Below are positions 1 through 64,000 of a stretch of 64,000 nucleotides of DNA, in pieces. Origin of the DNA: Minisyncoccota bacterium (lineage in GTDB: Bacteria > Patescibacteriota > Minisyncoccia > Phycocordibacterales > Phycocordibacteraceae). The notes beneath the pieces were generated by a model, which did not search any database, was not told where the DNA came from, and was given only the letters and a program-made list of their open reading frames with translations. Numbering within the stretch: the stretch's first letter is position 1; each line of letters opens with the position of its first letter. The DNA lies in assembly GCA_036405415.1 (NCBI GenBank), contig DASWXP010000002.1:492450-556449 (forward strand). The letters run 5' to 3'. The position numbers were made by a program, and so were the translations under genes.

Positions 1-65
1 CCCGTCTCGCACGCATCGAGTTCGCAGCGCCTCGGTATCTCGCGCTTCCAGCAGCGGGTATCGAC

Positions 66-1073
66 GTGTCGGCGAGCGGCGTGAAGCTCGCGATACTCGA
101 AGAGCGCGTGCACGGCCTCGAGCTCACCAGCTTCGGTGAAGCGCGCCTCCCGCTCGGAGCCGTTACCGACGGCGAACTCTCGGACCGCAAGAGCGTCGTG
201 GAAGCCGTCCGTTCGCTCTCGAAGATGCATAGGGTCAAGTTCGCGAACATCGCGCTCCCGGAATCGAGGAGCTATCTTTTCGAGACGCTTGCCCAGGGAG
301 AGGACCCGCGCGCGTGGAAGACCGGGCTCGAGCAGAAGCTCGACGAGTACGTTCCGCTGCCGCCTACGGAAGTGGCGTTCGATATGGTCCCGACTGGACC
401 GGTCGGACCGGAGACTCCGGTTGTGGGTGTCGGCTACGCGCGCCGCGTGATCGAGGAGGCGCTCTCCGCATTTGATGAATCAAACGTAACCGTGCGTGCG
501 GTGGAGAGCGAGATGTTCTCGATGGCACGGGCGCTCCTCCCGAAAGGGGACACGGAGACGGTACTTATCATCGATATCGGCCGGACGACCACGAAGCTTA
601 CGGTGGTCAGCAACCGAATTCCGCGATTCGCTACCACGCTCGATATCGGCGGGCACGCGCTTACGCTCGCGGTGCAGAAGCATTTCGGCGTAACCGAGGA
701 AGAAGCAAAGCGCGTGAAGGCAGAGCACGGGCTCGTCTCCTCAACAGAGGAAGACAAGGGATATCTCGAAGCGATGCTCTCCACCGTATCTGCGATCCGC
801 GAGGAGATCGTGCGCCGCCTCGATTACTGGCAGGGCCATGCAGCGAAGGGAAGCGCGCATGAGCCGGTTACGCGCGCGATCCTAATCGGCGGCAACGCTA
901 CCGTGCGCGGACTTCCGGAGTACCTTGAGACGAGCATGCGCATCCCGGTTGAGCTCGGCGACGTCTTCACCAACCTCGCGTCCCGCGATCACTGGCTCCC
1001 GCCGTTGGACTATCTCGAATCGCTCGCATACGCCACTGCCATCGGGCTCGCTCTTCGTGACTATGACGCCTAA
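66..1073 (+). CDS. pilM: type IV pilus assembly protein PilM (actin/FtsA-like fold)
   Basis: 335-aa ORF with FtsA/PilM-like motifs (IIDIGRTTTKL, ILIGGNA) followed by overlapping PilN/PilO-like genes. GTG start at 66, but the reading frame is open to the window edge, so the true start may lie upstream. Confidence 0.55.
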   Translation: MSASGVKLAILEERVHGLELTSFGEARLPLGAVTDGELSDRKSVVEAVRSLSKMHRVKFANIALPESRSYLFETLAQGEDPRAWKTGLEQKLDEYVPLPPTEVAFDMVPTGPVGPETPVVGVGYARRVIEEALSAFDESNVTVRAVESEMFSMARALLPKGDTETVLIIDIGRTTTKLTVVSNRIPRFATTLDIGGHALTLAVQKHFGVTEEEAKRVKAEHGLVSSTEEDKGYLEAMLSTVSAIREEIVRRLDYWQGHAAKGSAHEPVTRAILIGGNATVRGLPEYLETSMRIPVELGDVFTNLASRDHWLPPLDYLESLAYATAIGLALRDYDA

Positions 1074-1617
1074 CCTTACCAACCTTCTCCCTGCGGACCG
1101 TACCCGCTCCCTGCGCAGGGTGTACTTCGTGCGGCTCGCGGTAGTCTCAGTGCTCCTGCTTGCGGGAGTCGCCATAGTGCACGGCGTGCTCCTGCTCCCC
1201 TCGTACCTGTTCGTGCAGCATGAGGTGAACGAGCGCAGGACTGAGCTCGCCCTTCTCTCGGAGCGCCTTTCAGGCACCGAGGAGAAGGAGGTGAGCGCGC
1301 GCGTCGAGGCGCTCGGGAATGATGCCGAGTATCTTGCGAGCCTTGCGACTTCGCCGAAAGCCTCGGCTGCGGTACGCGCCGTGATCGGCCTTCCGCGCGA
1401 GGGGGTGCGGCTTCTCGGCTTCTCGTTCATGACGAACGCGGAAGGAGCGAGCATGACGGTGTCCGGGATCGCAGTCACTCGCGAGTCGCTCAGGCGCTTC
1501 GAACAAACGCTCGCGTCTCAGTCCTACATCGAGACGGCAGACCTGCCCATCAGCGCGTACGCGAAGGAGCGGGACATCCCGTTCATGATTACCCTAACCG
1601 GCACCCTGATCCCATGA
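1063..1617 (+). CDS. pilN: PilN-like fimbrial assembly protein (single N-terminal TM helix)
   Basis: ATG at 1063 overlaps the pilM stop by 11 nt. N-terminal TM segment (LAVVSVLLLAGVAIV) then a coiled/periplasmic domain, the typical PilN architecture. The longer ORF call from 925 is an in-frame upstream artefact. Confidence 0.45.
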   Translation: MTPNLTNLLPADRTRSLRRVYFVRLAVVSVLLLAGVAIVHGVLLLPSYLFVQHEVNERRTELALLSERLSGTEEKEVSARVEALGNDAEYLASLATSPKASAAVRAVIGLPREGVRLLGFSFMTNAEGASMTVSGIAVTRESLRRFEQTLASQSYIETADLPISAYAKERDIPFMITLTGTLIP

Positions 1618-2138
1618 AGCGTCGCGCACTCATAGAGCTCCTGCTCGCACTCGCTCTCCTTACGGTCGTGCTCGCGGCCTACGGCGTCTGGTATGTGGCT
1701 GTGGGGAAGGCGAGCGCGGAGGCAGCCGCGCTCTCAGAGGAGATCAGGACGAAGAGCATCGACTCGGCGCGCGTCGCGAGTGCGAAAGCGGCGCTCGAGT
1801 CGCTCGCAGCCGACGAAGAGACGATGCGCAGCTATCTCGTGCGCGAGACGGACGTGGTCTCGTTCCTCGAGCGGCTTGAGGACGCGGGCGGCTCGCTCGG
1901 GACGAGCGTCGAGGTGGTATCGGTCGGTGCTGAGAGCGTAAGCGGGAGGGAAGCGCTCAAGCTCTCGCTCAAGATCACCGGATCGTTCGATGGGGTGCTC
2001 CGCACGCTCGGTGCGCTCGAATACGGGCCGTACGATACTCGCATGCTGAACGTGACGGTAGACACCACCGTCGGTACGGACGGTGCAGCGGGAGCGTGGA
2101 CCGCAACCGCAACCCTGCTCATCGGCACCCAGCCATAA
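1614..2138 (+). CDS. pilO: PilO-like pilus assembly protein
   Basis: 174 aa with an N-terminal TM helix plus coiled coil, start overlapping the pilN stop (ATGA). Position and architecture fit PilO; identity not proven. Confidence 0.4.
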   Translation: MKRRALIELLLALALLTVVLAAYGVWYVAVGKASAEAAALSEEIRTKSIDSARVASAKAALESLAADEETMRSYLVRETDVVSFLERLEDAGGSLGTSVEVVSVGAESVSGREALKLSLKITGSFDGVLRTLGALEYGPYDTRMLNVTVDTTVGTDGAAGAWTATATLLIGTQP

Positions 2139-2141
2139 CGT

Positions 2142-2438
2142 ATGAAGAACATAGAACTCGGACCGATCCTCAAGAAATTCTCGTACGGACCGCGCATCCG
2201 TCCGGCGCGCGACTGGTTCGTACTCCTTTCCATAACCATCGTGCTCCTCATCGCGTCCGTTCTCTGGAACCTCTGGCTCCTTAAGAGCGTGGAGCAGGGA
2301 GGCACTATCGGGAACGAAGCGCCGCCTCCTGCGTTCGATGCCGCGCCTATCGAATCGGTCCGCACGCTCTTCGAGTCCCGTTCAGCGGAAGAAGCGAGGT
2401 TCCGACAGGAATACCGCTTCGTTGACCCGTCCCGGTAA
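2142..2438 (+). CDS. small membrane protein, last gene of the pilMNO operon (PilP-like position)
   Basis: 98-aa ORF with one TM helix, 4 nt downstream of pilO, same strand. Confidence 0.3.
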   Translation: MKNIELGPILKKFSYGPRIRPARDWFVLLSITIVLLIASVLWNLWLLKSVEQGGTIGNEAPPPAFDAAPIESVRTLFESRSAEEARFRQEYRFVDPSR

Positions 2439-2457
2439 CCTCGCTAGGCTAGGTATT

Positions 2458-2529
2458 GCCCCCATAGCTTAATGGATAAAGCCGCGGACTTCTAAGCCGT
2501 TGATCTAGGTTCGATTCCTGGTGGGGGTA
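2458..2529 (+). tRNA. tRNA-Arg (anticodon TCT)
   Basis: Cloverleaf: acceptor gccccca/tgggggt, D-arm gctt/aagc, anticodon loop cTTCTAa, T-arm ctagg-ttcgatt-cctgg. One A-G mismatch at the top of the anticodon stem. No encoded CCA. Confidence 0.65.
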
Positions 2530-2562
2530 CAGAGAAAGAAAAATTGCTATAGTCAGCATGCT

Positions 2563-2646
2563 GCCCGGGTGGCGAAATTGGTAGACGCGCTACGTTCAGG
2601 TCGTAGAGCTCGCAAGGGCGTGCAGGTTCGATTCCTGTCCCGGGCA
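2563..2646 (+). tRNA. tRNA-Leu (anticodon CAG), long variable arm
   Basis: Acceptor gcccggg/cccgggc, anticodon stem-loop ctacg-ttCAGgt-cgtag, long variable arm, T-loop ttcgatt. No encoded CCA. Confidence 0.8.
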
Positions 2647-2655
2647 CTGAGATAA

Positions 2656-2690
2656 GAGAAAACACGGTCTTCTAGACCGTGTTTTCTCTT
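2656..2690. terminator. bidirectional intrinsic terminator between convergent tRNA genes
   Basis: Perfect hairpin agagaaaacacggtc / gaccgtgttttctct flanked by A-run and T-run. Confidence 0.6.
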
Positions 2691-2691
2691 T

Positions 2692-2767
2692 TGGTGCGCG
2701 CTGAGGGACTCGAACCCCCGACCATCCCGGTGTAAACGGGGCGCTCTACCAACTGAGCTAAGCGCGC
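2692..2767 (-). tRNA. tRNA-Val (anticodon TAC), CCA encoded
   Basis: Reverse complement gives gcgcgct-ta-gctcagttggtagagc-...-tTACac-...-ggggg-ttcgagt-ccctc-agcgcgc-a-cca. Confidence 0.8.
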
Positions 2768-2839
2768 GTAGCGGTACAGTACCGCATAACTGCCAACTTG
2801 AGAAGTAACCTCGTGTGTCCGTGGTACGTTCTTAGAGAT

Positions 2840-3118
2840 ATGCAGGAACGGCTCGAAGCCATCATTCACGGAAGGGTGCAGATGGTCATGTACAGGGATT
2901 TCGCGCAGCGGAAGGCAACCGGCCTCAAGCTCTCGGGCGAAGTGCAGAACCTGAGAGACGGTACGGTGCGGGTCGTAGCCGAGGGTCCGCGCGAGAAGCT
3001 CGAGCGCTATCTTCAGAAGCTCCATAAAGGCTCGCTCCTTGCGCGGGTCGAGAGGGTCGAGCATGAGTGGCGTCCGGCTACGGGGGAGTTCACGCGCTTC
3101 GTTATCGTGTATGCCTGA
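2840..3118 (+). CDS. acyP: acylphosphatase
   Basis: About 92 aa from the internal ATG, with acylphosphatase signatures (IIHGRVQMVMYR ... GEVQNLRDGTVRVVAEG). Overlaps the uppS start by 8 nt. Confidence 0.6.
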   Translation: MQERLEAIIHGRVQMVMYRDFAQRKATGLKLSGEVQNLRDGTVRVVAEGPREKLERYLQKLHKGSLLARVERVEHEWRPATGEFTRFVIVYA

Positions 3119-3788
3119 GAATCCGAAAGCGATAGCCGTCATCATGGACGGCAACAGGCGATGGGCGCGCGAACGGGGACTCCCGGCGCTCGCAGGACAT
3201 GAGGCGGGCGCGCGGAAGATGCGTGAGCTCATCGACTGGGCGCGTGAGACAGAAATCAAGCAGGTTACGGCATATGCGTTCTCAACCGAGAACTGGAACC
3301 GCTCGGAAGAAGAGGTTCAGGGACTTATGAAATTGGCAGAGCGGTTCCTCGCAGAGAGCGGGAAGAGGTTCGAGGATGAGAAGGTCCGTGTTCGCTTCAT
3401 CGGAGAGCGAGAGAGATTCAGTGCTGAGTTTCAGGAAAGCATGGGCATGCTTGAAGAGAGGACGAAGGAAGGAGATGTCACGCTCATTCTCGCGCTTTCG
3501 TATGGAGGACGCAGCGAGATAGTCGCTGCAACGAATCAGCTTCTTGCTGCAGGGAAGGAGAGCGTTTCGGAAGGAGAGTTCTCAGAAGCCCTCTGGACCA
3601 AGGGACTCCTCGATCCAGATATTTTGATACGAACCGGAGGCGAACAGCGCCTCTCCGGGTTCCTGCCGTGGCAATCGGTATACAGCGAGCTCTTCTTCAC
3701 GGACACGAAGTGGCCGGACTTCGGCAAGGAGGAATTCTTAGAGATCCTTGATGCGTATCGCGCTCGCGAGCGCAGACGGGGGAAATAG
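3111..3788 (+). CDS. uppS: undecaprenyl-diphosphate synthase (cis-prenyltransferase)
   Basis: N-terminus MPENPKAIAVIMDGNRRWA, YAFSTENWNR and LIRTGGEQRLSGFLPWQSVYSELFF are canonical UppS motifs. Confidence 0.85.
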   Translation: MPENPKAIAVIMDGNRRWARERGLPALAGHEAGARKMRELIDWARETEIKQVTAYAFSTENWNRSEEEVQGLMKLAERFLAESGKRFEDEKVRVRFIGERERFSAEFQESMGMLEERTKEGDVTLILALSYGGRSEIVAATNQLLAAGKESVSEGEFSEALWTKGLLDPDILIRTGGEQRLSGFLPWQSVYSELFFTDTKWPDFGKEEFLEILDAYRARERRRGK

Positions 3789-3803
3789 TGGTAGGGTGTC
3801 TCC

Positions 3804-4529
3804 ATGAACCCGGAGATCATCTTTGAGGACGAGGACCTGGTTGCGATCATGAAGCCTGCCGGCGTCATGACGCATCCGGACGGCCACAATACCGAGGAGA
3901 CCGCGAGCGACTGGTTCGCGCGTGCGTATCCTGCGTCAAAAGACGTAGGCGAGATGCAGCGCCTCAAGGACGGGACGGAGATCGCACGCCCTGGCGTCGT
4001 GCATCGGCTTGATCGCGACACTTCGGGCGTCTTGGTCTTCGCGAAGACGCAAGACGCGCACGCCCGTCTCAAGGACGCGTTTCAAAACCGCTACGCGAAG
4101 AAGACCTACCTGGCGCTGACCTACGGTGTGCCGAAGGAACCGAAGGGCATCATCGACTTCGCGATAGGGAGGAGCAGGAAGGACTTCAGGCTGCGTTCCG
4201 CGCAGCCGAGGGCTCGCGGCACGATGCGCGACGCGCTCACGCGCTACGAGGTCCTCTCTGATATCGGGACCCACGCGCTTCTAAAGGCGATGCCGGAGAC
4301 CGGGAGGACGCATCAGATCCGCGTGCACCTCAAGGCGATACATCATCCTGTGGTATCGGATCCGCTCTACGCCCCGGGGCGCCCGAACGATTTCAAGATT
4401 CCCAGGCTCGCGCTCCATGCGTACCAGCTCGCGGTTCCCGGAAAGCCCCTCCTAACGGCCTTGGTCCCGGAGGACATAGCCCCGGCCTTCCGCCGGTTCC
4501 CGGGAGGCGAGCAATTTATTGCCCCGTAA
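3804..4529 (+). CDS. RluA-family RNA pseudouridine synthase
   Basis: Catalytic motif HRLDRDTSGVLVFAKT, 241 aa, no S4 domain. Confidence 0.7.
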   Translation: MNPEIIFEDEDLVAIMKPAGVMTHPDGHNTEETASDWFARAYPASKDVGEMQRLKDGTEIARPGVVHRLDRDTSGVLVFAKTQDAHARLKDAFQNRYAKKTYLALTYGVPKEPKGIIDFAIGRSRKDFRLRSAQPRARGTMRDALTRYEVLSDIGTHALLKAMPETGRTHQIRVHLKAIHHPVVSDPLYAPGRPNDFKIPRLALHAYQLAVPGKPLLTALVPEDIAPAFRRFPGGEQFIAP

Positions 4530-4556
4530 CAGGGGCTGTGGTACAGTACCGCGGCA

Positions 4557-5081
4557 ATGAATTCCGTAATCACTCCAGTAAAGACCGAGGAGCGCGTGAA
4601 GCTCGGCATCAAGCCAGGCGATACCGTTCGCGTCCACCAGAAGGTGGTCGAGAAGGGCAAGACCCGTCTCCAGGTGTTCGAGGGCCTCGTGCTCGCCGTC
4701 AAGCACGGCACCGAGCCAGGCGCGACCTTCACGGTCCGCGCGACCATGTCCGGCATCGGCGTGGAGAAGATCTTCCCGCTCTACAGCCCGATCATCGACA
4801 AGATCGAGATCACGAAGCGCTCGAAGGTTCGCCGCGCGAAGCTCTACTTCATCCGTGAGAAGGTGGCCCGCGAGGTACGCCGCCAGCTCCGCAACATGCG
4901 CATGGTGAAGCTCTCGACCGAGGACTTCAAGGAGGAGGAGAAGCCGGTAGAGGCAGCTTCTCCTGCAGAGGACGTCGTCGTAGAGGTAGACACCGTACCG
5001 GAGGGCGATCAGGACGCAGTAACTCCGGAGGAGGTCGCAGCCGAGGAGGCGCGCGAGGAGAAGAAGAACGAGGAGGCGTAG
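4557..5081 (+). CDS. rplS: 50S ribosomal protein L19 with acidic C-terminal extension
   Basis: The first ~115 aa match L19 ([22 protein letters not shown]...). A ~55-aa Glu/Asp/Ala-rich tail is unusual. Confidence 0.8.
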
Positions 5082-5101
5082 GCCCCAAAGTTGAAAATAC
5101 T

Positions 5102-5138
5102 GGAAAGGCCCGCTATAGTAAGCGGGCTTTCCTGATTT
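5102..5138 (+). terminator. intrinsic terminator after rplS
   Basis: Hairpin ggaaaggcccgc-tatagtaa-gcgggctttcc followed by a T-rich tract. Confidence 0.5.
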
Positions 5139-5154
5139 ATAGGGATGCCCACAT

Positions 5155-5239
5155 GCCCAGGTGGTGAAATTGGTATACACGCTACCTTGAGGTGGTAGTC
5201 CTTTCGGGGGTGGAGGTTCAAGTCCTCTCCTGGGCACCA
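5155..5239 (+). tRNA. tRNA-Leu (anticodon GAG), CCA encoded
   Basis: Acceptor gcccagg/cctgggc, anticodon loop tTGAGgt, long variable arm, T-loop ttcaagt, 3' acca. Confidence 0.8.
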
Positions 5240-5246
5240 AAGAAAA

Positions 5247-5285
5247 AGATGAGCCGGAGCAATGCTGTTCCGGCTCATCTTTTTC
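5247..5285 (+). terminator. intrinsic terminator after tRNA-Leu(GAG)
   Basis: Hairpin gatgagccgga...tccggctcatc followed by ttttt. Confidence 0.55.
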
Positions 5286-5313
5286 TCGTTCCTGTGCTAT
5301 AACCCTTCTACAT

Positions 5314-5387
5314 GGCGGCCTTAGCTCAGTTGGTAGAGCACTCGGTTGTGGTCCGAGCGGTCATGGGTTCGAGCCCCATAGGTCGCC
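5314..5387 (+). tRNA. tRNA-His (anticodon GTG) with genome-encoded G-1
   Basis: Extra 5' G pairs with discriminator C73, acceptor gcggcct/aggtcgc, anticodon loop tTGTGgt, T-loop ttcgagc. Confidence 0.8.
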
Positions 5388-5396
5388 CCTAAATAT

Positions 5397-5795
5397 ATGA
5401 AATCCTTCCTCGACGAATTCAAAAAGTTCGCGCTCCGCGGCAACGCGATTGATCTTGCAGTGGGTGTCGTGATCGGCGCTGCGTTCACGGCTATCACGAA
5501 CTCGCTCGTGACGAACATCATCACGCCACCCCTGTCGCTCCTTACGCGCGGCATAAACTTCGCAGACCTCGCGTTCCAGATCCCGAACACGGACGCGTCG
5601 ATTCAGTACGGCCTCTTCATCCAGGCGGTAATCACGTTCTTCATCACGGCGTTCGCGCTCTTCCTTCTCGTGAAGTTCATCAACCACCTCACCACGATCG
5701 CGCGCCGTGAACAGGAAGAAGGGAAGACCGAGCCAGCGGCCAAGAGCCCTGAACTCCAGGTGCTCGAGGAGATCCGCGACACCTTGAAGAAGTAG
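5397..5795 (+). CDS. mscL: large-conductance mechanosensitive channel MscL
   Basis: MKSFLDEFKKFALRGNAIDLAVGVVIGAAF... is the canonical MscL N-terminus and TM1, 132 aa. Confidence 0.85.
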   Translation: MKSFLDEFKKFALRGNAIDLAVGVVIGAAFTAITNSLVTNIITPPLSLLTRGINFADLAFQIPNTDASIQYGLFIQAVITFFITAFALFLLVKFINHLTTIARREQEEGKTEPAAKSPELQVLEEIRDTLKK

Positions 5796-5796
5796 C

Positions 5797-6438
5797 ATGA
5801 AGGAGCTTCTCGCCGGCGTCGTCATCCTCTTCGTAGTCGGCGTCGGAGCGTTCCTCTATCGCAACACTATGGAGCGCCCGGGCGTCATCGCGCCCGAGGT
5901 CGCGTGCACCCTGGAGGCGAAGATCTGTCCGGACGGCACATCTGTCGGGAGGACGGGGTCAACGTGCGCGTTCGCACCATGCGCGTTCCCGAACGTAGAG
6001 ATTGCAAGTGCGAACGTAGGGTTCGTGGCGCCCGAGGGGTACGAACCAGTTGCGAACGAGGACGCACTCGTGCGTCTCGAAAAGCCTTCGATGGGCGGAT
6101 GGCCGTCGCACGTCATTACAGTGTACCGCTACCCGATTGCGGAAGGGGAGACTGCTGACGACATTTTACTAGGCGCTACTACGTATCAGCCTTCGGGTGA
6201 ACAAGCGACGGATTTTGAGCGCTTCTCGAGCATATCGGCTGGAGGAAAGACCTATCGCGAAACTACGATCGAGCGTTTCGAGGCTTTGATACACACATCC
6301 TATTTCCTCGTGCGGGAAAGGGATGTGCTTAGGTTCGATATCGTGGAGCATGGTGTAACGGATTGGATGTCCGCTACCCCGAGCCGCACGTTCCCAGAAC
6401 ATCAGGCGCTCCTCGAGCTCCTTCGCTCGGTTAGGTAA
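5797..6438 (+). CDS. hypothetical membrane-anchored Cys-rich protein
   Basis: 213 aa with an N-terminal TM helix, a 6-Cys motif (CTLEAKICPDGTSVGRTGSTCAFAPC), and GC3 codon bias like neighbouring genes. Confidence 0.35.
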   Translation: MKELLAGVVILFVVGVGAFLYRNTMERPGVIAPEVACTLEAKICPDGTSVGRTGSTCAFAPCAFPNVEIASANVGFVAPEGYEPVANEDALVRLEKPSMGGWPSHVITVYRYPIAEGETADDILLGATTYQPSGEQATDFERFSSISAGGKTYRETTIERFEALIHTSYFLVRERDVLRFDIVEHGVTDWMSATPSRTFPEHQALLELLRSVR

Positions 6439-6495
6439 GAAAAGGCGGGCATGCCCGTCGTGCTAGCATAAGGGCGAACCACTAACAGAATATTC

Positions 6496-7281
6496 ATGAA
6501 CCAGTTCATCAGCGAGCTCTCGAGCAACCGCACCGCCCGCCTTGCGGCCGTAGCGGTCCTTATCCTTCTTGCCGTGTTCCTCCTCGTCTCTACGTGGGAC
6601 AAGGCCTTCGGACGCGACGTAAGCGACCCGTTCAACACCATCACGGTTGAGGGTACGGGCTCTTCCGCGATGGTGCCGGATACGGCACGGATCACGTTCT
6701 CCGTCATGGAGAGCGCGTCTGAGGTAGCGGCGGCGCAGGAAGCTGCAACCGCAAAGACCGACGCGGCGCTCGCAGCGCTTTCCGAGATGGGAATCGAGGA
6801 GCGTGATATCAAGACGCTCTCGTACAACGTGTCTCCGAAGTATGAGTACCCGCAGCCGTGCTACGGCGGCATCTGCCCTCCTTCGTCTCCGCGCATTGTG
6901 GGGTACGACGTGTCGCAGACAGTTGAGGTTAAGGTCCGCGAGACCGAGAAGGCAGGCGACGTTCTCGCAGCGCTCGGCGGCCTCGGCGTACAGAACATCT
7001 CCGGCCCCGAGTTCGTCGTCGACGACGAGACGGCAGTGAAGAGCGAAGCACGTGCTGAAGCGGTAGAGGAGGCTCGCGCGAAGGCGAAGGAGCTCGCGAA
7101 GCAGCTCGGCGTGCGCCTCGGCAAGGTGGTGTCCTTCTCTGAGATGGCCCCTGGCGATCCGTACTACGGCTACGGCAAGGGCGGCGCGATGATGGACGCT
7201 CGCCTTGAGAGCGCACCGTCGCTCCCGGTAGGGGAGAACGAGACCGAGATCACGGTCATGATCACCTACGAGATCCGCTAG
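6496..7281 (+). CDS. SIMPL-domain (DUF541) periplasmic protein
   Basis: N-terminal TM/signal sequence and ITVEGTGSSAMVPDTARITFSV, the opening of the SIMPL/26-kDa periplasmic immunogenic protein family. Confidence 0.55.
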   Translation: MNQFISELSSNRTARLAAVAVLILLAVFLLVSTWDKAFGRDVSDPFNTITVEGTGSSAMVPDTARITFSVMESASEVAAAQEAATAKTDAALAALSEMGIEERDIKTLSYNVSPKYEYPQPCYGGICPPSSPRIVGYDVSQTVEVKVRETEKAGDVLAALGGLGVQNISGPEFVVDDETAVKSEARAEAVEEARAKAKELAKQLGVRLGKVVSFSEMAPGDPYYGYGKGGAMMDARLESAPSLPVGENETEITVMITYEIR

Positions 7282-7293
7282 GGATTTCGAACG

Positions 7294-7330
7294 AAAAGAG
7301 GCCCCGCGTTGTGCGGGGCCTCTTTCGTTT
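7294..7330 (+). terminator. intrinsic terminator
   Basis: Hairpin gaaaagaggccccgc-gttgt-gcggggcctctttc plus gttt. Confidence 0.55.
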
Positions 7331-7399
7331 GACACCCAAAAACCTAAGTAGTATCATGCTTTTATACAAGGCCCGCGGGGCTTTTTTATTTGGAAGACT

Positions 7400-7588
7400 A
7401 TGAAATCATTCTTCACCTACCTCAGGAACGTTCGCGGCGAGCTCGCCCATGTCGTATGGCCGGATCGCAAGCAGGCGATCCTCCACACCTTCCTTATCGT
7501 CCTCATCTCGGCGATTGTGGCGGTATACCTTTCCGGCCTCGACTACGTGTTCACGGGCGTGGTGAACCGCATTATCCAGGGCTACTAG
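7400..7588 (+). CDS. secE: preprotein translocase subunit SecE
   Basis: 62 aa, ELAHVVWPDRKQ plus a single TM helix, directly upstream of nusG (conserved secE-nusG-rplK order). Confidence 0.75.
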   Translation: MKSFFTYLRNVRGELAHVVWPDRKQAILHTFLIVLISAIVAVYLSGLDYVFTGVVNRIIQGY

Positions 7589-7608
7589 TCTCCTAATCCA
7601 ACCACACT

Positions 7609-8178
7609 ATGGACCTCATGAAGACTGCTCCCCAGTTTGAAGAGAACGCGGACCAGACCCCGCGCTGGTACACCATCCACACTTACGCAGGGTACGAGAA
7701 CGCCGTTGAGCGCAACCTCAAGCAGCGTATCGAGTCCCTTGGCATGGAGAACAAGATCTTCGAAGTGGTCGTCCCTACTGAGAAGAAGATCCGCGTGAAG
7801 GCAGGGAAGCGCATTGTCGAGGAGGAGAAGATCTACCCGGGCTACATCCTCGTGAACATGATCGTGGACGAGGATTCGTGGTTCGTGGTGCGTAACACCC
7901 CTCGCGTGACCGGATTCGTAGGCGCGGGCAACACCCCGGTTCCTATGGAGGAGAAGGAGGTGGAGACCCTCATGAAGCGCATGGGCGCCGAGGCCCCGAA
8001 GCATCGCATCGACCTCATGAAGGACGATCCGGTGGTTATCGCGGACGGTCCGTTCAAGGACCTCGAGGGCAAGGTTGGCGAGATCGACGAGGAGCGCGGC
8101 AAGGTCAAGGTGATGGTGGCCATGTTCGGTCGCGAGACTCCGGTGGAGCTCGATTTCTTGCAGGTTCGCAAGCTCTAG
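7609..8178 (+). CDS. nusG: transcription termination/antitermination factor NusG
   Basis: NGN domain (WYTIHTYAGYENAV) and C-terminal KOW (GPFKDLEGKVGEIDEERGKVKVMV). Confidence 0.85.
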   Translation: MDLMKTAPQFEENADQTPRWYTIHTYAGYENAVERNLKQRIESLGMENKIFEVVVPTEKKIRVKAGKRIVEEEKIYPGYILVNMIVDEDSWFVVRNTPRVTGFVGAGNTPVPMEEKEVETLMKRMGAEAPKHRIDLMKDDPVVIADGPFKDLEGKVGEIDEERGKVKVMVAMFGRETPVELDFLQVRKL

Positions 8179-8201
8179 CGTAGAGTTCTAATCACTATCG
8201 T

Positions 8202-8624
8202 ATGGCAAAGGCAATCAAGAAAATTAAGCTCCAGATCCCGGGCGGCAAGGCTACCCCGGCTCCTCCGGTTGGTACCGTGCTCGGTCCTGCCGGCGTGAAC
8301 ATCGCTGACTTCGTTAACAAGTTCAACGAGCAGACTCGCGACCAGATGGGCACCATCATCCCGGTGGAGATGACCGTCTATGACGATCGTACCTTCACCT
8401 TCGTCCTCAAGGTCTCCCCGATGTCCCGCCTCATTCTCAAGGCGCTTGGCATTGATAAGGGTTCCTCGAAGACCCCGTTCTCGAAGGTTGGCACGCTCTC
8501 CAAGGATCAGGTCCGCCAGATCGCAGAGACCAAGATGCCAGACCTTTCTGCGGGTTCCATAGAGGCCGCTGAACGCATCGTAGAGGGCACGGCCCGCTCG
8601 ATGGGCGTAGGTGTCGCGAAGTAA
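8202..8624 (+). CDS. rplK: 50S ribosomal protein L11
   Basis: [34 protein letters not shown] is the canonical L11 N-terminus. Confidence 0.9.
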
Positions 8625-8633
8625 GGCTTTTCA

Positions 8634-8675
8634 GAAAGAGAAAGACCCTTCCTGCGAGGGTCTTTCTCTTTATTT
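8634..8675 (+). terminator. intrinsic terminator after rplK
   Basis: Hairpin gaaagagaaagaccc...gggtctttctcttt plus T-run. Notably rplA does not follow. Confidence 0.55.
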
Positions 8676-8733
8676 TATTTAAAGGGGTGCTAGGGTGGGT
8701 AGCGGTACGAACATTGCATCAAGGGAGGTTTAG

Positions 8734-9381
8734 ATGCGCAGAAGAAAAGTATGTGTTGACCTTAATCAGGTCCTGGTCGACACATCCCGCGGACTGTGTC
8801 AGAGACTGAAATCTGACCTGGGCATTCTCGTCCCGACGAAACGGTTCGAAGGGAAGGACGCCGTGAAACAGGTGTTCCCGAACGTCGTCCCCGGGAGTGG
8901 TCCGAAGCGGCTCGAACCCGAGGACTACACTGCGGCAAAAGGCCGTATGTTCGACACTGACGCGTTCTTGTCGGTGCCTGCGGTTCCGGGTGCGGCTGAA
9001 GCGGTGACAAAGCTCATCGCTGTCGGCTACGAAGTAACCGTGGTCACTGACGCGAAGACGGTCCGCAGGGATCGGGTGGCGCGATGGCTTACGGAGCACA
9101 GGTTCCCGAAGCTCGACGTTATCTTCACTCGGAGCATCAGGCCGAAGGCCCCGCACCAATGCCGCTGCGACATCGTCATCGACAACGAGATCGAGCAGCT
9201 CGAGCCGCTTTTGGAAGGGGAGGGCCAGCCGCTGCTGATCCACTTCCTCCCGGAGCCGAACGCTTCAGGTTGCGATCTGGCAACACCGCCCGTCAATCCG
9301 AGGATTCTGACCATGCGCGGCTGGCCCGAAGTACTCGGCCATCTGCTCGCCCTCACCGACGAAGAATCGTTCGCGGCCTAG
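8734..9381 (+). CDS. HAD-superfamily 5'(3')-deoxyribonucleotidase-like protein
   Basis: 215 aa with strong SD (gggagg). N-terminal VCVDLNQVLVDT resembles the DMDGVLAD motif I of the NT5C family, but with Asn in place of the second Asp. C-terminal DIVIDNE fits motif III. Sits in a dTMP-synthesis cluster. Confidence 0.4.
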   Translation: MRRRKVCVDLNQVLVDTSRGLCQRLKSDLGILVPTKRFEGKDAVKQVFPNVVPGSGPKRLEPEDYTAAKGRMFDTDAFLSVPAVPGAAEAVTKLIAVGYEVTVVTDAKTVRRDRVARWLTEHRFPKLDVIFTRSIRPKAPHQCRCDIVIDNEIEQLEPLLEGEGQPLLIHFLPEPNASGCDLATPPVNPRILTMRGWPEVLGHLLALTDEESFAA

Positions 9382-9394
9382 GTCCGGAAAAAAT

Positions 9395-9427
9395 GAAGCC
9401 CCTGCGCCAAAGTGCGCGGGGGCTTTC
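9395..9427. terminator. bidirectional terminator between convergent nucleotidase-like and folA genes
   Basis: Hairpin gaagcccctgcgc-caaagt-gcgcgggggctttc. Confidence 0.5.
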
Positions 9428-9432
9428 GACTA

Positions 9433-9939
9433 TTATCGCTCAAGCGTTACGTGCGCGTATCGCAGCCCTTCGTGCTCGAGTGTCTCCCGGGAGAGTTCCT
9501 TCTGGAATTGATCCTCGTACGAAGGGAAGTACGCGTCTCCTTCCTGCGTATCTTCTACGAGCGTGAGATAGAGGCGACTCGCGAAGGGAAGCGCACACTC
9601 ATACACTTGCTGACCGCCAATAGCGAAGATCTCGTCTGCGCCTTCAACGTCGCGCGCACGTGAGAGTGCTTCTGGGAACGATTGCGCGAGAATCGCACCG
9701 GGTGCCTCGTATGCGGAATCTCGCGTGATAACGATGTTCGTGCGGTTTGGGAGCGGGCGGAACTTCTCCGGAAGAGACTCCCAGGTCTTCCTGCCCATGA
9801 TCACGGGGTGCCCGGAGGTGAGCGCTTTGAAGCGCGGAAGGTCGCCCGGAAGCTTCCAGATGAGATCGTTGTCCTTCCCGATGGCGCGGTTCTTCCCGAG
9901 CGCCGCGATAAGGCTTATTTTTTCTCCTTCTTGTGCCAT
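9433..9939 (-). CDS. folA: dihydrofolate reductase
   Basis: ISLIAALGKNRAIGKDNDLIWKLPGDLPRFKALTSGHPVIMGRKTWESL is the canonical DHFR opening. Confidence 0.85.
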   Translation of the reverse strand: MAQEGEKISLIAALGKNRAIGKDNDLIWKLPGDLPRFKALTSGHPVIMGRKTWESLPEKFRPLPNRTNIVITRDSAYEAPGAILAQSFPEALSRARDVEGADEIFAIGGQQVYECALPFASRLYLTLVEDTQEGDAYFPSYEDQFQKELSRETLEHEGLRYAHVTLER

Positions 9940-10619
9940 GGCTGCGCCTTCTTGATATCGCGGTCGCCCCAGAGCTTCGGGAGCATCATCTCAGGATGCC
10001 AGGTCTTCTTGAGCTCCTTGAGATCGGTGGAGGAGGCATACTTGCCGGCCTTCGTGTAGTCGCGCGCGCGGATAGGTCCGGTCTCAAAGAAGATGATCTG
10101 CGCGATGCGGCGGCCCACGACGAGCGGGATGATGTAGTTCTTGGAGTTGTTCGTGATCTCCATGGTCCAGCGGTTCACATAGCCGACATCGCCCCAGCCG
10201 GCGCACTTACAGACCTCGATGAACTGGCGACCGGTAGAGGAGCGGGCCTTCATCATGGTGGTGATATGGTCCTTGCCGCCGATGAACTCCTGCGTGTGCG
10301 CGAGGATGGTCTCGCCTGGGCGCATGATGATGACCTTGTCGTCAGGACGGATGCCGTCCCACTCGAAGTTGTACTTCTTGAACGCTTCCTTTGCGGTAAC
10401 CGCGCGCTGCACGTCGTCTGCGCCCCATACGTGGCGGGTGTGCTCCTCGCTCCAGATGTTGTAGAGAGAATGATTGTACTTCGGCGGCTGCTCGCGATAG
10501 AAGTACTCGCCAAGCGTCACGTCGTAACTGGATGTTGCGAGTTGGTCGTCATTGAACGGATGGATGACGATGTCGCCCTTCTTCATCTCTTCGAGGATGC
10601 GGGTATCTGAAAGTGCCAT
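9915..10619 (-). CDS. dcd: dCTP deaminase family protein (dUTPase superfamily)
   Basis: LSDTRILEEM...SSYDVTLG matches Dcd N-terminal motifs. 234 aa with a ~45-aa C-terminal extension. Overlaps the folA start by 25 nt. Confidence 0.65.
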   Translation of the reverse strand: MALSDTRILEEMKKGDIVIHPFNDDQLATSSYDVTLGEYFYREQPPKYNHSLYNIWSEEHTRHVWGADDVQRAVTAKEAFKKYNFEWDGIRPDDKVIIMRPGETILAHTQEFIGGKDHITTMMKARSSTGRQFIEVCKCAGWGDVGYVNRWTMEITNNSKNYIIPLVVGRRIAQIIFFETGPIRARDYTKAGKYASSTDLKELKKTWHPEMMLPKLWGDRDIKKAQPWHKKEKK

Positions 10620-10646
10620 GATTGTGAAAGTGTACCTGGGGGAACC

Positions 10647-11477
10647 TTATACCGCCATTGCGGCCTTTATGGTGTCGTGGGACTGATAGTTCTCAAGCTT
10701 GATGTCGTCCATGGTGAAGGAATCGATGTCCTTAACCTCAGGATTGAGCCAGAGGGAAGGGAACGGAAGCGGCTCGCGGGTGAGCTGCTCCTTCACGGCA
10801 TCGAAATGGTCGTGATAGATGTGCGCGTCGTTAAGCGTGAGCACGAGCTCGCCTGGTACCTTTCCGGTCACTTGCGCGACCATGGAAAGAAGAAGGCCGT
10901 AGGATGCGATATTGAACGGAACGCCGAGGAACATGTCGCAGGAGCGCTGCACCATGTGAAGCGAGAGCGTGTCTCCAGTCACGAAGAACTGGAACATCAT
11001 GTGGCACGGGGGGAGCGCCATCTGATCGAGCTCGCCCGGGTTCCAGGCTGAGACGACGAGACGGCGGTCCGTGGGATCGTTCTTGATCTTGTCGATCACA
11101 CGTGCGATCTGATCTACGACCGTTCCGTCCGGAGCCTGCCACTTTCGCCACTGCACGCCGTACACGCGACCGAGGTCTCCCGGGAATTTTGCTTTCGGCT
11201 TCCAATAGTCTGCCTCAGCGTTCGCGGTCCAGATGGTCTTCTCGGAACCGTTCAGTTCCTTTAAGCGGTTGTCGTCGCCGGAGCCTTCAAGAAACCATAG
11301 GAGCTCGCTCTTAACCGCCTTGAAGGCGAGCTTCTTCGTAGTGAGGGCAGGGAACCCGTCCTTCAGGTTGCAGCGGAGTTGGATAGCAAACAGAGCCCTT
11401 GTGTCGCCGTTCCGGCCTGTGCGGTCGACGCCTTCGTCCATGATCTTTCTAAGTGCGTCGAGGTAGGCCTGTTCCAT
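10647..11477 (-). CDS. thyA: thymidylate synthase (ThyA, folate-dependent)
   Basis: DRTGRNGDTRALF, active-site MALPPCHMMFQFFV, and RSCDMFLGVPFNIASY are canonical ThyA motifs. Confidence 0.9.
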   Translation of the reverse strand: MEQAYLDALRKIMDEGVDRTGRNGDTRALFAIQLRCNLKDGFPALTTKKLAFKAVKSELLWFLEGSGDDNRLKELNGSEKTIWTANAEADYWKPKAKFPGDLGRVYGVQWRKWQAPDGTVVDQIARVIDKIKNDPTDRRLVVSAWNPGELDQMALPPCHMMFQFFVTGDTLSLHMVQRSCDMFLGVPFNIASYGLLLSMVAQVTGKVPGELVLTLNDAHIYHDHFDAVKEQLTREPLPFPSLWLNPEVKDIDSFTMDDIKLENYQSHDTIKAAMAV

Positions 11478-11583
11478 AGAGAAAGTATACCGCCCGGGGA
11501 AATGGCCTCTCGGACCTGGGGAAAGCGGGGATAACCCAAATGCTAGGGTATGCTGAGACCTGATCTCAAGGGGGTATCAAAAC

Positions 11584-12288
11584 ATGACTCAAACAAAGAA
11601 AGCAGGACTCCTCATCGCATTTGAAGGAATCGACGGTGCAGGAAAAGCCACGCAGGCGGCCCTTCTTAAGGCCGCGCTCGGCGAGCGTAACGTTTCTTGC
11701 GACGAGGCCGATTTCCCACGCTACGAGAGCAATCTCGGCGGGAAGCTTCTCAAGGAATGTCTCTCGGGGAAACGGGGGGATTTCGTAAATCTCGATCCGA
11801 TGCTTGCATCCTTGCCGTATGCGATCGATCGGTTCGAGTCCGCGGGCCGGATTCACACTGCGCTCGCAGACGGGAAGGTCTTCATCGCTGACCGGTATGT
11901 GGGCTCGAATCAGATCCATCAAGGCGGGAAGTTCGAGAAGGAAGAGGAGCGCGTCGCGTATCTTGCATGGCTCGATCAGCTCGAGCACGAGCTCCTCAAG
12001 AACCCTCGTCCGGATGTCGTGATCTACCTCAAGGCGCCGGTGGAGGTAAGCCTTGCGCTCCTTGCAAAGAAGCGCGCAGCGAAGAACACGCATCTGGAAG
12101 AGGGAGAACTCGACCAGGTAGAACAGGATCGGCAGTACCTCGATAGGAGTCACGCCATGGCCCAGTGGCTCGCTAGCCGCGAACCGAACTGGCACGTCAT
12201 CGACTGTGTCGACTCGAGCGGGAAAATGCGGCCGGAGCAGGAAATCCACGCAGAGATCCTCGCCCTCGTCGACGGTTTCGTTCGCTGA
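11584..12288 (+). CDS. tmk: thymidylate kinase
   Basis: P-loop FEGIDGAGKATQ and DRY motif (ADRYVGS). Divergent from thyA. Confidence 0.85.
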   Translation: MTQTKKAGLLIAFEGIDGAGKATQAALLKAALGERNVSCDEADFPRYESNLGGKLLKECLSGKRGDFVNLDPMLASLPYAIDRFESAGRIHTALADGKVFIADRYVGSNQIHQGGKFEKEEERVAYLAWLDQLEHELLKNPRPDVVIYLKAPVEVSLALLAKKRAAKNTHLEEGELDQVEQDRQYLDRSHAMAQWLASREPNWHVIDCVDSSGKMRPEQEIHAEILALVDGFVR

Positions 12289-12291
12289 TAC

Positions 12292-12323
12292 ACGTCCCCG
12301 CGAAAGCGGGGACGTTCCTTTTG
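12292..12323 (+). terminator. intrinsic terminator after tmk
   Basis: Hairpin acgtccccgc-gaaa-gcggggacgt followed by tcctttt. Confidence 0.55.
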
Positions 12324-12411
12324 GAATACGAACCCGGGAAGGTACTATTTAGGAAACACCATCGGCTTATGAGACAGCGTCCCTAGGAATTAGCAGACTA
12401 TTCACTAACTC

Positions 12412-13713
12412 ATGAGCCAGTACGACCATATTCAGAAAGAAGACCAGGACGTCTTCCGTGCGATAGAAGGGGAGGAGATGCGTGAGGCAGAAGGGCTCGA
12501 GCTCATCCCATCCGAGAACTATGTTTCCCGCGCTGTGCGCGAAGCGATGGGCAGCGTGCTCACGAACAAATATTCGGAAGGCTACCCCGGCAAGCGCTAC
12601 TACGGCGGCCAGGAATTCACGGACCAGGTAGAGACGCTCGCTATCGAGCGCGCGAAAGCGCTCTTCCGTGCGGACCATGCGAACGTGCAGCCCCTAGGAG
12701 GCGCTGCCGCGAACATCGCTGCGTACTTCGCGTGGCTTGAGCCGGGGGACACGATCCTCGGCATGGATCTCGCGCACGGGGGACACCTCACGCACGGCTC
12801 GCCGGTTACGTACATGGCGAAGCTCTACAACTTCGTGCGCTACGGCATGAAGGATCCGGATACCGGAGAGATCGATTACGACGAAATGCTTCGTGTTGCC
12901 AAAGAGACGCGCCCGAAGATCGTGCTCGCAGGGTTCTCAGGGTACCCGCGCACGATCGACTGGAAGCGTGTAGCAGATATCGCAAAAGAAGTGGATGCGG
13001 TTGCGATGGCGGACGTTGCGCACATCGCGGGTCTCATCGCAGGCGGAGCGCTTGAGAATCCGCTCGATCACGGGTTCCACATCATGACTACCACTACCCA
13101 TAAGACGCTCCGCGGTCCGCGTGGCGCTATGATCCTCTCGCAGGGAACGGTATCGAGCCCTCTCAAGGCTCCCGAGAAGACGGTTGAGAACCTTCCGACC
13201 CTCATTGACCGGAGCGTCTTCCCTGGGTTCCAGGGCGGTCCGCACATGCACCAGATCGCCGCGAAAGCGATTGCGTTCAAGGAGGCCTCGACCCCTGCGT
13301 TCCGCGAGTACGCAGCGCAGACGATCAAGAACGCGCAGGCAATGGCAGACGTGTTCACGAGCCGCGGCGTGCGCCTCATCGGCGGCGGCACCGACAACCA
13401 TCTCATCCTTGCGGATGTGTACGGCTCGCTCGGCATCTCAGGCGGGGAAGCGGAGACCCTGCTCGATGCGGCAGGCGTCACGCTTAACAAGAACTCGATC
13501 GCGGGCGACACCCGCAAGCCGTTCGATCCGTCCGGCATCCGCTTCGGCACGCCGGCGATGACTACGCGCGGATTCACGGAAGAGGACTCGAAGGAGGTGG
13601 CGAACATTATGCTTGACGTGCTTACGAAGCGCGATGAGGAAAGCGTTTCTGCTGCACGCTCGCGCGTACGTGAGATTGCGCTTTCGCATCCCGTTCCGGA
13701 AACCTTCATCTAG
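12412..13713 (+). CDS. glyA: serine hydroxymethyltransferase
   Basis: LIPSENYVSRAVREAMGSVLTNKYSEGYPGKRYYGG and TTTTHKTLRGPRG (PLP lysine) are canonical SHMT. Confidence 0.9.
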   Translation: MSQYDHIQKEDQDVFRAIEGEEMREAEGLELIPSENYVSRAVREAMGSVLTNKYSEGYPGKRYYGGQEFTDQVETLAIERAKALFRADHANVQPLGGAAANIAAYFAWLEPGDTILGMDLAHGGHLTHGSPVTYMAKLYNFVRYGMKDPDTGEIDYDEMLRVAKETRPKIVLAGFSGYPRTIDWKRVADIAKEVDAVAMADVAHIAGLIAGGALENPLDHGFHIMTTTTHKTLRGPRGAMILSQGTVSSPLKAPEKTVENLPTLIDRSVFPGFQGGPHMHQIAAKAIAFKEASTPAFREYAAQTIKNAQAMADVFTSRGVRLIGGGTDNHLILADVYGSLGISGGEAETLLDAAGVTLNKNSIAGDTRKPFDPSGIRFGTPAMTTRGFTEEDSKEVANIMLDVLTKRDEESVSAARSRVREIALSHPVPETFI

Positions 13714-13793
13714 GCCTCACCGGTCCTTCAGGCAGGGTGCGCTTTACTGCATGCGTTAGGTCGAGATTACGAATCCTAATCGCACTTTCTAAC

Positions 13794-13910
13794 TATGCAG
13801 ACCATAGGAAGGACCCTGATCGAGTCCGCAGCGATATTCGCCGTAGGATTCGCTATCGTAGGATCGATGCTCTTCGCGTTCTCGCAGAATGCTGCAGCGT
13901 ATCTTGGATA
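13794..13910 (+). CDS. 38-aa hydrophobic micro-protein (speculative)
   Basis: ATG...TAA ORF MQTIGRTLIESAAIFAVGFAIVGSMLFAFSQNAAAYLG, one predicted TM helix, followed by a hairpin at 13916-13950. Below the ORF-track size cutoff. Low support. Confidence 0.2.
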
Positions 13911-14026
13911 ACGTCCGCGTCGAAAGCCGCCCTCAGGGGCGGCTTTCGCGCTGGTAAGCGTTCCTGTGTACGTACGTCTACTACAACGGTCGGATACCTA
14001 AACGCCTAAGTATCTTTCAACTATGT

Positions 14027-14575
14027 ATGACGAGAATTGCTAAAAACCTGTTCCTCTCCGCCGCAGTTCTGCTTGCGGGGCTTGCGACGATAGGACTTCT
14101 CATGACTGCCTTCGTGAATCAGGCAGAAGCACGTGAAGCACACAAGCGCGCAGACGGAACGACGCTTGAGGTCTCCATTAATAACGCAGGCAGCGTGCTC
14201 GTTCGTGGCGCCGAGGTGACCGCGGTATCAGGCAGCATGATAACGGCTCGCACCGAGTGGGGCGCAAGCGCACTCACCTGGACCGTGGACACGAATGGCG
14301 ACACGGACTTCGTATCCCGCGGCAACCAGAACCTCGATATCGACGACATCAACATCGGCGATACCGTGAGCTTCTCAGGCGCGCTCGACATCGACGGCTC
14401 CGCGTTCAACGTCGATGCCGACGTGGTGAAGAACTGGTCGCTTGCTGCGAACGACACGCGCGAGGATCGCGACGAGGCACGTGTCGAAGCGAAGACCGAG
14501 CTCAAGGCGAAGTGGGGCGATTGGATGCGCGGCATCCCGCTCATGAACTGGTTCAACAAGCACGAAAACCGCTAG
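14027..14575 (+). CDS. hypothetical secreted protein (signal peptide)
   Basis: 182 aa with N-terminal signal/TM (LFLSAAVLLAGLATIGLLMTAFVNQAEA), an acidic C-terminal half, and a following terminator. Confidence 0.4.
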   Translation: MTRIAKNLFLSAAVLLAGLATIGLLMTAFVNQAEAREAHKRADGTTLEVSINNAGSVLVRGAEVTAVSGSMITARTEWGASALTWTVDTNGDTDFVSRGNQNLDIDDINIGDTVSFSGALDIDGSAFNVDADVVKNWSLAANDTREDRDEARVEAKTELKAKWGDWMRGIPLMNWFNKHENR

Positions 14576-14582
14576 CGCTTAG

Positions 14583-14616
14583 AAAAACCCCGGCTCACCA
14601 TAGCCGGGGTTTTTCT
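14583..14616 (+). terminator. intrinsic terminator
   Basis: aaaaaccccggct-cacca-tagccggggttttt. Confidence 0.6.
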
Positions 14617-14630
14617 GCTAGTATCGCCGT

Positions 14631-16304
14631 ATGGAAGAGATGCTCTCGCTAGCGATACGGACCGCGCTCGATGAGATGGGCGCGGAGAACGTGCCGTTCT
14701 CGGTCGAATGGCCGGCAGACCTCGCGCACGGGGACTTCGCGACGAACGCTGCGCTCGCCGCCGCAAAGCCTCTTGGCAGGTCTCCGCGCGAGATTGCAGA
14801 TGAGCTCGCGGGAAAGCTTCGCGATGCGCTCGGCGAGCAGGCCGCTTCGGTCGAGGTAGCAGGTCCCGGATTCGTCAACGTCACGCTCGCGCGCGATGCG
14901 ATAGCAAGCGCGATACGGAGTGTGCCAGCTGAAGGGTGGGGCAGCGGAAGCGCTCGCTCGGAAGAGCGGATCGCATTCGAGTATTCCTGTCCGAATCCGT
15001 TCAAGGAGATGCACGTAGGACACGTGATGAGCGCCGTTATCGGCGAAGCTGCATCTCGCATCATCGAGAATCAGGGCGCTCGAGTGCTCCGAGACACGTA
15101 TGGAGGCGACGTAGGTCCGCATGTCGCGAAGGCGCTCTGGGCCTTGAGGCGCAAAGGGAACGAGAACCCGGCAACGCCGAAGGAGATCGGCGAAGCCTAC
15201 GCGCAGGGAAGCCACGCATACGAGGAGAGTGAGGAAGCGAAGGCTGAGATCGATGCGCTCAACGTGTCTCTGTACGAGGCGCTCGCAAAGGAAGAAGGAG
15301 AGCGCAGTGACGAGGACCGGGCGCTTCTTGAGCTTTGGCGCCATGGACGCGATGCGTCGCTAGCTGCGCACGGCGTTATCTGGGACGCACTCGGTACCCA
15401 CTTTGATTACATTCTGCACGAGAGCGAAACCACGCCCATTGGAATCGCGGCAGTGCGCGAGGCGCTTGAGAAAGGGGTGTTCGTAGAAAGCCAAGGAGCG
15501 GTTATCTACAACGGAGAGAAGAAGGGGCTCCACACGCTCGTGTTCCTCACGTCGCGCGGTACGCCGACCTACGAAGCGAAGGATATCGGCCTCGCGTTCC
15601 TGAAGGAGGAGCGCATGGGTCCGCTCGATCGGGTGTACATCACTACTGCTGCCGAGCAGAAGGGGCACTTCGAGGTCTTCCTTGCCGCGCTTTCGGACAT
15701 CGCTCCTGAGCTTGCGGCGAAGACGAAGCATGTGCCCCATGGGTTCCTCCGTCTCACTACCGGGAAGATGTCCTCTCGCGAAGGGAACGTTATCACCGGT
15801 GCTGGCCTCATCAGCGAGATAATCGATACGGCACAGGAGAAGAACGAGGATCCGCTCGTAGCGAAGGCGGTGGCTATCGGTGCGATCAAGTACATGATCC
15901 TGCGCCAGGCCGCGGGCGGCGACATCATCTTTGATCCCGAGAAGTCCCTGTCGCTTGATGGAGACTCGGGTCCGTATCTGCAGTACGCGCTCGTGCGTGC
16001 GCGGTCTGTGCTCGCGCAGGCGCAGAAGCCAGAGGATATCGAGGCGCCCCTAGAGCCGTATGCGCTCGAGCGGCTCATCATCCGGTTCCCGGAGGTGGCG
16101 CGTCGCGCAGAAGCGGAGCTCGCGCCGCACAAGGTCGCGCAGTACCTCACGCAGCTTGCTGGGGAATGGAATTCGTTCTATGCGAACAACCGCATCATCG
16201 GCGGCGAGCACGAGGGCTACAAGCTCCTCCTTGCGCGCGCGTTCGCGCTCACCATGGAGCGAGGCCTCAACCTTCTCGGCATTCCGGTTCCGGAGCGGAT
16301 GTAG
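14631..16304 (+). CDS. argS: arginine--tRNA ligase
   Basis: Class I HIGH motif as PNPFKEMHVGHVMSAV, and the DALR anticodon-binding C-terminus. 557 aa. Confidence 0.9.
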   Translation: MEEMLSLAIRTALDEMGAENVPFSVEWPADLAHGDFATNAALAAAKPLGRSPREIADELAGKLRDALGEQAASVEVAGPGFVNVTLARDAIASAIRSVPAEGWGSGSARSEERIAFEYSCPNPFKEMHVGHVMSAVIGEAASRIIENQGARVLRDTYGGDVGPHVAKALWALRRKGNENPATPKEIGEAYAQGSHAYEESEEAKAEIDALNVSLYEALAKEEGERSDEDRALLELWRHGRDASLAAHGVIWDALGTHFDYILHESETTPIGIAAVREALEKGVFVESQGAVIYNGEKKGLHTLVFLTSRGTPTYEAKDIGLAFLKEERMGPLDRVYITTAAEQKGHFEVFLAALSDIAPELAAKTKHVPHGFLRLTTGKMSSREGNVITGAGLISEIIDTAQEKNEDPLVAKAVAIGAIKYMILRQAAGGDIIFDPEKSLSLDGDSGPYLQYALVRARSVLAQAQKPEDIEAPLEPYALERLIIRFPEVARRAEAELAPHKVAQYLTQLAGEWNSFYANNRIIGGEHEGYKLLLARAFALTMERGLNLLGIPVPERM

Positions 16305-16389
16305 ATAAGACGCTTGCGGGTTTCTATATTCGGGGGTAGGGTAGCGCTTGTCTCCATGGGGGAGGCATTGAAAATCCAAGGAGGACGCT

Positions 16390-16626
16390 TTGTCCAAAAG
16401 AATCAAGGTCAGCAGGAAACGCATGGATGTTCTGGCGCAGCTGGCGCGGGAACGCCGTATGAAGATCGATGAGATCTTCTGGGCCTGCGCCGCGTGGCTT
16501 CGGGCCCGGGGGGAACGCGTGAAGGACTTCACGATCAGGAACTGGCTGAGTCGCTACAAGCAGACCCGCCGCATCCACCCCAAGGTGGCCCACTTCGCCC
16601 AGCATCTCCAGGCCGCGTCCGCCTGA
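16390..16626 (+). CDS. small basic protein, possible DNA-binding (hypothetical)
   Basis: 78 aa, TTG start 7 nt after a perfect AAGGAGG Shine-Dalgarno (rare in this window), Lys/Arg-rich, followed by a terminator hairpin. Confidence 0.35.
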   Translation: MSKRIKVSRKRMDVLAQLARERRMKIDEIFWACAAWLRARGERVKDFTIRNWLSRYKQTRRIHPKVAHFAQHLQAASA

Positions 16627-16644
16627 GGTCCTGAACCTGGTTCA

Positions 16645-16680
16645 ACGGTCCGCGCTTGCGCGGGCCGTTTTCCTTTTCAT
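16645..16680 (+). terminator. intrinsic terminator
   Basis: acggtccgcgc-ttg-cgcgggccgt then tttcctttt. Confidence 0.5.
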
Positions 16681-16707
16681 ATATGAAGCGCTAGGATAAG
16701 GAAATCT

Positions 16708-19700
16708 ATGGCTGATACAGAGAAATCAGAAGTCGCGAAGCGCGAGGAAGCGATACTCGCGTTCTGGAAGGAGAAAGGGGTCTTCGAGAAGACTCTTGGC
16801 AAAGACGCACCCAAGGGCGAGTTTGTGTTCTACGACGGCCCGCCATTTGCGACCGGTCTTCCGCATTCCGGTTCGCTCCTCTCTTCGGTCTCGAAGGATC
16901 TCATTCCGCGCTACAAGACCATGCGTGGGTACCGTGTCCGACGCCGATGGGGATGGGACACGCACGGTCTTCCTATCGAGTCACTTGTAGAGAAGAAGCT
17001 CGGCTTGAAGAACAAGAAAGAGATTCTTGAGATAGGCATCGAGAAATTCAATGAGACTGCACGCTCCATGGTGCTTGAATACGTGCATGACTGGAAGCGT
17101 TACGTTGAGCGCGTCGGTCGGTTCGTGGATTTCGATAATTCATATAAGACGATGGACAACACGTTCATCGAGTCGGTGTGGTGGGGACTCAAGGAGATCC
17201 ACAAGAAGGGAAGGCTGTATGAGGGCCGCAAGGTGCTTATGTACTGTCCGCACTGCGAGACGCCCCTTGCCAAGGCGGAGATCGCTATGGACAATACGTA
17301 CAAGGATGTAACCGAGGAAACCGCCACGGTTGCTTTCAGGGTTGTGGACTCAAGGGGTAGCGGACTCCCCGAAAACGCCTATCTTCTTGCCTGGACCACG
17401 ACGCCATGGACGCTTCCTGGGAACGTCGGGCTTGCGGTGGGAAGCGATATCGCCTATGGCGTGTATGAGAAGGACGGGAAGTATCTCGTTGCAGCGAAAG
17501 AGCGAGCGGAAGCACTTGGCCTTTCGAATGCGACACAGGAACTTACAGGCTCCGTACTTGTGGGCGTTACCTACGAGCCTCTCTACGAGATACCGAAGGT
17601 CGCTCGCCACGCCGGCAAGAAGTGGGAGGTGCTCTCAGCTGACTTCGTTACGACTACGGACGGTACCGGTATTGTGCACACGGCCGTAATCTACGGAGAG
17701 GACGATTACCAGCTCGGCGTGAAGGAGGGTCTTCCAATGGTGCCGATCCTCAATCCGAACGCTACGTATAACGATGACGCGCCTTTATTCCTGCGCGGGA
17801 AATACATCAAGAAGGCAGAGAGCGAGATCAAGGAGGACCTCGAGTCGCGCGGGCTTCTCTTTGCACGCGAGATGCATACACACTCATATCCGCACTGCTA
17901 TCGCTGCGGCACTGCGCTCATCTATAACGCGGTCTCGTCCTGGTTCATCGACATCCAGGCGGTGAAAGAGCGGATGCTCGCGGAGAACGAGAAGATCACG
18001 TGGGTGCCGGAGCACCTGAAGCACGGGCGCTTCAGGCATATCGTTGAGAGTGCCCCGGACTGGACTATCTCGCGTAACCGCTTTTGGGCGAGCCCGCTTC
18101 CTATATGGAAGGGCGCAGACGGCTCAGTGCACGTCATCGGCTCTCTTGCGGAACTCAAGGAGCGGACGAAGAAGAGCGGCAACCGCTACCTCGCAATGCG
18201 CCACGGAGAGACGGAGAACACGCTTATCTCGCGTTTGAGTAGCGACCCGACGAAGAATCCGCTTACCGAGAAGGGAAGGGAGCGCGTACGCGCCCGTGCA
18301 CAGGAGCTTAAAACGAATCCACCAACACGCATCTTCGCGTCCCCGGTTCTGCGTACTCGAGAAAGCGCGGAGATTATATGTGAAGAGCTTGGTCTCCCTA
18401 AGGACAAGCTGGTGTTCGACGAGCGCCTTCGCGAACTCACGTTCGGAGAATTCGAAGAGCGGTACCTTGAGGAATTCCTCGCCTGGAGGAATGCGCACGC
18501 CTATGACGAGGCGCCCGAGGGCGGCGAGAGTGGTCTTGAGGCTAAGCGCCGCTTTGGCGAATTCCTGTACGAGCTTGAGCGTACGTACGCGAACGAGATC
18601 ATTCTCATAGTGACGCACGGTATCGGTCTCGAATCGTTCACGGCGCTTGCGGATGGGCTTGAGAACAGGGAAGCGAAGGAGCTGATCGAATCGAGCTCGT
18701 TCTCTCCGGCGGAGGTCATCGAAGTTCCGTTTGTCCCGCTCCCGCACAACCGTGATTTCACGCTCGATTACCACCTCCCATACATTGATCGGGTGTCCCT
18801 CGTTGACGAAGCGGGTGAGCCGCTTACGCGAATTCCTGAGGTGGTGGATTGTTGGGTCGAGTCTGGCTCAATGCCGTTCGCGGAATACCACTATCCGTTT
18901 GAGAACAAGGAGGCGTTCGAGAAGCGCACTCCAGGAGATTTCATCTCGGAGTACATCGGCCAGACGCGCGCCTGGTTCTACTACATGCACGCGATTAGCC
19001 TCGAGCTTTTCGATCATCTCGCGTTTAGGAACGTGATCACTACCGGAAACGTACTTGCCGCTGATGGCGCGAAGCTCTCGAAGAGCAAGAACAACTACAC
19101 CGATCCGTACCTTCTCTTCGAGAAGTACGGCGCAGATGCGTTCCGCTACACGCTCATGTCGAGCGTGGTGATGCAGGCTGAAGACCTTACGTTCAGGGAC
19201 GACGACGTGAAGGATGCGCATGCACGTGTCGTAAACATGTTGCGGAATATCTACGGATTCTTTGAGATCTATAAGGACGAGCTTGCCCCGGATGCTCGCC
19301 CTTCTGCAGAGCATCCACTTGATCGCTGGATTCAGGCACGGCTTGATGCGCTTGTAACGGATGTCACTGATTCCTTTGATCGGTATGACGTACCGCGTGG
19401 CGTGCGTGCGTATCGTGATTTCATAGATGATCTGTCTAACTGGTACGTACGTCGCTCTCGCGATCGTGCGAAAGGCGAAGACGAGGGTGATAAGCAGCGG
19501 ATGCTTGCGATGCTGCGCTCGGTGCTCGCTACCTTCTCAAAGACAATTGCGCCCGTGATGCCGTTCATTGCTGAGGAGATCTATCAGGGTGTCCGTAGGG
19601 AATCGGATCCAGAGAGCGTCCACCTTGCATCTTGGCCTTCGGTTGAAAAGGGCATATTCGATGCCCTTAGTGGAAAGGCAAAGAAGGACGCGATGCTTCT

Positions 19701-20085
19701 TGAAGAAATGAAGCGCACCCGTACGCTTGCGTCCGAAGCACTCCGCTTGCGCCAGAAAGCGGACCTAAAGGTGCGTCAGCCGCTTGCAAGCCTTTCGATT
19801 CCTGGAACGCTTCCTATTGAGCTCGCAAAGATCCTTTCTGAGGAGCTCAACGTGAAGGAGATTCGCATGAACGCTGAACAGATGGCGCTCGACACCGAGC
19901 TCACCCCTGAACTCATCGCGGAAGGAGACGAACGCGCGTTCCAGCGCGCGGTCGCAGAAGCACGCAAGGCAGAAGGCTTCTCGCCGAAGGATCACGCTAC
20001 CGTCACGAAGCGGGAGGACGGCGCGCATGTCGCGGAGCTGTCTACGGGCCCGGTACGCTTCTCGCTCTCGCGCGATGCGTCATAA
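16708..20085 (+). CDS. ileS: isoleucine--tRNA ligase (eukaryote-like/type 2) with an in-frame histidine-phosphatase (PGAM-like) domain insertion
   Basis: PPFATGLPHSGSLL (HYGH position), CP1 editing motif WTTTPWTLPGN, KMSKS as KLSKS. About 190 aa inserted between PLPIW and VVDCWVESGSMPF carry RHGE...ASPVLRTRESA...IVTHG histidine-phosphatase signatures. Confidence 0.9.
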   Translation: MADTEKSEVAKREEAILAFWKEKGVFEKTLGKDAPKGEFVFYDGPPFATGLPHSGSLLSSVSKDLIPRYKTMRGYRVRRRWGWDTHGLPIESLVEKKLGLKNKKEILEIGIEKFNETARSMVLEYVHDWKRYVERVGRFVDFDNSYKTMDNTFIESVWWGLKEIHKKGRLYEGRKVLMYCPHCETPLAKAEIAMDNTYKDVTEETATVAFRVVDSRGSGLPENAYLLAWTTTPWTLPGNVGLAVGSDIAYGVYEKDGKYLVAAKERAEALGLSNATQELTGSVLVGVTYEPLYEIPKVARHAGKKWEVLSADFVTTTDGTGIVHTAVIYGEDDYQLGVKEGLPMVPILNPNATYNDDAPLFLRGKYIKKAESEIKEDLESRGLLFAREMHTHSYPHCYRCGTALIYNAVSSWFIDIQAVKERMLAENEKITWVPEHLKHGRFRHIVESAPDWTISRNRFWASPLPIWKGADGSVHVIGSLAELKERTKKSGNRYLAMRHGETENTLISRLSSDPTKNPLTEKGRERVRARAQELKTNPPTRIFASPVLRTRESAEIICEELGLPKDKLVFDERLRELTFGEFEERYLEEFLAWRNAHAYDEAPEGGESGLEAKRRFGEFLYELERTYANEIILIVTHGIGLESFTALADGLENREAKELIESSSFSPAEVIEVPFVPLPHNRDFTLDYHLPYIDRVSLVDEAGEPLTRIPEVVDCWVESGSMPFAEYHYPFENKEAFEKRTPGDFISEYIGQTRAWFYYMHAISLELFDHLAFRNVITTGNVLAADGAKLSKSKNNYTDPYLLFEKYGADAFRYTLMSSVVMQAEDLTFRDDDVKDAHARVVNMLRNIYGFFEIYKDELAPDARPSAEHPLDRWIQARLDALVTDVTDSFDRYDVPRGVRAYRDFIDDLSNWYVRRSRDRAKGEDEGDKQRMLAMLRSVLATFSKTIAPVMPFIAEEIYQGVRRESDPESVHLASWPSVEKGIFDALSGKAKKDAMLLEEMKRTRTLASEALRLRQKADLKVRQPLASLSIPGTLPIELAKILSEELNVKEIRMNAEQMALDTELTPELIAEGDERAFQRAVAEARKAEGFSPKDHATVTKREDGAHVAELSTGPVRFSLSRDAS

Positions 20086-20626
20086 GTACGCGACGCAGGC
20101 CATCGTGCTCGCGCGTACGCCGCTCAAGGAATCGGCAACGCTGCTCACTTTGCTTACGGAGGAGTTCGGGGTGCTGCGAGCACGCGCTGAAGGGCTCAGG
20201 AAACCCGGGGCGAAGCTCGCACACGCGCTTCAGACGCTGGACCAGTGCGACGTCACCCTTGTGCGCGGCAAGGAAGGCTGGCGGCTCTCAGGAGCTCACC
20301 TCGAAGAGCGCTGGTTCGGGAAGCTCGATCGTAGAGGACGCGAGCGAGCGGGACGGGTGAACGGACTATTGCTCCGGCTCGTACACGGAGAGACCAACGA
20401 CACCTTCCTGTTCTCGATATTCCTCCGCTTCCTTGAGGCGCTCTCTGGGAGGGAAGAGGAGGCGCAGGATGCAGCCGAGTGCTTTGCGGCGCTTCGCATG
20501 CTCGCGTCGTTGGGTCTTGATGCAGGTGCTATTCCGGAGGATAACGAGTACGCGCCGCTTGCCCCAGACGAGCGTCGCGAGCTCGTGACGCGCATCAACC
20601 GCGGAATCGCGGCCTCGGGGCTCTAA
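20075..20626 (+). CDS. recO: DNA repair protein RecO-like
   Basis: N-terminal OB-fold pattern (TQAIVLARTPLKESATLLTLLTEEFGVLRARAEG). Start overlaps the ileS stop by 11 nt. Shorter than E. coli RecO. Confidence 0.5.
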   Translation: MRHKYATQAIVLARTPLKESATLLTLLTEEFGVLRARAEGLRKPGAKLAHALQTLDQCDVTLVRGKEGWRLSGAHLEERWFGKLDRRGRERAGRVNGLLLRLVHGETNDTFLFSIFLRFLEALSGREEEAQDAAECFAALRMLASLGLDAGAIPEDNEYAPLAPDERRELVTRINRGIAASGL

Positions 20627-20630
20627 GCAC

Positions 20631-22502
20631 TTGCTATACTGGGGAACGATGCCTCCGAATGGTCCTGACGATACGAGTTCGCTCGAGCGGTTGCGCCAGC
20701 GGTTATATGCGCCCGAGGCGCCTGAGGGTTTCCCTGCGCCCGCGCTACGTCCTGAAGCGGCCCAGCCTGCCCAGACAGAAGGATGGACGCCGCCTCCGCT
20801 TCCTGTGTCGCCGAAGAAGCCGAAGGTCTCGTGGCCGGCGATATTCCTCGGGATAGCGGGAATCTTTTTCCTTATCGCGCTTGCCGTAGCAGCGTACTTC
20901 CTCGTCTTCGGCGGTCGTGCCGTATCCACCGAGCGCATCGCGCTTACGGTGGACGGGCAGACGGCGGTAGGCAGCGGGGACGTGGCAACGCTCCTCATTT
21001 CCGTAGAGAATCGCAACCCGGTCACGATTCTCAATACCTCGATCCGTGCAGAGTTCCCTGAGACCGCACGCGCTCCGGAAGATAACGCGCGTCCGTTCGT
21101 GCATTACGAGGACACCATGGGCGATGTTCCGTCAGGAGAGACGGCTACCCGCTCTGTGCGCGTCGTGCTGTACGGGGGAGAGAACGAGCGGGTGGTGGTG
21201 CCGGTCCGGTTCGAGTATCGCGTCGAAGGATCGAACGCCACGTATGTGAAGGAGACCAAGCACGAGATCCTCATAAGCTCCTCGCCGCTCTCCATCCGTG
21301 CCGAGGCGGTATCCGAAGCGTCGGTGGGCCAGCCCATAACGTTCGCGGTTACGGTTCGCTCGAACGCGAAAGAACCACTTGAGAACGTCGCGGTGTACGG
21401 ACAGTACCCGTTCGGCTTCACTCCGGCCCGCGGCCAGGCGGCCCTTATCCCGGTAGGAACGCTCGCGCCCGGGGAAGAGCGCACCGTAACGGTCACGGGT
21501 ACCCTTTCAGGGGAAGACAATGAGGAGCGAGTGCTCCGGTTCTCTGCGGGAACGCGCACCAGCCCTGACGCAAACCTGCTCGCGGTCACGTACGCGACCG
21601 CGATAACACCGGTCACGCTCGCAAAGCCGTTCCTCGCCACAAGCCTCTCGTTCAACCGCGACACGAGCGCCACTCCGGTGCTCGAAGCCGGTGCACCGGT
21701 GCAGGGGATCATCTCGTGGGTGAATACGACCGCGGCGGGCATTCTCGACGCGCAGGTGACGCTGCGCTTCGAGGGGAATGCGCTAGATACGAATTCAATC
21801 GCGGGGTACGGAGGCTTCTACCGCTCCTCTGACCGCACCATCATCTACTCCCGAGAGACCGAGATGGGTCTTGCCCGACTCGATCCAGGGGCTACCGGCA
21901 GTGGTTCGTTCAGCTTCAAGACCAAGAACGCAGAAGCGCTCGTAGGAACGCGCAGCCCTTCAGTAGACATCACGGTATCAGTTTCAGGCAGGCGCGTGGG
22001 CGAAGGGAACGTTCCGGAGACCATTAACGCGTCCCTAACCCGCACGCTCAAGGTCGGGACGAGCCTCGCGCTCTCTGGCCGCGTAAGTCATCGCGGAGGC
22101 CCGCTTCCGCCGATGGCGGACCAGGAAAGCCGCTACGCGATCGTGCTCGCGCTATCGAACACCGTGAACACGGTCGCGGACGCAACCGTTACCGGAACCT
22201 TGCCGTCCTACGTGCGCTTCGTAAGCAGCACGGATTCTTCGATCACGTACAACGAGACGAGCCGTACGGTGACCTGGAAGGCAGGAGAGGTGGCGTCCGG
22301 TGCCGGGTTCTCAGCGGGTGCGCGCCAGGGAACCTTTGAGGTTGCCGTGTTGCCAAGCGCTTCGCAGCGGGGTACAAGTCCTGTACTCATGTCCTCGCTC
22401 GAGGTTACAGGTGTCGACCGCTATACGCAGGGCCAGATCCAAGGTGCAGGCACCGCGATCACCACCGACACCTCCGGGCAGGGGACAGGAACCGTGCGTT
22501 AA
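20631..22502 (+). CDS. hypothetical large membrane-anchored extracytoplasmic protein
   Basis: 623 aa with a Pro-rich cytoplasmic N-terminus, one TM helix (IFLGIAGIFFLIALAVAAYFLVF), then a ~520-aa beta-rich Thr/Ser/Val-rich domain with no recognisable motif. Confidence 0.45.
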   Translation: MLYWGTMPPNGPDDTSSLERLRQRLYAPEAPEGFPAPALRPEAAQPAQTEGWTPPPLPVSPKKPKVSWPAIFLGIAGIFFLIALAVAAYFLVFGGRAVSTERIALTVDGQTAVGSGDVATLLISVENRNPVTILNTSIRAEFPETARAPEDNARPFVHYEDTMGDVPSGETATRSVRVVLYGGENERVVVPVRFEYRVEGSNATYVKETKHEILISSSPLSIRAEAVSEASVGQPITFAVTVRSNAKEPLENVAVYGQYPFGFTPARGQAALIPVGTLAPGEERTVTVTGTLSGEDNEERVLRFSAGTRTSPDANLLAVTYATAITPVTLAKPFLATSLSFNRDTSATPVLEAGAPVQGIISWVNTTAAGILDAQVTLRFEGNALDTNSIAGYGGFYRSSDRTIIYSRETEMGLARLDPGATGSGSFSFKTKNAEALVGTRSPSVDITVSVSGRRVGEGNVPETINASLTRTLKVGTSLALSGRVSHRGGPLPPMADQESRYAIVLALSNTVNTVADATVTGTLPSYVRFVSSTDSSITYNETSRTVTWKAGEVASGAGFSAGARQGTFEVAVLPSASQRGTSPVLMSSLEVTGVDRYTQGQIQGAGTAITTDTSGQGTGTVR

Positions 22503-22514
22503 CATTTTCGTACT

Positions 22515-23894
22515 ATGACCGTATCGCTGGAACAGATCGTATCGCTCGCCAAGAGGCGCGGGTTCATATTCCCGGGCTCCGAGATCTATGGCGGCCTTGC
22601 CGGCACCTTCGACTACGGCCCTTTGGGCGTCGCGCTCAAGAACAACGTGAAGGCGCTCTGGTGGAAGCGCTTCGTCGAGGACCGTGACGACATGTACGGC
22701 GTGGACGCGTCGCTCATCATGCCGGCGCGCGTATGGGAGGCGTCCGGGCACACCGAGACGTTCAACGACCCGCTCGTGTCTGACGCAAAGACCGGAGAGC
22801 GGTTCCGTCTTGATCATGTGCTCGAAGCAGCCGGTATCGATCCGGCTGGCATGACGCTCGAGGACATGTGGAGCGCGCTTCAGGAAGCGGGCCTTACGAC
22901 TCCTTCCGGAAACGCGTACGAGCAGCCGACGAAGTTCAACCTCTTGTTCCCGGTAACCATGGGAGCGTCCCAAGGGTCCGCGACGCTCGCATACCTGCGC
23001 GGCGAGACGGCGCAAGGCATGTTCGTGAACTTCAAGAACGTCATCGACGCGTACCATCCGAAGCTTCCGTTCGGCATGGGGCAGATAGGGAAGGCGTTCC
23101 GCAACGAGATCGCGCCGCGCGAGTTCGTGTTCCGCCTGCGCGAGCTCGAGCAGCTGGAGGTCGAGTATTTCGTGCGCCCAACGGCATGGAAAGAGTCGTT
23201 TGAGGCATGGCGGCTTGAGATGCAGGCATTCGCGAAGGACCTCGGGCTTCCTATGGACAAGCTGCATGAGAAGGAGATCGGCGACGAGGATCGCGCGCAC
23301 TACAGCGAGCGCACCATCGACTTCGAGTATGAGTTCCCGACCGGGACGAAGGAACTATGGGGTCTCGCGTACCGCACCGACTACGACCTCTCTCGTCACG
23401 CTGAGTATTCAGGCGTCTCGCTCACGTATCTTGATGAGGAGGCGAAGGAGAAGATCGTGCCGCACGTGATCGAGCCATCGCTTGGCCTTGAGCGTACGGT
23501 GCTCGCGGTGCTCGCGTCCGCGTATGACGAGGACGAGCTCGGGGAAGAGAAGCGTGTGGTGCTCCGGCTTTCCCCGAAGGTCGCGCCCGTGAAGGCGATG
23601 GTGTCGCCGCTCCTTAAGAACAAGCCGGAACTGGTCGCGAAAGCGAAGGAGGTGCGTGCCGCGCTCAAGAAGGCGCATCCGGCAATCGCGTGGGACGACA
23701 ACGGTAATATCGGTAAGCGCTATCGCCGCCAGGACGAGATCGGTACGCCGTTCTGCGTTACGGTAGATTTCGATACGCTCGGGGAGACGCCAGAGCTTCT
23801 GGGAACCGTGACGCTCCGGCACCGAGATACCGGCGAACAGGAGCGCCTTACGGTCGAGGAAGTCATAGAGCGCATCCGAGAGTCGCTCGCCTAA
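22515..23894 (+). CDS. glyQS: glycine--tRNA ligase (dimeric alpha2, GlyQS type)
   Basis: N-terminus LAKRRGFIFPGSEIYGGLAGTFDYGPLG and class II motifs (FRNEIAPREF). 459 aa. Confidence 0.9.
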   Translation: MTVSLEQIVSLAKRRGFIFPGSEIYGGLAGTFDYGPLGVALKNNVKALWWKRFVEDRDDMYGVDASLIMPARVWEASGHTETFNDPLVSDAKTGERFRLDHVLEAAGIDPAGMTLEDMWSALQEAGLTTPSGNAYEQPTKFNLLFPVTMGASQGSATLAYLRGETAQGMFVNFKNVIDAYHPKLPFGMGQIGKAFRNEIAPREFVFRLRELEQLEVEYFVRPTAWKESFEAWRLEMQAFAKDLGLPMDKLHEKEIGDEDRAHYSERTIDFEYEFPTGTKELWGLAYRTDYDLSRHAEYSGVSLTYLDEEAKEKIVPHVIEPSLGLERTVLAVLASAYDEDELGEEKRVVLRLSPKVAPVKAMVSPLLKNKPELVAKAKEVRAALKKAHPAIAWDDNGNIGKRYRRQDEIGTPFCVTVDFDTLGETPELLGTVTLRHRDTGEQERLTVEEVIERIRESLA

Positions 23895-23924
23895 AAAAGC
23901 GGCAGCCCGGCTGCCGCTTTTCGG
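23894..23924 (+). terminator. intrinsic terminator after glyQS
   Basis: aaaagcggcagcc-cgg-ctgccgctttt. Confidence 0.6.
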
Positions 23925-23945
23925 TTTCGTGGTACCATTTTCCTC

Positions 23946-25004
23946 ATGCAAAAGAACGTCTCCATCACCATCACCCCGGGCACGATCATTATGGCGCTCC
24001 TCATAGGAGCGGCAGCCTACGCGCTCTGGCTGCTTCGGGACATCGCGCTTCTCGTGCTCACGGCGATCGTTATCGCGTCGGCGATCGAGCCGGGCGTGAC
24101 CTTCTTCACGCGCCGCCGCATCCACCGCATCGTTGCGGTTACGGTCATGTACCTCGTGGTCTTCGGAGCGCTCTTCGGGCTCGTGTACGCGTTCGTCCCT
24201 CCTATCCTTGAGGAGGCCCAGAGCTTCCTCTCGAGCGCGCCGCAGTATCTCGATACGCTTAACCTGCCGACATCGCTCACGGGCGTGGCGGAGACGGCGC
24301 GGACTGCGACCGCGGGGCAATCGCAGTCCATCTTCGATACGATCTTCGCGTTCCAGTCTGCGTTCGCGGATACTTCAGGAGGCGTGGTGCGCGTGGTGTC
24401 GACGTTCTTCGGCGGCATCTTCTCCCTGTTCCTCGTGATCGTGCTCTCGTTCTACTTCGCCGTGCAATCAACCGGCGTCGAGGACTTTATCCGCCTCCTT
24501 TCTCCGGCGAAGCACGAGCAGTACGCGGTAGGTCTCTGGCTGCGCGCCCAGCGCAAGATAGGGCAGTGGATGCAGGGACAGCTCCTGCTGTCGCTTATCT
24601 CAGGAACCATCACGTATCTCGGTCTCCTCATCCTCGGGGTACCGTACGCGCTTCTCCTTGCGGTTATCGCAGCTGTCATGAACCTCGTGCCGGTGTTCGG
24701 CTCCCTTATCGCCGGCGTGTTCGCTACCGTCGTCGCGTTCGGGGCAGGGGGCGTCACGCTCGCGCTCATCGTGGCGGGCCTCTTCCTCATCATCAACCAG
24801 TTCGAAGGAAACCTGCTGTATCCGCTCGTCGTGAACAAGGTGGTGGGCATCCCGCCGCTTCTCGTCATCCTCGCGCTTCTCGTAGGCGGCAGCCTTGCCG
24901 GGTTCCTCGGTGTGCTCCTCTCGATCCCGCTTGCTGCAGCATTCCGCGAGTTCCTGTCTGATATCGAGCGCAACAAGCGCCTACGGGCTGCGCACGAGGC
25001 GTAA
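23946..25004 (+). CDS. AI-2E family transporter (PerM-like permease)
   Basis: 352 aa, about 8 TM helices, and a conserved AI-2E C-terminal core (NLLYPLVVNKVVGIPPLLVILALLVGGSLAGFLGVLLSIP). Confidence 0.7.
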   Translation: MQKNVSITITPGTIIMALLIGAAAYALWLLRDIALLVLTAIVIASAIEPGVTFFTRRRIHRIVAVTVMYLVVFGALFGLVYAFVPPILEEAQSFLSSAPQYLDTLNLPTSLTGVAETARTATAGQSQSIFDTIFAFQSAFADTSGGVVRVVSTFFGGIFSLFLVIVLSFYFAVQSTGVEDFIRLLSPAKHEQYAVGLWLRAQRKIGQWMQGQLLLSLISGTITYLGLLILGVPYALLLAVIAAVMNLVPVFGSLIAGVFATVVAFGAGGVTLALIVAGLFLIINQFEGNLLYPLVVNKVVGIPPLLVILALLVGGSLAGFLGVLLSIPLAAAFREFLSDIERNKRLRAAHEA

Positions 25005-25010
25005 CCGCCT

Positions 25011-26453
25011 ATGGCTCGCTACCTCACGACGACGCTTCCATACGTGAATGCGGACCCGCACATCGGGTTTGCGCTTGAGATCGTGCAGGCCGATGCGCTT
25101 GCGCGTTCGTGGCGCCTTCAGGGTGAGGAGGTGTTCTTCTCGACCGGTACCGACGAGCACGGACAGAAGATCTTCCAGGCCGCAGAGAAAGCCGGGAAGG
25201 GCGTTCAGGAATACGTGGATCATTACGCCAAGGAATTCGAGAAGCTCAAAGGAGCGCTTTCCATCACGAATGACGCGTTCATCCGCACTACGGATCTCTC
25301 TCATATCCGCGCCGCGCAGGAGATGTGGCGTCGCTGCGCCGCGTCTGGCGATATCTATAAGAAGAGCTACACCGGCAGGTACTGCGTGGGCTGTGAGTCT
25401 TTCAAGGTTGAGAAGGATCTTTCTGAAGACGGACACTGCCTTATCCATACGAACCTGGTAGCGGAAGAAATAACGGAAGAGAATTACTTCTTCCGTTTCT
25501 CGAAATATCAGGACCAGCTCCTTTCATATCTTTCGAAAGAAGACACGATTAAGCCGGACTGGCGTCGCCAGGAAGCAATCAACTTCGTCTCAGGAGGGCT
25601 TGAGGATTTCAGCATCTCGCGCGAGAAGGCGCGTCTCTCGTGGGGCATTCCGGTGCCGGACGACGAGAGCCAGGTTATGTATGTCTGGTTTGATGCGCTC
25701 ACCAACTACATCTCGACGCTCGGCTGGCCTGAGGAAGGCGGGAAATTCAAGGCGTTCTGGGAAGACGGGGCCGTGCTTCAGGTGGCAGGGAAGGACCAGG
25801 TGCGCTTCCAGTCCCTTATGTGGCAGGCGATGCTCATGTCCGCGAAGGTGAAGAATACGGACACCGTCTTCTATCACGGCTTCATCAACTCGGGCGGGCA
25901 GAAGATGTCAAAGTCCTTGGGGAACGTGATTAGCCCGAATGAGCTCGTAGAGAAGTACGGCACTGACGCTACGCGCTACATGCTTCTGCGCCACGTGCAC
26001 CCGAGCGAGGACTCAGACGTCACATGGGAACGCATGGATGAGTGGTATACCGCGAACCTCGTGAACGGTCTCGGGAACCTTGTGGCGCGCGTGATGAAGC
26101 TTGCAGGAGACAATCTCGAGGGACCGGTTACCCTCGAGTCTTCTGACACCACTATCGACGAAGCGTTCTCGCACGCACTCGATGCGTTCCGCTTCAATGA
26201 CGCTATGGATTACGTGTTCGCGATTATCGCCGAGTGCGATGCGTACATGACTGCGAAGGAGCCTTTTAGGAAAGTGAAGAGCGAGGACCGGGGAATACAG
26301 GAAGAGGGCAGGGAGGATCTTCGGTTCCTCGTACGCAAACTCGCGCTCATCGCTACCCATCTCGCGCCCCTCATGCCACAAACCGCGGATACGGTCCTTG
26401 CGGCGGTCCAGACGAACAAGAAGCCGGAGAACCTGTTCCCGCGCCTTTCCTAA
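25011..26453 (+). CDS. metG: methionine--tRNA ligase (short form, no C-terminal tRNA-binding domain)
   Basis: LPYVNADPHIGFALE (HIGH position), KMSKS present as QKMSKSLGNV. 480 aa. Confidence 0.9.
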   Translation: MARYLTTTLPYVNADPHIGFALEIVQADALARSWRLQGEEVFFSTGTDEHGQKIFQAAEKAGKGVQEYVDHYAKEFEKLKGALSITNDAFIRTTDLSHIRAAQEMWRRCAASGDIYKKSYTGRYCVGCESFKVEKDLSEDGHCLIHTNLVAEEITEENYFFRFSKYQDQLLSYLSKEDTIKPDWRRQEAINFVSGGLEDFSISREKARLSWGIPVPDDESQVMYVWFDALTNYISTLGWPEEGGKFKAFWEDGAVLQVAGKDQVRFQSLMWQAMLMSAKVKNTDTVFYHGFINSGGQKMSKSLGNVISPNELVEKYGTDATRYMLLRHVHPSEDSDVTWERMDEWYTANLVNGLGNLVARVMKLAGDNLEGPVTLESSDTTIDEAFSHALDAFRFNDAMDYVFAIIAECDAYMTAKEPFRKVKSEDRGIQEEGREDLRFLVRKLALIATHLAPLMPQTADTVLAAVQTNKKPENLFPRLS

Positions 26454-27247
26454 TGCGATACTTCGACGCGCACTGTCACGTTCAGTTCGATCCGTACGAC
26501 GAAGACCGCGTAGCGGTGCTCAACCGGATGATCGAACAGGAAGTAGGCGGCATGGTCGTGGGCGTGGACCTCGATTCATCCGTTAAAGCGCTTCGCTTGG
26601 TGGAGACGCTTCCGAATTTCTATGCGGCTGCGGGACTGCATCCGAACTACGTTCAGGATGAGCGGTTCGATGTAGATTCGTTCCGTGCCTTGCTGCGCCA
26701 CCCGAAGATGGTAGCGGTAGGGGAATGCGGACTCGATAACTTCCGTCCCGAGGACGTCGCGGTCGCAAAAGTCGAGCAGAAGAAGATGTTCGAGCAGCAC
26801 GTCGAGCTCGCGATCGAAGCTGACAAGCCGATGATGATCCATTCGCGTCCGACCAAGGGAACCCAGGATTCCTACCACGACATGATCGACATCCTCCGCT
26901 CCCATAAGCAGGAGCACGGAGACCGGCTCAGGGGGGACATTCATTTCTTTGTGGGCGGCCTCGAGGAGGCGAAAGATTTCATCGATCTCGGGTTCACGCT
27001 TTCGTTCACGGCGGTCCTTACGTTCGCACGTGACTATGACGAGGTTGTGCGGTACCTCCCGCTCTCGAGCATCATTACGGAGACCGATGCGCCGTATATC
27101 GCTCCTGCGCGCATCCGCGGGAAGCGGAACGAGCCGACGTCGGTTATCGATGTGGTGGAGGCTATTGCGGGAATCCGCGGGGAAGATCAGGAGCTAGTCC
27201 GCGAATCAGTCCTTTCGAACGCAAAGAGCCTCTTCAAGCTTCCCTAA
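26453..27247 (+). CDS. tatD: TatD-family metal-dependent DNase/hydrolase
   Basis: Opening MRYFDAHCHVQF and the HSR/ETDAPY motifs. Confidence 0.8.
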   Translation: MRYFDAHCHVQFDPYDEDRVAVLNRMIEQEVGGMVVGVDLDSSVKALRLVETLPNFYAAAGLHPNYVQDERFDVDSFRALLRHPKMVAVGECGLDNFRPEDVAVAKVEQKKMFEQHVELAIEADKPMMIHSRPTKGTQDSYHDMIDILRSHKQEHGDRLRGDIHFFVGGLEEAKDFIDLGFTLSFTAVLTFARDYDEVVRYLPLSSIITETDAPYIAPARIRGKRNEPTSVIDVVEAIAGIRGEDQELVRESVLSNAKSLFKLP

Positions 27248-27303
27248 GGTCAAAAACCGGCTTCATTGCTAGGTTTTGTCTTGCGTGGTACAGTCACGGA
27301 GTC

Positions 27304-27798
27304 ATGAATAACGACATCGAACACGGTGTAGGCAGCACCGAGCTTGAGCTCGCCGCAGGTCATAACGAGACCCGCGTCTACGAGCTTGGCTTCCATATCG
27401 ATCCTGAATTGCCGCAGGAAGAGGTGAAGAAGACGTACCAGGCGCTTCGCGAGAAGGCAGGGACGATCGTCGCTGAGGGGGAACCGATCAAGATCCCGCT
27501 CGCGTATACCATCTCTATTAAGGTCCAGGGCGGCGGACGCCGCGACTTTGATAGCGCCCACTTTGCATGGTTCGCCTACGAGGCGGACACAGCAGGGCAT
27601 GAGGCAGTCCTCGAGGCTGTCCAGAGCGAAGGCCGGGTTATCCGCTTCATCGATCTTCGCACCGAGCGCGACGCGGCAACCCATGCCGCAGAGATGCACG
27701 AGATGTACGCGAAGCTCGCGCAGGAGCGTCCAGCGCCGGAGGAGCAGGAGGTCTCTGACACCGAGCTCGACGCAGCGCTCAAGGAGGCGGGCGCTTAA
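27304..27798 (+). CDS. rpsF: 30S ribosomal protein S6 (with N- and C-terminal extensions)
   Basis: Core RVYELGFHIDPEL...LAYTI...YEAD matches S6. Conserved rpsF-ssb-rpsR order. Confidence 0.6.
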   Translation: MNNDIEHGVGSTELELAAGHNETRVYELGFHIDPELPQEEVKKTYQALREKAGTIVAEGEPIKIPLAYTISIKVQGGGRRDFDSAHFAWFAYEADTAGHEAVLEAVQSEGRVIRFIDLRTERDAATHAAEMHEMYAKLAQERPAPEEQEVSDTELDAALKEAGA

Positions 27799-27816
27799 GG
27801 GGTATACTGAAGGAGT

Positions 27817-28278
27817 ATGTATCTCAACAAAGTCCTTCTTTACGGAAACCTCACCCGCGACCCGGAGCTTAAGGCGCTCCCATCGGGTCAGCAGGTAGCG
27901 AGCTTCGGGCTCGCAACCAACCGCTCATTCAAGAACCGCGAAGGCCAGCAGCAGGAGCAGACGGAGTTCCACAACATCGTCGCGTTCGGCCGCACCGCAG
28001 AAGTGATGGGGCAGTACCTGAAGAAGGGCCGTCCGATCTACATCGAGGGTCGCATCCAGACCCGCTCATGGGATAAGGACGGAGCGAAGCAGTACCGCAC
28101 CGAGATTATCGTCGATTCCTTCCAGTTCGGCGCCCAGGGCGGGGGAGACGGTTCCCGTGGCGGCTATCAGGCAGCAGCACCGGCTGCAGCAAGCGCCGCA
28201 CCTGCAGCTCCGGCCGATATGGGCGCGGACATCCAGTACCCGGACGAGGAAATTAATCCTGAAGACATTCCGTTCTAA
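27817..28278 (+). CDS. ssb: single-stranded DNA-binding protein
   Basis: OB-fold LNKVLLYGNLTRDPELKALPSGQQVASFGLATNRSF...EFHNIVAFGRTAEV, Gly/Ala-rich linker, acidic DIPF tail. Confidence 0.85.
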   Translation: MYLNKVLLYGNLTRDPELKALPSGQQVASFGLATNRSFKNREGQQQEQTEFHNIVAFGRTAEVMGQYLKKGRPIYIEGRIQTRSWDKDGAKQYRTEIIVDSFQFGAQGGGDGSRGGYQAAAPAAASAAPAAPADMGADIQYPDEEINPEDIPF

Positions 28279-28301
28279 TTACCAGCCAAACTAAGAAATC
28301 C

Positions 28302-28502
28302 ATGGCACATCAGACCGAAGAGATCAGCGCCAAGAAGTTCGTGGACTACAAGGACGTACAGTACCTCCGTCAGTTCATGAGCCCGCACGCAAAGATCATG
28401 GCCAAGAAGCGCACCGGCGTCGAGGCAAGCCGCCAGCGCGCCGTAGCGCTCGCGGTAAAGCGCGCACGCTACATGGCGCTCCTCCCGTATCTCGCCGCGT
28501 AA
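28302..28502 (+). CDS. rpsR: 30S ribosomal protein S18
   Basis: FVDYKDVQYLRQFMSPHAKIMAKKRTGVEASRQRAVALAVKRARYMALLPY is canonical S18. Confidence 0.85.
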   Translation: MAHQTEEISAKKFVDYKDVQYLRQFMSPHAKIMAKKRTGVEASRQRAVALAVKRARYMALLPYLAA

Positions 28503-28516
28503 GCAGAGAGAACCGA

Positions 28517-28544
28517 AACAAGGCCCGCATCTGCGGGCCTTGTT
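28517..28544 (+). terminator. intrinsic terminator after rpsR
   Basis: aaacaaggcccgc-atc-tgcgggccttgtt. Confidence 0.6.
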
Positions 28545-28592
28545 CGTATCCAAGGGTCGTGCTTTCCTTGTTAAGGAGCAAGGGAGGAAATC

Positions 28593-28763
28593 ATGGCTCG
28601 GAGGAGACTTGATCTGCAGAAGATCGGATTCGTCGCGGTCGCCACACTCGCGGCCCTCTGTATCGCAGCTGCGATTACGGTGCGAGAAAACACAGCCCGT
28701 CCGTCAATGACAGTGCAGGAGTTTGCGAGGGCCCAGGCCGCTTTGCGGTTCGCTGGTCACTAA
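28593..28763 (+). CDS. 56-aa small membrane protein (speculative)
   Basis: ATG with GGAGG 6 nt upstream, one TM helix (IGFVAVATLAALCIAAAITV). Below the ORF-track cutoff. Confidence 0.2.
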   Translation: MARRRLDLQKIGFVAVATLAALCIAAAITVRENTARPSMTVQEFARAQAALRFAGH

Positions 28764-28849
28764 GCACTGAAGATTCGCCTAAAAGGGCGGATCTTTTGCT
28801 ACATTTTTGCAAAAATGAAGAACTCATGGTTATATGAAGAGGCGACGCA

Positions 28850-29059
28850 ATGGGGCGTCGCAATTCCGTTCTAGGGGTACTTATGTTCCGTAATAACAAA
28901 TCGTTCGACAAGAAATGCCAGCGCATGATTCTGGTCGGTGCGGCGGTGTTAATCGCCGCCAGCGTTTCGGCCGGAGGCGTTGCCGCCTTCGACTGGATGC
29001 TCGAGCTCGGTCAGGAAGAAAGCGCCCCCATCGCTTCTTCGAACGAACTGGCTCCTTAA
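28850..29059 (+). CDS. 69-aa small membrane protein (hypothetical)
   Basis: Preceded by an AT-rich promoter-like stretch and a GAGG SD, one TM helix (MILVGAAVLIAASVSAGGVAAF), followed by a bidirectional terminator. Confidence 0.3.
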   Translation: MGRRNSVLGVLMFRNNKSFDKKCQRMILVGAAVLIAASVSAGGVAAFDWMLELGQEESAPIASSNELAP

Positions 29060-29083
29060 ATGTGAGCCACTACGCAGAATGCG

Positions 29084-29113
29084 TGAAGGCCCCCACCGGG
29101 GGCCTTCTTTTAT
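29084..29113. terminator. bidirectional terminator (small ORF / efp)
   Basis: gaaggccccc-accg-ggggccttc plus ttttatt. Confidence 0.6.
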
Positions 29114-29115
29114 TA

Positions 29116-29691
29116 CTATGCCTTCTCGGCGCGTTCGGTATACTCTCCTGTTTCCGTATTGATTCGGATCACATCGCCTTCGTTGATGAAGAGGGGGGTG
29201 GAGACGGTAGCGCCGGACTCAAGCTTCACCTGCTTCGAGCCTCCGGTGGCGGTGTCTCCCTTAACCGCAGGCGGCGCCTCTACGACCTTCAGGTCCATCT
29301 TGATCGGAATGTCGATGGTCATCGGATTCTCCTTGTAGAGGAGTACCTCTACCGGCGAGTTCTGGATGAGCCAGCGTACCTTGTCATGGACCGCATCCTC
29401 AGGGAAGGAGAAGCGGTTCTTCGGGTTGCCTGCTTCTGCGAACCAGGACTCGCCACGGTTCGTGTAGAGGTAGGTCGCCTGCATCTTGCTGATATCAGCC
29501 TCAGGAACCGTCTCGCTCTGATGGAAGGAGATCTCAAGCACCTTCCCTGAGACGAGGTGGCGGAGCTTCGTCTGGTTCACCGGCTTTCGCTGCTGCATGC
29601 GGAACACATGCGAGGAGAGGACCTCGTACGGGTCGCCGTTGTATTCGATGACCTTCTTCTGGACGATCTCGTTGTACGAAAGGATAGCCAT
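29116..29691 (-). CDS. efp: elongation factor P
   Basis: 191 aa with the KPGKGQA-loop region (SGKVLEISF...), three OB-like domains, full-length EF-P. Confidence 0.9.
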   Translation of the reverse strand: MAILSYNEIVQKKVIEYNGDPYEVLSSHVFRMQQRKPVNQTKLRHLVSGKVLEISFHQSETVPEADISKMQATYLYTNRGESWFAEAGNPKNRFSFPEDAVHDKVRWLIQNSPVEVLLYKENPMTIDIPIKMDLKVVEAPPAVKGDTATGGSKQVKLESGATVSTPLFINEGDVIRINTETGEYTERAEKA

Positions 29692-29751
29692 AATGTAACG
29701 ATTGGGGCGCTGGCAGCGTTATAAAAAATGCCGGCCTCCCGGATAGGGGGT

Positions 29752-30336
29752 ATGATACAGGACACCATGGCGGAAGCAACCACGATGTCCGATGAGGATC
29801 TCCTGAGGGCGTGTCGGCGGGATCCGAGCCTGTTCTCTGAGCTCGTGGACCGGTACGAGGCCCCGTTCCTCAGGAAGGCCCGGAGCATCCTCAGGAGCCC
29901 TGAGGATGCCGAGGAGGTGGTTCAGGACGCATTCACGAGGATATACCTCTATGCGGATCGCTACGAGAAGCAGGAGGGCGCCACGTTCTCGTCCTGGGGC
30001 TATGCCATCCTCACGCGCCTTGCGTTCACGAGGTACCAAAAGCTCAAGAAGCACTCGGCCCGCACCCTCTCGCTTGAGCCTGAAGAATACGAGCGGATGC
30101 CAGAAGAGGGAACCTTCGTAGAGGAGCTTTCGCTCAAGAACGAAGTCCTCATGGCGCTCACGAAGCTTCCTGAGTCCGCTTCCCGGGTGCTGAGGCTTCA
30201 GTTCCTTGAAGGGAAGACCCAGGAGGAGATAGCTGAAGAGGAGGGAAGCACGGTATCTGCCGTGAAGACCCGAGTGCACAGGGCAAAGAAGCTTTTCAGG
30301 ACCGCTTTAGAAAAAAACGAAACCCCTTATGCCTGA
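29752..30336 (+). CDS. ECF-type RNA polymerase sigma-70 family factor
   Basis: Region 2 (EEVVQDAFTRIYLYADRYEK...FSSWGYAILTRLAF) and region 4 HTH (QEEIAEEEGSTVSAVKTRVHRAKKLF). Start ambiguous (29728/29752/29767). Confidence 0.7.
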   Translation: MIQDTMAEATTMSDEDLLRACRRDPSLFSELVDRYEAPFLRKARSILRSPEDAEEVVQDAFTRIYLYADRYEKQEGATFSSWGYAILTRLAFTRYQKLKKHSARTLSLEPEEYERMPEEGTFVEELSLKNEVLMALTKLPESASRVLRLQFLEGKTQEEIAEEEGSTVSAVKTRVHRAKKLFRTALEKNETPYA

Positions 30337-30649
30337 GTCTCTCATTTCACATACGGTTATGCGTCGCGTCCGCACGATTCACGCGATGCGACTTGTTGCT
30401 GCGCCGGTTGCGGCTGCGGCTGTGTTTCTTACTGCGCTCTGGGGCGTCGGCAGGGCAGTGTGGGTGGCGAAGGTATTCGAGAACATGCCTGCGCTCTCGG
30501 ATCTTCCCGCGGTATCCTCCTTCTACTTCCACGCGTTCCTTGGTACAGGCATTCTTGAGCAGGCACTTTTGCTCACCGCGACTGCTGCGCTCATTGCCTT
30601 CCTCACTTCCGTTATTCGGACTTCGGGGCAGGAGATGCGGTTTGCGTAA
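30329..30649 (+). CDS. putative membrane anti-sigma factor (2 TM helices)
   Basis: 106 aa, start overlaps the sigma-factor stop by 8 nt, two hydrophobic helices. Assignment by context only. Confidence 0.35.
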   Translation: MPESLISHTVMRRVRTIHAMRLVAAPVAAAAVFLTALWGVGRAVWVAKVFENMPALSDLPAVSSFYFHAFLGTGILEQALLLTATAALIAFLTSVIRTSGQEMRFA

Positions 30650-30650
30650 C

Positions 30651-30680
30651 AAAAAGGCCCGCACAAGCGGGCCTTTTCGT
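30651..30680. terminator. bidirectional terminator (anti-sigma / recA)
   Basis: aaaaaggcccgc-acaa-gcgggcctttt. Confidence 0.6.
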
Positions 30681-31744
30681 TAATCCTGGGCGAGCTTCTC
30701 GCGGATCTGCTTGAGGATCTCGTTCGCGATCGGCTTGTTCTCCCTGAGGAAGGTCCTGGTCGCGTCGTACCCACGGCCAAGCGTCTGCTCGTTGTACTTG
30801 TAGCTTGAGCCTGACTTCTGGAGGATGTCGTACTTCTCGCCGAGCGCGATGATCTCGCCCTCGCGGCTGATGCCCTCGTTATAAAGGAGATCGAATTCTG
30901 TGGTCTTGAACGGAGCTGCCACTTTGTTCTTCACTACCTTCACACGTACGCGGCCTCCCACGATCTCCTCGCCCTTCTTGATCTGGGCGATACGGCGGAT
31001 ATCAAGACGCACCGACGTGTAGAACTTGAGGGCCTTACCGCCGGTGGTGGTCTCCGGGTTGCCGAACATCACACCCAGCTGCATGCGGATCTGGTTGATG
31101 AAGATGATTATGGTGTTGGACTTCGCGGTGATAGCGGTGAGCTTACGGAGTGCCTGCGACATGAGGCGTGCCTGCTTACCCATCTGCGCCTGGCCCATAT
31201 CGCCCTCGATCTCGTCCTTCGGGGTGAGGGCAGCGACCGAGTCCACGACGATGACGTCGATGGAATTCGCGCGTACGAGAGACTCAACGATCTCGAGCGC
31301 CTGCTCGCCGGTGTCTGGCTGTGAGATGAGGAGCTCAGGAAGCTTCACGCCGATCTTGCGCGCGTATTCCGGATCGAGCGCGTGCTCCGCGTCGACGAAC
31401 GCGCAGATGCCGCCCTTCTTCTGCGCTTCCGCGATTACGTGGAGTGCGAGCGTGGTCTTGCCCGAGGATTCCGGGCCGAATATCTCAATGATGCGGCCGC
31501 GGGGGAGTCCGCCTATGCCGAGCGCGGCATCAAGGCCAAGAGAACCGGTCGGGATAGCAGGGATAGCAGCAGGCTTTCCGGTGCCGAACGCCATGATAGC
31601 CTCGTCGCCGAACTTCGTCTGGATCTCCTTGATCGCAAGGTCGATCGCACGCTGCTTCTGGTCCGCGCTGCCTGCGCCCTCCGGGAGGTCAGCCTCAGGG
31701 GCTGCTTTCTTCACGGTCTTCTTGGTGGTTTTCTTTGCAGGCAT
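30680..31744 (-). CDS. recA: recombinase RecA
   Basis: [35 protein letters not shown] (Walker A), L1/L2 loops, 354 aa with a Lys-rich N-terminal tail. Confidence 0.95.
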
Positions 31745-31751
31745 ACAAGTG

Positions 31752-32078
31752 TTAGTTAACGAATACGGAACGGCGTTCAGTTATCTCGCGTCCGAACCGG
31801 TCTGTCGCGGTTAAGGATACTATAGCGCCCCCTGAAGGGAGGGTGAGTGCTGCTCTGAAGGAACCGCTCTCGTCCATGAGAAGCGGCGCGCCGTTGAGCC
31901 AGAGGGTCTCCGTGTGGTGCGCGGTGCCTTCGATAACGGCATGGCCGTCAGCGAGGGTCTCAAAGTCTCCGGGACTCACTATCGAGAGGGAGGGGCCTGA
32001 AAGGATAGGCCAGGCTGCGACGCCGGCGTACCCGACGAGGACCATGAGCACGAGTGCGGCTGCAAGGCGAAGCGACAT
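31752..32078 (-). CDS. hypothetical secreted protein
   Basis: 108 aa, signal peptide ([20 protein letters not shown]), between ftsK and recA on the same strand. Confidence 0.4.
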
Positions 32079-32081
32079 AGG

Positions 32082-34241
32082 CTAGATATCCTCGTCCTCG
32101 TCGCTTCCGCTGCCTCCGCCCGAGCGGGAGAGGACTTCGCGCGGACGTGCACCATCTGCGGGGCCGATGACGCCCTTGTCCTCAAGAAGGTCCATGAGGC
32201 GCGCGGCGCGGGAGTAACCGATACGGAGCTTTCGCTGGAGGTATGACGTTGATGCGCGTCCTGCCTCCTCGACCGCTTCGCGGGCGGCTCCGAAGAGGTC
32301 GTCATCCACGTCATCGTCCTCGGCAGCCATCATGATGGCGTCGTTCGCCTCGTGGACGCCGGTGTTGTTTGTGTTTGCACCGAGATCGAGGGAGGACAAG
32401 GACCCTGCATTGTGCTGCTTGATGTGTGACACGACCTTCTTCACTTCCTGCTCGCTGATGTAGGCGGTCTGGAGGCGCACCGGCTTCTGCATGTCTGCAG
32501 ACTGGTACAGCATGTCTCCGGCGCCAAGGAGGAGCTCTGCGCCTGAGGCGTCGAGGATGGTGCGCGAGTCGATCTGGCTCGCTACCTGGAGCGCGAGGCG
32601 GGTAGGGACGTTCGCCTTGATGAGACCTGTGATGACATTCACGGAAGGGCGCTGGGTGGAAAGGATCAGGTGGATACCGACGGCGCGGGACATCTGCGCG
32701 AGGCGCACGATAGCGGCCTCGAGCTCTCTCGGGTAGGTCTGCATGATATCGGCGAGTTCGTCCACCACGATGGCGATGTACGGCATGGCTTCCGGAATCT
32801 CCGCGCTCTTGCGCTTCTTCGCAGGCTCGACCACGGTTGCGTGATAGGACTCGATGTCGCGTACCTGGCGCTCCTCGAGGATGCTGTAGCGGCGATCCAT
32901 CTCCTTAGCAGCCCACTTGAGGGCGAATATCGCCTTCTTCGGGTCCGTGATAACCGGGGTAAGCAGGTGGGGGATGCCGTTATAGAGGGTGAGCTCCACG
33001 CGCTTCGGGTCGATCATGATGAAGCGGAGCTGGTTCGGACCGTTCCTGTAGAGGAGGGAGGTGATGACCGCATGGATGGCTACGGACTTTCCGGAACCGG
33101 TAGCACCGGCAATGAGGCCGTGCGGCATCTTCGCTACATTCACGTAGTGGGGAACGCCGGCGATATCGCGACCGACCGCTGCTAGGAGCGGCTTCTTCGA
33201 TGCGCTCCATTCAGGAGCGCCGATGACGCCGCCGAGACCCACCATGGCTTTCGCGGCGTTCGGCACCTCGATGCCTACGAGCGACTTGCCCGGGATAGGA
33301 GCCTCGATACGGACCGGGTGCGCCGCGAGCGCGAGCTCGAGGTTGGTCTGGAGGCCTACGATCTTCTGGAGACGGACGCCCTCAGCAGGCTTGATGGCAT
33401 AGCGGGTGACGGTTGGGCCGACAGATACCTCGTCCATCTCGACCGAGATGCCGAAGTTCTGGAAGGTGCGCTTGATGATGTTCGCGTTGGCCTTGATGTC
33501 GCCTACGCCTGGCTTGCCCTTATCCTCGCCAAGGAGCGAGAGGGGAGGAGCCTCGTACTCTGCATCGAAATTCGGGATCGAGACTTCAGCGGCGCGGTCA
33601 TCGTTCCGATTGAACATCGTAACCACCGGCTCGCGCTCAGGAGCAGCTTCTTCGACTTCTTCCTCTGCCTCCTCTTCAGCTTCCGGCTCGTCTTCCTCCT
33701 CTTCGTCGCGCTTGGACTTCTTTTCAGGAAGCGAGACCTTCACCTGGCTGATTCGTCCGCTCATATCGTCTGCCGCGCTCTTAAGCAGCTTCAGGATGGC
33801 GACTATGTCGGTCGCGATGATGAGGCCGATAGCGACGACCGCAAGCAGAAGGATGATCGCGCCTGCGATGCCGAAGAGCTCGGCAGCGGCTCCGCCGAGC
33901 GCAGCTCCTGCCGCGCCTCCTCCGGCGTCGGTCACGATGCCGAGGAAGGTGAGGGTGGCGATGATGATGAGGACGACTCCAGTCGCGGTAAGCGGCGCGA
34001 TGAAGGTGCGCTCCATCATTATGGAGACACCGGTACCTATAAGAAGGACCGGGAGGAGGAAGGCGGCGATGCCAATGACGCTGAACCCGAACCCGAAGAT
34101 GGCCGAGCCTGCGAGGCCTGCGAGGCCTACTGCAGCGAGCGCGAAGATAAGACCGAAGGCGATAAGCACGATGCCCGTCGTCCACTTCGCAAGCGCACGA
34201 TAACTCTCCGCCTCGCGACTCTTCTTACGCCTCTTTGCCAT
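32082..34241 (-). CDS. ftsK: DNA translocase FtsK/SpoIIIE
   Basis: About 4 N-terminal TM helices, acidic linker, motor domain with Walker A GATGSGKSVAIHAVITSLL, and a C-terminal gamma winged helix. Confidence 0.85.
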   Translation of the reverse strand: MAKRRKKSREAESYRALAKWTTGIVLIAFGLIFALAAVGLAGLAGSAIFGFGFSVIGIAAFLLPVLLIGTGVSIMMERTFIAPLTATGVVLIIIATLTFLGIVTDAGGGAAGAALGGAAAELFGIAGAIILLLAVVAIGLIIATDIVAILKLLKSAADDMSGRISQVKVSLPEKKSKRDEEEEDEPEAEEEAEEEVEEAAPEREPVVTMFNRNDDRAAEVSIPNFDAEYEAPPLSLLGEDKGKPGVGDIKANANIIKRTFQNFGISVEMDEVSVGPTVTRYAIKPAEGVRLQKIVGLQTNLELALAAHPVRIEAPIPGKSLVGIEVPNAAKAMVGLGGVIGAPEWSASKKPLLAAVGRDIAGVPHYVNVAKMPHGLIAGATGSGKSVAIHAVITSLLYRNGPNQLRFIMIDPKRVELTLYNGIPHLLTPVITDPKKAIFALKWAAKEMDRRYSILEERQVRDIESYHATVVEPAKKRKSAEIPEAMPYIAIVVDELADIMQTYPRELEAAIVRLAQMSRAVGIHLILSTQRPSVNVITGLIKANVPTRLALQVASQIDSRTILDASGAELLLGAGDMLYQSADMQKPVRLQTAYISEQEVKKVVSHIKQHNAGSLSSLDLGANTNNTGVHEANDAIMMAAEDDDVDDDLFGAAREAVEEAGRASTSYLQRKLRIGYSRAARLMDLLEDKGVIGPADGARPREVLSRSGGGSGSDEDEDI

Positions 34242-34360
34242 ATATAGAGCATTCTAGCACCGAGCATTCATGCGGCGCACACACATCTTTGCCCGGCATT
34301 GCGAAGGTTGCGGACACCATCCCAGAGTCCTATACTGTCCTTGACGACCTATAGGACTAC

Positions 34361-35173
34361 ATGAGTGATAAAGGACAGAACAAGGACCAGAACTCGCTCC
34401 GAGCATCCCGCAATGATGCTGATAATTCTGATTTTGTCCTAGAAAAAGTAATATTCTCAAACGTATTCGAAAAGGACATACGACGCGTATACCTATATAA
34501 GAAGGCAGAGCGGCTCGCCAAGGCGATCCATCTCATCGTCCCTGCATTCACCGACGCTCCATCATTCAAGGACCGTCTCGACCGGATCGCGGTGGGTCTC
34601 GTAGACGCTGCGGTGCTCCCTCCGGCCGCATCCCGCGAGGCGCTCTCGCGAGAGTTGCTCGCGCTCTCAAGCATGCTCGGTATCGCGCGCACTGGAGGAA
34701 AGCTCACCCCGATGAATGCAGACCTCATAGCTCGTGAAGCGCACCTTCTCCTTGCAGAAGTAGCAGGGTATGAGGAGCCGCGGCTCACCCTTGAAGAGGT
34801 CCCAACCCTCGCGTCTCTCGCCAAGGCGGCTGCAGCAAACGGAGAGTCTGCACGCCTGCGTTCCCTGGCTCGAGTCTCATACGATGCGGCCCTCGATACT
34901 CCCGAAGAGAGCGTGTCCGATAAAGGACAATCTAAAGGACACATAAAGGACACCACCATACCTAAGCCTAAGGCCGCTACCGCCGGTAGTCAGAGGAGGG
35001 AAGGGATCCTCTCTGTGCTTCGCACCAAGGGTCCTTCATATATAAAGGATATATCGCTCGTAGTGCGAGACGTTTCAGAGAAAACTATCCAGAGAGAGCT
35101 CTCTGTTCTCGTGTCTGAAGGGGTGGTGAAGCGCAAGGGCGATCGCCGGTGGACCACCTACGAGCTGGCCTAA
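34361..35173 (+). CDS. hypothetical protein with C-terminal winged-helix DNA-binding domain
   Basis: 270 aa. The C-terminal ~55 aa (GILSVLRTKGPSYIKDISLVVRDVSEKTIQRELSVLVSEGVVKRKG) looks like a DeoR/ArsR-type wHTH. N-terminal domain unknown. Confidence 0.45.
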   Translation: MSDKGQNKDQNSLRASRNDADNSDFVLEKVIFSNVFEKDIRRVYLYKKAERLAKAIHLIVPAFTDAPSFKDRLDRIAVGLVDAAVLPPAASREALSRELLALSSMLGIARTGGKLTPMNADLIAREAHLLLAEVAGYEEPRLTLEEVPTLASLAKAAAANGESARLRSLARVSYDAALDTPEESVSDKGQSKGHIKDTTIPKPKAATAGSQRREGILSVLRTKGPSYIKDISLVVRDVSEKTIQRELSVLVSEGVVKRKGDRRWTTYELA

Positions 35174-35174
35174 C

Positions 35175-35728
35175 GGACAGTTGACTGAGGCCGTAATCCG
35201 GCCTACTATTCGCCTCGTGGTAACCGCAAGGAACCAGGGGTAATACATGGCCGGAGACGGCCTGTTTTGCGTTTGTATCTCAAGCGGTTATCCACACAGG
35301 TTTTAAGCGATTCCTCAGGATCGGCTCTGTATACTCTTAGTACCAGCTCTGGATGATTCCAGGGCCGGATGCCGAAACGATTCTGGTGCGAATCCGAAAC
35401 GACTGAATCCTTGAAAAAGGAATAGGGAATGAAAGCCCTGCGACGTAAGAAGTCGCAGGCCTGAACGTCTTCATGAAAAGACGGTCAGTCTGGACGGATG
35501 ATTTTGATAGACACGGATGGACGAACGATACGAAACGAACTATGCCAACTAGCCGATGGGACGCACGTCGATAGTACGTCCTGTCGGGTAGTGTGAATCG
35601 TGCGTAATACTCCCTCCCTCCTCTCGGGGAAGGGAGGGAATTACCAAGAGAGAAAAAGCATGTGTGCGAGACGATCTTTATTAACCGGACCGCATGCATG
35701 TCTCACAACTTAGAAAACGCAATCAATC
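35175..35728. other. structured non-coding region, roughly 550 nt, lower GC (candidate ncRNA or long 5' leader)
   Basis: No credible ORF and GC about 50% versus over 60% in flanking genes. Multiple perfect hairpins (ggccggagacggcc, cctgcgac-gtaagaa-gtcgcagg, cgtcttcatgaaaagacg, tccctccc...gggaggga) and a repeated CGAAACGA motif. Confidence 0.3.
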
Positions 35729-37591
35729 ATGACTGCAAACAACACTATGGTTGCAAAGCTTGCAGCTGCTCTCGCAGTTGTAGGCCTCGTGGCATCTTCT
35801 GTTGTTGCCTTCGCTCCGGCGGCTGGCGCACAGACCACGACGACCTCCGCAAGCGTCACGTTCACTCGTGACCTTACGATCGGTTCTACGGGCGCGGATG
35901 TTACCGCACTCCAGAACTGGCTTATTATGAAGGGCTACGCTATTGCAGCTGGCGCAACCGGTTACTTCGGTGCACAGACGCAGGCAGCTCTCGCAAAGTA
36001 CCAGGCAGCTAAGAGCATCGCTCCGGCAGCAGGTTACTTTGGTCCGATCACTCGTGCAGCTGTAGCAGCTGATGGTGGTTCTACCGGTGGCAACAACGGT
36101 GGTTCTACCGGCGGCAACAACGGCGGCAGCGATCTCTCCGGTGGTGAGGCAGATCTTTCTGACTACAACCTCCGCCGCGAGGAGTCGACTGGCGACGAGG
36201 GTGAGGAGGAGGTAGAGGTCGCAACGGCAGAGTTCGACGTTGAGGACGGCGACGTCCGCGTTGAGCGCCTTGAGATCCTCGCATCTTCTACCAACAACCT
36301 TCTCGAGCAGAATCCGTGGAACTACTTCGATCGCGTTATCGTCTGGGCTGACGGTGAGGAGATCGCAGACATGGAGGTTGATGACCGTGACGCATGGGAC
36401 GAGGAGTCCGATGACGTTTACCGTCTCGCTCTTACCGGCCTCGACTACGTAGTTGAGGAGGGTAACCAGGCGGAGATCACCTTCGGCTTCGACATTGCAG
36501 GTTCTATCGACTCTGACGACCAGGCACAGACCTTCGTCTTCCAGATCCCAGAGGACGGTATCCGCGCAGTTGATGCTGAGGGCATCCAGCAGTACATCGG
36601 TGCTACTGGCGAGCTCCCAACCAACACCAACGAGTCCGTATCCTTCACCTTCGGTGCTGAGGACAACGGCGAGCTTTCGATCTCGTCGAACAGCGACGAT
36701 CCTGATGCTTCCATTCTCATCGTCGATGACGAGGATGAGTCTGATGAGTACTCGGTATTCGTATTCGACATCGAGAACGACTCTGACGTTGATTCCCTCG
36801 TTACTGAGGTTCAGATCGACGTTACTGACGGCAACAGCGCAGTAGCAACTGGCGACATCATCCGCCGCGCAACCCTCGTGGTTGATGGCGATGAGTACGA
36901 CGCTGAGATCGCTGGCGCAGTAAGCGCAGTTGGTACCCTTACCTTCGAGGACATGGATCTCGAGGTATCAGGTGACGACGAGGTTACTGCAGAGCTCATG
37001 ATCACCCTTGCTCGCAACGCAACCAGCACCACCCTCTCCTTCGAGACGGACGGCGCAACGGACGTTGAGGCTGAGGGCGTTGACTCTGGCGATGAGACGA
37101 CCGTAGACGGTTCCGCAACGTCGGCAACCCACACGACCGCGCTCACTGGTATCGCAGTTGAGGCAGTTTCCACCTCCCAGTCGGTAACGACCCCGGGTGA
37201 CACTGCATCTTCGACCTACGCTACCTACACCATCAAGTTCGATGTTACCGCCCTCGATGAGGACGCATACATCACTGAGGCTGTTGGTACGATCGGCACC
37301 TCAACCACCAACGGTGTTGAGTACGACATCTTCGGCGGTTCGTACACCGGTACGGCATCTGCAGTCCTCACTTCGACCGCAGTTGACACCGGTTCCTACT
37401 TCCGTGTTGATGAGGGCGAGACCGAGACGTTCACCCTTACGGTGACCCTCGATCCGGCAGCGGCAGGCACCTTCGGTGTCAAGCTCGATGAGGTTAACTT
37501 CAACGACACTCAGGCTGCAGGTGATACCACCTTCAACGTTGACGCGTCTAACGAGGACTTCCGCACCGACGCTGTCTACATCGCAAACTAA
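35729..37591 (+). CDS. secreted peptidoglycan-binding acidic surface protein (S-layer-like candidate)
   Basis: Signal peptide and a PG-binding domain (TFTRDLTIGSTGADVTALQNWLIMKGYAIAAGATGYFGAQTQAALAKYQ). Then a (GGSTGGNNGG)x2 linker and a ~480-aa extremely acidic, Thr/Asp/Glu/Val-rich beta-rich region. Confidence 0.55.
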   Translation: MTANNTMVAKLAAALAVVGLVASSVVAFAPAAGAQTTTTSASVTFTRDLTIGSTGADVTALQNWLIMKGYAIAAGATGYFGAQTQAALAKYQAAKSIAPAAGYFGPITRAAVAADGGSTGGNNGGSTGGNNGGSDLSGGEADLSDYNLRREESTGDEGEEEVEVATAEFDVEDGDVRVERLEILASSTNNLLEQNPWNYFDRVIVWADGEEIADMEVDDRDAWDEESDDVYRLALTGLDYVVEEGNQAEITFGFDIAGSIDSDDQAQTFVFQIPEDGIRAVDAEGIQQYIGATGELPTNTNESVSFTFGAEDNGELSISSNSDDPDASILIVDDEDESDEYSVFVFDIENDSDVDSLVTEVQIDVTDGNSAVATGDIIRRATLVVDGDEYDAEIAGAVSAVGTLTFEDMDLEVSGDDEVTAELMITLARNATSTTLSFETDGATDVEAEGVDSGDETTVDGSATSATHTTALTGIAVEAVSTSQSVTTPGDTASSTYATYTIKFDVTALDEDAYITEAVGTIGTSTTNGVEYDIFGGSYTGTASAVLTSTAVDTGSYFRVDEGETETFTLTVTLDPAAAGTFGVKLDEVNFNDTQAAGDTTFNVDASNEDFRTDAVYIAN

Positions 37592-37631
37592 TAGCCTCGA
37601 GGTACGCCTCGTAGCTACTAACTAGCGATTC

Positions 37632-37665
37632 GCAAAAGCCCCAGGGTACGCCCTGGGGCTTTTGC
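37632..37665 (+). terminator. strong intrinsic terminator
   Basis: gcaaaagccccaggg-tacg-ccctggggcttttgc. Confidence 0.7.
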
Positions 37666-37669
37666 TATA

Positions 37670-37944
37670 CTCTCCGCATGCAGTACTTCCTTCATTTCCT
37701 CAAAGTACTTCTCGCGTTCATTGCCATAATTGGCCTCGCGCTCTTTGGCATGCAGTTTGCGGGCATGGGGGTAATAGGGTAGAGTGCCCCTGTACGGACC
37801 GAAGACAGCCAGCAGCCCTTAGGGGCAGAAGCCTGGCCGAGGGACGATCGGGGTAGGGCACTAAGCACTATTTCCGGGTCGACTGTCTCCTCACAAAGGT
37901 CCCGCAAGGGACCTTTGTCCGTTTCGTACGAACAACACACAAGC
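37670..37944 (+). promoter_or_regulatory. putative L10 (rplJ) ribosomal-protein leader
   Basis: About 270-nt structured untranslated region directly upstream of rplJ, with a hairpin caaaggtccc-gcaa-gggacctttg ending 25 nt before the start codon. L10 leaders are a known autoregulatory class. The ORF-track call 37662-37856 looks non-coding. Confidence 0.3.
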
Positions 37945-38439
37945 ATGGCAATCACCAAAGCAAAGAAGCAGGAAGTAATCGAGAAGGTCGCAAGCGCCGT
38001 TAAGGATGCTGCGTCGATCGTCTTCGTGCACTTCAAGGGCCTTTCGGTTGCCGATACTGCTGCGATGCGTAAGTCGCTCCGTGAGAACGGAATCGGCTAC
38101 TACGTCGCAAAGAAGACGCTTATCCGTCGTGCACTCGCAGAGCGGGGCTACGAGGGAGAGATCCCTGAGCTCCCGGGCGAGATCGCACTCGCATGGAGCG
38201 CTGAGGACCCGACGCTTGCCGCTCGCGAGATTTTCGAGCACGGCAAGAAGCATAAGGGTGCGCTCAGTATCATGGGCGGCGTCTTCGATGGGAAGTTCAC
38301 GGATGCGGCTGGCATGAACGCCATCGCAACCATCCCACCAGTACCGGTACTCCGCGGCATGTTCGTGAACGTGATCAACAGCCCGATCCAGGGTCTCGTT
38401 ATCGCGCTCGACAAGATTGCCGAGAAGAAGGCAGCGTAA
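37945..38439 (+). CDS. rplJ: 50S ribosomal protein L10
   Basis: MAITKAKKQEVIEKVASAVKDAASIVFVHFKGLSVADTAAMRKSLRE is the canonical L10 N-terminus; start taken at the conserved MAITK, not the upstream ATG at 37915. Confidence 0.85.
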   Translation: MAITKAKKQEVIEKVASAVKDAASIVFVHFKGLSVADTAAMRKSLRENGIGYYVAKKTLIRRALAERGYEGEIPELPGEIALAWSAEDPTLAAREIFEHGKKHKGALSIMGGVFDGKFTDAAGMNAIATIPPVPVLRGMFVNVINSPIQGLVIALDKIAEKKAA

Positions 38440-38461
38440 TAACCCGTATAACTAATTATTT

Positions 38462-38941
38462 ATGGCAGAAGAGGATGTAAAGCAGGAGGAGACCACCGAA
38501 GAGGCGGCTCCTGCAGTAGAGGAGGCAGCAGCTCCTGCACCGGCAGCCGAGGAGGCTGAGGTGGAGGTTCCGGCTAAGTTCAAGGAGATCGTCTCCGCAA
38601 TCGAGGCGATGTCCGTTCTCGAGCTCTCTGAGCTCGTGAAGGTATTCGAGAAGAAGTTCGGCGTATCCGCAGCAGCGGTCGCGGTTGCAGGTCCTGCAGC
38701 AGGCGGCGCAGCGGGTGGTGAGGAGGCAAAGTCCACCTTCACCGTCGAGCTCACCGATGCTGGCGCAAACAAGATCCAGGTGATCAAGGTTGTGAAGGAG
38801 GCACTCGGTCTCGGCCTTAAGGAGGCTAAGGATCTCGTTGACGGCGCACCGTCTCCGCTTAAGGAGAACGTCGGCAAGGATGATGCTGAGGACCTCAAGA
38901 AGAAGGTTGAGGAGGCAGGCGGAAAGGTTACCCTCAAGTAA
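38462..38941 (+). CDS. rplL: 50S ribosomal protein L7/L12
   Basis: Ala/Glu-rich hinge and C-terminal domain [27 protein letters not shown]...[12 protein letters not shown]. Confidence 0.9.
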
Positions 38942-38958
38942 CCAGACCCCGTTCCTAA

Positions 38959-38990
38959 GGAAAAGGCACTCAGAAATGGGTGCCTTTTCC
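38959..38990 (+). terminator. intrinsic terminator after rplL (no rpoBC follows)
   Basis: aaaaggcac...gtgcctttt hairpin plus T-run. Confidence 0.55.
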
Positions 38991-39047
38991 CGTATCCGTC
39001 AAGAGTTGCAGGGTAGGAAGCATCCTAGGTAGAATGCCCCTACGTTC

Positions 39048-39626
39048 ATGGACTCTCTCGCAAAACTCTTCGGTTCTCCGGCTCGCGTAAAGCTCCTCCG
39101 CCTCTTCTACTTTAACGACGACACCGCGTTCACCTCGCCGGACGCTTCCTTCCGCGCGCGCCTAACCAAGGACGCGGGACGCAAGGAAATTAATGCGCTC
39201 GTCTCAGGAGGCATCCTCCGCAAGAAGGCAGGGAAGGGTGCGGTCTGCTACCTGGCGGATCGCAGGTTCCCGCACTTCGATGCGCTCAAGGTATTCCTCA
39301 GGAACACTACTGACGTGAGCGATGCGTCCATCGTGCTCCAGCTGAAGAAGGCAGGCACTGTTCGTCTCGTAGTGCTCTCGGGTCTCTTTACGGGCGCTAT
39401 CGAATCGAAGGTGGATCTTCTCATCGTTGGAGACCGTCTTGAAGAGAAGCCGCTTCAGACGGCGATTCGTTCGCTTGAAGCAGAGCTTGGTCGTGAGCTT
39501 CGCTACGCGTGCTTTACGGCTGATCAGTTCAAGTATCGCCTCGGCGTATACGACCGTCTGCTTCGCGACGTATTTGATTACCCGAATAGGGTAGCGCTCG
39601 ACCGTCTCGGTCTTGCTGCGCGCTAA
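39048..39626 (+). CDS. hypothetical protein (possible N-terminal winged-helix)
   Basis: 192 aa, GC3-biased codon usage, own terminator, no recognisable catalytic motif. Confidence 0.4.
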   Translation: MDSLAKLFGSPARVKLLRLFYFNDDTAFTSPDASFRARLTKDAGRKEINALVSGGILRKKAGKGAVCYLADRRFPHFDALKVFLRNTTDVSDASIVLQLKKAGTVRLVVLSGLFTGAIESKVDLLIVGDRLEEKPLQTAIRSLEAELGRELRYACFTADQFKYRLGVYDRLLRDVFDYPNRVALDRLGLAAR

Positions 39627-39655
39627 GGAAACCGGCCGAAGGGCCGGTTTTTCCT
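39627..39655 (+). terminator. intrinsic terminator
   Basis: aaccggcc-gaag-ggccggttttt. Confidence 0.6.
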
Positions 39656-39744
39656 ATCCACACGCCCGGGTTCCTGAACCCTTCACCTTGCTACACTTAA
39701 AGTATTACCGGAATTTAAGCCGCTAATTCGCTAACCAAAACCCT

Positions 39745-40422
39745 ATGTTCCTAACCACGTGGGCGGATGTGCTGACGCAGTCGTTCCAGAACCTGTTCTA
39801 CGGCCTCGTTGCATTCATCCCTAACTTAATCGTCGCGCTCGTCATCTTCGTAATCGGATGGCTCGTGGGCGCCGGTATCGGCCGCCTTGTCGCGCAGGTA
39901 ATCAACTCGCTTCGCGTCGATCAGGCGCTCCGCGCCGCAGGCGTTGAGCGCGTGGTGGATCGCGCAGGGTTCACGCTCAACTCGGGCGCGTTCCTCGGCT
40001 TCCTCGTGAAGTGGTTCTTCATCATCGTCTTCCTCGTGGCGGCGCTTGATGTCCTTGGTCTCACGCAGGTGACCGCGTTCTTGACGGGCGTAGTCCTCGG
40101 CTACCTCCCGCAGGTTATCGTGGCGGTATTCATCCTCCTCGTTGCTGCGGTTATCGCAGAGGCAGCACAGCGCGTTGTTGCAGGCGGTGCCCGTGCTGCA
40201 GGGATTCGCGCAGCGAACCTCCTCGGTGCGGTCGCTCGCTGGGCTATCTGGATCTTCGCGATCCTCGTAGCGCTTGAGCGCCTCGGCGTCTCACCGCTCA
40301 TCCAGACCCTCTTCACGGGTATCGTGGTGGCGCTTGCGCTCGCGTTCGGCCTCGCGTTCGGCCTCGGCGGCCAGCAGGCGGCGGCTCGCTACATCGAGCG
40401 CGTCCAGAACGAGATCAAGTAG
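39745..40422 (+). CDS. conserved-TM-helix-repeat membrane protein (mechanosensitive-channel-associated family)
   Basis: 225 aa with repeated (LxxV/AxxVxxLxxLG) amphipathic TM repeats, like the 'conserved TM helix' repeat family. Confidence 0.5.
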   Translation: MFLTTWADVLTQSFQNLFYGLVAFIPNLIVALVIFVIGWLVGAGIGRLVAQVINSLRVDQALRAAGVERVVDRAGFTLNSGAFLGFLVKWFFIIVFLVAALDVLGLTQVTAFLTGVVLGYLPQVIVAVFILLVAAVIAEAAQRVVAGGARAAGIRAANLLGAVARWAIWIFAILVALERLGVSPLIQTLFTGIVVALALAFGLAFGLGGQQAAARYIERVQNEIK

Positions 40423-40440
40423 GCCCCAAACGGGCAGGGA

Positions 40441-40466
40441 AGGGCCCCGCTTCGGCGGGGCTTTTC
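40441..40466 (+). terminator. intrinsic terminator
   Basis: gggccccgc-ttcg-gcggggctttt. Confidence 0.6.
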
Positions 40467-40474
40467 CTATGGTG

Positions 40475-40502
40475 TTGACAGGGATTTTGACTCGCGTATA
40501 CT
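40475..40502 (+). promoter_or_regulatory. sigma70-type promoter P1 upstream of the 23S-5S unit
   Basis: TTGACA - 16 nt - TATACT, consensus -35 and near-consensus -10. A second TTGACA at 40624 may be P2, with a weak -10. Confidence 0.5.
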
Positions 40503-40582
40503 CGCTATTACGTGTTGAAGACCAAGAAATTATTCACTTAAACGGAGCGGGTAAGGATCAGGTCTCAGGATCTGGTAACGCC

Positions 40583-40603
40583 GCCCCGGGAGGGGCTTTT
40601 TTC
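40583..40603 (+). terminator. terminator-like hairpin between P1 and the 23S (leader/attenuator or small-RNA terminator)
   Basis: gcccc-ggga-ggggc followed by tttttt. Confidence 0.4.
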
Positions 40604-41024
40604 TTGGAAGGGACACGGGCTCGTTGACAGACGAATATGCAAAATAGGTAATCAACACCGCAAGGTGTGTAGTTTTCTACATGCCCTGCGGATTGAATAT
40701 TGCAGAATCACAAACAAAAGAAATCGTTAGAAAGTGGTATTCAGGTTTCCGCACAGGAGACATGAAGGGTGCACGGTGGATGCCTAGGCTTGCGACAGCG
40801 ATGAAGGACGCGACTAATCAGCGAAATGCTTCGGGGAGACGATTTGTAGTCTTTGATCCGGAGGTGTCCGAATGGGGAAACCCGGCCAGCAATGGTCACC
40901 CTCCTTTTAAGGAGTGGAGCTCACCCAGGGAAGTGAAACATCTCAGTACCTGGAGGAATAGAAAACAACAACGAGTTGTGTTCCGTCTGCTTGATGCTTC
41001 GAGTAGATGGAACGCGACTCTCGT

Positions 41025-41056
<32 letters not shown>

Positions 41057-41292
41057 GAGCCCAAACCCAATACTTCGGTGTTGGGGGTTGTAGGGTGAGA
41101 GCGCCGTATTTATACGGCACAAGTTACAAAGGTCTTATATAGCAGAAGAAGCTGGAAAGCTTCGCCCCAGAGGGTAATGGCCCCGTATGCGAAATATAAA
41201 ACTCTTGTGTGCTCTCATTCCTGAGTAGGTCGAGACACGAATAGCTCGGCTGAATCTGCCAGAACTAACTGGTAAGGCTAAATATGTCGCAG

Positions 41293-41338
<46 letters not shown>

Positions 41339-42777
41339 GAGAGGGGAGTGAAATAGAACTGAAACCGTGTACTTACAAAGGGTTAGGGTGGGCTCCGGTC
41401 CATCCTAGCGTGCCTATTGAAGAATGAGCCTGCGAGTGTATGTATGTTGCTTCGGCTAAATCCGTAACGGGATGGAGCCACAGGGAAACCGAGTGTTAAT
41501 AGCGCGCCCGTATCATACATACGACCCGAAGCCAGGTGAGCTTGCCATGAGCAGGATGAAGTTTGGAGAAATCCAAATGGAGGTCCGAACCCGTAGATCG
41601 TACAACGTCTTGGGATGACTTGTGGTAAGGAGTGAAAAGCTAATCGAACCTGGTAATAGCTGGTTCTCTCCGAAATAGCTTTTGGGCTAGCGTCGCGTGC
41701 TCCCTCCGGGGGTAGAGCACTGGAAGGGACAAATAGGGGGAAACCTCGTTGTTCCTATCAAACTCCGAATACCGGACGGCATGAGCGCGGCAGTTAGACG
41801 GTGGGGGCGAAGCTCCACACGTCGAAGGGGGAAGAGCCCTTGATCGCCAGTTAAGGTCCCAAAATTTACGCTAAGTACAACTTAAGGAAGTGAGGATTCT
41901 TCGACAATGAGGATGTTGGCTTAGAAGCAGCCACCATTTAAAGAAAGCGTAACAGCTCACTCATCGAGAGTCCTTGCGCCGAAGATGATCGGGGTTAAGC
42001 GTAATACCGAAACTGCGGGTGTGCATCGTATTCGTACGGTGCACGCGGTAGGAGAGCGTTCCGTTCTGCTGTGAAGCTAAAGGGGTGACCCATAGTGGAG
42101 CGTACGGAAGTGAGAATGCAGGCACAAGTAACCACAATGCGGGTGAGAACCCCGCACGTCGAAAGAACAAGGTTTCCTCAGCTATGGTGATCAACTGAGG
42201 GTTAGTCGGGCCTTAGGGGATGGCGAAAGCCGCACCTGATGGACACAGGGTTAATATTCCCTGACCGATCATATGTGCGATGGAGTGACGGATTGCTGTA
42301 TCTATGGCCCATTATTGGATTTGGGTTGGTGCCGTGAGGGTGTGTGGTAGGAAAATCCGCCACGCGTTATCCCGAGCGGAAAAACAATGTCCTTCTTCGG
42401 AGGGGCAGAGCATAGAGAGCGCGGTTCCAAGAAAAACTTCTAAGCTTCAGCATATGACGACCGTACCGCAAACCGACACAGGTGTTCAGGTCGAGTAGAC
42501 TAAGACGAACGAGTGAGAGGTCCTCAAGGAACTCGGCAAAAAAGCGGCCGTAAGTTAGCGATAAGGCCTGCCTCCCGCAAGGGAGGCCGCAGCGAAAGAT
42601 TTTCTGCCAACTGTTTACCAAAAACACAGCTCCCTGCGAACTCGTAAGAGGATGTATAGGGGGTGACGCCTGACCAATGCCGGAAGGTCAAGCAGGGGAG
42701 GTACATTGTCCTCGGATGATGTGCTGGACCCTATAAGCCCCGGTGAATGTCGGCGATAACTATAATCGTCCTAAGGT

Positions 42778-42973
42778 TCTGCATCTGAGCAATCGGATGC
42801 AGAACGGATTGGGGCGGTTATAGGAGACCGTAAACAGCCCGAGAGGGTAAACGTCAAAATAGCTACCTCTTCAGACCGAAAGGTCTGATGGATCCACGAC
42901 TCAAATGAGAGGCCATACGTCGTGCCCCTACTTCGGTAGGGTGAAGATATGGTCCTGCTGTAAGGAATAGTAG
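42778..42973 (+). mobile_element. group-I-like intron in 23S at the L1931 site (no ORF)
   Basis: 196-nt insertion between CCUAAGGU and AGCGUAAUUCCUUGUC, i.e. after U1931 by alignment to E. coli. 5' exon ends in U and the insert ends in G, as in group I introns. Confidence 0.5.
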
Positions 42974-43630
42974 AGCGTAATTCCTTGTCTGGTAAGTTCA
43001 GACGTGCACGAATGGCGTAATGAGTGGAAAACTGTCTCGAGGACTTGCTCGGTGAAAATGCAATACCGGTGAAGATGCCGGTTACCTGTAGTTAGACGAA
43101 AAGACCCCAGGAGCTTTACTACAGCTTGGTGTTGGGGTTGTGTGTCGTATGCGTAGCATAGGTGGGAGACTTTGAAGCGAGGGTTTTGGCTCTCGTGGAG
43201 TCGCCAGTGAAATACCACTCTTACGATGTGCAACTTCTAACCCGCATGAGAACCATGCGGGGACCGCGCCTGGCGGGTAGTTTTGGTGGGGCGCTATCCT
43301 CCTAAAAAGTAACGGAGGAGTCTATTAAGGTTGGCTAGGCGCGAATGGAAACCGTGCCGATAGTGTAATGGCACAAGCCAGCTTAACTGTAAGGGGTACA
43401 TCCCGCACAGATGCGAAAGCAGAGCATAGTGAACCGATGGTTCGCCTTAGATGCGGCCAGAGATTAACGGATAAAAGTTACCCTGGGGATAACAGGCTAG
43501 TTCCGCCCAAGCGTCCATAGCGACGGCGGAGTTCGGCACCTCGATGTCGGCTCACCTTAGCGCGGGGCTGGAGAAGGTCCCAAGCGTTTGGCTGTTCGCC
43601 AATTAAAAAGGTACGCGAGCTGGGTTCAAA

Positions 43631-43925
43631 CCGTGAGGGTTTATCGAGTCTTCGGATTCGATGCTCTCACTGTTTGAATCCCTTCGAGCGAGATTATCGC
43701 AAAACAACACATCAGAAAGTCTTTTCGTCTTGAAACAAGCATAGGAACAACCATGACACGGCGGTTCTGCATAGGGATATGCAGAAGCAAACTGACTAAT
43801 ATCGGAAGAACCCCACGTTGGGCGATTCCGAGGGAAGCGAAAGCGCCCGTAGAGACTGAACGTCAGTCACGAAGAACTCGTGAAGCTACAGTCCGATCCT
43901 TCCGGCAACGGAAGTCAACGAAATG
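43631..43925 (+). mobile_element. group-I-like intron in 23S near the L2593 site (no ORF)
   Basis: About 295-nt insertion interrupting GAGCUGGGUU(C/U)A(A/G)A...CGUGAGACAGGUUGGUC. Boundaries uncertain by a few nt. No LAGLIDADG ORF. Confidence 0.45.
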
Positions 43926-44299
43926 CGTGAGACAGGTTGGTCTCCTATCTACTACAGGCGTTGATTCTTGAGGAGACTTGCCCCTAGTACGAGAGGACCG
44001 GGGTGAACTGACCTCTGGTCTGCCTGCTGTCACGCCAGTGGCATCGCAGGGTAGCTATGTCGGGAATTGATAACTGCTGAAAGCATATAAGCGGGAAGCA
44101 AACTCCAAGATTAGGAATCGTTATGAGGCTCCTAGAAGATTACTAGGTTGATAGGCATTAGGTGGAAGCGCAGTAATGCGTTGAGCCGAGATGTACTAAT
44201 ATGCCCAGACTTCTGTGCGGAACTCTGTATGGCACTTCTAACGAAGTGATCTGCAATACCTTTTTGCATATTCGTCCGTCCGCGAGGACGGAACGCGCG

Positions 44300-44415
44300 C
44301 AGGATGCTGGTGATGTATCGGAAGGGCCACACCCGTTCTCATTCCGAACACGGCAGTTAAGCCTTCCAGAACCGATGGTACTCGAAAGGGGAGAGTAGGT
44401 GGTCGCCAGCATCGT
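44300..44415 (+). rRNA. rrf: 5S ribosomal RNA
   Basis: Helix I gaugcugg/ccagcauc, loop C CCGAAC, and conserved GUACUCGAAAGGGGAGAGUAGG segment. About 116 nt, 85 nt downstream of the 23S. Confidence 0.8.
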
Positions 44416-44446
44416 GCGCACGTTCTTTTCTAAATCTATATGCAGG

Positions 44447-44477
44447 AGCCGTCCGAAAGGACGGTTTTTGCTTTTTT
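44447..44477 (+). terminator. intrinsic terminator after 5S
   Basis: agccgtcc-gaaa-ggacggtttttgctttttt. Confidence 0.7.
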
Positions 44478-44513
44478 ATACGAACGCCGCTTTTCCTATA
44501 TACTGGTACTACT

Positions 44514-45269
44514 ATGGCGCTTGATTGGGCAGGGAAGCGAAGGTTCTACATCATCGGCGGCGCGTCGCTTATCGCGCTCATGCTACTCGCGGGGATCCTG
44601 ATAGCGGTTATGTACGATACCCCCTCGTGCATGGACGGAAAGCAGAATCAGGATGAGAACGGGATAGACTGCGGCGGTTCGTGCGCGTACCTCTGCAGCG
44701 CAGAGGTCGAGCCTGCGCGCGTGCCGTTTGCGCGCGCGCTCATGAATCTCTCTGGACGCACCGACCTCATAGCATATGTGGAGAACCGTAACGCGCTTGC
44801 GGAGGCGAAGAACGCTCCGTACGTGGCAGAGATATTCGATGCCGAGGGACGCCTGCTCGGAACGCGTGAAGGAATCGTAGACCTTCCGGCACGTGCGATC
44901 GTTCCGGTGTTCGTTCCGGGAATCGGCGCAAGGGGCGCAGCGCGCGCATTCCTTACGATCGCAGAGACTGCGAAGTGGCGGCTGCCTAGAGATACGAAAG
45001 AACCGCTTACGGTCGGTACCGTATCGATGGTCCAGGGAGAGAAGGCGCGCGTCACGGTGCCGATCGAGAACCTGAGTCCCCGGGACGAATTCGATAGGAC
45101 GGTTATTGCCGTCGTGTTCAACGCAGACGGAGAAGCGGTCGCGGCGACGCAGACCGTACTTCGCGTCGTGTCCGCGTTCGGAAAGACCGACGCGGTGTTC
45201 AGCTGGAACGAGCCGTTTCCCGAGGGTGCTGTGCGCGCCGAGGTGCGCGTAGTGCCGCGGCTGCCATGA
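44514..45269 (+). CDS. hypothetical membrane-anchored periplasmic protein
   Basis: 251 aa, N-terminal TM helix, then a Cys cluster (CMDGKQNQDENGIDCGGSCAYLC). Overlaps the ftsW/rodA start by 4 nt. Confidence 0.45.
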   Translation: MALDWAGKRRFYIIGGASLIALMLLAGILIAVMYDTPSCMDGKQNQDENGIDCGGSCAYLCSAEVEPARVPFARALMNLSGRTDLIAYVENRNALAEAKNAPYVAEIFDAEGRLLGTREGIVDLPARAIVPVFVPGIGARGAARAFLTIAETAKWRLPRDTKEPLTVGTVSMVQGEKARVTVPIENLSPRDEFDRTVIAVVFNADGEAVAATQTVLRVVSAFGKTDAVFSWNEPFPEGAVRAEVRVVPRLP

Positions 45270-46405
45270 AGGGGCTCGTAGGGAAGACGCCGAGAACCTC
45301 CTGGCTCGCCGAGTGGCCGCTTCTTTTGATACCGGTGGCGCTCTCGCTGCTTGGCATCGTTACGATGCATACGTTCGGAGGCGAAGGCTCGCTCGCGCCG
45401 AGGCAGCTCATCTGGCTTGTGATCGCGATCGGGGTGTTCGTCGCGTGCGCGTCTGCGGACGTGCGCTTCATACGGCGCACGCCCGTGATTCTGGTGGGGT
45501 ACGCGATATCGGTGTTCCTCCTCCTCTTGCTCCTGGTGACGGCATATTCGATCCAGGGCGCGCGTTCCTGGTTCGACCTCGGGTTCTTCACGCTCCAGCC
45601 GTCGGACCCGATCAAGCTCGTGTTCATCGCGCTCATGGCGAAGTACTTCTCCAGGCGCCATATGGAGATAGGGGACTTCCGGCACATTATCGTCTCAGGC
45701 GCCTATGCCGCAGGCCTCATCCTCCTCATTCTCGTCGAGCCGGACCTCGGTACGGCAGCGATCTTTAGCATCGTATGGTTCGGCATGATCCTGGTGTCAG
45801 GCATCTCGAAGAAGCATCTCGCAATCATCGTCACGGCAGCGGCCATCGTCATCTCAGGACTCTGGGTGTTCGCGCTTCGGGATTACCAAAGAGACCGCAT
45901 CGTGTCGTTCCTCAATCCCGCTGCCGATATCCACGGCGCGGGGTATAACGCGTACCAGGCTACGGTAGCCGTGGGCTCCGGAGAGGTTACCGGAAAGGGT
46001 ATCGGATACGGGACCCAGTCAAAGCTGCAGTTCCTGCCTGAGTACGAGACCGACTTCATATTCGCGTCCTATGCAGAAGAATGGGGATTCGTCGGTGTCG
46101 TGCTCGTACTCTTGCTGTACGGCATACTCCTTGCACGGCTGCTTGCGATCGCGCGCCGGTCGGCGACGAACTTCGATGCGTTCTTCACGATCGGCGTGGC
46201 GCTCCTTTTCACGGCGCATGTATTCATCCACGCAGGCATCAACCTCGGCCTCCTTCCGGTTACCGGTACCACCATCCCGTTCATGAGCTACGGCGGGTCG
46301 CACATCATCGTCGAGTTCGCAGCGCTCGGGATCGTCGCGTCGCTCGCTCGCGACGCGCGTAGCGTCCCCCGGGAGCGCGCAGGGAACGAGTACCTGGGAG
46401 GCTAG
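45266..46405 (+). CDS. ftsW: SEDS-family peptidoglycan glycosyltransferase (FtsW/RodA)
   Basis: About 10 TM helices, conserved SEDS region (YQATVAVGSGEVTGKGIGYGTQSKLQFLPEYETDFIFASYAEEWGF), and C-terminal TIPFMSYGGS. Confidence 0.8.
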   Translation: MKGLVGKTPRTSWLAEWPLLLIPVALSLLGIVTMHTFGGEGSLAPRQLIWLVIAIGVFVACASADVRFIRRTPVILVGYAISVFLLLLLLVTAYSIQGARSWFDLGFFTLQPSDPIKLVFIALMAKYFSRRHMEIGDFRHIIVSGAYAAGLILLILVEPDLGTAAIFSIVWFGMILVSGISKKHLAIIVTAAAIVISGLWVFALRDYQRDRIVSFLNPAADIHGAGYNAYQATVAVGSGEVTGKGIGYGTQSKLQFLPEYETDFIFASYAEEWGFVGVVLVLLLYGILLARLLAIARRSATNFDAFFTIGVALLFTAHVFIHAGINLGLLPVTGTTIPFMSYGGSHIIVEFAALGIVASLARDARSVPRERAGNEYLGG

Positions 46406-47565
46406 TTCCGGTACAGGGAAAGGGTGCGGGCTATCATGCGTTCGATCGAGAACTTGTTGCGCACCTGCTCCTCAAGCGCCTGTCCAAGACGCTCTCGCAG
46501 TGCGCTGTCGTGTACGAGCGTGTGAAGCGCGCTAGCAAGCGCCTTCGAATTATTCGGGGGCACCAGGAGTCCGGTTACCTCGTGCTCGAGCACTTCAGGG
46601 ATGCCGCCTATCTCGCTTCCGACGCACGGGAGTTTGGCAAGCCCCGCTTCAAGGAACGCGTACCCGAGGGCTTCGGTGCGAGACGGGAGCGCAAAGATGT
46701 CGAGCGCAGGCAGGTAGCGCGCCGCGTCCGGGACGAAGCCTGCGAGGTAAATGCGGTCCGGGAGATCGAACACCTGGGCAAGCTTTGAGAGCCAGGCGTA
46801 CGACTGGCCTTCGCCCATGATGACGAGCACCACCGGTACGTCCTCGCGCGCTACCTTCGCGAACGCTTCGATAAGCGTATCGAGTCCCTTCGTGGGATGG
46901 AGCTCTGCGATGACGCCGACCCAGAGCGCGTCCGGGTGGCTACGCACGAATTCAGGAGCAAGTGCCTGGCGCGCTTCATTGCGAGACAGGAACGGGATAG
47001 GGGAGACGCCGTTATGGATGACGCGCATTCGCTTCCCAACGAGCGGCATGAACCGCGCATCGTGCTGAATAGCTTTCGAGACGGCGATCGTATTGTGCGA
47101 GAGGAGAACAGTCAGGTAGTGGAAGGCAGCGATGAGCGCTTTCTGCCACTTCGGCCGAGACTCATTGAATGCCCACCCGTGTGCCGTGAATACGATATGC
47201 GGCACGCGCTCGATGCGTCCGATGATTGCGGCGAGCGCCCCGGCCTTCGAGCTGTTTCCATGGATCACGTCCGGGCCGAAATCGCGCACGATGGTGCGGA
47301 GTGCGAGGAACGAGTCGATCTCGGCACGGATCTTAATATCGCGCTGCATGCTGCCGATCGACTCGGAGGCAACGCCTGCAGCCTCGAGGCGCTCGGTTAG
47401 GGGACCAGCATTCCCGCTCACCACGAGCACATCGTGTCCGGCCTGCTTCGCCGCGGTCGCAAGATCGAATACGTAGCGCTGGGCACCACCCCAGTTAGCC
47501 TTGGTAATAACGTAGAGGATACGGAGCGGCCGGGCGGGGCCTGCTACTTCCGGGCGGTCATGCAT
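46402..47565 (-). CDS. GT4-family (group 1) glycosyltransferase
   Basis: GT-B fold with N-terminal (ILYVITKANWGGAQRYV) and C-terminal EX7E-type regions (LPSRTEALGYAFLEAGLAKLPCVGSEIGGIPEVL). Confidence 0.8.
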   Translation of the reverse strand: MHDRPEVAGPARPLRILYVITKANWGGAQRYVFDLATAAKQAGHDVLVVSGNAGPLTERLEAAGVASESIGSMQRDIKIRAEIDSFLALRTIVRDFGPDVIHGNSSKAGALAAIIGRIERVPHIVFTAHGWAFNESRPKWQKALIAAFHYLTVLLSHNTIAVSKAIQHDARFMPLVGKRMRVIHNGVSPIPFLSRNEARQALAPEFVRSHPDALWVGVIAELHPTKGLDTLIEAFAKVAREDVPVVLVIMGEGQSYAWLSKLAQVFDLPDRIYLAGFVPDAARYLPALDIFALPSRTEALGYAFLEAGLAKLPCVGSEIGGIPEVLEHEVTGLLVPPNNSKALASALHTLVHDSALRERLGQALEEQVRNKFSIERMIARTLSLYRN

Positions 47566-47588
47566 GTTCTATAGTATAAAGGAAGCTC

Positions 47589-48947
47589 ATGGTATATGGC
47601 GGCAAGCGCGCCCCGGCGCTCCTCTTCATCGGCGATATCGCCGTATTTTGCGTTTCCCTCTGGCTGACGCTCTTTTTGCGTACCGGCACTTTTCCCACGA
47701 CCGCTCTTCTGGCAGATCATGCCCGCCCGTTCGCTATCCTGTTTGCGCTCTGGGCGCTCGTGTTCTACATGTCCGGACTCTACGGAAAGGGCATCGTGCT
47801 TCTAAAGAGCCATCTCCCGCAGGCGCTCCTCAGGACGCAGGTAGCGAACATTCTTCTTGCGGCGCTCTTTTTCTTTGCGGTTCCCGGCATCGGGATCGCG
47901 CCGAAAACGAACCTCGCAATCTATCTCGTCGTATCGCTCCTTCTCATATTTCTCTGGCGCCTCGCGCTTTACCCGCGCCTTACTGTGCACCGCGAGCGGG
48001 GAAGGGCGATTCTTATCGCAGAAGGAGATGATGTGAAGCAGCTTCAGGAGGAGGTGAACGGGAACTCGCGCTACCCGATGCGTTTCATCGCTGCCTGGAC
48101 GCCCGCGTCGTTCATGGCGCTTTCTGAGGAGGAACGTGTTGAGGCGACCGATGGCATCGATCTGGTGGTCGCGGACATCGCTGCGTGCAGCGCACACGGC
48201 CTCCTCCCGGTGCTCTATGACCTTCCAGGAGGGATAGGCACCTACGAGCTCGTGGACTTTACAGATCTTTACGAGGAAGTGTTCGACCGCATCCCACTCT
48301 CGCTTCTGGACCAGGGCTGGTTCCTTGAGCATGTCACGGAGCGCGATCCGCTCTGGTATACCGTTCCTAAGCGCGCGATTGATATTGTCGGAGGTGTGGC
48401 CATGGGACTCGTGACGCTGCTTGTGCTTCCGTTCGTGTGGATCGCGCTCAGGCTCGAGGGACCAGGGCCGCTTCTGATCGCACAGGAACGCATGGGCAAG
48501 CGCGGTTCCACCATGACGGTCTACAAGTTCCGCAGCATGGCGAAAGTTGATGGCGGCGCCTGGAAAGGTGAGACCGAGAATAGGGTCACGAAGGTGGGAT
48601 CGATCCTACGACAGATCTCGATAGATGAGTTTCCGCAGTTCTGGAACATCATCCGTGGAGACATTTCGCTTATCGGCCCTCGTAACGACCTCTTGTCGCT
48701 CGGACAGCGGCTTGAGGAGGCGCTTCCATATTACGTGATGCGCTATGCCGTCACACCCGGTCTCACCGGATGGGCGCAGATCAATCAGCAGTACGAGCCG
48801 GGGAACCTCTCTCCGCAGTCGATTCAGGAGACCACGGTGCGTCTCGCATACGATTTCTACTATCTGAAGCACCGCTCGCTCGGCCTTGATCTCGTGATTG
48901 CGCTCAAGACCATCAAGAGGATGTTCTTCAGGCTTTCGACCTGGTAG
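47589..48947 (+). CDS. polyprenyl-phosphate hexose-1-phosphate transferase (WbaP/exopolysaccharide sugar transferase family)
   Basis: 4-5 N-terminal TM helices and a C-terminal 'bacterial sugar transferase' domain (PLLIAQERMGKRGSTMTVYKFRSMAKVDGG...EFPQFWNIIRGDISLIGPR). Confidence 0.8.
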   Translation: MVYGGKRAPALLFIGDIAVFCVSLWLTLFLRTGTFPTTALLADHARPFAILFALWALVFYMSGLYGKGIVLLKSHLPQALLRTQVANILLAALFFFAVPGIGIAPKTNLAIYLVVSLLLIFLWRLALYPRLTVHRERGRAILIAEGDDVKQLQEEVNGNSRYPMRFIAAWTPASFMALSEEERVEATDGIDLVVADIAACSAHGLLPVLYDLPGGIGTYELVDFTDLYEEVFDRIPLSLLDQGWFLEHVTERDPLWYTVPKRAIDIVGGVAMGLVTLLVLPFVWIALRLEGPGPLLIAQERMGKRGSTMTVYKFRSMAKVDGGAWKGETENRVTKVGSILRQISIDEFPQFWNIIRGDISLIGPRNDLLSLGQRLEEALPYYVMRYAVTPGLTGWAQINQQYEPGNLSPQSIQETTVRLAYDFYYLKHRSLGLDLVIALKTIKRMFFRLSTW

Positions 48948-48957
48948 TCTCATACAT

Positions 48958-50025
48958 ATGAAGCACACGGTATTCATCACGGGCGCGGCAGGGTACGTAG
49001 GTACGATGCTCGTACGACGGTTCGCGGCGCGCGAGGATGTCGAGCGCGTGATCGGCCTCGATAAGGAGCCCGTACCGGACCTCATCAAGGACGAGCCGAA
49101 GCTTACTTACATAGAGACGAATACCGCAGACGAAGGATGGGAGGAAGAGGTACAGGCGCTCAATCCCGACATCGTCATCCATACCGCCTGGCAGATCCGC
49201 GAGATCTACGGCAACCGGGCGCTCACCTGGAGGTGGAATATCGAGGGCTCTGACCGGGTGTTCGATTTCGCGTACGGCACACCGAGCGTGAAGCGTCTCG
49301 TGCACTTCTCGACCGTTGCCTCATACGGCGCCTTCGCCTCGAACACGCTCGAGCACCGGTTCACTGAGGGCGAGCCGTTCCGGAAGACCGACTATCTGTA
49401 TGCGGAAGAGAAGCGTATAACCGAAGAGCACCTCAAGGAACGCTTCGATAACGCCCCTCGCAAGGTGCCGACTGCGATCGTGCGTCCAGCCGCTATCACG
49501 GGCCCGCGCGGCCGCTTCATGCGCATCCGCTTCGGGCTCCAGGCAGCGCTTGCCGGACAGCTCAAGGACTCGTTCGTGTACCGTATCGTATCCCTCATGA
49601 CGCGCTTTGTGCCGGTCACACCGAAGTGGCTGCGGCAGTTTATCCACGAGGACGATGTAATAAACCTGGTCGAGCTGCTCGCGCTTTCAGAACCGAAGGG
49701 AGACTATGAGATCTTCAACATCTGCCCTCCAGGAGACGTCGTGCTCGGCAAGGATATGGCCGCAGCCGTAGGGAAGAAGGCGATCATGATACAGCCATGG
49801 ATGGCTCGTATTCCGTTTGCAGTGCTCTGGCACGGCACGCGCGGCAAGGTTCCGACCGCAAAGGGCAGCTGGAAGGGATATTCGTACCCGATTGCGGTAG
49901 ACGGGTCGAAACTCACGAAAGTGTACGGATACGAATACCAGTACCCGAGCCTCGACGCATTCCGCTATACGGACGGAGAGTATGAATGCTTCGTGCCGGA
50001 GCCGCTGCGCAATCCGAAGCCATGA
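48958..50025 (+). CDS. NAD-dependent epimerase/dehydratase (SDR extended family)
   Basis: Rossmann motif VFITGAAGYVGTMLV. The upstream TTG at 48898 would overlap the sugar transferase gene. Confidence 0.7.
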   Translation: MKHTVFITGAAGYVGTMLVRRFAAREDVERVIGLDKEPVPDLIKDEPKLTYIETNTADEGWEEEVQALNPDIVIHTAWQIREIYGNRALTWRWNIEGSDRVFDFAYGTPSVKRLVHFSTVASYGAFASNTLEHRFTEGEPFRKTDYLYAEEKRITEEHLKERFDNAPRKVPTAIVRPAAITGPRGRFMRIRFGLQAALAGQLKDSFVYRIVSLMTRFVPVTPKWLRQFIHEDDVINLVELLALSEPKGDYEIFNICPPGDVVLGKDMAAAVGKKAIMIQPWMARIPFAVLWHGTRGKVPTAKGSWKGYSYPIAVDGSKLTKVYGYEYQYPSLDAFRYTDGEYECFVPEPLRNPKP

Positions 50026-50849
50026 TCGTAGACGGACGCAGCATTGCTTCCGACATCCTGAGGGAAGTGAAGGCGGGCATCGATCGTACCGTCGTAGTGC
50101 GCGCGGTGGTCGTGTCTCCATCCCCGGCAACCGAGTCCTATCTCTCGATCAAAGCGGCGCGTGCCGAGGAAGCCGGGATGCATCTTGAGGTAGTGCGGCT
50201 CGATAGCCACGCTACGGAACCTGAGATCAAGGAATGGGTGACGTCCCCAGGATGCGACGCGGTTATCGTGCAGCTGCCGCTTCCGGACCACATGGATCAG
50301 AACGCGGTACTCGATGCGATTCCTGTTGCACGGGACGCGGACGTGCTTTCGCAGGAAGCGTACGCGCGCTTCGTGCGCGGCAACGGCGTGGTGCCGCCGG
50401 TGGCTTCAGCTATAGCGCAGATCCTCGTGCGCGAAGGAGTCGATGTGTCCGGAAAGAGAGCGGCGGTTGTGGGGCAAGGCAAGCTCGTAGGGAAGCCTGC
50501 AGTGGTGCTCCTTCGGGCGCTCGGCGCCTCGGTTGAGACGGTTACCAAGGAAGCAGGAGACCTCTCGCTTCTGAAGGACGCGGACATCGTGGTCACGGGC
50601 GCAGGAGTGCCAGGACTTATACGTCCGGAACATCTGAAGGAGGGAGCGGTGCTTATCGACGCGGGCACCTCGGAATCGGACGGCGCTATCGTGGGAGATG
50701 CGGATCCGGCCTGCATGACGGTGGCGTCCGTGTTCACTCCGGTTCCAGGCGGAGTCGGTCCGGTCGCGGTCGCGTGCCTATTTCGCAACGTAAGCGCTCT
50801 TCTGGAAACCCCGTTGCAGGACGCTCCAAAGGGCGTAGACTCTGAGTAA
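50022..50849 (+). CDS. folD: bifunctional methylenetetrahydrofolate dehydrogenase/cyclohydrolase
   Basis: IVDGRSIASDILREVKAGI..., DAVIVQLPLP, and NAD(P) site VVGQGKLVGKPAVVLL with GVGP. ATGA overlap with the upstream gene. Confidence 0.85.
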   Translation: MIVDGRSIASDILREVKAGIDRTVVVRAVVVSPSPATESYLSIKAARAEEAGMHLEVVRLDSHATEPEIKEWVTSPGCDAVIVQLPLPDHMDQNAVLDAIPVARDADVLSQEAYARFVRGNGVVPPVASAIAQILVREGVDVSGKRAAVVGQGKLVGKPAVVLLRALGASVETVTKEAGDLSLLKDADIVVTGAGVPGLIRPEHLKEGAVLIDAGTSESDGAIVGDADPACMTVASVFTPVPGGVGPVAVACLFRNVSALLETPLQDAPKGVDSE

Positions 50850-50861
50850 TACATCATTTAT

Positions 50862-52160
50862 ATGCGCTATATACCTGCTCTCGTGGTGCTCATCGTGTCC
50901 GGCCTTCTGGGCTGGTATGTTCTCTCTCCGGGGCACCCTGTAAAGCTCGGTCTTGACCTTGCAGGCGGCACGGAGCTCATCTACCGCGCTGACACGAGCC
51001 TCGTACAGACTGATACGCAAGGCGCCCTTAACTCGCTGCGTGAGGTTATCGAGCGCCGCGTGAACGTGTTTGGGGTCGCAGAACCGTTGGTGCAGATCGA
51101 GCAGTCGAGCGCGGTTGCGGGAGCGGTCGAGAACCGTCTTCTCGTGGAGCTTCCAGGCGTCACGGACGTGCAGGCAGCGGTGGACGCGATCGGAAAGACG
51201 CCATCTCTTGAGTTCAGGCTTCTCGACCCGGCGTCGATGGTTGGCGGAGAGCCTGCGTTCGTACCGACCGAGCTCACCGGCCGGTACCTTAAGAAGGCTG
51301 ATCTCCAGTTCGGCAGCCAGAGCGGGGGACCGGGCATCTCAAACGAGCCGATCGTGCTTCTTACGTTTACGGACGAGGGCGCCGCGCTCTTCGAGCAGAT
51401 AACGCGCGACAACGTGGGCAACATGCTCGCCATCTACCTTGATGGTGAGCCGATCTCCACGCCGGTTATCCGCGAGGCGATTCCGGGAGGCGTAGCTACC
51501 GTATCAGGCGGCTTCACGCCTGAAGAGGCGCGTGAGCTCGTGCGTAACCTCAACTTCGGCGCGCTCCCAGTACCGATCGAGCTCATCGGTTCAGGCACGG
51601 TCGGTCCGACGCTCGGCGCGGAAGCCTTCGAGGAAGGTCTCGTGGCGACCGGTATCGGCTTTGCGCTCGTGGCGCTCTTCATGATCCTCTGGTACCGCCT
51701 CCCAGGCCTTATCGCGTCGCTCGCCCTCGTTATTTACGTGGTCGCGACAGTGGCACTCATCAAGTTCATTCCTATTACGCTCACGACTTCGGGTATCGCA
51801 GGTTTCATCCTGTCCATCGGCATGGCGGTTGATGCGAACGTGCTTATCTTCGAGCGCATGAAGGAAGAGCTCCGTCGCGGCGTAGCGGCGCGCGAAGCGC
51901 TCCGTATCGGATTCGCGCGCGCATGGACCGCTATCCGCGACGGCCACTTCACGATGATCATCTCGAGCGTGATTCTCTTCTGGGTTGGCACCTCGATCGT
52001 GCAGGGCTTCGCGCTCGTGTTCGGCCTCGGCGTGATCGCGTCCTTGATAACGGCCGTGTTCATCACTCGCGTGCTCCTGCTCGCCATCGTTCCAGAGGAG
52101 GCAGGGAAGACCTGGCGCTTCCTGCTTGAGACCGGGCTCTATCGCCATAACCACAAGTAA
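50862..52160 (+). CDS. secD: protein-export membrane protein SecD
   Basis: N-terminal TM, periplasmic domain (LGLDLAGGTELIYR), and C-terminal 6-TM bundle. 432 aa. Confidence 0.85.
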   Translation: MRYIPALVVLIVSGLLGWYVLSPGHPVKLGLDLAGGTELIYRADTSLVQTDTQGALNSLREVIERRVNVFGVAEPLVQIEQSSAVAGAVENRLLVELPGVTDVQAAVDAIGKTPSLEFRLLDPASMVGGEPAFVPTELTGRYLKKADLQFGSQSGGPGISNEPIVLLTFTDEGAALFEQITRDNVGNMLAIYLDGEPISTPVIREAIPGGVATVSGGFTPEEARELVRNLNFGALPVPIELIGSGTVGPTLGAEAFEEGLVATGIGFALVALFMILWYRLPGLIASLALVIYVVATVALIKFIPITLTTSGIAGFILSIGMAVDANVLIFERMKEELRRGVAAREALRIGFARAWTAIRDGHFTMIISSVILFWVGTSIVQGFALVFGLGVIASLITAVFITRVLLLAIVPEEAGKTWRFLLETGLYRHNHK

Positions 52161-52161
52161 T

Positions 52162-53085
52162 ATGTTTGTCGTACGCCACCGCCGCTTCTTCTTCATCCTC
52201 ACGGGCTTGCTCCTTGCAGGCTCCGTCATCGCGACCGCGGTCATTCCGCCATCCTTGTCAATCGAGTTCACGGGCGGCTCCCTCATGGAGGTCCGCTACG
52301 ACGCGGAACGCCCGTCGGTAGAGACGGTCCGCGAGCGCCTCGAGCCGCTTCACCTGGGTGAGCCGTCGGTCCGCGAGAGCGGCGATAACGCTATCACGCT
52401 CCGCACCCGCACGCTCTCTCCGGAAGAGCGGACTGCGGTTATCTCTGCGCTCTCAAGCGCAGGCACCGATCCGGTTACGGAACTCCGATTTAATTCCATC
52501 GGCCCATCCCTCGGAAACGAGCTCGCGATCAAGGCGCTCTACGCTATCGGTGCCGTTACGCTCGCCATCATGCTGTACATCGCGTGGGCATTCCGCGGCA
52601 TCTCGCGCCCGGTGCCATCCTGGGGCTACGGCATCATCGCCGTGTTCATGCTCGCGATCGATATCATCGTGCCGACGGGCTTCTACGCTATCTATGCGTA
52701 CTTCACGGGGGCGCAGTTCGACTCCTTGTTCGTGATCGCGCTCCTTGCGCTCCTTGGATACTGCGTGAACGATGTGATCGTTATCTTCGACCGCGTCCGC
52801 GAGCATCTTCGCAACAACGAGGAAGGAGAGATCGAGGAAGACTTTGAGGTTACTGTCGGAAAGTCTATCGACGAGACCATGGGGCGCTCCATCAATACGG
52901 GGCTTACCGTAGTGCTCGCGCTTCTTGCGCTTACTGTTATCGGGAGCGAGGCTACCCGTAACTTCGCGCTCGTCATGATGGTGGGCGTTGCGGCGGGTAC
53001 CTTCTCCTCCATCACCCGCTCTGCGCCGCTTCTGATTCCGATCGCTGCGTGGCTCGAGAAGAAGCGCGCCGCTAAGGAAGCGTAA
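52162..53085 (+). CDS. secF: protein-export membrane protein SecF
   Basis: Immediately follows secD. FTGGSLMEVRY motif and C-terminal TM bundle. Confidence 0.85.
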   Translation: MFVVRHRRFFFILTGLLLAGSVIATAVIPPSLSIEFTGGSLMEVRYDAERPSVETVRERLEPLHLGEPSVRESGDNAITLRTRTLSPEERTAVISALSSAGTDPVTELRFNSIGPSLGNELAIKALYAIGAVTLAIMLYIAWAFRGISRPVPSWGYGIIAVFMLAIDIIVPTGFYAIYAYFTGAQFDSLFVIALLALLGYCVNDVIVIFDRVREHLRNNEEGEIEEDFEVTVGKSIDETMGRSINTGLTVVLALLALTVIGSEATRNFALVMMVGVAAGTFSSITRSAPLLIPIAAWLEKKRAAKEA

Positions 53086-53090
53086 CGATC

Positions 53091-53645
53091 ATGATCATAG
53101 GCATCACCGGTTCGTTCGGAGCAGGGAAGGGCGCGGTGGTGGACTATCTCGTACGCGAGAAAGGATTCGCGGACTATTCTGCCCGCGCATTCATAACCGA
53201 CGAGATAAAGTTTCGAGAGCTTCCGGTGAATCGAGACACCATGGCAGAGGTTGCGAACGATCTTCGGCAGAAGCACGAGCCTACCTACATCATCGAGTCT
53301 CTGTATACCAAGGCGAAGGAGCGGGGAGGGGATGCGGTTATCGAGAGCCTTCGCGCAGTTGCCGAAGTGCGTCTCATAAAGAAGCTCGGAGGCGTCGTAC
53401 TCGGAATCGACGCGCCGCCAGAGCTTCGCTACGAGCGCGCGGTCGCGCGCGGGAGCGAGACCGACAAGGTGCCGTACGAAGAGTGGCTCCAGCAGGAGAT
53501 ACGCGAATCGAATCCGAACGATCCTACGAAGCAGGACATCTTCGGCTCTCTTCGAGAGGCGGACATTCTCATAGAGAACAAAGGCTCCCTTCAGGAGCTT
53601 TATGAAAAGATAGACGACATGCTCAAGCAGCAGCGTCTTGGATAA
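53091..53645 (+). CDS. P-loop nucleotide kinase (dephospho-CoA kinase-like)
   Basis: MIIGITGSFGAGKGAV resembles the CoaE IGLTGGIGSGKS P-loop. 184 aa. Exact substrate uncertain. Confidence 0.45.
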   Translation: MIIGITGSFGAGKGAVVDYLVREKGFADYSARAFITDEIKFRELPVNRDTMAEVANDLRQKHEPTYIIESLYTKAKERGGDAVIESLRAVAEVRLIKKLGGVVLGIDAPPELRYERAVARGSETDKVPYEEWLQQEIRESNPNDPTKQDIFGSLREADILIENKGSLQELYEKIDDMLKQQRLG

Positions 53646-53656
53646 CACTTAAATCT

Positions 53657-54118
53657 ATGCCGCATATTCACGAGAAGCTCGATTTTGCATCAGACGTGTT
53701 TCTCGTGAATGACAATGCGGTACTGCTTAGGCTGCATGATAAGTACAACACCTGGTTTCCTCCAGGCGGTCATGTAGAGCTTGGCGAGGATCCCGAAGAA
53801 GCGGCAATTCGTGAAGTACAGGAGGAGGTTGGTATTACAGTAGATCTTTTCGGCGAGCGAGCGCCAGCATTTGATGACGCTGAAAAGGAAGTGCTCGTAC
53901 CCCGGTTCGTTAACCGTCATTGGATTAATGACACTCACGAACACGTCTCGTTCGTCTATTTTGCACGGTCTCAAACTCGGGATGTAGCGCAAGGCGAGAC
54001 AGAAATCAGTGAGAATATAAAGTGGTTCACTCGAGAGGAGCTAACAGACCCAGCGTATGGGGTGATGGAACGAGTGCAGCACTATGCACGAGCAGCGCTC
54101 GACGTGCTCGGCTCCTAG
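53657..54118 (+). CDS. NUDIX hydrolase
   Basis: Nudix box GGHVELGEDPEEAAIREVQEEVGI. Confidence 0.8.
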   Translation: MPHIHEKLDFASDVFLVNDNAVLLRLHDKYNTWFPPGGHVELGEDPEEAAIREVQEEVGITVDLFGERAPAFDDAEKEVLVPRFVNRHWINDTHEHVSFVYFARSQTRDVAQGETEISENIKWFTREELTDPAYGVMERVQHYARAALDVLGS

Positions 54119-54825
54119 GAAATAACCGTTCCGGTAAACGGCTTCCCGTCGAGATAGTTCTCAAACTCAGGAAGCATTGCACCGTTAATAATCGCAACCT
54201 CAAGGCCGAGCACTTCAGCTTCGCGCGCTGCCACCGGATCGAATGGGGAAGAGAGTCCCGGATCCCATTCGTCTGGGATGAGCTTCCTGAAGTCTCTCCA
54301 GGCAATCTTCTCGATCTTCTGCGCGTCCGGGTTCTTGCGAGGATCCGCAGTGTATACGTAGTCGATATTTGAGAGGTTCACGAGCTTCTTCGCTCCGAGC
54401 GTCTTAGCGGCCATGACGGCGCAGTAGTCCGTAGACCAGCCTGGCTTCCAGCCGGCACCGATAACGATGGACTCGCGTCCGCGGAAGCGGTGCGTCGGAT
54501 TCTTTATGATGCGTGCCTGTGCCTCCTCGATGAATATCGTGCGCAGGAGATGCGCGTTGAGGCGCGTGGAATGAATACCGAGCCAGTCCATATCCTCGCG
54601 GTCGAGTTCTTCTTCGCCACGAATCGCAGCAGCAGCTTCCTGATAGTTGCGCGAGAGGCGACCGCCTCCTGCAACGATATAAAAAGAAGACCCGTCCTGG
54701 GTCTTCTTGCGGAGGAGCGAACGGAATGCAGTAAGAAAGGAGACGTCGATGCCATCGGGAACGAGGAGCGAGCCTCCGACGGAGACTACGACATACTCAC
54801 GCTTGTTCCTTCTGGGCAAACGCAT
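54115..54825 (-). CDS. pyrH: UMP kinase
   Basis: Amino-acid-kinase fold with VVSVGGSLL and YIVAGGG motifs. 236 aa. Confidence 0.75.
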   Translation of the reverse strand: MRLPRRNKREYVVVSVGGSLLVPDGIDVSFLTAFRSLLRKKTQDGSSFYIVAGGGRLSRNYQEAAAAIRGEEELDREDMDWLGIHSTRLNAHLLRTIFIEEAQARIIKNPTHRFRGRESIVIGAGWKPGWSTDYCAVMAAKTLGAKKLVNLSNIDYVYTADPRKNPDAQKIEKIAWRDFRKLIPDEWDPGLSSPFDPVAAREAEVLGLEVAIINGAMLPEFENYLDGKPFTGTVIS

Positions 54826-55225
54826 TGCAAAGCTTGACGGCTCTTCCTATTCTACGCTCATGAGTGGGGAGCGCAATCTGGAAAAGTCTCATTTCGGTGT
54901 CATACCAGGTTGGCACGGAACATGAAGTCGCGTATGCTTCCTGTTCTGCTACACGGAGGTTGTTTGTGCAGAGTTTGTATCGTTTACGAGTGCGAAATAC
55001 CCAGAACCGAAAGTCGAGCGCGCGCCGCTTCAGGGCCGCGAATGACGAAGAGGCCATACGGGAGATCCCTTGGCTCATGAGTCAGGAGAAAAGCCCTTGG
55101 GCCAAACCCAAGCCCATGTACGTCAAGAACCTCGATTCTGGGGAAATAATCTGGAGCAACGCCGCGTAGCGGAGGCTCTTTCAGAAACCGCCACGGGTTA
55201 CACCGTGGCGGCCTTATTTTAAGCC
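54826..55225. other. roughly 400-nt lower-GC region of unknown function ending in a strong terminator (candidate ncRNA, or a 101-aa ORF 54864-55169)
   Basis: GC about 52%. The 54864-55169 ORF lacks the GC3 bias of neighbouring genes. Terminator at 55188-55220 sits immediately upstream of the 16S promoter. Confidence 0.25.
55188..55220 (+). terminator. intrinsic terminator
   Basis: 9-bp stem ccgccacgg / ccgtggcgg, 6-nt loop, then ccttatttt. Confidence 0.6.
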
Positions 55226-55237
55226 CTATATTCCCGC

Positions 55238-55266
55238 TTGACGCTATTTGGAGGGTCCTGTACTAT
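55238..55266 (+). promoter_or_regulatory. sigma70-type promoter for the 16S rRNA
   Basis: TTGACG - 17 nt - TACTAT, about 115 nt upstream of the 16S 5' end. Confidence 0.5.
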
Positions 55267-55379
55267 AGCCCTACTGCCTCCTTGTGGAGGCGGGGTTTGT
55301 TTTCGCTCTTCGAAAACTGAATAGTGAACATGCAAAAAATTGGTAAGAACATGAGTTTTCTTGTGTTCCGCCTATTCTT

Positions 55380-56835
55380 AATGAGAGTTTGATCCTAGCT
55401 CAGGATGAATGCTGGCTGTATGGATAAGGCATGCAAGTCGAACGGACCGCAAGGTCAGTGGCAGACGAGGTAGTAACACGTAGGTACGTACTCCCAAGTC
55501 CGGCATAGCTCGTCGAAAGACGGGGTAATTCCGGATGGTCCCGCAAGGGTAAAGATTTATCGCTTGGGAAGCGGCCTGCGTAGTATCAGCTAGTTGGTAG
55601 GGTAACGGCCTACCAAGGCTACGACGCTTAGGGGAGCTGAGAGGCTGACCCCCACCGATGGGACTGAGACACGGCCCATACTCCTACGGGAGGCCGCAGT
55701 CGAGAATCTTCCGCAATGGACGAAAGTCTGACGGAGCGATACAGCGTGATGGACGAAGTGCTTCGGTACGTAAACATCTTTTATGTGGGACGAAATTATT
55801 GACGGTACCACATGAATAAGGGGCTCCTAACTCTGTGCCAGCAGGAGCGGTAATACAGAGGCCCCGAGCATTATCCGGAATCATTGGGCGTAAAGGGTGT
55901 CAAGGCGGTCATGTTAGTCGTTCGTTAAATCCGGGAGCTCAACTTCCGGCCTGCGAGCGAAACGGCATGACTTGAGGGTGGGAGAGGTGCGTGGAACTCA
56001 CGGTGTAGGGGTGAAATCCGTTGATATCGTGGGGAACACCAAAGGCGAAGGCAGCGCACTGGCCCATTCCTGACGCTCACACACGAAAGCCAGGGTAGCG
56101 AATGGGATTAGATACCCCAGTAGTCCTGGCCCTAAACGTTGCTCGCTCGCTCTACGGAGTATCGACCCTCTGTGGGGCTAAGCTAACGCGGTAAGCGAGC
56201 CGCCTGGGTAGTACGAGCGCAAGCTTAAAACTCAAAGGAATAGACGGGGACTCGCACAAGTGGTGGATCATGTGGCTTAATTCGTAGCTAAGCGAAGAAC
56301 CTTACCAGGGCTAGAAACCAAGCTGCATCCGACCCGAAAGGGACGGAGCCTTCGAGGGTGCTTGGCAGGTGATGCATGGTCGTCGTCAGTTCGTGGCTTG
56401 AGCTGTTCCCTTCAGTGGGGTAACGAACGCAACCCTCGTTGTCTGTTATATATGTCAGGCGAGACTGCCCCCTCACGGGGGAGGAAGGTGAGGATGACGC
56501 CAGATCAGCATGTCCCTTGATGCCCTGGGCTGCACACGTGATACAATGGTTGGTACAGAAGGACGCAATACCGCAAGGTGGAGCAAATCCCCAAAACCAG
56601 CCCCAGTACGGATTGAGGTCTGCAACCGACCTCATGAAGCCGGAATCACTAGTAATCCTGGGTCAGCAATACCAGGGTGAATACGTTCTCGAGTCTTGTA
56701 CTCACCGCCCGTCAACTCAAGGAAGCTGGGGGTACCCGAAATCTTGGTTTATCCAGGACTACGGTAAATTCAGTGACAGGGAGTAAGTCGTAACAAGGCA
56801 CGGCTAGCGGAAGCTGGTCGTGGAACACATCCAAT
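55380..56835 (+). rRNA. rrs: 16S ribosomal RNA (divergent, about 1.45 kb)
   Basis: AGAGUUUGAUCCUAGCUCAG 5' end, recognisable 515, 785, 1100 and 1390 regions, and 3' GUCGUAACAAGGCACGGCUAGCGGAAGCUGGUCGUGGAACACAUCC. Confidence 0.85.
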
Positions 56836-57035
56836 CGGAACGAGAAATCAGAAATGATTCTCTCCGGTCGATCGCTTCTTCGGAAGTGAGGAGATGGTGC
56901 TGCGTCCTTAAACGCGCACTCGGACGCCGGAACAACGCACCGGTGAATGTTTGGAAGTCTCAATTGAACTTCCAAGCGTTCGAATAGGCGGAACACAAGA
57001 GTGCTTCATGTGCTTACCAACTGCATGCAAGAACG

Positions 57036-57087
57036 CTGTGTGGATCGATGCTCTTCGGAGGATCGATCCACACAGCGTTTTTTGCGT
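57036..57087 (+). terminator. strong intrinsic terminator about 200 nt after the 16S 3' end
   Basis: About 18-bp stem ctgtgtggatcgatgctc-ttcg-gaggatcgatccacacag (one mismatch) followed by cgttttttg. Confidence 0.7.
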
Positions 57088-57304
57088 TATGCGGGCTGGA
57101 GCGACAAGCGCTTCACGGCCCTGCGCCAGATGCGCATCTTATTCCGGTGCCGGCGGAGCTTCAGGGAAGGAGTCGAGCTCCGGAGGGCTCGGAGGCCTTT
57201 GGTCTCACGGGTAGTTCCGCGATGTACCATCGTTACTGGCACTATACCGTGGAGGATCCCTGCCACTGGAACGATATGGGGATTTCTGCTACTATCCGCA
57301 GGTC

Positions 57305-57380
57305 GCAAGTGTAGCTCAGTTGGTAGAGCACTCGACTGATACTCGAGCGGTCGTAGGTTCGAATCCTACCACTTGCACCA
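57305..57380 (+). tRNA. tRNA-Ile (anticodon GAT), CCA encoded
   Basis: Acceptor gcaagtg/cacttgc, anticodon loop cTGATac, T-loop ttcgaat, 3' acca. Followed by the terminator at 57383-57412. Confidence 0.85.
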
Positions 57381-57382
57381 GG

Positions 57383-57412
57383 AGGAAAAGCCGGCCAAGC
57401 GCCGGCTTTTCC
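57383..57412 (+). terminator. intrinsic terminator after tRNA-Ile
   Basis: aaaagccggc-caagc-gccggctttt. Confidence 0.6.
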
Positions 57413-57464
57413 TATACCCACCCGGAACTAGGGAGGCGCCCGCCTCCCGGTATACTTTCCTCAT

Positions 57465-57992
57465 ATGCGTTATTCCCTCATCGTGCTCGGTATCTGTCTT
57501 GCGGCCATCGTGGTCGGCGGGGCGCTCTATATGTACGGACCGGACGTGCTTCGCGAGAATCCGCTCAAGGAGAACGGCGCGAGTGCGCTTGGCGCGGACC
57601 TCGCCGAAGAGGTCTCGTTCTCGGTGCTTGCCGAAGGGCAGGATTCGCAGATCATGGAGCGCAAGAACTTCGCGGCGTACTCGCGCGAGGATTTCCAGGA
57701 TCTCTGGACGCGCGCATTCGGCGAGAACGCGCCAGCGCTCCCATCCGTTAACTTCGACGAGTCATACGTGATCGGCGTCTTCGCCGGGCAGAAGCCGTCG
57801 GGCGGGCACTCGATCGCAGTGTCGCGGGTCGTGGACGAGAACAGCGTGCGCAGCGTCGCTATCACGATTACGCGCCCCGGTGCCGGATGCGTCACCTCGC
57901 AGGCGCTCACGAGCCCGTACCAGTTCGTCGTGGTGCCGTTCTCGGACCGTCCGCTCGCTAAGACCGATCAGGAAGTCGAGGATTGCCTGTAG
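57465..57992 (+). CDS. hypothetical membrane-anchored protein
   Basis: 175 aa, N-terminal TM (LIVLGICLAAIVVGGALYMY), a periplasmic domain, no clear motif. Confidence 0.4.
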   Translation: MRYSLIVLGICLAAIVVGGALYMYGPDVLRENPLKENGASALGADLAEEVSFSVLAEGQDSQIMERKNFAAYSREDFQDLWTRAFGENAPALPSVNFDESYVIGVFAGQKPSGGHSIAVSRVVDENSVRSVAITITRPGAGCVTSQALTSPYQFVVVPFSDRPLAKTDQEVEDCL

Positions 57993-58027
57993 CTTGGCGT
58001 TTTGAGGGAATGCGCTAGGATTTCCCT

Positions 58028-59344
58028 GTGAACTACGCCTCCAATTTCAAAGGCAAGAGAATAACGGTTATGGGACTCGGCCTGTTGGGCCGGGCGGTGG
58101 GCGACGCCAGATTCCTCGCGTCCCATGGCGCAGAGCTCATCGTCACGGACCTGAAGTCTGCCGAGGATCTCGGGGATTCCGTAGCACAGCTCGCGGAGTT
58201 CCCGAACGTATCCTTCGTGCTCGGCGAACACCGGCTCGAGGATTTCCGGGACCGGGATTTCATACTCAAGGCAGCGGGCGTGCCGCTCCATTCCCCGTAT
58301 ATCGAGGAAGCGAAGAAGCACGGTATCCCTGTGAAGATGAGCGCGTCCTGGTTCATGGAGCTGTCTGATGTGCCGGTTGTGGGAGTTACGGGCACACGCG
58401 GCAAGTCGACGGTGACGCACATGATCCACGCGATCCTGGAGGAAGCCGGATGGCCGAACCTGCTCGGCGGGAACGTGCGCGGCGTCTCCACGCTCGCGCT
58501 TCTGGACGAAGCAAAGGACGATATGATCGCGCTCTTCGAGCTCGACTCCTGGCAGTTGCAGGGATTCGGGGACGCGAGGCTCTCGCCGGACGTTTCCGTG
58601 TTCACGACGTTCCTCGCGGACCATATGAACTACTACCCGGACATGGATACGTATCTGGCGGATAAGGCGAATATATTCCTCAATCAGGAAGCAACGGATA
58701 CGCTCGTGCTCGGGAGCCAGTGCGCAGAGCTCGTCGAAGAGAAGTACGGCGACCGGATCAAGGCGCACACCATCGTCGCAGGCGCGCATGACTTCCGCTC
58801 GGACTGGGAGCTCAAGGTCCCGGGAGAGCATAACCGGTACAATGCCGCGCTTGCGGTTGAGGCAGCGCGCGCGCTCGATATAGACGACGAGGTAATAGAG
58901 CGAGCGCTCGCGAACTTCCCGGGTGTCCAGGGGCGCCTCTCGCTCGTGCGTACCGTAGACGGTATCGATTTCTATAACGACACGAACTCCACGACCCCGG
59001 ACGCTACCATGGTCGCGCTTGAGGCGCTCAAGGAATCGAAGAAGCCGATAGTGCTCATTATGGGCGGTACAGACAAGGGTCTTGATATGAGCGCGCTCGT
59101 TGGCGTCCTTCCTAAAAGTACGAAGCATATCGCGCTCCTTGCGGGGACCGGTACGGAGCGTATCAAGGAAAGTCTCCCTGATGTTTCCATATTCGCTTCG
59201 CTCGAAGAAGCGCTTGGCGATGCACGCACGCATGCGGCTGCTGGCGATGCGATCGTCCTTTCTCCAGGGTTCGCATCGTTCGGCATGTTCAAGAACGAGT
59301 ATGATCGCGGGGACCGGTTCGAGGCGCTCGTGAACTCGCTCTAG
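58028..59344 (+). CDS. murD: UDP-N-acetylmuramoylalanine--D-glutamate ligase
   Basis: N-terminal Rossmann (KRITVMGLGLLGRAVGDARFLASHGAEL), Mur-ligase P-loop GVTGTRGKSTVTHMI, and a C-terminal domain. Confidence 0.8.
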   Translation: MNYASNFKGKRITVMGLGLLGRAVGDARFLASHGAELIVTDLKSAEDLGDSVAQLAEFPNVSFVLGEHRLEDFRDRDFILKAAGVPLHSPYIEEAKKHGIPVKMSASWFMELSDVPVVGVTGTRGKSTVTHMIHAILEEAGWPNLLGGNVRGVSTLALLDEAKDDMIALFELDSWQLQGFGDARLSPDVSVFTTFLADHMNYYPDMDTYLADKANIFLNQEATDTLVLGSQCAELVEEKYGDRIKAHTIVAGAHDFRSDWELKVPGEHNRYNAALAVEAARALDIDDEVIERALANFPGVQGRLSLVRTVDGIDFYNDTNSTTPDATMVALEALKESKKPIVLIMGGTDKGLDMSALVGVLPKSTKHIALLAGTGTERIKESLPDVSIFASLEEALGDARTHAAAGDAIVLSPGFASFGMFKNEYDRGDRFEALVNSL

Positions 59345-59345
59345 C

Positions 59346-60107
59346 ATGATCGGCATCTTCGATTCGGGCTCAGGAGGCCTTACGGTCCTGAAGGCCGTCC
59401 GTGACCGTCTACCGTCTACCGACGTGCTGTATTTCGGCGACATCAAATATGCGCCGTACGGGAACCGCTCCCGGGCGGAGATATCGCAGCGCACGATGTT
59501 CGCGGTGCGCACCCTCGTCGAACGCGGGGCGACGAGCCTCATAAGCGCCTGCAACAGCACCTCAGCATCGCTCGCTATCTCGCTTCTTGATTCCTTGGAC
59601 CTCAAGGCGGACAGCATCATCGAGATGGTGGGACCGACGGTATCAGAGTTTCGAGGTTCGTCCGCGCGGCTTCTCCTAGCTGCTACCGAAGCAACGATCC
59701 GCTCCGAGATATACCAGAACGCGTTCCTCATGATAGGGAAGGAGGTAGAGACGCTCACGATACCGGAACTTGCGGGCGCGATCGAGAAAGGCGCTCCCGA
59801 GGAGGAGCTCGAGCGCATCGTGCGAGATGCGTTCTCTTCGGTAGACACAAGAGACATAGACGCGGTCATACTCGCGTGCACGCACTATCCGCTCGCAGAG
59901 CGAGCCTTCAGGAAGGTGCTCGGAGACCGCATCGCGCTCGTCGATCCGGCCGAGGCGGTGGCTGACAGGGTAGAGCGGCTCTGGTGGCCGAAGGAGGTCC
60001 GGGACGGAAAGACCCGCTTCCTCATAACCGAGGATTCCGCGGTGTTCCGGGAGCGCGTACGGAAGCTCTTCCCAGGCGCCGAAACGGCGATAGAAGTGCT
60101 AGAGTAA
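59346..60107 (+). CDS. murI: glutamate racemase
   Basis: MIGIFDSGSGGLTVLKAV, second-Cys region ILACTHYPL. Confidence 0.85.
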   Translation: MIGIFDSGSGGLTVLKAVRDRLPSTDVLYFGDIKYAPYGNRSRAEISQRTMFAVRTLVERGATSLISACNSTSASLAISLLDSLDLKADSIIEMVGPTVSEFRGSSARLLLAATEATIRSEIYQNAFLMIGKEVETLTIPELAGAIEKGAPEEELERIVRDAFSSVDTRDIDAVILACTHYPLAERAFRKVLGDRIALVDPAEAVADRVERLWWPKEVRDGKTRFLITEDSAVFRERVRKLFPGAETAIEVLE

Positions 60108-60113
60108 CCGGGC

Positions 60114-61394
60114 ATGGAGGCTACATTCAGGAAAGCGCATATGGTGGGTATCGGCGGGATCGGCATGTCCGCGCTCGCGCAGCTCCTCGTGGATCAGGGG
60201 GTGGCGGTAACCGGTTCAGACCGGGACAGCAGCCCGGTTACGGAGCTCCTTGGCGCCAAGGGCATCATGGTAGCCATGCCGCAGCACGCGGCGAACGTGC
60301 CTGAAGACGCTGACGTCCTCGTCTACTCCGAGGCCGTTGCCGAGGACAATCCTGAGCGAGTGCGCGCACGAGAGCTCGGCATCCCGGAACGCTCCTATTT
60401 CGATATGCTCGGCGTCGTCTCAGAAGGGAAGCGGACCGTCGCGGTCGCAGGGACGCACGGAAAGACCACGACCGTGGGCATGCTGGCGCGGGTGCTCAAG
60501 GACGCGGGAGTCTCGCCGACGGCGATCGTGGGAAGCTTGGTGCGCGACTTCGGAAGCAACTATCTCCCGGGCACGTCGGACTGGTTCGTAGTGGAAGCGT
60601 GCGAATACAAGCGTGACTTCCTCACGCTCAGTCCCGAGGTGCTCGTTATAACGAACCTCGAGCTCGATCACACCGACTACTACAAGAACCTCGAGGACGT
60701 ACAGGCCGCGTTCCGTGAGCTCGCAGAGAAGGTGCCGGCGACAGGATACGTAATCACAGACCCGGCGCACTCGAACATCGCTCCTGTGCTCGAGGGCCTT
60801 TCTGCGACCGTCATCGACTACACCAAGGAACCTGTCTTCGAGTCCCGCTTCCCGGGAGAGCACAACAAGATGAACGCGCGTGCCGCAGCCGCAGCCGCAA
60901 GGGTCGTGGTGCCCGGTATAGCCGAGGGAACGCTCGCTGAATCGCTCAAGTCGTTCGAGGGCACGTGGCGCCGGTTCGAGTATCGGGGGAAGACGAAGCA
61001 GGGAGCTGACGTGTATGACGACTATGCGCATCATCCGACCGCGGTCCGAAAGACCGTAGCGGAACTCAAGGCGCGCACGAGCGGCAAGGTGTACGTCGCG
61101 TTCCACCCGCACCTCTTCAGCCGTACCCGCGACTTACTCGACGATTTCGCTACCGCATTCAAAGGAGCGGACAAGGCGTATATCGCGCCGATCTACGCGG
61201 CACGCGAGCCGGACGATGGGACGGTATCAAGCGCGCTCGTAGCCGAGCGCATACGCGAGAACGGCGTCGCTGCTGAAGCGGCTACGTTCGACGAGATATA
61301 CGAGGCGCTCAGCACGCTTCCCAAGGAAGGCGACGTGATCATGACGATGGGTGCAGGCGATATCTATAAGATCGCCGACAAGCTCACGCGATAG
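60114..61394 (+). CDS. murC: UDP-N-acetylmuramate--L-alanine ligase
   Basis: HMVGIGGIGMSALAQLLVDQGVAVTGSD, P-loop VAGTHGKTTTVGML, and Mur-ligase C-terminal domain. Confidence 0.85.
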   Translation: MEATFRKAHMVGIGGIGMSALAQLLVDQGVAVTGSDRDSSPVTELLGAKGIMVAMPQHAANVPEDADVLVYSEAVAEDNPERVRARELGIPERSYFDMLGVVSEGKRTVAVAGTHGKTTTVGMLARVLKDAGVSPTAIVGSLVRDFGSNYLPGTSDWFVVEACEYKRDFLTLSPEVLVITNLELDHTDYYKNLEDVQAAFRELAEKVPATGYVITDPAHSNIAPVLEGLSATVIDYTKEPVFESRFPGEHNKMNARAAAAAARVVVPGIAEGTLAESLKSFEGTWRRFEYRGKTKQGADVYDDYAHHPTAVRKTVAELKARTSGKVYVAFHPHLFSRTRDLLDDFATAFKGADKAYIAPIYAAREPDDGTVSSALVAERIRENGVAAEAATFDEIYEALSTLPKEGDVIMTMGAGDIYKIADKLTR

Positions 61395-61396
61395 CC

Positions 61397-62092
61397 ATGA
61401 ATCAGAACGAGCCAGGAACTCTCTCCGTTGTAGCCACCCCTATCGGCAATCTTGCCGACATCACGCTCCGCGCGCTCGATACGCTTCGTGCTGCGGACGC
61501 GATTGCCTGCGAGGATACGCGCGTTTCCGCGAAGCTCCTTGCGCGCTACGAGATCGAGAAGCCGCTCCTCATCTTCCATGCACAGAGCGGGCGCCAAGCA
61601 TACACCCGCATCTTGCAGATGCTCGCGGACGGGAAGCGCATCGCGCTTGTGACGGATGCCGGCACTCCAGGGATCTCAGATCCGGGAAGCGCGCTTGTGC
61701 GCGAGGTGCGCGATCGGCTCGGGGAGGATGCGCGTATCGAGGTTATCCCGGGACCAGCTGCCGTTACGGCCGCGCTTTCAATCGCGGGCGTCCCTACGGA
61801 CGAGTTCACATTCCTCGGCTTCCTGCCGCACAAGAAGGGAAGGCAGACCCTGTTCGCGGAGATCGCGGAGTCCTCGCGCACCATGGTGTTCTACGAGTCC
61901 CCGCACCGCATCGAGAAAGCGCTTGCCTCGCTTGCGGAAGCGCTTCCGGAAGGCCGGAAGGTGCTCGTATTCCGGGAACTTACGAAGATGTTCGAGGTAA
62001 CGGTCGAGGGGAGCGCGCTTGAGGTACAGGAGCATTTCAAGGCCCATCAGGACGAGGTGCGGGGCGAATTCGTGGTCGTCGTGGCGCCGTAG
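61397..62092 (+). CDS. rsmI: 16S rRNA (cytidine1402-2'-O)-methyltransferase RsmI (tetrapyrrole-methylase fold)
   Basis: LSVVATPIGNLADITLRALDTLRAADAIACEDTRVS and VTDAGTPGISDPG are canonical RsmI motifs. Confidence 0.8.
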   Translation: MNQNEPGTLSVVATPIGNLADITLRALDTLRAADAIACEDTRVSAKLLARYEIEKPLLIFHAQSGRQAYTRILQMLADGKRIALVTDAGTPGISDPGSALVREVRDRLGEDARIEVIPGPAAVTAALSIAGVPTDEFTFLGFLPHKKGRQTLFAEIAESSRTMVFYESPHRIEKALASLAEALPEGRKVLVFRELTKMFEVTVEGSALEVQEHFKAHQDEVRGEFVVVVAP

Positions 62093-62113
62093 ACGGTAGG
62101 GTATACTGGACCC

Positions 62114-62305
62114 ATGTCCAGAAGCCTGATGCTCATTATCCTCGGCGCGCTCGTGTTCGTGGCGCCGTTTTCAGGCCTTCCAATGAGCATCCTCGCATGG
62201 ATCCTCCCGGTATCCGGTCTCGCATTGGTTGCGATCGGCATCTCGTACCGAAGGAATCCGCCGGTGCGCCCGACTTATGAAGCAGATACGCACGCATCTC
62301 TCTAA
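62114..62305 (+). CDS. 63-aa small membrane protein (hypothetical, possibly leaderless)
   Basis: Two TM helices. TATACT at 62102-62107 ends 6 nt before the ATG, suggesting a leaderless transcript. Overlaps the next gene's start by 29 nt. Confidence 0.25.
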   Translation: MSRSLMLIILGALVFVAPFSGLPMSILAWILPVSGLALVAIGISYRRNPPVRPTYEADTHASL

Positions 62306-63359
62306 CCCGCTTGCGGTGATCTTAGGCGCAGGAGCGCTCGCGCTCCTGATGATCGTGCTCGTCATACCGCATGCGCTCGCGACGCGGTATGACCGCGATT
62401 CCGAGAATGCGACCTCTACGCTCGGCGTTCTCTTTAAGCAGGAACCTGAGAAGCCAGTGTTCGATGCGGAAGAATACGACCGCAAGATGCTCGCGCTTGC
62501 CAATTACGCGTCCACGACGTCTACGTCGACCCCACGTCTGTGGCCCGTGAAGGCGCCATATCCCAAAGAAGGAGCGCTCCTGCCGTATAACCGCATCATC
62601 GCGTACTACGGCAACTTCTATTCGACGAAGATGGGCGTGCTCGGCGAATATCCGGAAGCGCAGATGCTCTCGATGCTGAAGCGCGAGCAGGAGAATTGGG
62701 AGGCGGCAGATCCGACCACGCCGACCGTTCCTGCGATCAACTACATCGCCATAACCGCACAGGGCGCTCCAGGCAGGGAGGGGAACTACATGCTTCGCAT
62801 GCCGGACACCGAGATCGACAAGGCGCTCGCCATCGCGGCGAAGATCCCGAACGGCATCGTCATCCTCGATATCCAGATCGGCTTCTCGAATCTCGAGAAG
62901 GAGCTCCCGCTCCTTGAGAAGTACCTCGCCATGCCGAACGTGCACTTGGGGCTCGACCCCGAGTTCCATATGATCGGCGAGGACGCGCCCGGGCACGTTA
63001 TCGGCTCGTATGACGCGCGGCACATCAATTACGCGGCAGAGTACCTTGCGGATCTCGTGCGCAAGCACGACCTTCCGCCGAAGGTCATCATCGTGCACCG
63101 CTTCACGCAGAAGATGGTCACGAACTACCAGAATATAAAGCCTCTTCCTGAGGTGCAGATCGTGATGGATATGGACGGATGGGGACCGCCTGCGAAGAAG
63201 ATCAATACGTATAAGGCCTTCATCCAGCCTGAACCGGTCCAGTTCACCGGATTCAAGATCTTCTACAAGAATGACCTGAAGCCGCCGTCTGACAGGCTCC
63301 TCACTCCAGAGGACCTCCTGAAGCTCTCACCACGCCCGTCATTCATCCAGTATCAGTAA
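62277..63359 (+). CDS. hypothetical membrane-anchored protein (possible TIM-barrel glycoside-hydrolase-like domain)
   Basis: About 360 aa from the ATG at 62277 (MKQIRTHLSNPLAVILGAGALALLMIVLVI TM anchor). IVILDIQIGFSNLEKELPLL...HLGLDPEF suggests a beta/alpha barrel. No confident family. Confidence 0.4.
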   Translation: MKQIRTHLSNPLAVILGAGALALLMIVLVIPHALATRYDRDSENATSTLGVLFKQEPEKPVFDAEEYDRKMLALANYASTTSTSTPRLWPVKAPYPKEGALLPYNRIIAYYGNFYSTKMGVLGEYPEAQMLSMLKREQENWEAADPTTPTVPAINYIAITAQGAPGREGNYMLRMPDTEIDKALAIAAKIPNGIVILDIQIGFSNLEKELPLLEKYLAMPNVHLGLDPEFHMIGEDAPGHVIGSYDARHINYAAEYLADLVRKHDLPPKVIIVHRFTQKMVTNYQNIKPLPEVQIVMDMDGWGPPAKKINTYKAFIQPEPVQFTGFKIFYKNDLKPPSDRLLTPEDLLKLSPRPSFIQYQ

Positions 63360-63364
63360 GTCGC

Positions 63365-64000
63365 ATGATCCCTAACTCATCCCCCTGGCTCGCGCAGCTC
63401 AATCGCACGCGTCCTGCTATCCCGCTTTCTGAGAATCGCACCACAGACATCGCGATCGTGGGCGGCGGCATCGCTGGCGCTATTAGCGCGTACTTCACGC
63501 TCCGCGATACGCAGGAGCAGGTGATTGTGATCGAAGCGGACCGCGTGGCACACGGGGCGACAGGACATAACGCAGGGCAGATAACCTCATACTTCGAGCG
63601 TCCATTCGAGAGCATCGTGAAGGAGTTCGGGCTCGAGCTCGCCGCGGAAGGGCAGCAGGCCATCGAGAGTGCCTGGGGCCTTCTCGATGAGATCCTTGCT
63701 GAAGCGAAGCTTCGAACCCCGGTATATCGGTTCACAGGATACGCTGGCTGCTCCGAACTCTCGCAACTCGTCGAGCATCTGGAAGAGAACAAGGACCGTG
63801 CGGCCGCAGGGCTCGCTCCAGAGACTATCCTCATCGCCAAGGAGTCCGGATGGGACGAGTCGCTCCCTGATTTCTATGCCGACCTCTACGCGACCGTGCC
63901 GCAGACGGACCTGCTCGCGCTCCTTGAGACGAATGACGTGCGCTACATGGCGTGCGTCGCGAGCCAGAAGGGTTGCATGAACAGCGCCCTGTTCACGGAA
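63365..64000 (+). CDS. FAD-dependent oxidoreductase (DadA/glycine-oxidase-like), 3'-truncated by window end
   Basis: Dinucleotide-binding motif DIAIVGGGIAGAISAY within 25 aa of the start. Open through 64000. The antisense ORF 63343-63840 is spurious. Confidence 0.6.
   Translation, partial: MIPNSSPWLAQLNRTRPAIPLSENRTTDIAIVGGGIAGAISAYFTLRDTQEQVIVIEADRVAHGATGHNAGQITSYFERPFESIVKEFGLELAAEGQQAIESAWGLLDEILAEAKLRTPVYRFTGYAGCSELSQLVEHLEENKDRAAAGLAPETILIAKESGWDESLPDFYADLYATVPQTDLLALLETNDVRYMACVASQKGCMNSALFTE

Follow-up and report, generated by a model that had tools for sequence, protein, structure and literature searches.

The ileS locus and its product

We have analyzed a window of 64,000 nucleotides (64 kb), meaning by this the whole stretch of DNA under study, from a Paceibacterota (Patescibacteria/CPR) bacterium. 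It carries an ileS gene in the conserved gene order ArgRS-IleRS-RecO. The features of the locus, with nucleotide positions counted along the window and residues along the ileS product, are the following:

14631..16304, forward strand: argS (ArgRS), upstream neighbour in the conserved gene order
16708..20085, forward strand: ileS, one open reading frame of 1125 aa with the stop codon within the coordinates, a type 2 IleRS that has a histidine-phosphatase domain within it
16708..18174, forward strand: N-terminal part of the IleRS, residues 1-489, aligning to residues 10-482 of 1ILE
16864..16875, forward strand: HIGH signature, which reads H-S-G-S, with Ser for the fourth-position His
18175..18762, forward strand: histidine-phosphatase insert with its linkers, residues 490-685
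18196-18681, forward strand: Pfam His_Phos_1 envelope, residues 497-658
18199..18207, forward strand: RHG motif with R498 and the putative nucleophile H499, invariant in 121/121 and 115/115 homologs
18340..18354, forward strand: SPVLR, with S545 and the phosphate-binding R549 (R549 in 121/121 and 114/115 homologs)
18418..18435, forward strand: DERLRE motif with the putative general acid E576 (E or D in 121/121 and 113/115 homologs)
18613..18621, forward strand: THG with the second catalytic histidine, H637, invariant in 121/121 and 115/115 homologs
18763..20082, forward strand: C-terminal part of the IleRS, residues 686-1125, aligning to residues 488-796 of 1ILE
residues 714-723: DCWVESGSMP, in the second Rossmann half
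19072-19086, forward strand: KLSKS, residues 789-793, with KxSKS invariant in homologs
residues 872-1026: Anticodon_1 (Pfam)
20027..20626, forward strand: RecO-like gene, downstream neighbour in the conserved gene order

The ileS reading frame is not interrupted by any stop or frameshift over its 1125 residues, and the preliminary description of this DNA was right in taking its product for a single chimeric protein. It had also placed the insert essentially where we find it (at residues 488-678, against 490-685 here). In Pfam, the catalytic domain of class I synthetases is matched by two separate stretches (E 4.5e-120), with His_Phos_1 between them and the anticodon-binding domain after them. 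The part preceding the insert contains the first Rossmann half, the CP core, the CP1 editing domain, CP2 and the opening strands of CP3. The part following it contains the remaining CP3, the second Rossmann half, the anticodon-binding domain and the type 2 C-terminal domain. Both the GC and the GC3 of the insert are those of the remaining gene. SHMT and ThyA, two serine-linked one-carbon enzymes, are encoded nearby in the window.

The assignment of the synthetase to type 2 IleRSs, made beforehand from the letters, agrees with all the comparisons. The whole protein passes the NCBIfam ileS equivalog TIGR00392 (775.9 bits, cut-off 621.4), and the top matches by sequence and by fold are type 2 enzymes, namely Thermus IleRS, Priestia IleRS2 and the fungal cytosolic enzymes. 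By sequence, E values were 4e-191 for 1ILE and 1e-187 for the IleRS2 structure 8C8V, compared with 6e-92 for the type 1 enzyme 8C9E; by Foldseek they were about 1e-69 for the type 2 structures 8C9D/8C8U and 1e-49 for type 1. The protein is like the type 2 enzymes of T. thermophilus (1ILE), Priestia megaterium (IleRS2, 8C8U/8C9D) and the yeast and Candida cytosol in its CP1 motifs, KMSKS, anticodon-binding domain and C-terminus. However, it has about 196 extra residues in CP3, has lost the zinc cysteines and reads HSGS at the HIGH position.

The CP1 editing motifs WTTTPWT (residues 229-235) and GTGIVH...YGEDD (319-333) are invariant in homologs, and an alignment of 64 of them showed no variation in WTTTPWT, G319, G321, H324 and D333. 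The CP1 segment aligns to structures of isolated editing domains such as 1WK8. With these motifs and KxSKS preserved, the synthetase part looks intact. The 64 kb hold only one ileS, together with a tRNA-Ile(GAT) at 57305-57380. We predict that the protein is the housekeeping type 2 isoleucyl-tRNA synthetase of this bacterium and that it would isoleucylate tRNA(Ile). The serine at the fourth position of HIGH is found in 107 of 121 close relatives, other fusions having HxGH or GxHH. A connection between the HSGS variant and the insert was considered and rejected, since HxGH, GxHH, HxGS and HxGN are all found in fusions.

A histidine-phosphatase domain in the CP3 loop

The match of residues 497-658 to Pfam His_Phos_1 (PF00300) is strong, as had been anticipated: E 2.6e-29 and 102.7 bits when the full protein is scored, and 107.2 bits when only the insert is, the gathering threshold being 21.7. 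The set of branch-1 histidine-phosphatase signatures is complete, with R498, H499, R549, E576 and H637 aligning with the motifs of PhoE, and the pattern RHR(E/D)H at these five positions is kept by 121/121 close homologs and by 113/115 divergent ones. The DERLRE motif aligns with LREI of PhoE, which would make E576 the general acid. E607, in a GGES motif, was also considered as the catalytic acid and discarded because the PhoE alignment points to E576. All this suggests that about 175 aa of the insert form a branch-1 histidine phosphatase that would be autonomous and competent in catalysis.

The family to which such an enzyme would belong is harder to name. The insert is 20-27% identical to PhoE, PspA, GpgP and CobC, the branch-1 phosphomonoesterases of about 200 aa, but falls far below the cut-off of every NCBIfam phosphatase equivalog (archaeal dPGM, GpmB, CobC, PspA, SixA and MutT1). 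Its subfamily also differs from PhoE, PspA, GpgP and CobC in being free-standing almost only as a gene next to ileS, and in additional conserved linkers that appear to dock the insert into IleRS. The PspA model gave 45-50 bits against a cut-off of 350, and TIGR03162 61-66 bits against 162.9. A predicted model shows the alpha/beta fold of the superfamily and, in the fold comparison, the whole structure including the cap is that of the small-molecule phosphatases of about 200 aa (PspA, GpgP, PhoE and CobC). The substrates of these structurally closest phosphatases are metabolites, phosphoserine and glucosyl-3-phosphoglycerate for instance, that have no known link to IleRS. The insert may thus work like the phosphoserine phosphatase PspA or the alpha-ribazole phosphatase CobC, whose fold is similar, although it is not a member of either family. 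The preliminary description had called it phosphoglycerate-mutase-like. This is correct for the branch-1 superfamily, but NCBIfam scores and fold comparison place it nearer the small-molecule phosphatases than phosphoglycerate mutase itself, and a true phosphoglycerate mutase was rejected on the same fold evidence and on scores under the NCBIfam dPGM equivalog cut-offs. For a protein histidine phosphatase of the SixA type, the insert stays under the TIGR00249 cut-off and its fold is not the compact one that lacks the cap.

The insert had been located in frame between the Rossmann halves and upstream of KMSKS, and both Pfam and the alignment to solved structures put it there. Alignment to type 2 IleRSs, proposed at that time as a check of the insertion point, leads to the connective-peptide region and, more exactly, to the zinc-knuckle loop, exposed at the surface, of the peripheral CP3 subdomain. 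Residues 9-489 of the query align with residues 10-482 of the Thermus enzyme and residues 686-986 with 488-796, so that about 196 residues stand where Thermus has about 5. In an IleRS of Saccharibacteria devoid of the insert, the same flanks are joined by about 5 residues. We do not claim that this site is that of the leucine-specific domain of bacterial LeuRS, which lies after the motif equivalent to DxWxxSG and not before it. The structure paper of the Candida albicans IleRS delimits CP3 as residues 473-534 and, as the query aligns to this enzyme up to about residue 499, the insert falls within CP3.

We have surveyed the spacing from PLPIW to DxWxESG and the zinc cysteines in 94 divergent fusions. 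The two motifs were 249 aa apart in the median and never closer than 54 aa. A CxxC just upstream of the insert and a CxxC or CxC just downstream were retained in 35 of the 94 proteins, and both pairs were absent in 46; the window protein has neither (KGADG... on one side and ...DEAGE on the other). This pattern indicates that the phosphatase was inserted in the CP3 zinc-knuckle loop and that some lineages could afterwards do without the zinc site. The literature describes the CP3 zinc site as dispensable and the topology of CP3 as variable among IleRSs, and papers on the yeast enzyme report few contacts of the tRNA acceptor stem with the catalytic domain and none with CP3.

Conservation, distribution and association with IleRS

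Across 121 close homologs, no part of the protein varies more than the insert, whose mean top-residue frequency is 0.56 compared with 0.82 and 0.74 for the flanks. Despite this variability, R498, H499, S545, R549, R615 and H637 are invariant in all of them. The linker residues G491, N492, F675, P677, P679, H680 and N681 are also highly conserved. In the comparison with a homolog of 93.6% identity, the N-terminal core had a dN/dS of 0.033, the insert one of 0.055 and the C-terminal part one of 0.057. Invariant catalytic residues over a drifting background, together with low dN/dS, make a pattern of selection that, read from the sequences, is that of a working enzyme and not that of a spacer.

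These data bear on the idea that the domain does not catalyze anything, acting either as a brace that replaces the lost CP3 zinc knuckle or as an allosteric sensor of a phosphometabolite without turnover. The loss of the zinc-knuckle cysteines in the lineage of the window and the highly conserved linkers, which suggest a rigid docking, would fit such a role. Nevertheless, the 35 fusions that keep both zinc-cysteine pairs along with the insert indicate that the latter is not a replacement of the knuckle. Besides, a brace does not account for a catalytic set, nucleophile and general acid included, that is essentially invariant, and a sensor would not need E576. We regard a non-catalytic module as very improbable.

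The architecture is conserved across hundreds of related uncultured bacteria. The identical protein appears twice in NCBI (HEY0948453.1 and HEY1041972.1, both titled 'MAG TPA: class I tRNA ligase family protein [Candidatus Paceibacterota bacterium]') and also in Logan and ENA assemblies, on contigs of up to 622 kb. The best 120 matches to the full-length query were 63-100% identical and 1090-1168 aa long, and all of them had PF00300. When one genome per species was scanned, the insert flanked by both junctions turned up in 24 of them, which bear the labels Paceibacterota, Kaiserbacteria or Parcubacteria; most of the species loci had a single uninterrupted reading frame of at least 1100 aa. An exhaustive search of 1.84 billion representatives at 50% identity gave 251 matches at E<=1e-30, of which 114 span junction, insert and junction nearly end to end with 33-54% identity. 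The search for the same junction in other CPR genomes, proposed beforehand as a check, has thus turned up hundreds of homologs, and the same junctions, recurring in independent assemblies, exclude the chimeric assembly against which the preliminary description had warned.

Apart from the unusual architecture, nothing speaks for an artefact, be it a chimeric assembly, two genes joined by faulty sequencing or a mobile element removed by splicing as an intein is. The 'HN' of the C-terminal linker is a coincidence. An assembly chimera and two separate genes were both rejected. The independent assemblies, the hundreds of homologs with the same junctions, the uninterrupted reading frames in most species loci, the purifying selection over the whole gene (low dN/dS) and the uniform GC and GC3 refute these possibilities. 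For an intein or other mobile element, Pfam found no Hint or homing-endonuclease domain in the protein, and the residue after the conserved (H/R)N of the C-terminal linker is R, A, E, K or D (R, A, E or K after HN) and not C, S or T. The probability left to an artefact is practically negligible. Split IleRS genes had been suggested by the matches to a 321-aa query, all of them of 560 aa or less even on long contigs. We attribute this to a length ceiling relative to the short query and to fragmentary or frameshifted gene calls; the intact proteins of 1090-1168 aa recovered with the full-length query speak against the split-gene reading.

Members of the phosphatase subfamily hardly occur apart from IleRS: they are inserted in CP3 or in a second loop, are present twice in one synthetase, or are encoded by a separate gene just upstream of ileS. 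A search with the insert alone retrieved almost no close free-standing relatives. Three matches came up, a fragment, a distant unlinked gene and a gene adjacent to ileS (P0386). The last encodes a free-standing protein of 171 aa, 41% identical to the insert (E 3e-34). In its locus (L028), P0386 is situated between argS and an ileS that has the zinc knuckle and no insert, 45 bp upstream of this ileS, and recO is found downstream of ileS, which is the gene order of the window. In a distance tree (built without bootstrap) P0386 falls among the CP3 inserts, the unlinked phosphatases being more distant. The IleRS of L028 is 35-43% identical to all fusion cores. We considered a fission at L028, for which its IleRS would be sister to the fusions with the nearest inserts; it is instead about equally distant (37-43% identity) from all of them. 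The arrangement may be the ancestral state or the product of a fission, and P0386 has argS as its other neighbour besides ileS.

Other fusions carry the phosphatase elsewhere or carry further domains. In P0369, encoded on a contig of 268 kb, it is lodged in another loop, where the anticodon-binding domain begins. P0290 and P0336 have it at both sites, the P0336 cluster being represented on at least 9 contigs. P0344 (MCX6807234.1) adds a NUDIX domain, so that NUDIX and His_Phos are both on the IleRS scaffold, and P0351 has a P-loop kinase-like module just after DCWFESGSMP, its match lying just under the Pfam cut-off; each of these two comes from a single contig. A single ancestral fusion followed by internal rearrangement could account for all the second-site and duplicated copies, in which case they are not independent evidence.

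Possible role of the phosphatase

On balance we favour the view that the insert is an active PhoE/PspA-like small-molecule phosphomonoesterase functionally tied to IleRS. The comparisons above show how the protein is built, how widely it occurs, that its catalytic residues are under selection and to which class its fold belongs; the activity, the class of substrate and the coupling to aminoacylation are what we infer from them. Following the chemistry of the superfamily, H499 would attack a phosphomonoester to give a phospho-histidine intermediate, R498, R549 and H637 would hold the phosphate and E576 would act as the general acid. Since the fold, cap included, is that of the small-molecule phosphatases of about 200 aa, we take a small phosphomonoester, rather than a protein or the end of an RNA, to be the most likely substrate. 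Of the roles put forward in the preliminary description (dephosphorylation of a nucleotide, a tRNA 3'-phosphate or a protein, or a regulatory function), the fold comparison would favour one with a small-molecule substrate.

Such an active metabolic phosphatase (for phosphoserine, a sugar phosphate or phosphoglycerate) might nonetheless be sitting in a permissive loop with no mechanistic link to isoleucylation, retained by a reduced genome inside a constitutively expressed essential gene and only for its own function. The closest folds are indeed metabolic phosphatases, the topology of CP3 varies, its zinc site can be lost and the papers on the yeast enzyme report no CP3-tRNA contact; with SHMT and ThyA nearby, the dephosphorylation of phosphoserine would fit the setting. 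We consider this main alternative somewhat unlikely. The subfamily is nearly exclusive to IleRS in three configurations, a separate adjacent gene among them, the phosphatase has been kept across IleRS cores that are as divergent as 33-43% identity, and the scores are far under the cut-offs for PspA, dPGM and CobC. It is this near-exclusive company of IleRS that leads us to regard the activity as probably tied to the synthetase and not as a random passenger.

A phosphatase of macromolecules acting in cis is unlikely. It would remove a 2'- or 3'-phosphate from the damaged 3' end of tRNA(Ile), or dephosphorylate IleRS itself or a partner protein; phosphorylation of the serine in the KMSKS loop of a synthetase by a HipA-type toxin kinase provides a precedent for a phosphorylated synthetase. 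The superfamily includes the protein phosphatases SixA, PGAM5 and Sts and the C-terminal domain of MutT1, the enzyme to which the domain is joined binds the 3' end of tRNA, and the P-loop kinase-like module of one relative and the NUDIX domain of another together recall RNA end-healing sets. The fold class, however, makes a macromolecular substrate less likely.

Returning to a small-molecule phosphatase linked to IleRS, one tentative guess is that its substrate resembles a nucleotide or a ribose phosphate and has to do with the chemistry of adenylation, a guess prompted by the exclusive association with IleRS and by the nucleotide-type modules of the relatives. The domain might then process a nucleotide-type phosphoester that is made by the adenylation reaction or competes with it; alternatively, a phosphometabolite could gate the activity of IleRS. 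It is possible, if speculative, that the CPR IleRS represents the first aminoacyl-tRNA synthetase with a second, phosphatase centre coupled to translation, and that this IleRS is a modular scaffold which, in reduced genomes, would recruit one or two histidine phosphatases, NUDIX or a P-loop kinase at permissive loops.

There are partial parallels to this arrangement. The CP1 editing domains of IleRS, ValRS and LeuRS are likewise hydrolytic domains set into the Rossmann fold of class Ia synthetases at the connective peptide. However, CP1 is universal and acts on aminoacyl esters, and the insert of the window is specific to a lineage, is located in CP3 and belongs to a phosphatase superfamily. 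A His_Phos domain is also joined to a nucleic-acid or nucleotide enzyme in mycobacterial MutT1 (NUDIX plus an RHG domain), in RNase H/acid phosphatase (NF005567) and in PFK-2/FBPase-2. The bacterial IleRS with an N-acetyltransferase domain described by NCBIfam NF040702 (ileS_w_GNAT) is a precedent for a domain added to IleRS, but the added domain and the IleRS lineage are others, and the protein studied here reaches 307 bits where the cut-off is 1999. A 2026 survey of domain insertions found synthetases to be frequent hosts, without mentioning phosphatases.

Aminoacyl-tRNA synthetases are among the most conserved enzymes, and the rare new catalytic domains in their core have earlier revealed quality-control or regulatory chemistry. 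Here a complete second enzyme appears to be kept under strong selection, and through deep divergence, inside the essential IleRS of many ultra-small uncultured bacteria. Its retention under selection would imply an unrecognised need that links a phosphoester to isoleucine charging, or at least to the ileS gene. The earlier remark that this architecture is undescribed stands for the literature, full-text searches having found no description of a fusion of IleRS and histidine phosphatase, but not for the public databases, where the sequences are already abundant under generic names. Annotation pipelines give them no other name than 'class I tRNA ligase family protein' and overlook the second, predicted activity, which could matter for metabolic reconstructions of CPR bacteria.

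Signature motifs of the IleRS

The HIGH signature of the IleRS encoded in the window departs from the canonical form at its last position.
16864-16875, plus strand: IleRS HIGH signature, present as H-S-G-S

The same replacement of the fourth-position His by Ser was found in about 107 of the 121 close relatives of this protein, and the more distant fusions of IleRS and His_Phos carried the variants HxGH (39), GxHH (12), HxGN (3) and HxGS (4). At the CP3 subdomain, where the phosphatase is inserted, about one third of divergent fusions have zinc-knuckle cysteine pairs on either side of the insert (CxxC...CxxC). The window IleRS lacks these pairs and has KGADG (18109-18123) and DEAGE (18802-18816) at those places.

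Modules in relatives, and insert-less enzymes

We found other arrangements among the IleRS relatives retrieved from the cluster representatives. In P0369 the His_Phos domain is located at a second site, immediately N-terminal to the anticodon-binding domain, and P0290 and P0336 have two His_Phos domains each. P0344 (NCBI MCX6807234.1) combines His_Phos with a NUDIX domain, the latter within the N-terminal half. P0351 has a P-loop kinase-like module directly C-terminal to DCWFESGSMP; the NUDIX and P-loop forms come from a single contig apiece. Judging from these sequences, IleRS may act as a scaffold for variable modules among these relatives.

One locus (L028) has the phosphatase as a separate gene.
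L028:6001-6516 (JGI 3300033149 Ga0366834_1014449): free-standing His_Phos gene, 171 aa

Its product is 41% identical to the window insert. The gene has argS on one side and an insert-less ileS on the other, with recO after that ileS, and the order argS-ileS-recO matches that of the window. Another insert-less IleRS was found annotated in pieces in a complete Saccharibacteria genome, that of Candidatus Minimicrobia vallesae (CP076459.1).
L035:2722-5679: insert-less IleRS, as three successive ORFs (418, 467 and 80 aa)

Here the first break does not coincide with the CP3 insertion site but separates the CP1 region from CP2. The three ORFs could reflect sequencing errors or a pseudogene, or the gene could be genuinely split.

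Surroundings of ileS and rRNA genes

The window ileS belongs to a cluster of four synthetase genes, all on one strand and spanning no more than 12 kb.
14631-26453, one strand: synthetase cluster (ArgRS, IleRS, class II synthetase, MetRS)
16305-16707: intergenic region 5' of ileS, 403 bp
22515-23894: class II (2b-type) synthetase
25011-26453: MetRS

RecO, a DUF11 protein and an AI-2E transporter are interspersed among them. The 403-bp region upstream of ileS gave no match to Rfam at the gathering score; L034, the locus of a close homolog, has a called ORF of 67 aa in the equivalent space. At the other end, the RecO-like ORF as listed begins 59 nt ahead of the ileS stop codon (20027-20085). Either recO actually starts further downstream or it overlaps with ileS.

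The order of the rRNA genes in the window (40751-44411 and 55377-57380) is unusual and they are not linked: 23S and 5S come first, 16S is located about 11 kb downstream of these, and tRNA-Ile(GAT) comes after 16S. The 23S is 3470 nt long, about 540 nt above the 2925-position Rfam model.

Follow-up and report, generated by a model that had tools for sequence, protein, structure and literature searches.

The leaders of E. coli ompA and B. subtilis aprE are short, single 5'-terminal stem-loop stabilisers without invariant sequence, and those of the lactobacillus slpA genes are roughly 100-200 nt in length. The trp and pyrBI leaders are leader-peptide attenuators, and in pyrBI a ribosome close behind the polymerase blocks the terminator hairpin. 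Leaderless cis-regulation has, to our knowledge, previously been described mainly in mycobacteria, and we know of almost nothing on gene regulation in the Patescibacteria (CPR), which are largely uncultivated, have minimal genomes and need their cell surface for host attachment. For S-layer genes, the combination of two promoters with a stabilising, structured 5' UTR is known, and in slpA this arrangement has been credited with the long half-life of the mRNA (PMC3666127). In mycobacteria, a 5'-terminal ATG or GTG is both necessary and sufficient for leaderless translation, many 5' small ORFs are found, and the linkage of such ORFs is conserved while the peptide is not (PMC4633059).

Here we describe a non-coding gap upstream of a surface-protein gene that is probably a new gene-control element and not ordinary spacer DNA. 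With somewhat better than even confidence, we read it as a Candidatus Paceibacterota-specific, cis-acting 5' leader RNA (~390-510 nt) with tandem promoters, in which a leaderless mini-ORF and a rod hairpin would couple the synthesis and stability of the mRNA for the major, peptidoglycan-anchored surface protein to translation. Transcription, translation and termination of the leader are features that we infer from sequence.

The gap, its flanking genes and its conservation

The gap, which lies where the original prediction had placed it within the window (the whole 64,000-nt stretch analysed), measures 555 nt (35174-35728); a 270-aa ORF stops just before it, at 35173, and a 620-aa ORF opens just after it, with its ATG at 35729. 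The product of the upstream gene (34361..35173, + strand) has 270 aa and, at its C-terminus, a winged-helix domain (DeoR/ArsR-like) that gave weak HTH matches only, and a winged-helix gene lies directly upstream of the leader in every locus with upstream DNA (47-97% identity). The downstream gene (35729..37591, + strand) had been called a surface-protein gene, and this agrees with its 620-aa secreted product, which carries a signal peptide, a peptidoglycan-binding domain (PG_binding_1, by Pfam match), a Gly/Ser/Asn linker and roughly four beta-sandwich domains of Ig-like type. The protein has over 1000 relatives, which carry Paceibacterota/Patescibacteria names, and its AlphaFold2 model (pLDDT 85.5) matched integrin legs and the PrgB and AgI/II adhesins in Foldseek.

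The GC content of the gap is 0.505 compared to 0.586 for the window, a drop that had been described as marked and is only moderate in size. That the gap is the largest non-coding stretch is roughly correct, with further gaps of 270-760 nt appearing by a crude ORF cover of the window. Its predicted structure was borne out: positions 35175-35740 fold with a minimum free energy (MFE) of -215 kcal/mol compared to -169 ± 7 kcal/mol for dinucleotide shuffles (z = -6.4), and as good a fold was obtained in none of 100 dinucleotide shuffles of this region, placing the folding beyond chance. Many hairpins, perfect or near-perfect, are present, in keeping with the five or more perfect stem-loops expected. 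A repeated motif had also been noted, and CGAAACGA does occur three times (35373, 35395, 35531), all three copies in the 64-kb window falling within the gap, but only the first copy is conserved in relatives, as YYGAAACGR. Repeats of GGAUG (35352, 35367, 35497, 35515), of a CsrA-like or "anti-SD-matching" appearance, number four compared to about 0.7 expected by our own estimate, and one or two of these are conserved, in long forms only.

The statement that only tiny basic peptides are encoded overlooks a conserved leaderless mini-ORF (35217-35243). The small ORF 35473-35574 was rejected, its ATG in the loop of hairpin H5 being unconserved (AUU in L008, AUA in L023) and its frame broken by indels. 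The minus-strand ORF 35337-35699 (120 aa) returned no match in a Pfam search and overlaps 1-2-nt indels between close relatives that disrupt the frame, and it is therefore not a gene. A comparison with Rfam, as had been suggested, matched no family: Rfam 15 gave no match in 35174-35728 at the gathering threshold, the best matches in the gap at E ≤ 10 were trivial hairpin matches of 13-19 bits, and the leaders of six homologous loci returned nothing at E ≤ 1. RNase P RNA, resembled by a GCCGAUGG-hairpin-GGUAGUGUGAA arrangement (P11/P12), was rejected on the lack of an Rfam match at E = 10 and on the segment being a single long hairpin, and SRP, 6S or T-box-like identities for the rod or hairpin H6 were rejected as they lack Rfam matches and their defining motifs were absent on inspection.

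The leader is kept in about 45 Paceibacteria loci, which share the order FtsK (- strand), winged-helix gene, leader and surface-protein gene, and in all loci with enough flanking DNA the leader has the gene of the winged-helix regulator on one side and, on the other, a gene for a secreted surface protein with a peptidoglycan-binding domain. It can be aligned between relatives with only 45-77% identity in the surface protein. Two different downstream proteins with the same signal peptide share the leader, whose conservation, on these comparisons, runs deeper than that of the protein it would serve. The comparative check that had been proposed gave conserved homologous regions with covariation, supporting RNA hairpins of the + strand, namely the 80-nt 5' rod (35217-35296), H4, H8 and a 21-bp hairpin (35541-35597). 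Of the 40 rods, 28 were gathered by a pattern requiring the apex and the GUUAUCCACA box, so that statements on the apex and on GUUAUCCACA are biased while those on stop codons are not. The pattern matches L015, L037 and L041 were a chance match in a coding region of an unrelated organism, and L019/L036, L045 and L050 likewise appear unrelated. Register shifts in plain MAFFT alignments caused RNAalifold to miss the rod, which was analysed by means of a structure drawn by hand, a covariance model and folds of the single sequences.

Predicted tandem promoters, the 5' rod and its mini-ORF

The promoters originally suggested (TTGATA...GATACG) did not hold up, GATACG being poor as a -10 and unconserved and TTGATAGA behaving as a conserved RNA motif of long-form members only; conserved promoter-like elements lie instead at 35181-35209 and 35330-35335. 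The first, predicted promoter P1 (35181..35209, + strand), was found by consensus scan and has a -35 TTGACT (35181-35186), a 17-nt spacer and a -10 TACTAT (35204-35209), with TTGAC and TAnnnT invariant and the spacer variable in homologues. Only five full promoters of this type occur in the window, three of them preceding tRNA-Arg, 23S rRNA and 16S rRNA, which suggests that P1 is a strong, rRNA-type promoter. The second, predicted promoter P2 (35330..35335, + strand), is a TATACT -10 without a -35, the usual -10 of this genome and one that commonly stands without a -35. It is invariant in 33/33 leaders, and its predicted start (A35342), 7 nt downstream, is kept in at least 90%. A third promoter near the ATG was rejected, TAnnnT at leaderless spacing being absent in both long and short forms. 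These elements suggest that the leader is transcribed from two tandem promoters, with the predicted starts at 35217 and 35342 lying, by folding, 0-1 nt before stable hairpins.

The 5' rod is an 80-nt hairpin (35217..35296, + strand) in which GUGG-UAAC.. at the base is paired with ..GUUA-U-CCAC and the covarying middle is rich in G.U pairs. The rod in this window folds with an MFE of -39.9 kcal/mol (z = -5.7), and a rod was likewise obtained for all 36 distinct homologues folded and for L052. Pairing was found in 76.8% of cells compared to 36-46% with the partners slid, double-change cells numbered 87 compared to 22-45 when slid, and the covariance model gave scores of 35-83 bits for the + strand but no more than 34 for the - strand. 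The rod is present as a single copy in the window and one copy per locus, never away from the leader.

At the rod apex (35249..35275, + strand), GGCCG-GAGA-CGGCC (35249-35262) is followed by the U-rich UGUUUUGCGUUU, which gave a match in a terminator-like scan and whose strand pairs back into the rod. The stem is only 5-6 bp long and is invariant in 11 of the 12 loci found by protein homology, with a GNRA or GNNA loop. In 37/39 members the 9 nt that follow the stem include at least four U, the tract being weak in L020 and L046 (three U each). The apex looks like an intrinsic terminator in most members, as judged by stem and U tract; L052 has a different hairpin in its place, with no U tract, and termination therefore cannot be the universal function of the leader. 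No terminator was found after the rod, where short forms lack a U run following CCACA, and no other terminator lies between the regulator-gene stop (35173) and P1.

The mini-ORF (35217..35243, + strand; GTG GTA ACC GCA AGG AAC CAG GGG TAA, MVTARNQG*) starts at the predicted P1 start. Its rod-initial GUG is invariant and stands 6-7 nt after the -10, which is the geometry of this genome's leaderless genes; TAnnnT-N6-9-ATG is found at many genes, and all real leaderless genes seen in the window start with ATG, none with GTG. The 3' tail of the 16S rRNA reads ACAUCCAAU without CCUCC, and the genome thus has no anti-Shine-Dalgarno sequence. A frame-0 stop precedes the apex, after 4-10 codons, in 38/39 rods and also in the independently found L052 (39/40 homologues), compared to 6/39 for each of the other two frames and 0.34 for shuffles. 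This stop was present in 24/24 sequence clusters, among which the peptides and the stop positions differ. Because the stop is conserved in the GUG frame of almost every member, ribosomes appear to read this frame. The stop lies 5 nt from the apex here and -1 to 18 nt from it across the family, and in about half of the members it is more than 9 nt from the hairpin, a distance at which a terminating ribosome need not occlude the hairpin directly. No repeated codon that might be regulatory was found in the varying peptides (MVTARNQG, MVAVY, MGTKGTGL and others), and neither inspection nor folding revealed an alternative antiterminator helix that would compete with the apex stem.

The 3' strand of the rod base contains TTATCCACA (35288..35296, + strand), a perfect match to the DnaA-box consensus. 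No member deviates from it, the protein-homology loci included, and the window has no other perfect DnaA box. Its pairing partner does vary, and GUGGUAAC in the rod is the site where a compensating change would restore the pairing. The box and the divergent FtsK/regulator genes brought oriC to mind. An origin was rejected on the single perfect box, on nine scattered matches (at most one mismatch) in 64 kb compared to 5.2 expected, and on a GC skew that is positive throughout the window without a switch, with upstream genes mostly on the + strand. Two long-range pairings, one between GUUAUCCACA and UGUGAA and one between the GAUAA loop and UUAUC, were unsupported because one side varies and the other is invariant.

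Hairpins and motifs downstream of the rod

Downstream of the rod, the leader is a string of separate local hairpins, with no multi-helix junction supported. H2 (35343..35368, + strand; -16.4 kcal/mol, z = -3.5) begins 1 nt downstream of the predicted P2 start, and the hairpin is retained in subgroups with wholly different sequence (CCCGCGC.../...GCGCGGG and other stems in relatives). The motif UCCUUGAAAAAGGAAUAG (35408..35424, + strand; family consensus YUUGAUAAnnGAAUAG) folds into a small hairpin, H3, only in the long forms; its C, UU and A positions are invariant in 33 leaders and its mean pair probability is 0.42-0.59. H4 (35437..35459, + strand) has 8 bp and a conserved GUAAGAA loop, with a pair probability of up to 0.93 and compensatory changes at 6/6 predicted pairs. 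H5 (35462..35487, + strand; CGUCUU/AAGACG, loop UCAUGAAn) is again retained with a stem sequence that varies by subgroup.

The 21-bp hairpin H6 (35541..35597, + strand; UUGCCAACUAGCC...GGGUAGUGUGAA, with tandem U.G/G.U) is present in all members, and its 7-nt loop GUCGAUA (35567-35573) is invariant. Pairing was found in 92.7% of cells compared to 31-51% when slid, double-change cells numbered 58 compared to 3-11, and the covariation score was 0.348 compared to at most 0.131. H7 (35609..35639, + strand; UCCCUCCCU / AGGGAGGGA) is conserved in position and subgroup-specific in sequence. This is the pyrimidine/purine hairpin of the original prediction, with fully complementary arms (35611-35619/35631-35639), although it ends 89 nt and not about 60 nt before the ATG. 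H8 (35656..35703, + strand), with 18 bp and a UUAUUA-type loop, stands as the final structure ahead of the start codon (pair probability 0.6-0.9; compensatory changes at 13/14 predicted pairs). The start region (35704..35731, + strand; AUG at 35729) is G-poor, A-rich and weakly structured, without a Shine-Dalgarno sequence, and across 33 leaders the mean pair probability in the 20 nt before the AUG was 0.37-0.45 compared to 0.65-0.75 for most of the upstream leader. The invariant GUCGAUA, GUAAGA, YUUGAUAA..GAAUAG and GAUUAC are probably contacts for a protein or tertiary contacts.

Proposed mechanism, alternatives and related systems

As a translation-coupled leader, the element would work as follows. 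P1 would start transcripts at G35217, and a 70S ribosome would load co-transcriptionally on the 5'-terminal GUG, as on this genome's many leaderless mRNAs, translate the mini-ORF and halt 5 nt before the apex hairpin. Being close behind the polymerase, this ribosome would hinder the apex terminator and P1 transcripts would read through; transcripts from the upstream regulator gene, in which the GUG is internal, are therefore proposed to terminate at the apex. After read-through, the 3' strand of the rod would pair back to give a fully paired 5' end, and with the GUG buried by the closed rod no further ribosome would load. P2 transcripts would start 1 nt before a hairpin with a 5' end likewise paired. 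The paired 5' ends and the later hairpins may protect a very abundant mRNA from 5'-end-dependent decay, and the last ~25 nt would stay open for Shine-Dalgarno-independent initiation. The leader is probably the expression cassette of the most abundant envelope protein.

More tentatively, the leader may be a hitherto undescribed device of ultra-small CPR bacteria, a promoter-specific, translation-coupled attenuator built as a leaderless mini-ORF inside a rod hairpin. The 5'-terminal GUG would be exposed only in P1-started RNA, a pioneer 70S ribosome, in reading 5-11 codons, would override the apex terminator, and envelope-protein synthesis would thereby track the translation capacity of the cell, to which the DnaA box in the rod may add a cell-cycle input at the DNA level. 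Of the earlier suggestion of a riboswitch or attenuator, it is the attenuator that gains from the leaderless mini-ORF ending just before the terminator-like hairpin, and the riboswitch that loses, given separate hairpins without an Rfam match. The translation-coupled model does not account for the lack of variation in GUUAUCCACA and in the apex stem.

Among the three candidates originally put forward, the best fit is a long, stabilising 5' UTR such as S-layer genes have, given the tandem predicted promoters and the pairing of both predicted 5' ends. We are doubtful that the leader is only this, a passive stabiliser with nothing regulated, in which the GUG is kept for pairing with CAC in the rod base and the stop releases accidentally loaded ribosomes. 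The S-layer precedent (PMC3666127), the string-of-hairpins layout with both predicted 5' ends paired, and the retention of stop and rod in L052 without a terminator-like apex are all consistent with such a passive role, but stability alone needs no invariant loops and linkers, apex stem or GUUAUCCACA over such divergence, nor the terminator-like U tract seen in 37/39 members.

An independent small RNA had also been suggested, and the 80-nt rod could be imagined as one, made from P1 and ended by the apex terminator or by processing, with the surface-protein mRNA coming from P2 alone. P1 is strong and of the kind that drives stable RNAs here, the rod ends are paired as in many stable small RNAs, and P2 lies just downstream of the rod. 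We nevertheless consider this unlikely, as there is no terminator after the rod, the rod always accompanies the leader at one copy per locus, and termination at the apex would leave the 3' strand of the rod unmade, yet its pairs covary. Covarying pairs beyond the terminator-like site argue for read-through transcripts.

Control exerted purely on DNA, with the DnaA box coupling expression to replication initiation, GTATAC repeats at P2 serving as winged-helix operators and no function for RNA, appears very unlikely. The box is perfect and invariant, including at positions unpaired in the RNA and against a varying partner strand, its spacing to the P2 -10 is 31-33 or 43-45 nt (about one helical turn apart), and a regulator gene is always adjacent. 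As the sole explanation this fails, however, because the compensatory changes and G.U pairs demand RNA pairing of the + strand, and the box is single, without a cluster; as an added layer, DNA-level control may well operate. A metabolite- or second-messenger-sensing riboswitch controlling the surface-protein gene is scarcely credible, even though unpaired linkers and loops are conserved and the leader has a terminator-like element near its start, since Rfam was empty (E ≤ 10 for the window region, E ≤ 1 for six homologous loci), the hairpins are local with no multi-helix junction supported, and only ~30 nt, a stretch read as the mini-ORF, precede the terminator-like hairpin.

If the translation-coupled reading is correct, the leader would constitute a new RNA family for annotation, marking the major surface-protein locus in metagenome-assembled Paceibacteria genomes, and would offer sequence-level evidence of leaderless translation in this lineage and of its use for cis-regulation. 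It would also supply a strong promoter and leader module for the genetic tools now being built for Patescibacteria. The presence of an invariant DnaA box inside an RNA helix that would be transcribed is peculiar and open to concrete tests.

Like the ompA and aprE leaders, the Paceibacteria leader has a hairpin within a few nucleotides of the 5' end, here at both predicted starts, but the structure at its 5' end is a rod of 80 nt whose base and apex are invariant. With the S-layer leaders of Lactobacillus acidophilus and L. brevis slpA it shares its place upstream of a main surface-protein gene and, by prediction, tandem promoters and a paired 5' end. It is several times longer than these (~390-510 nt), is conserved over deep divergence with invariant loops, has both a leaderless mini-ORF and an apex that resembles a terminator, and belongs to a genome that lacks Shine-Dalgarno pairing. 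The 620-aa protein may be likened to S-layer proteins by the position and leader of its gene.

As in the trp and pyrBI attenuators, a short ORF stands directly before a hairpin and U tract, between promoter and structural gene. The mini-ORF is, however, leaderless, has no ribosome-binding site and only 5-11 codons, and lacks a run of regulatory codons; an antiterminator helix was not found, the U-rich strand of the putative terminator would later join the rod, and the apex is missing in L052. The mycobacterial leaderless small ORFs (PMC4633059) likewise have an ATG or GTG at the first base and form a small ORF upstream of an annotated gene, whereas the patescibacterial mini-ORF lies inside a covarying rod that would be able to bury its own start, and a structured leader of ~480 nt follows.

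Conservation of the leader and its flanking genes

The gap of 555 nt (35174-35728) lies between two plus-strand genes. The upstream one, a 270-aa ORF (34361-35173, +), has a weak C-terminal match to winged-helix regulators, and the downstream one, a 620-aa ORF (35729-37591, +), encodes a signal peptide and a PG_binding_1 domain. Further out, FtsK is encoded on the minus strand upstream of the 270-aa ORF and rplJ/rplL lie downstream. The original prediction of a structured, low-GC region was confirmed, with a GC content of 0.505 in the gap compared to 0.586 for the window and a folding energy for 35175-35740 as RNA of -215 kcal/mol compared to -169 +/- 7 kcal/mol for dinucleotide shuffles (z = -6.4). 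The stem-loops described there are real, as are the CGAAACGA repeats, whose three copies in the gap are the only ones within 64 kb. A pyrimidine/purine hairpin was also found, although it ends 89 nt before the ATG and not at about 60 nt as had been proposed. An Rfam check of the gap gave no family matches, whether gathering thresholds were applied or E values up to 10 were allowed, and the leaders of six homologous loci gave none either.

Twelve loci were gathered via the surface protein alone; L001 among them came from a genome collection, and contig look-ups supplied L002-L008, L010, L011 and L052. Gene order is the same in all 12, with FtsK (minus strand) followed by the winged-helix gene, a 500-600-nt gap and the surface-protein gene, and the gaps can be aligned although the surface protein is just 42-77% identical. 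Pairs in the 5' hairpin (the rod) and in the later hairpins H4, H6 and H8 displayed compensatory change. A metagenome scan with a pattern built from two invariant blocks added approximately 35 further true members, a few chance matches being recognised and removed. Wherever the flanking DNA is long enough, the leader is directly preceded by the winged-helix gene and directly followed by the gene for a secreted protein that carries the same signal peptide. The long leader form (~550-585 nt) precedes a ~600-aa protein; the short form (~376-417 nt, reaching ~470 nt across L012, L016, L018, L020, L027, L035, L042 and L049) lacks H4, H5 and H7 and precedes a different protein, at least ~1060 aa long in complete ORFs, that has only the signal peptide and peptidoglycan-binding domain in common with the 620-aa protein. 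Together, leader and signal peptide behave like a conserved cassette for expressing interchangeable cargo.

In an AlphaFold2 model of the surface protein (pLDDT 85.5) the peptidoglycan-binding domain leads into about four Ig-like beta-sandwiches, with integrin legs and Gram-positive adhesins as the nearest folds, and on this model the 620-aa protein is classed as a wall-anchored surface protein. The rod was absent from L009, a paralogue located in a different context, and from tandem second copies. Two tandem paralogues occur in L001 (3738-7869), L006, L007, L010, L011 and L052, with the leader on the first copy only and the second copy following a ~90-330-nt gap without a rod. A clear terminator 3' of the surface-protein gene (AAAAGCCCCAGGG-UACG-CCCUGGGGCUUUUGC; region 37626-37914) directly precedes a TATACT promoter and then a ~240-nt leader before rplJ; in L004 and L011 the pre-rplJ region matched Rfam L10_leader at 28-30 bits, below the gathering score of 44.

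RNA structure and predicted promoters

All 36 distinct homologues folded, as well as L052, gave one long hairpin over the first ~80 nt (-28 to -47 kcal/mol); the rod of the window (35217-35296) reached -39.9 kcal/mol (z = -5.7). Across a 39-sequence alignment 74.5-76.8% of rod cells pair compared to 36-46% with partners slid, and double-change cells numbered 71-87 compared to 22-57 in the slid controls, with no shuffle attaining the observed values. The supposed U run 3' of the hairpin at the rod's tip (the apex, 35249-35262) pairs with the purine-rich 5' strand. The rod helices are G.U-rich and the covariance model scored 35-83 bits on the plus strand and no more than 34 on the minus strand, indicating an RNA read from the plus strand. 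The universally conserved 3' hairpin H6 (35541-35597, +; 21 pairs) was 92.7% paired compared to 31-51% when slid, with 58 double-change cells compared to 3-11 and a covariation score of 0.348 compared to at most 0.131; its loop GUCGAUA is invariant and its helix has tandem U.G/G.U. Compensation was found at 6 of 6 pairs in H4 (35437-35459, +) and 13 of 14 in H8 (35656-35703, +). Pair probabilities averaged over 21 long forms map the leader as a chain of local hairpins and conserved linkers, not a compact multi-helix junction. Across 33 leaders, pairing is lowest in the 20 nt before the AUG (0.37-0.45 compared to 0.65-0.75 in most of the leader upstream), which are also G-poor. The region is very likely a cis-acting plus-strand leader RNA. 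Long forms also carry ACGGAUG twice, 17 nt start to start (35496-35520; consensus GAAACGGAUGCUUUUGAUAGAnACGGAUGAACGA; partly conserved), and GGAUG is complementary to the organism's altered 16S tail and resembles a CsrA site too.

Two tandem promoters were predicted. P1 (35181-35209, +) has invariant TTGAC and TAnnnT around a spacer of variable sequence and 17 nt (16 nt in two members), and since the rod's first base lies 6-7 nt past the -10, the predicted start is flush with the rod. P2 (35330-35335, +) is TATACT in 33 of 33 leaders, followed 7 nt 3' by a nearly invariant A at 35342, with H2 starting 1 nt past it; it has no -35, as is the case for most TATACT promoters of this genome. Many genes carry a -10 hexamer, mostly TATACT, often with GG before it and often without a -35, 6-9 nt upstream of the ATG (e.g., 44499-44516, 57451-57467, 62102-62116 and, on the minus strand, 11477-11494, 47565-47583, 34241-34260), so most mRNAs of the genome look leaderless. 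No Shine-Dalgarno motif was found in genes of the window, and the 16S 3' tail, which ends in ACAUCCAAU, lacks the CCUCC anti-Shine-Dalgarno core, reading GGAACACAUCCAAU instead of GGAUCACCUCCUUA (56800-56835; CCUCC to CAUCC).

Full TTGAC-N17-TAnnnT promoters are rare, with five in the window, three of which precede tRNA-Arg, 23S rRNA and 16S rRNA while one sits in the gap. The rRNA genes are not linked to one another and their order is unusual, 23S-5S (40751-44411; promoter 40475-40502) lying 11 kb upstream of 16S and tRNA-Ile (55377-57380; promoter 55238-55266), each with its own full promoter. The 23S measures 3470 nt compared to a 2925-nt model, equivalent to ~545 nt of insertions. A full-consensus promoter at 7329-7395 (TTGACA-N17-TATCAT) has a GC hairpin and a T run beginning no more than ~12 nt downstream. 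A separate promoter, TTGCGG-N17-TATACT (34306-34360), belongs to the regulator gene and is flanked by conserved GGACA boxes; the arrangement GGACA-TATACT...AAGGACAC-ATG is present in nearly all relatives, and AAAGGACA occurs three times near the 3' end of the regulator's coding sequence (34914-34950). These boxes and repeats may be operators for autoregulation.

The rod: DnaA box, mini-ORF and proposed mechanism

A perfect DnaA box lies within the rod's 3' end, GUUAUCCACA (35287-35296). This sequence is invariant, including in all 12 protein-homology loci, as are its bulged U and unpaired 3' A. Its partner strand GUGGUAAC varies, mostly A to G with G.U pairs kept. This invariance opposite a varying partner suggests a sequence-specific binder, candidates being DnaA or the neighbouring regulator at the DNA level and a protein at the RNA level. 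The box lies 31-33 nt from the P2 -10 (43-45 nt in one subgroup). An origin of replication was excluded, with no GC-skew switch and no DnaA-box cluster.

The rod opens with an invariant GUG at this genome's leaderless start-codon spacing from the -10, giving a mini-ORF (35217-35243, +; GTG GTA ACC GCA AGG AAC CAG GGG TAA) ahead of the apex hairpin. A stop follows after 4-10 codons in 38 of 39 rods (the exception, L029, has 19 codons), with -1 to 18 nt between its end and the apex hairpin, compared to 6 of 39 sequences in each of the other two frames of the same ~25-nt segment and a fraction of 0.34 when each segment was shuffled. The 39 rods form 24 clusters at 75% identity and all 24 have the stop, with stop positions and peptides varying from cluster to cluster (MVTARNQG, MVTAGSQTF, MVAVY, MVTTYR, MVATGA, MGTKGTGL, MVTRP and others); L052, found independently of any RNA pattern, reads MVTA*. 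The frame is probably under selection, and because RNA pairing cannot explain a frame-respecting constraint, the pattern implies that translation begins at the 5'-terminal GUG, although confirmed leaderless genes here begin with ATG. Leaderless translation in mycobacteria requires an ATG or GTG at the transcript's first base, and such a codon also suffices; many leaderless small ORFs there precede annotated genes with the linkage, not the peptide, conserved (PMC4633059).

The apex (GGCCG-GNRA-CGGCC and a U-rich tract) was present in 11 of the 12 protein-homology loci and in all pattern-derived members, for which the scan required it, with at least 4 U in the 9 nt past it in 37 of 39. It was flagged by a terminator scan and, with its U tract, is shaped like the intrinsic terminators of this genome, such as that 3' of the surface-protein gene. 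In the model we propose, P1 would fire strongly and, as the GUG stays accessible only while the rod's 3' strand has yet to be made, one pioneer 70S ribosome could load, translate the mini-ORF and halt beside the apex. A closely coupled ribosome would hinder the apex hairpin, as in pyrBI, and allow read-through, whereas transcripts from the winged-helix gene, carrying the GUG internally, would end at the apex; that gene has no other terminator, its stop codon being 7 nt before the P1 -35. This attenuation step is the weakest link and seems rather unlikely, given the ATG-only leaderless genes, the short apex stem, the differing L052 apex without a U tract, and the distance of more than 9 nt that separates approximately half of the stops from the hairpin. 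After read-through the rod would close, burying the GUG in a fully paired 5' end, and P2 transcripts would likewise begin at a hairpin. Such ends and the later hairpins would fit shielding of an abundant mRNA from 5'-end-dependent decay, against which 5' structure protects in the ompA and aprE leaders.

Comparison with known leaders

The leader belongs to none of the curated Rfam families and a literature search found no published description of it. Tandem promoters and a paired 5' end have been reported for S-layer genes (PMC3666127). The leader here is likewise structured with tandem predicted promoters, and the element would work like those S-layer leaders. It may also in part resemble leader-peptide attenuators and the mycobacterial leaderless upstream ORFs.
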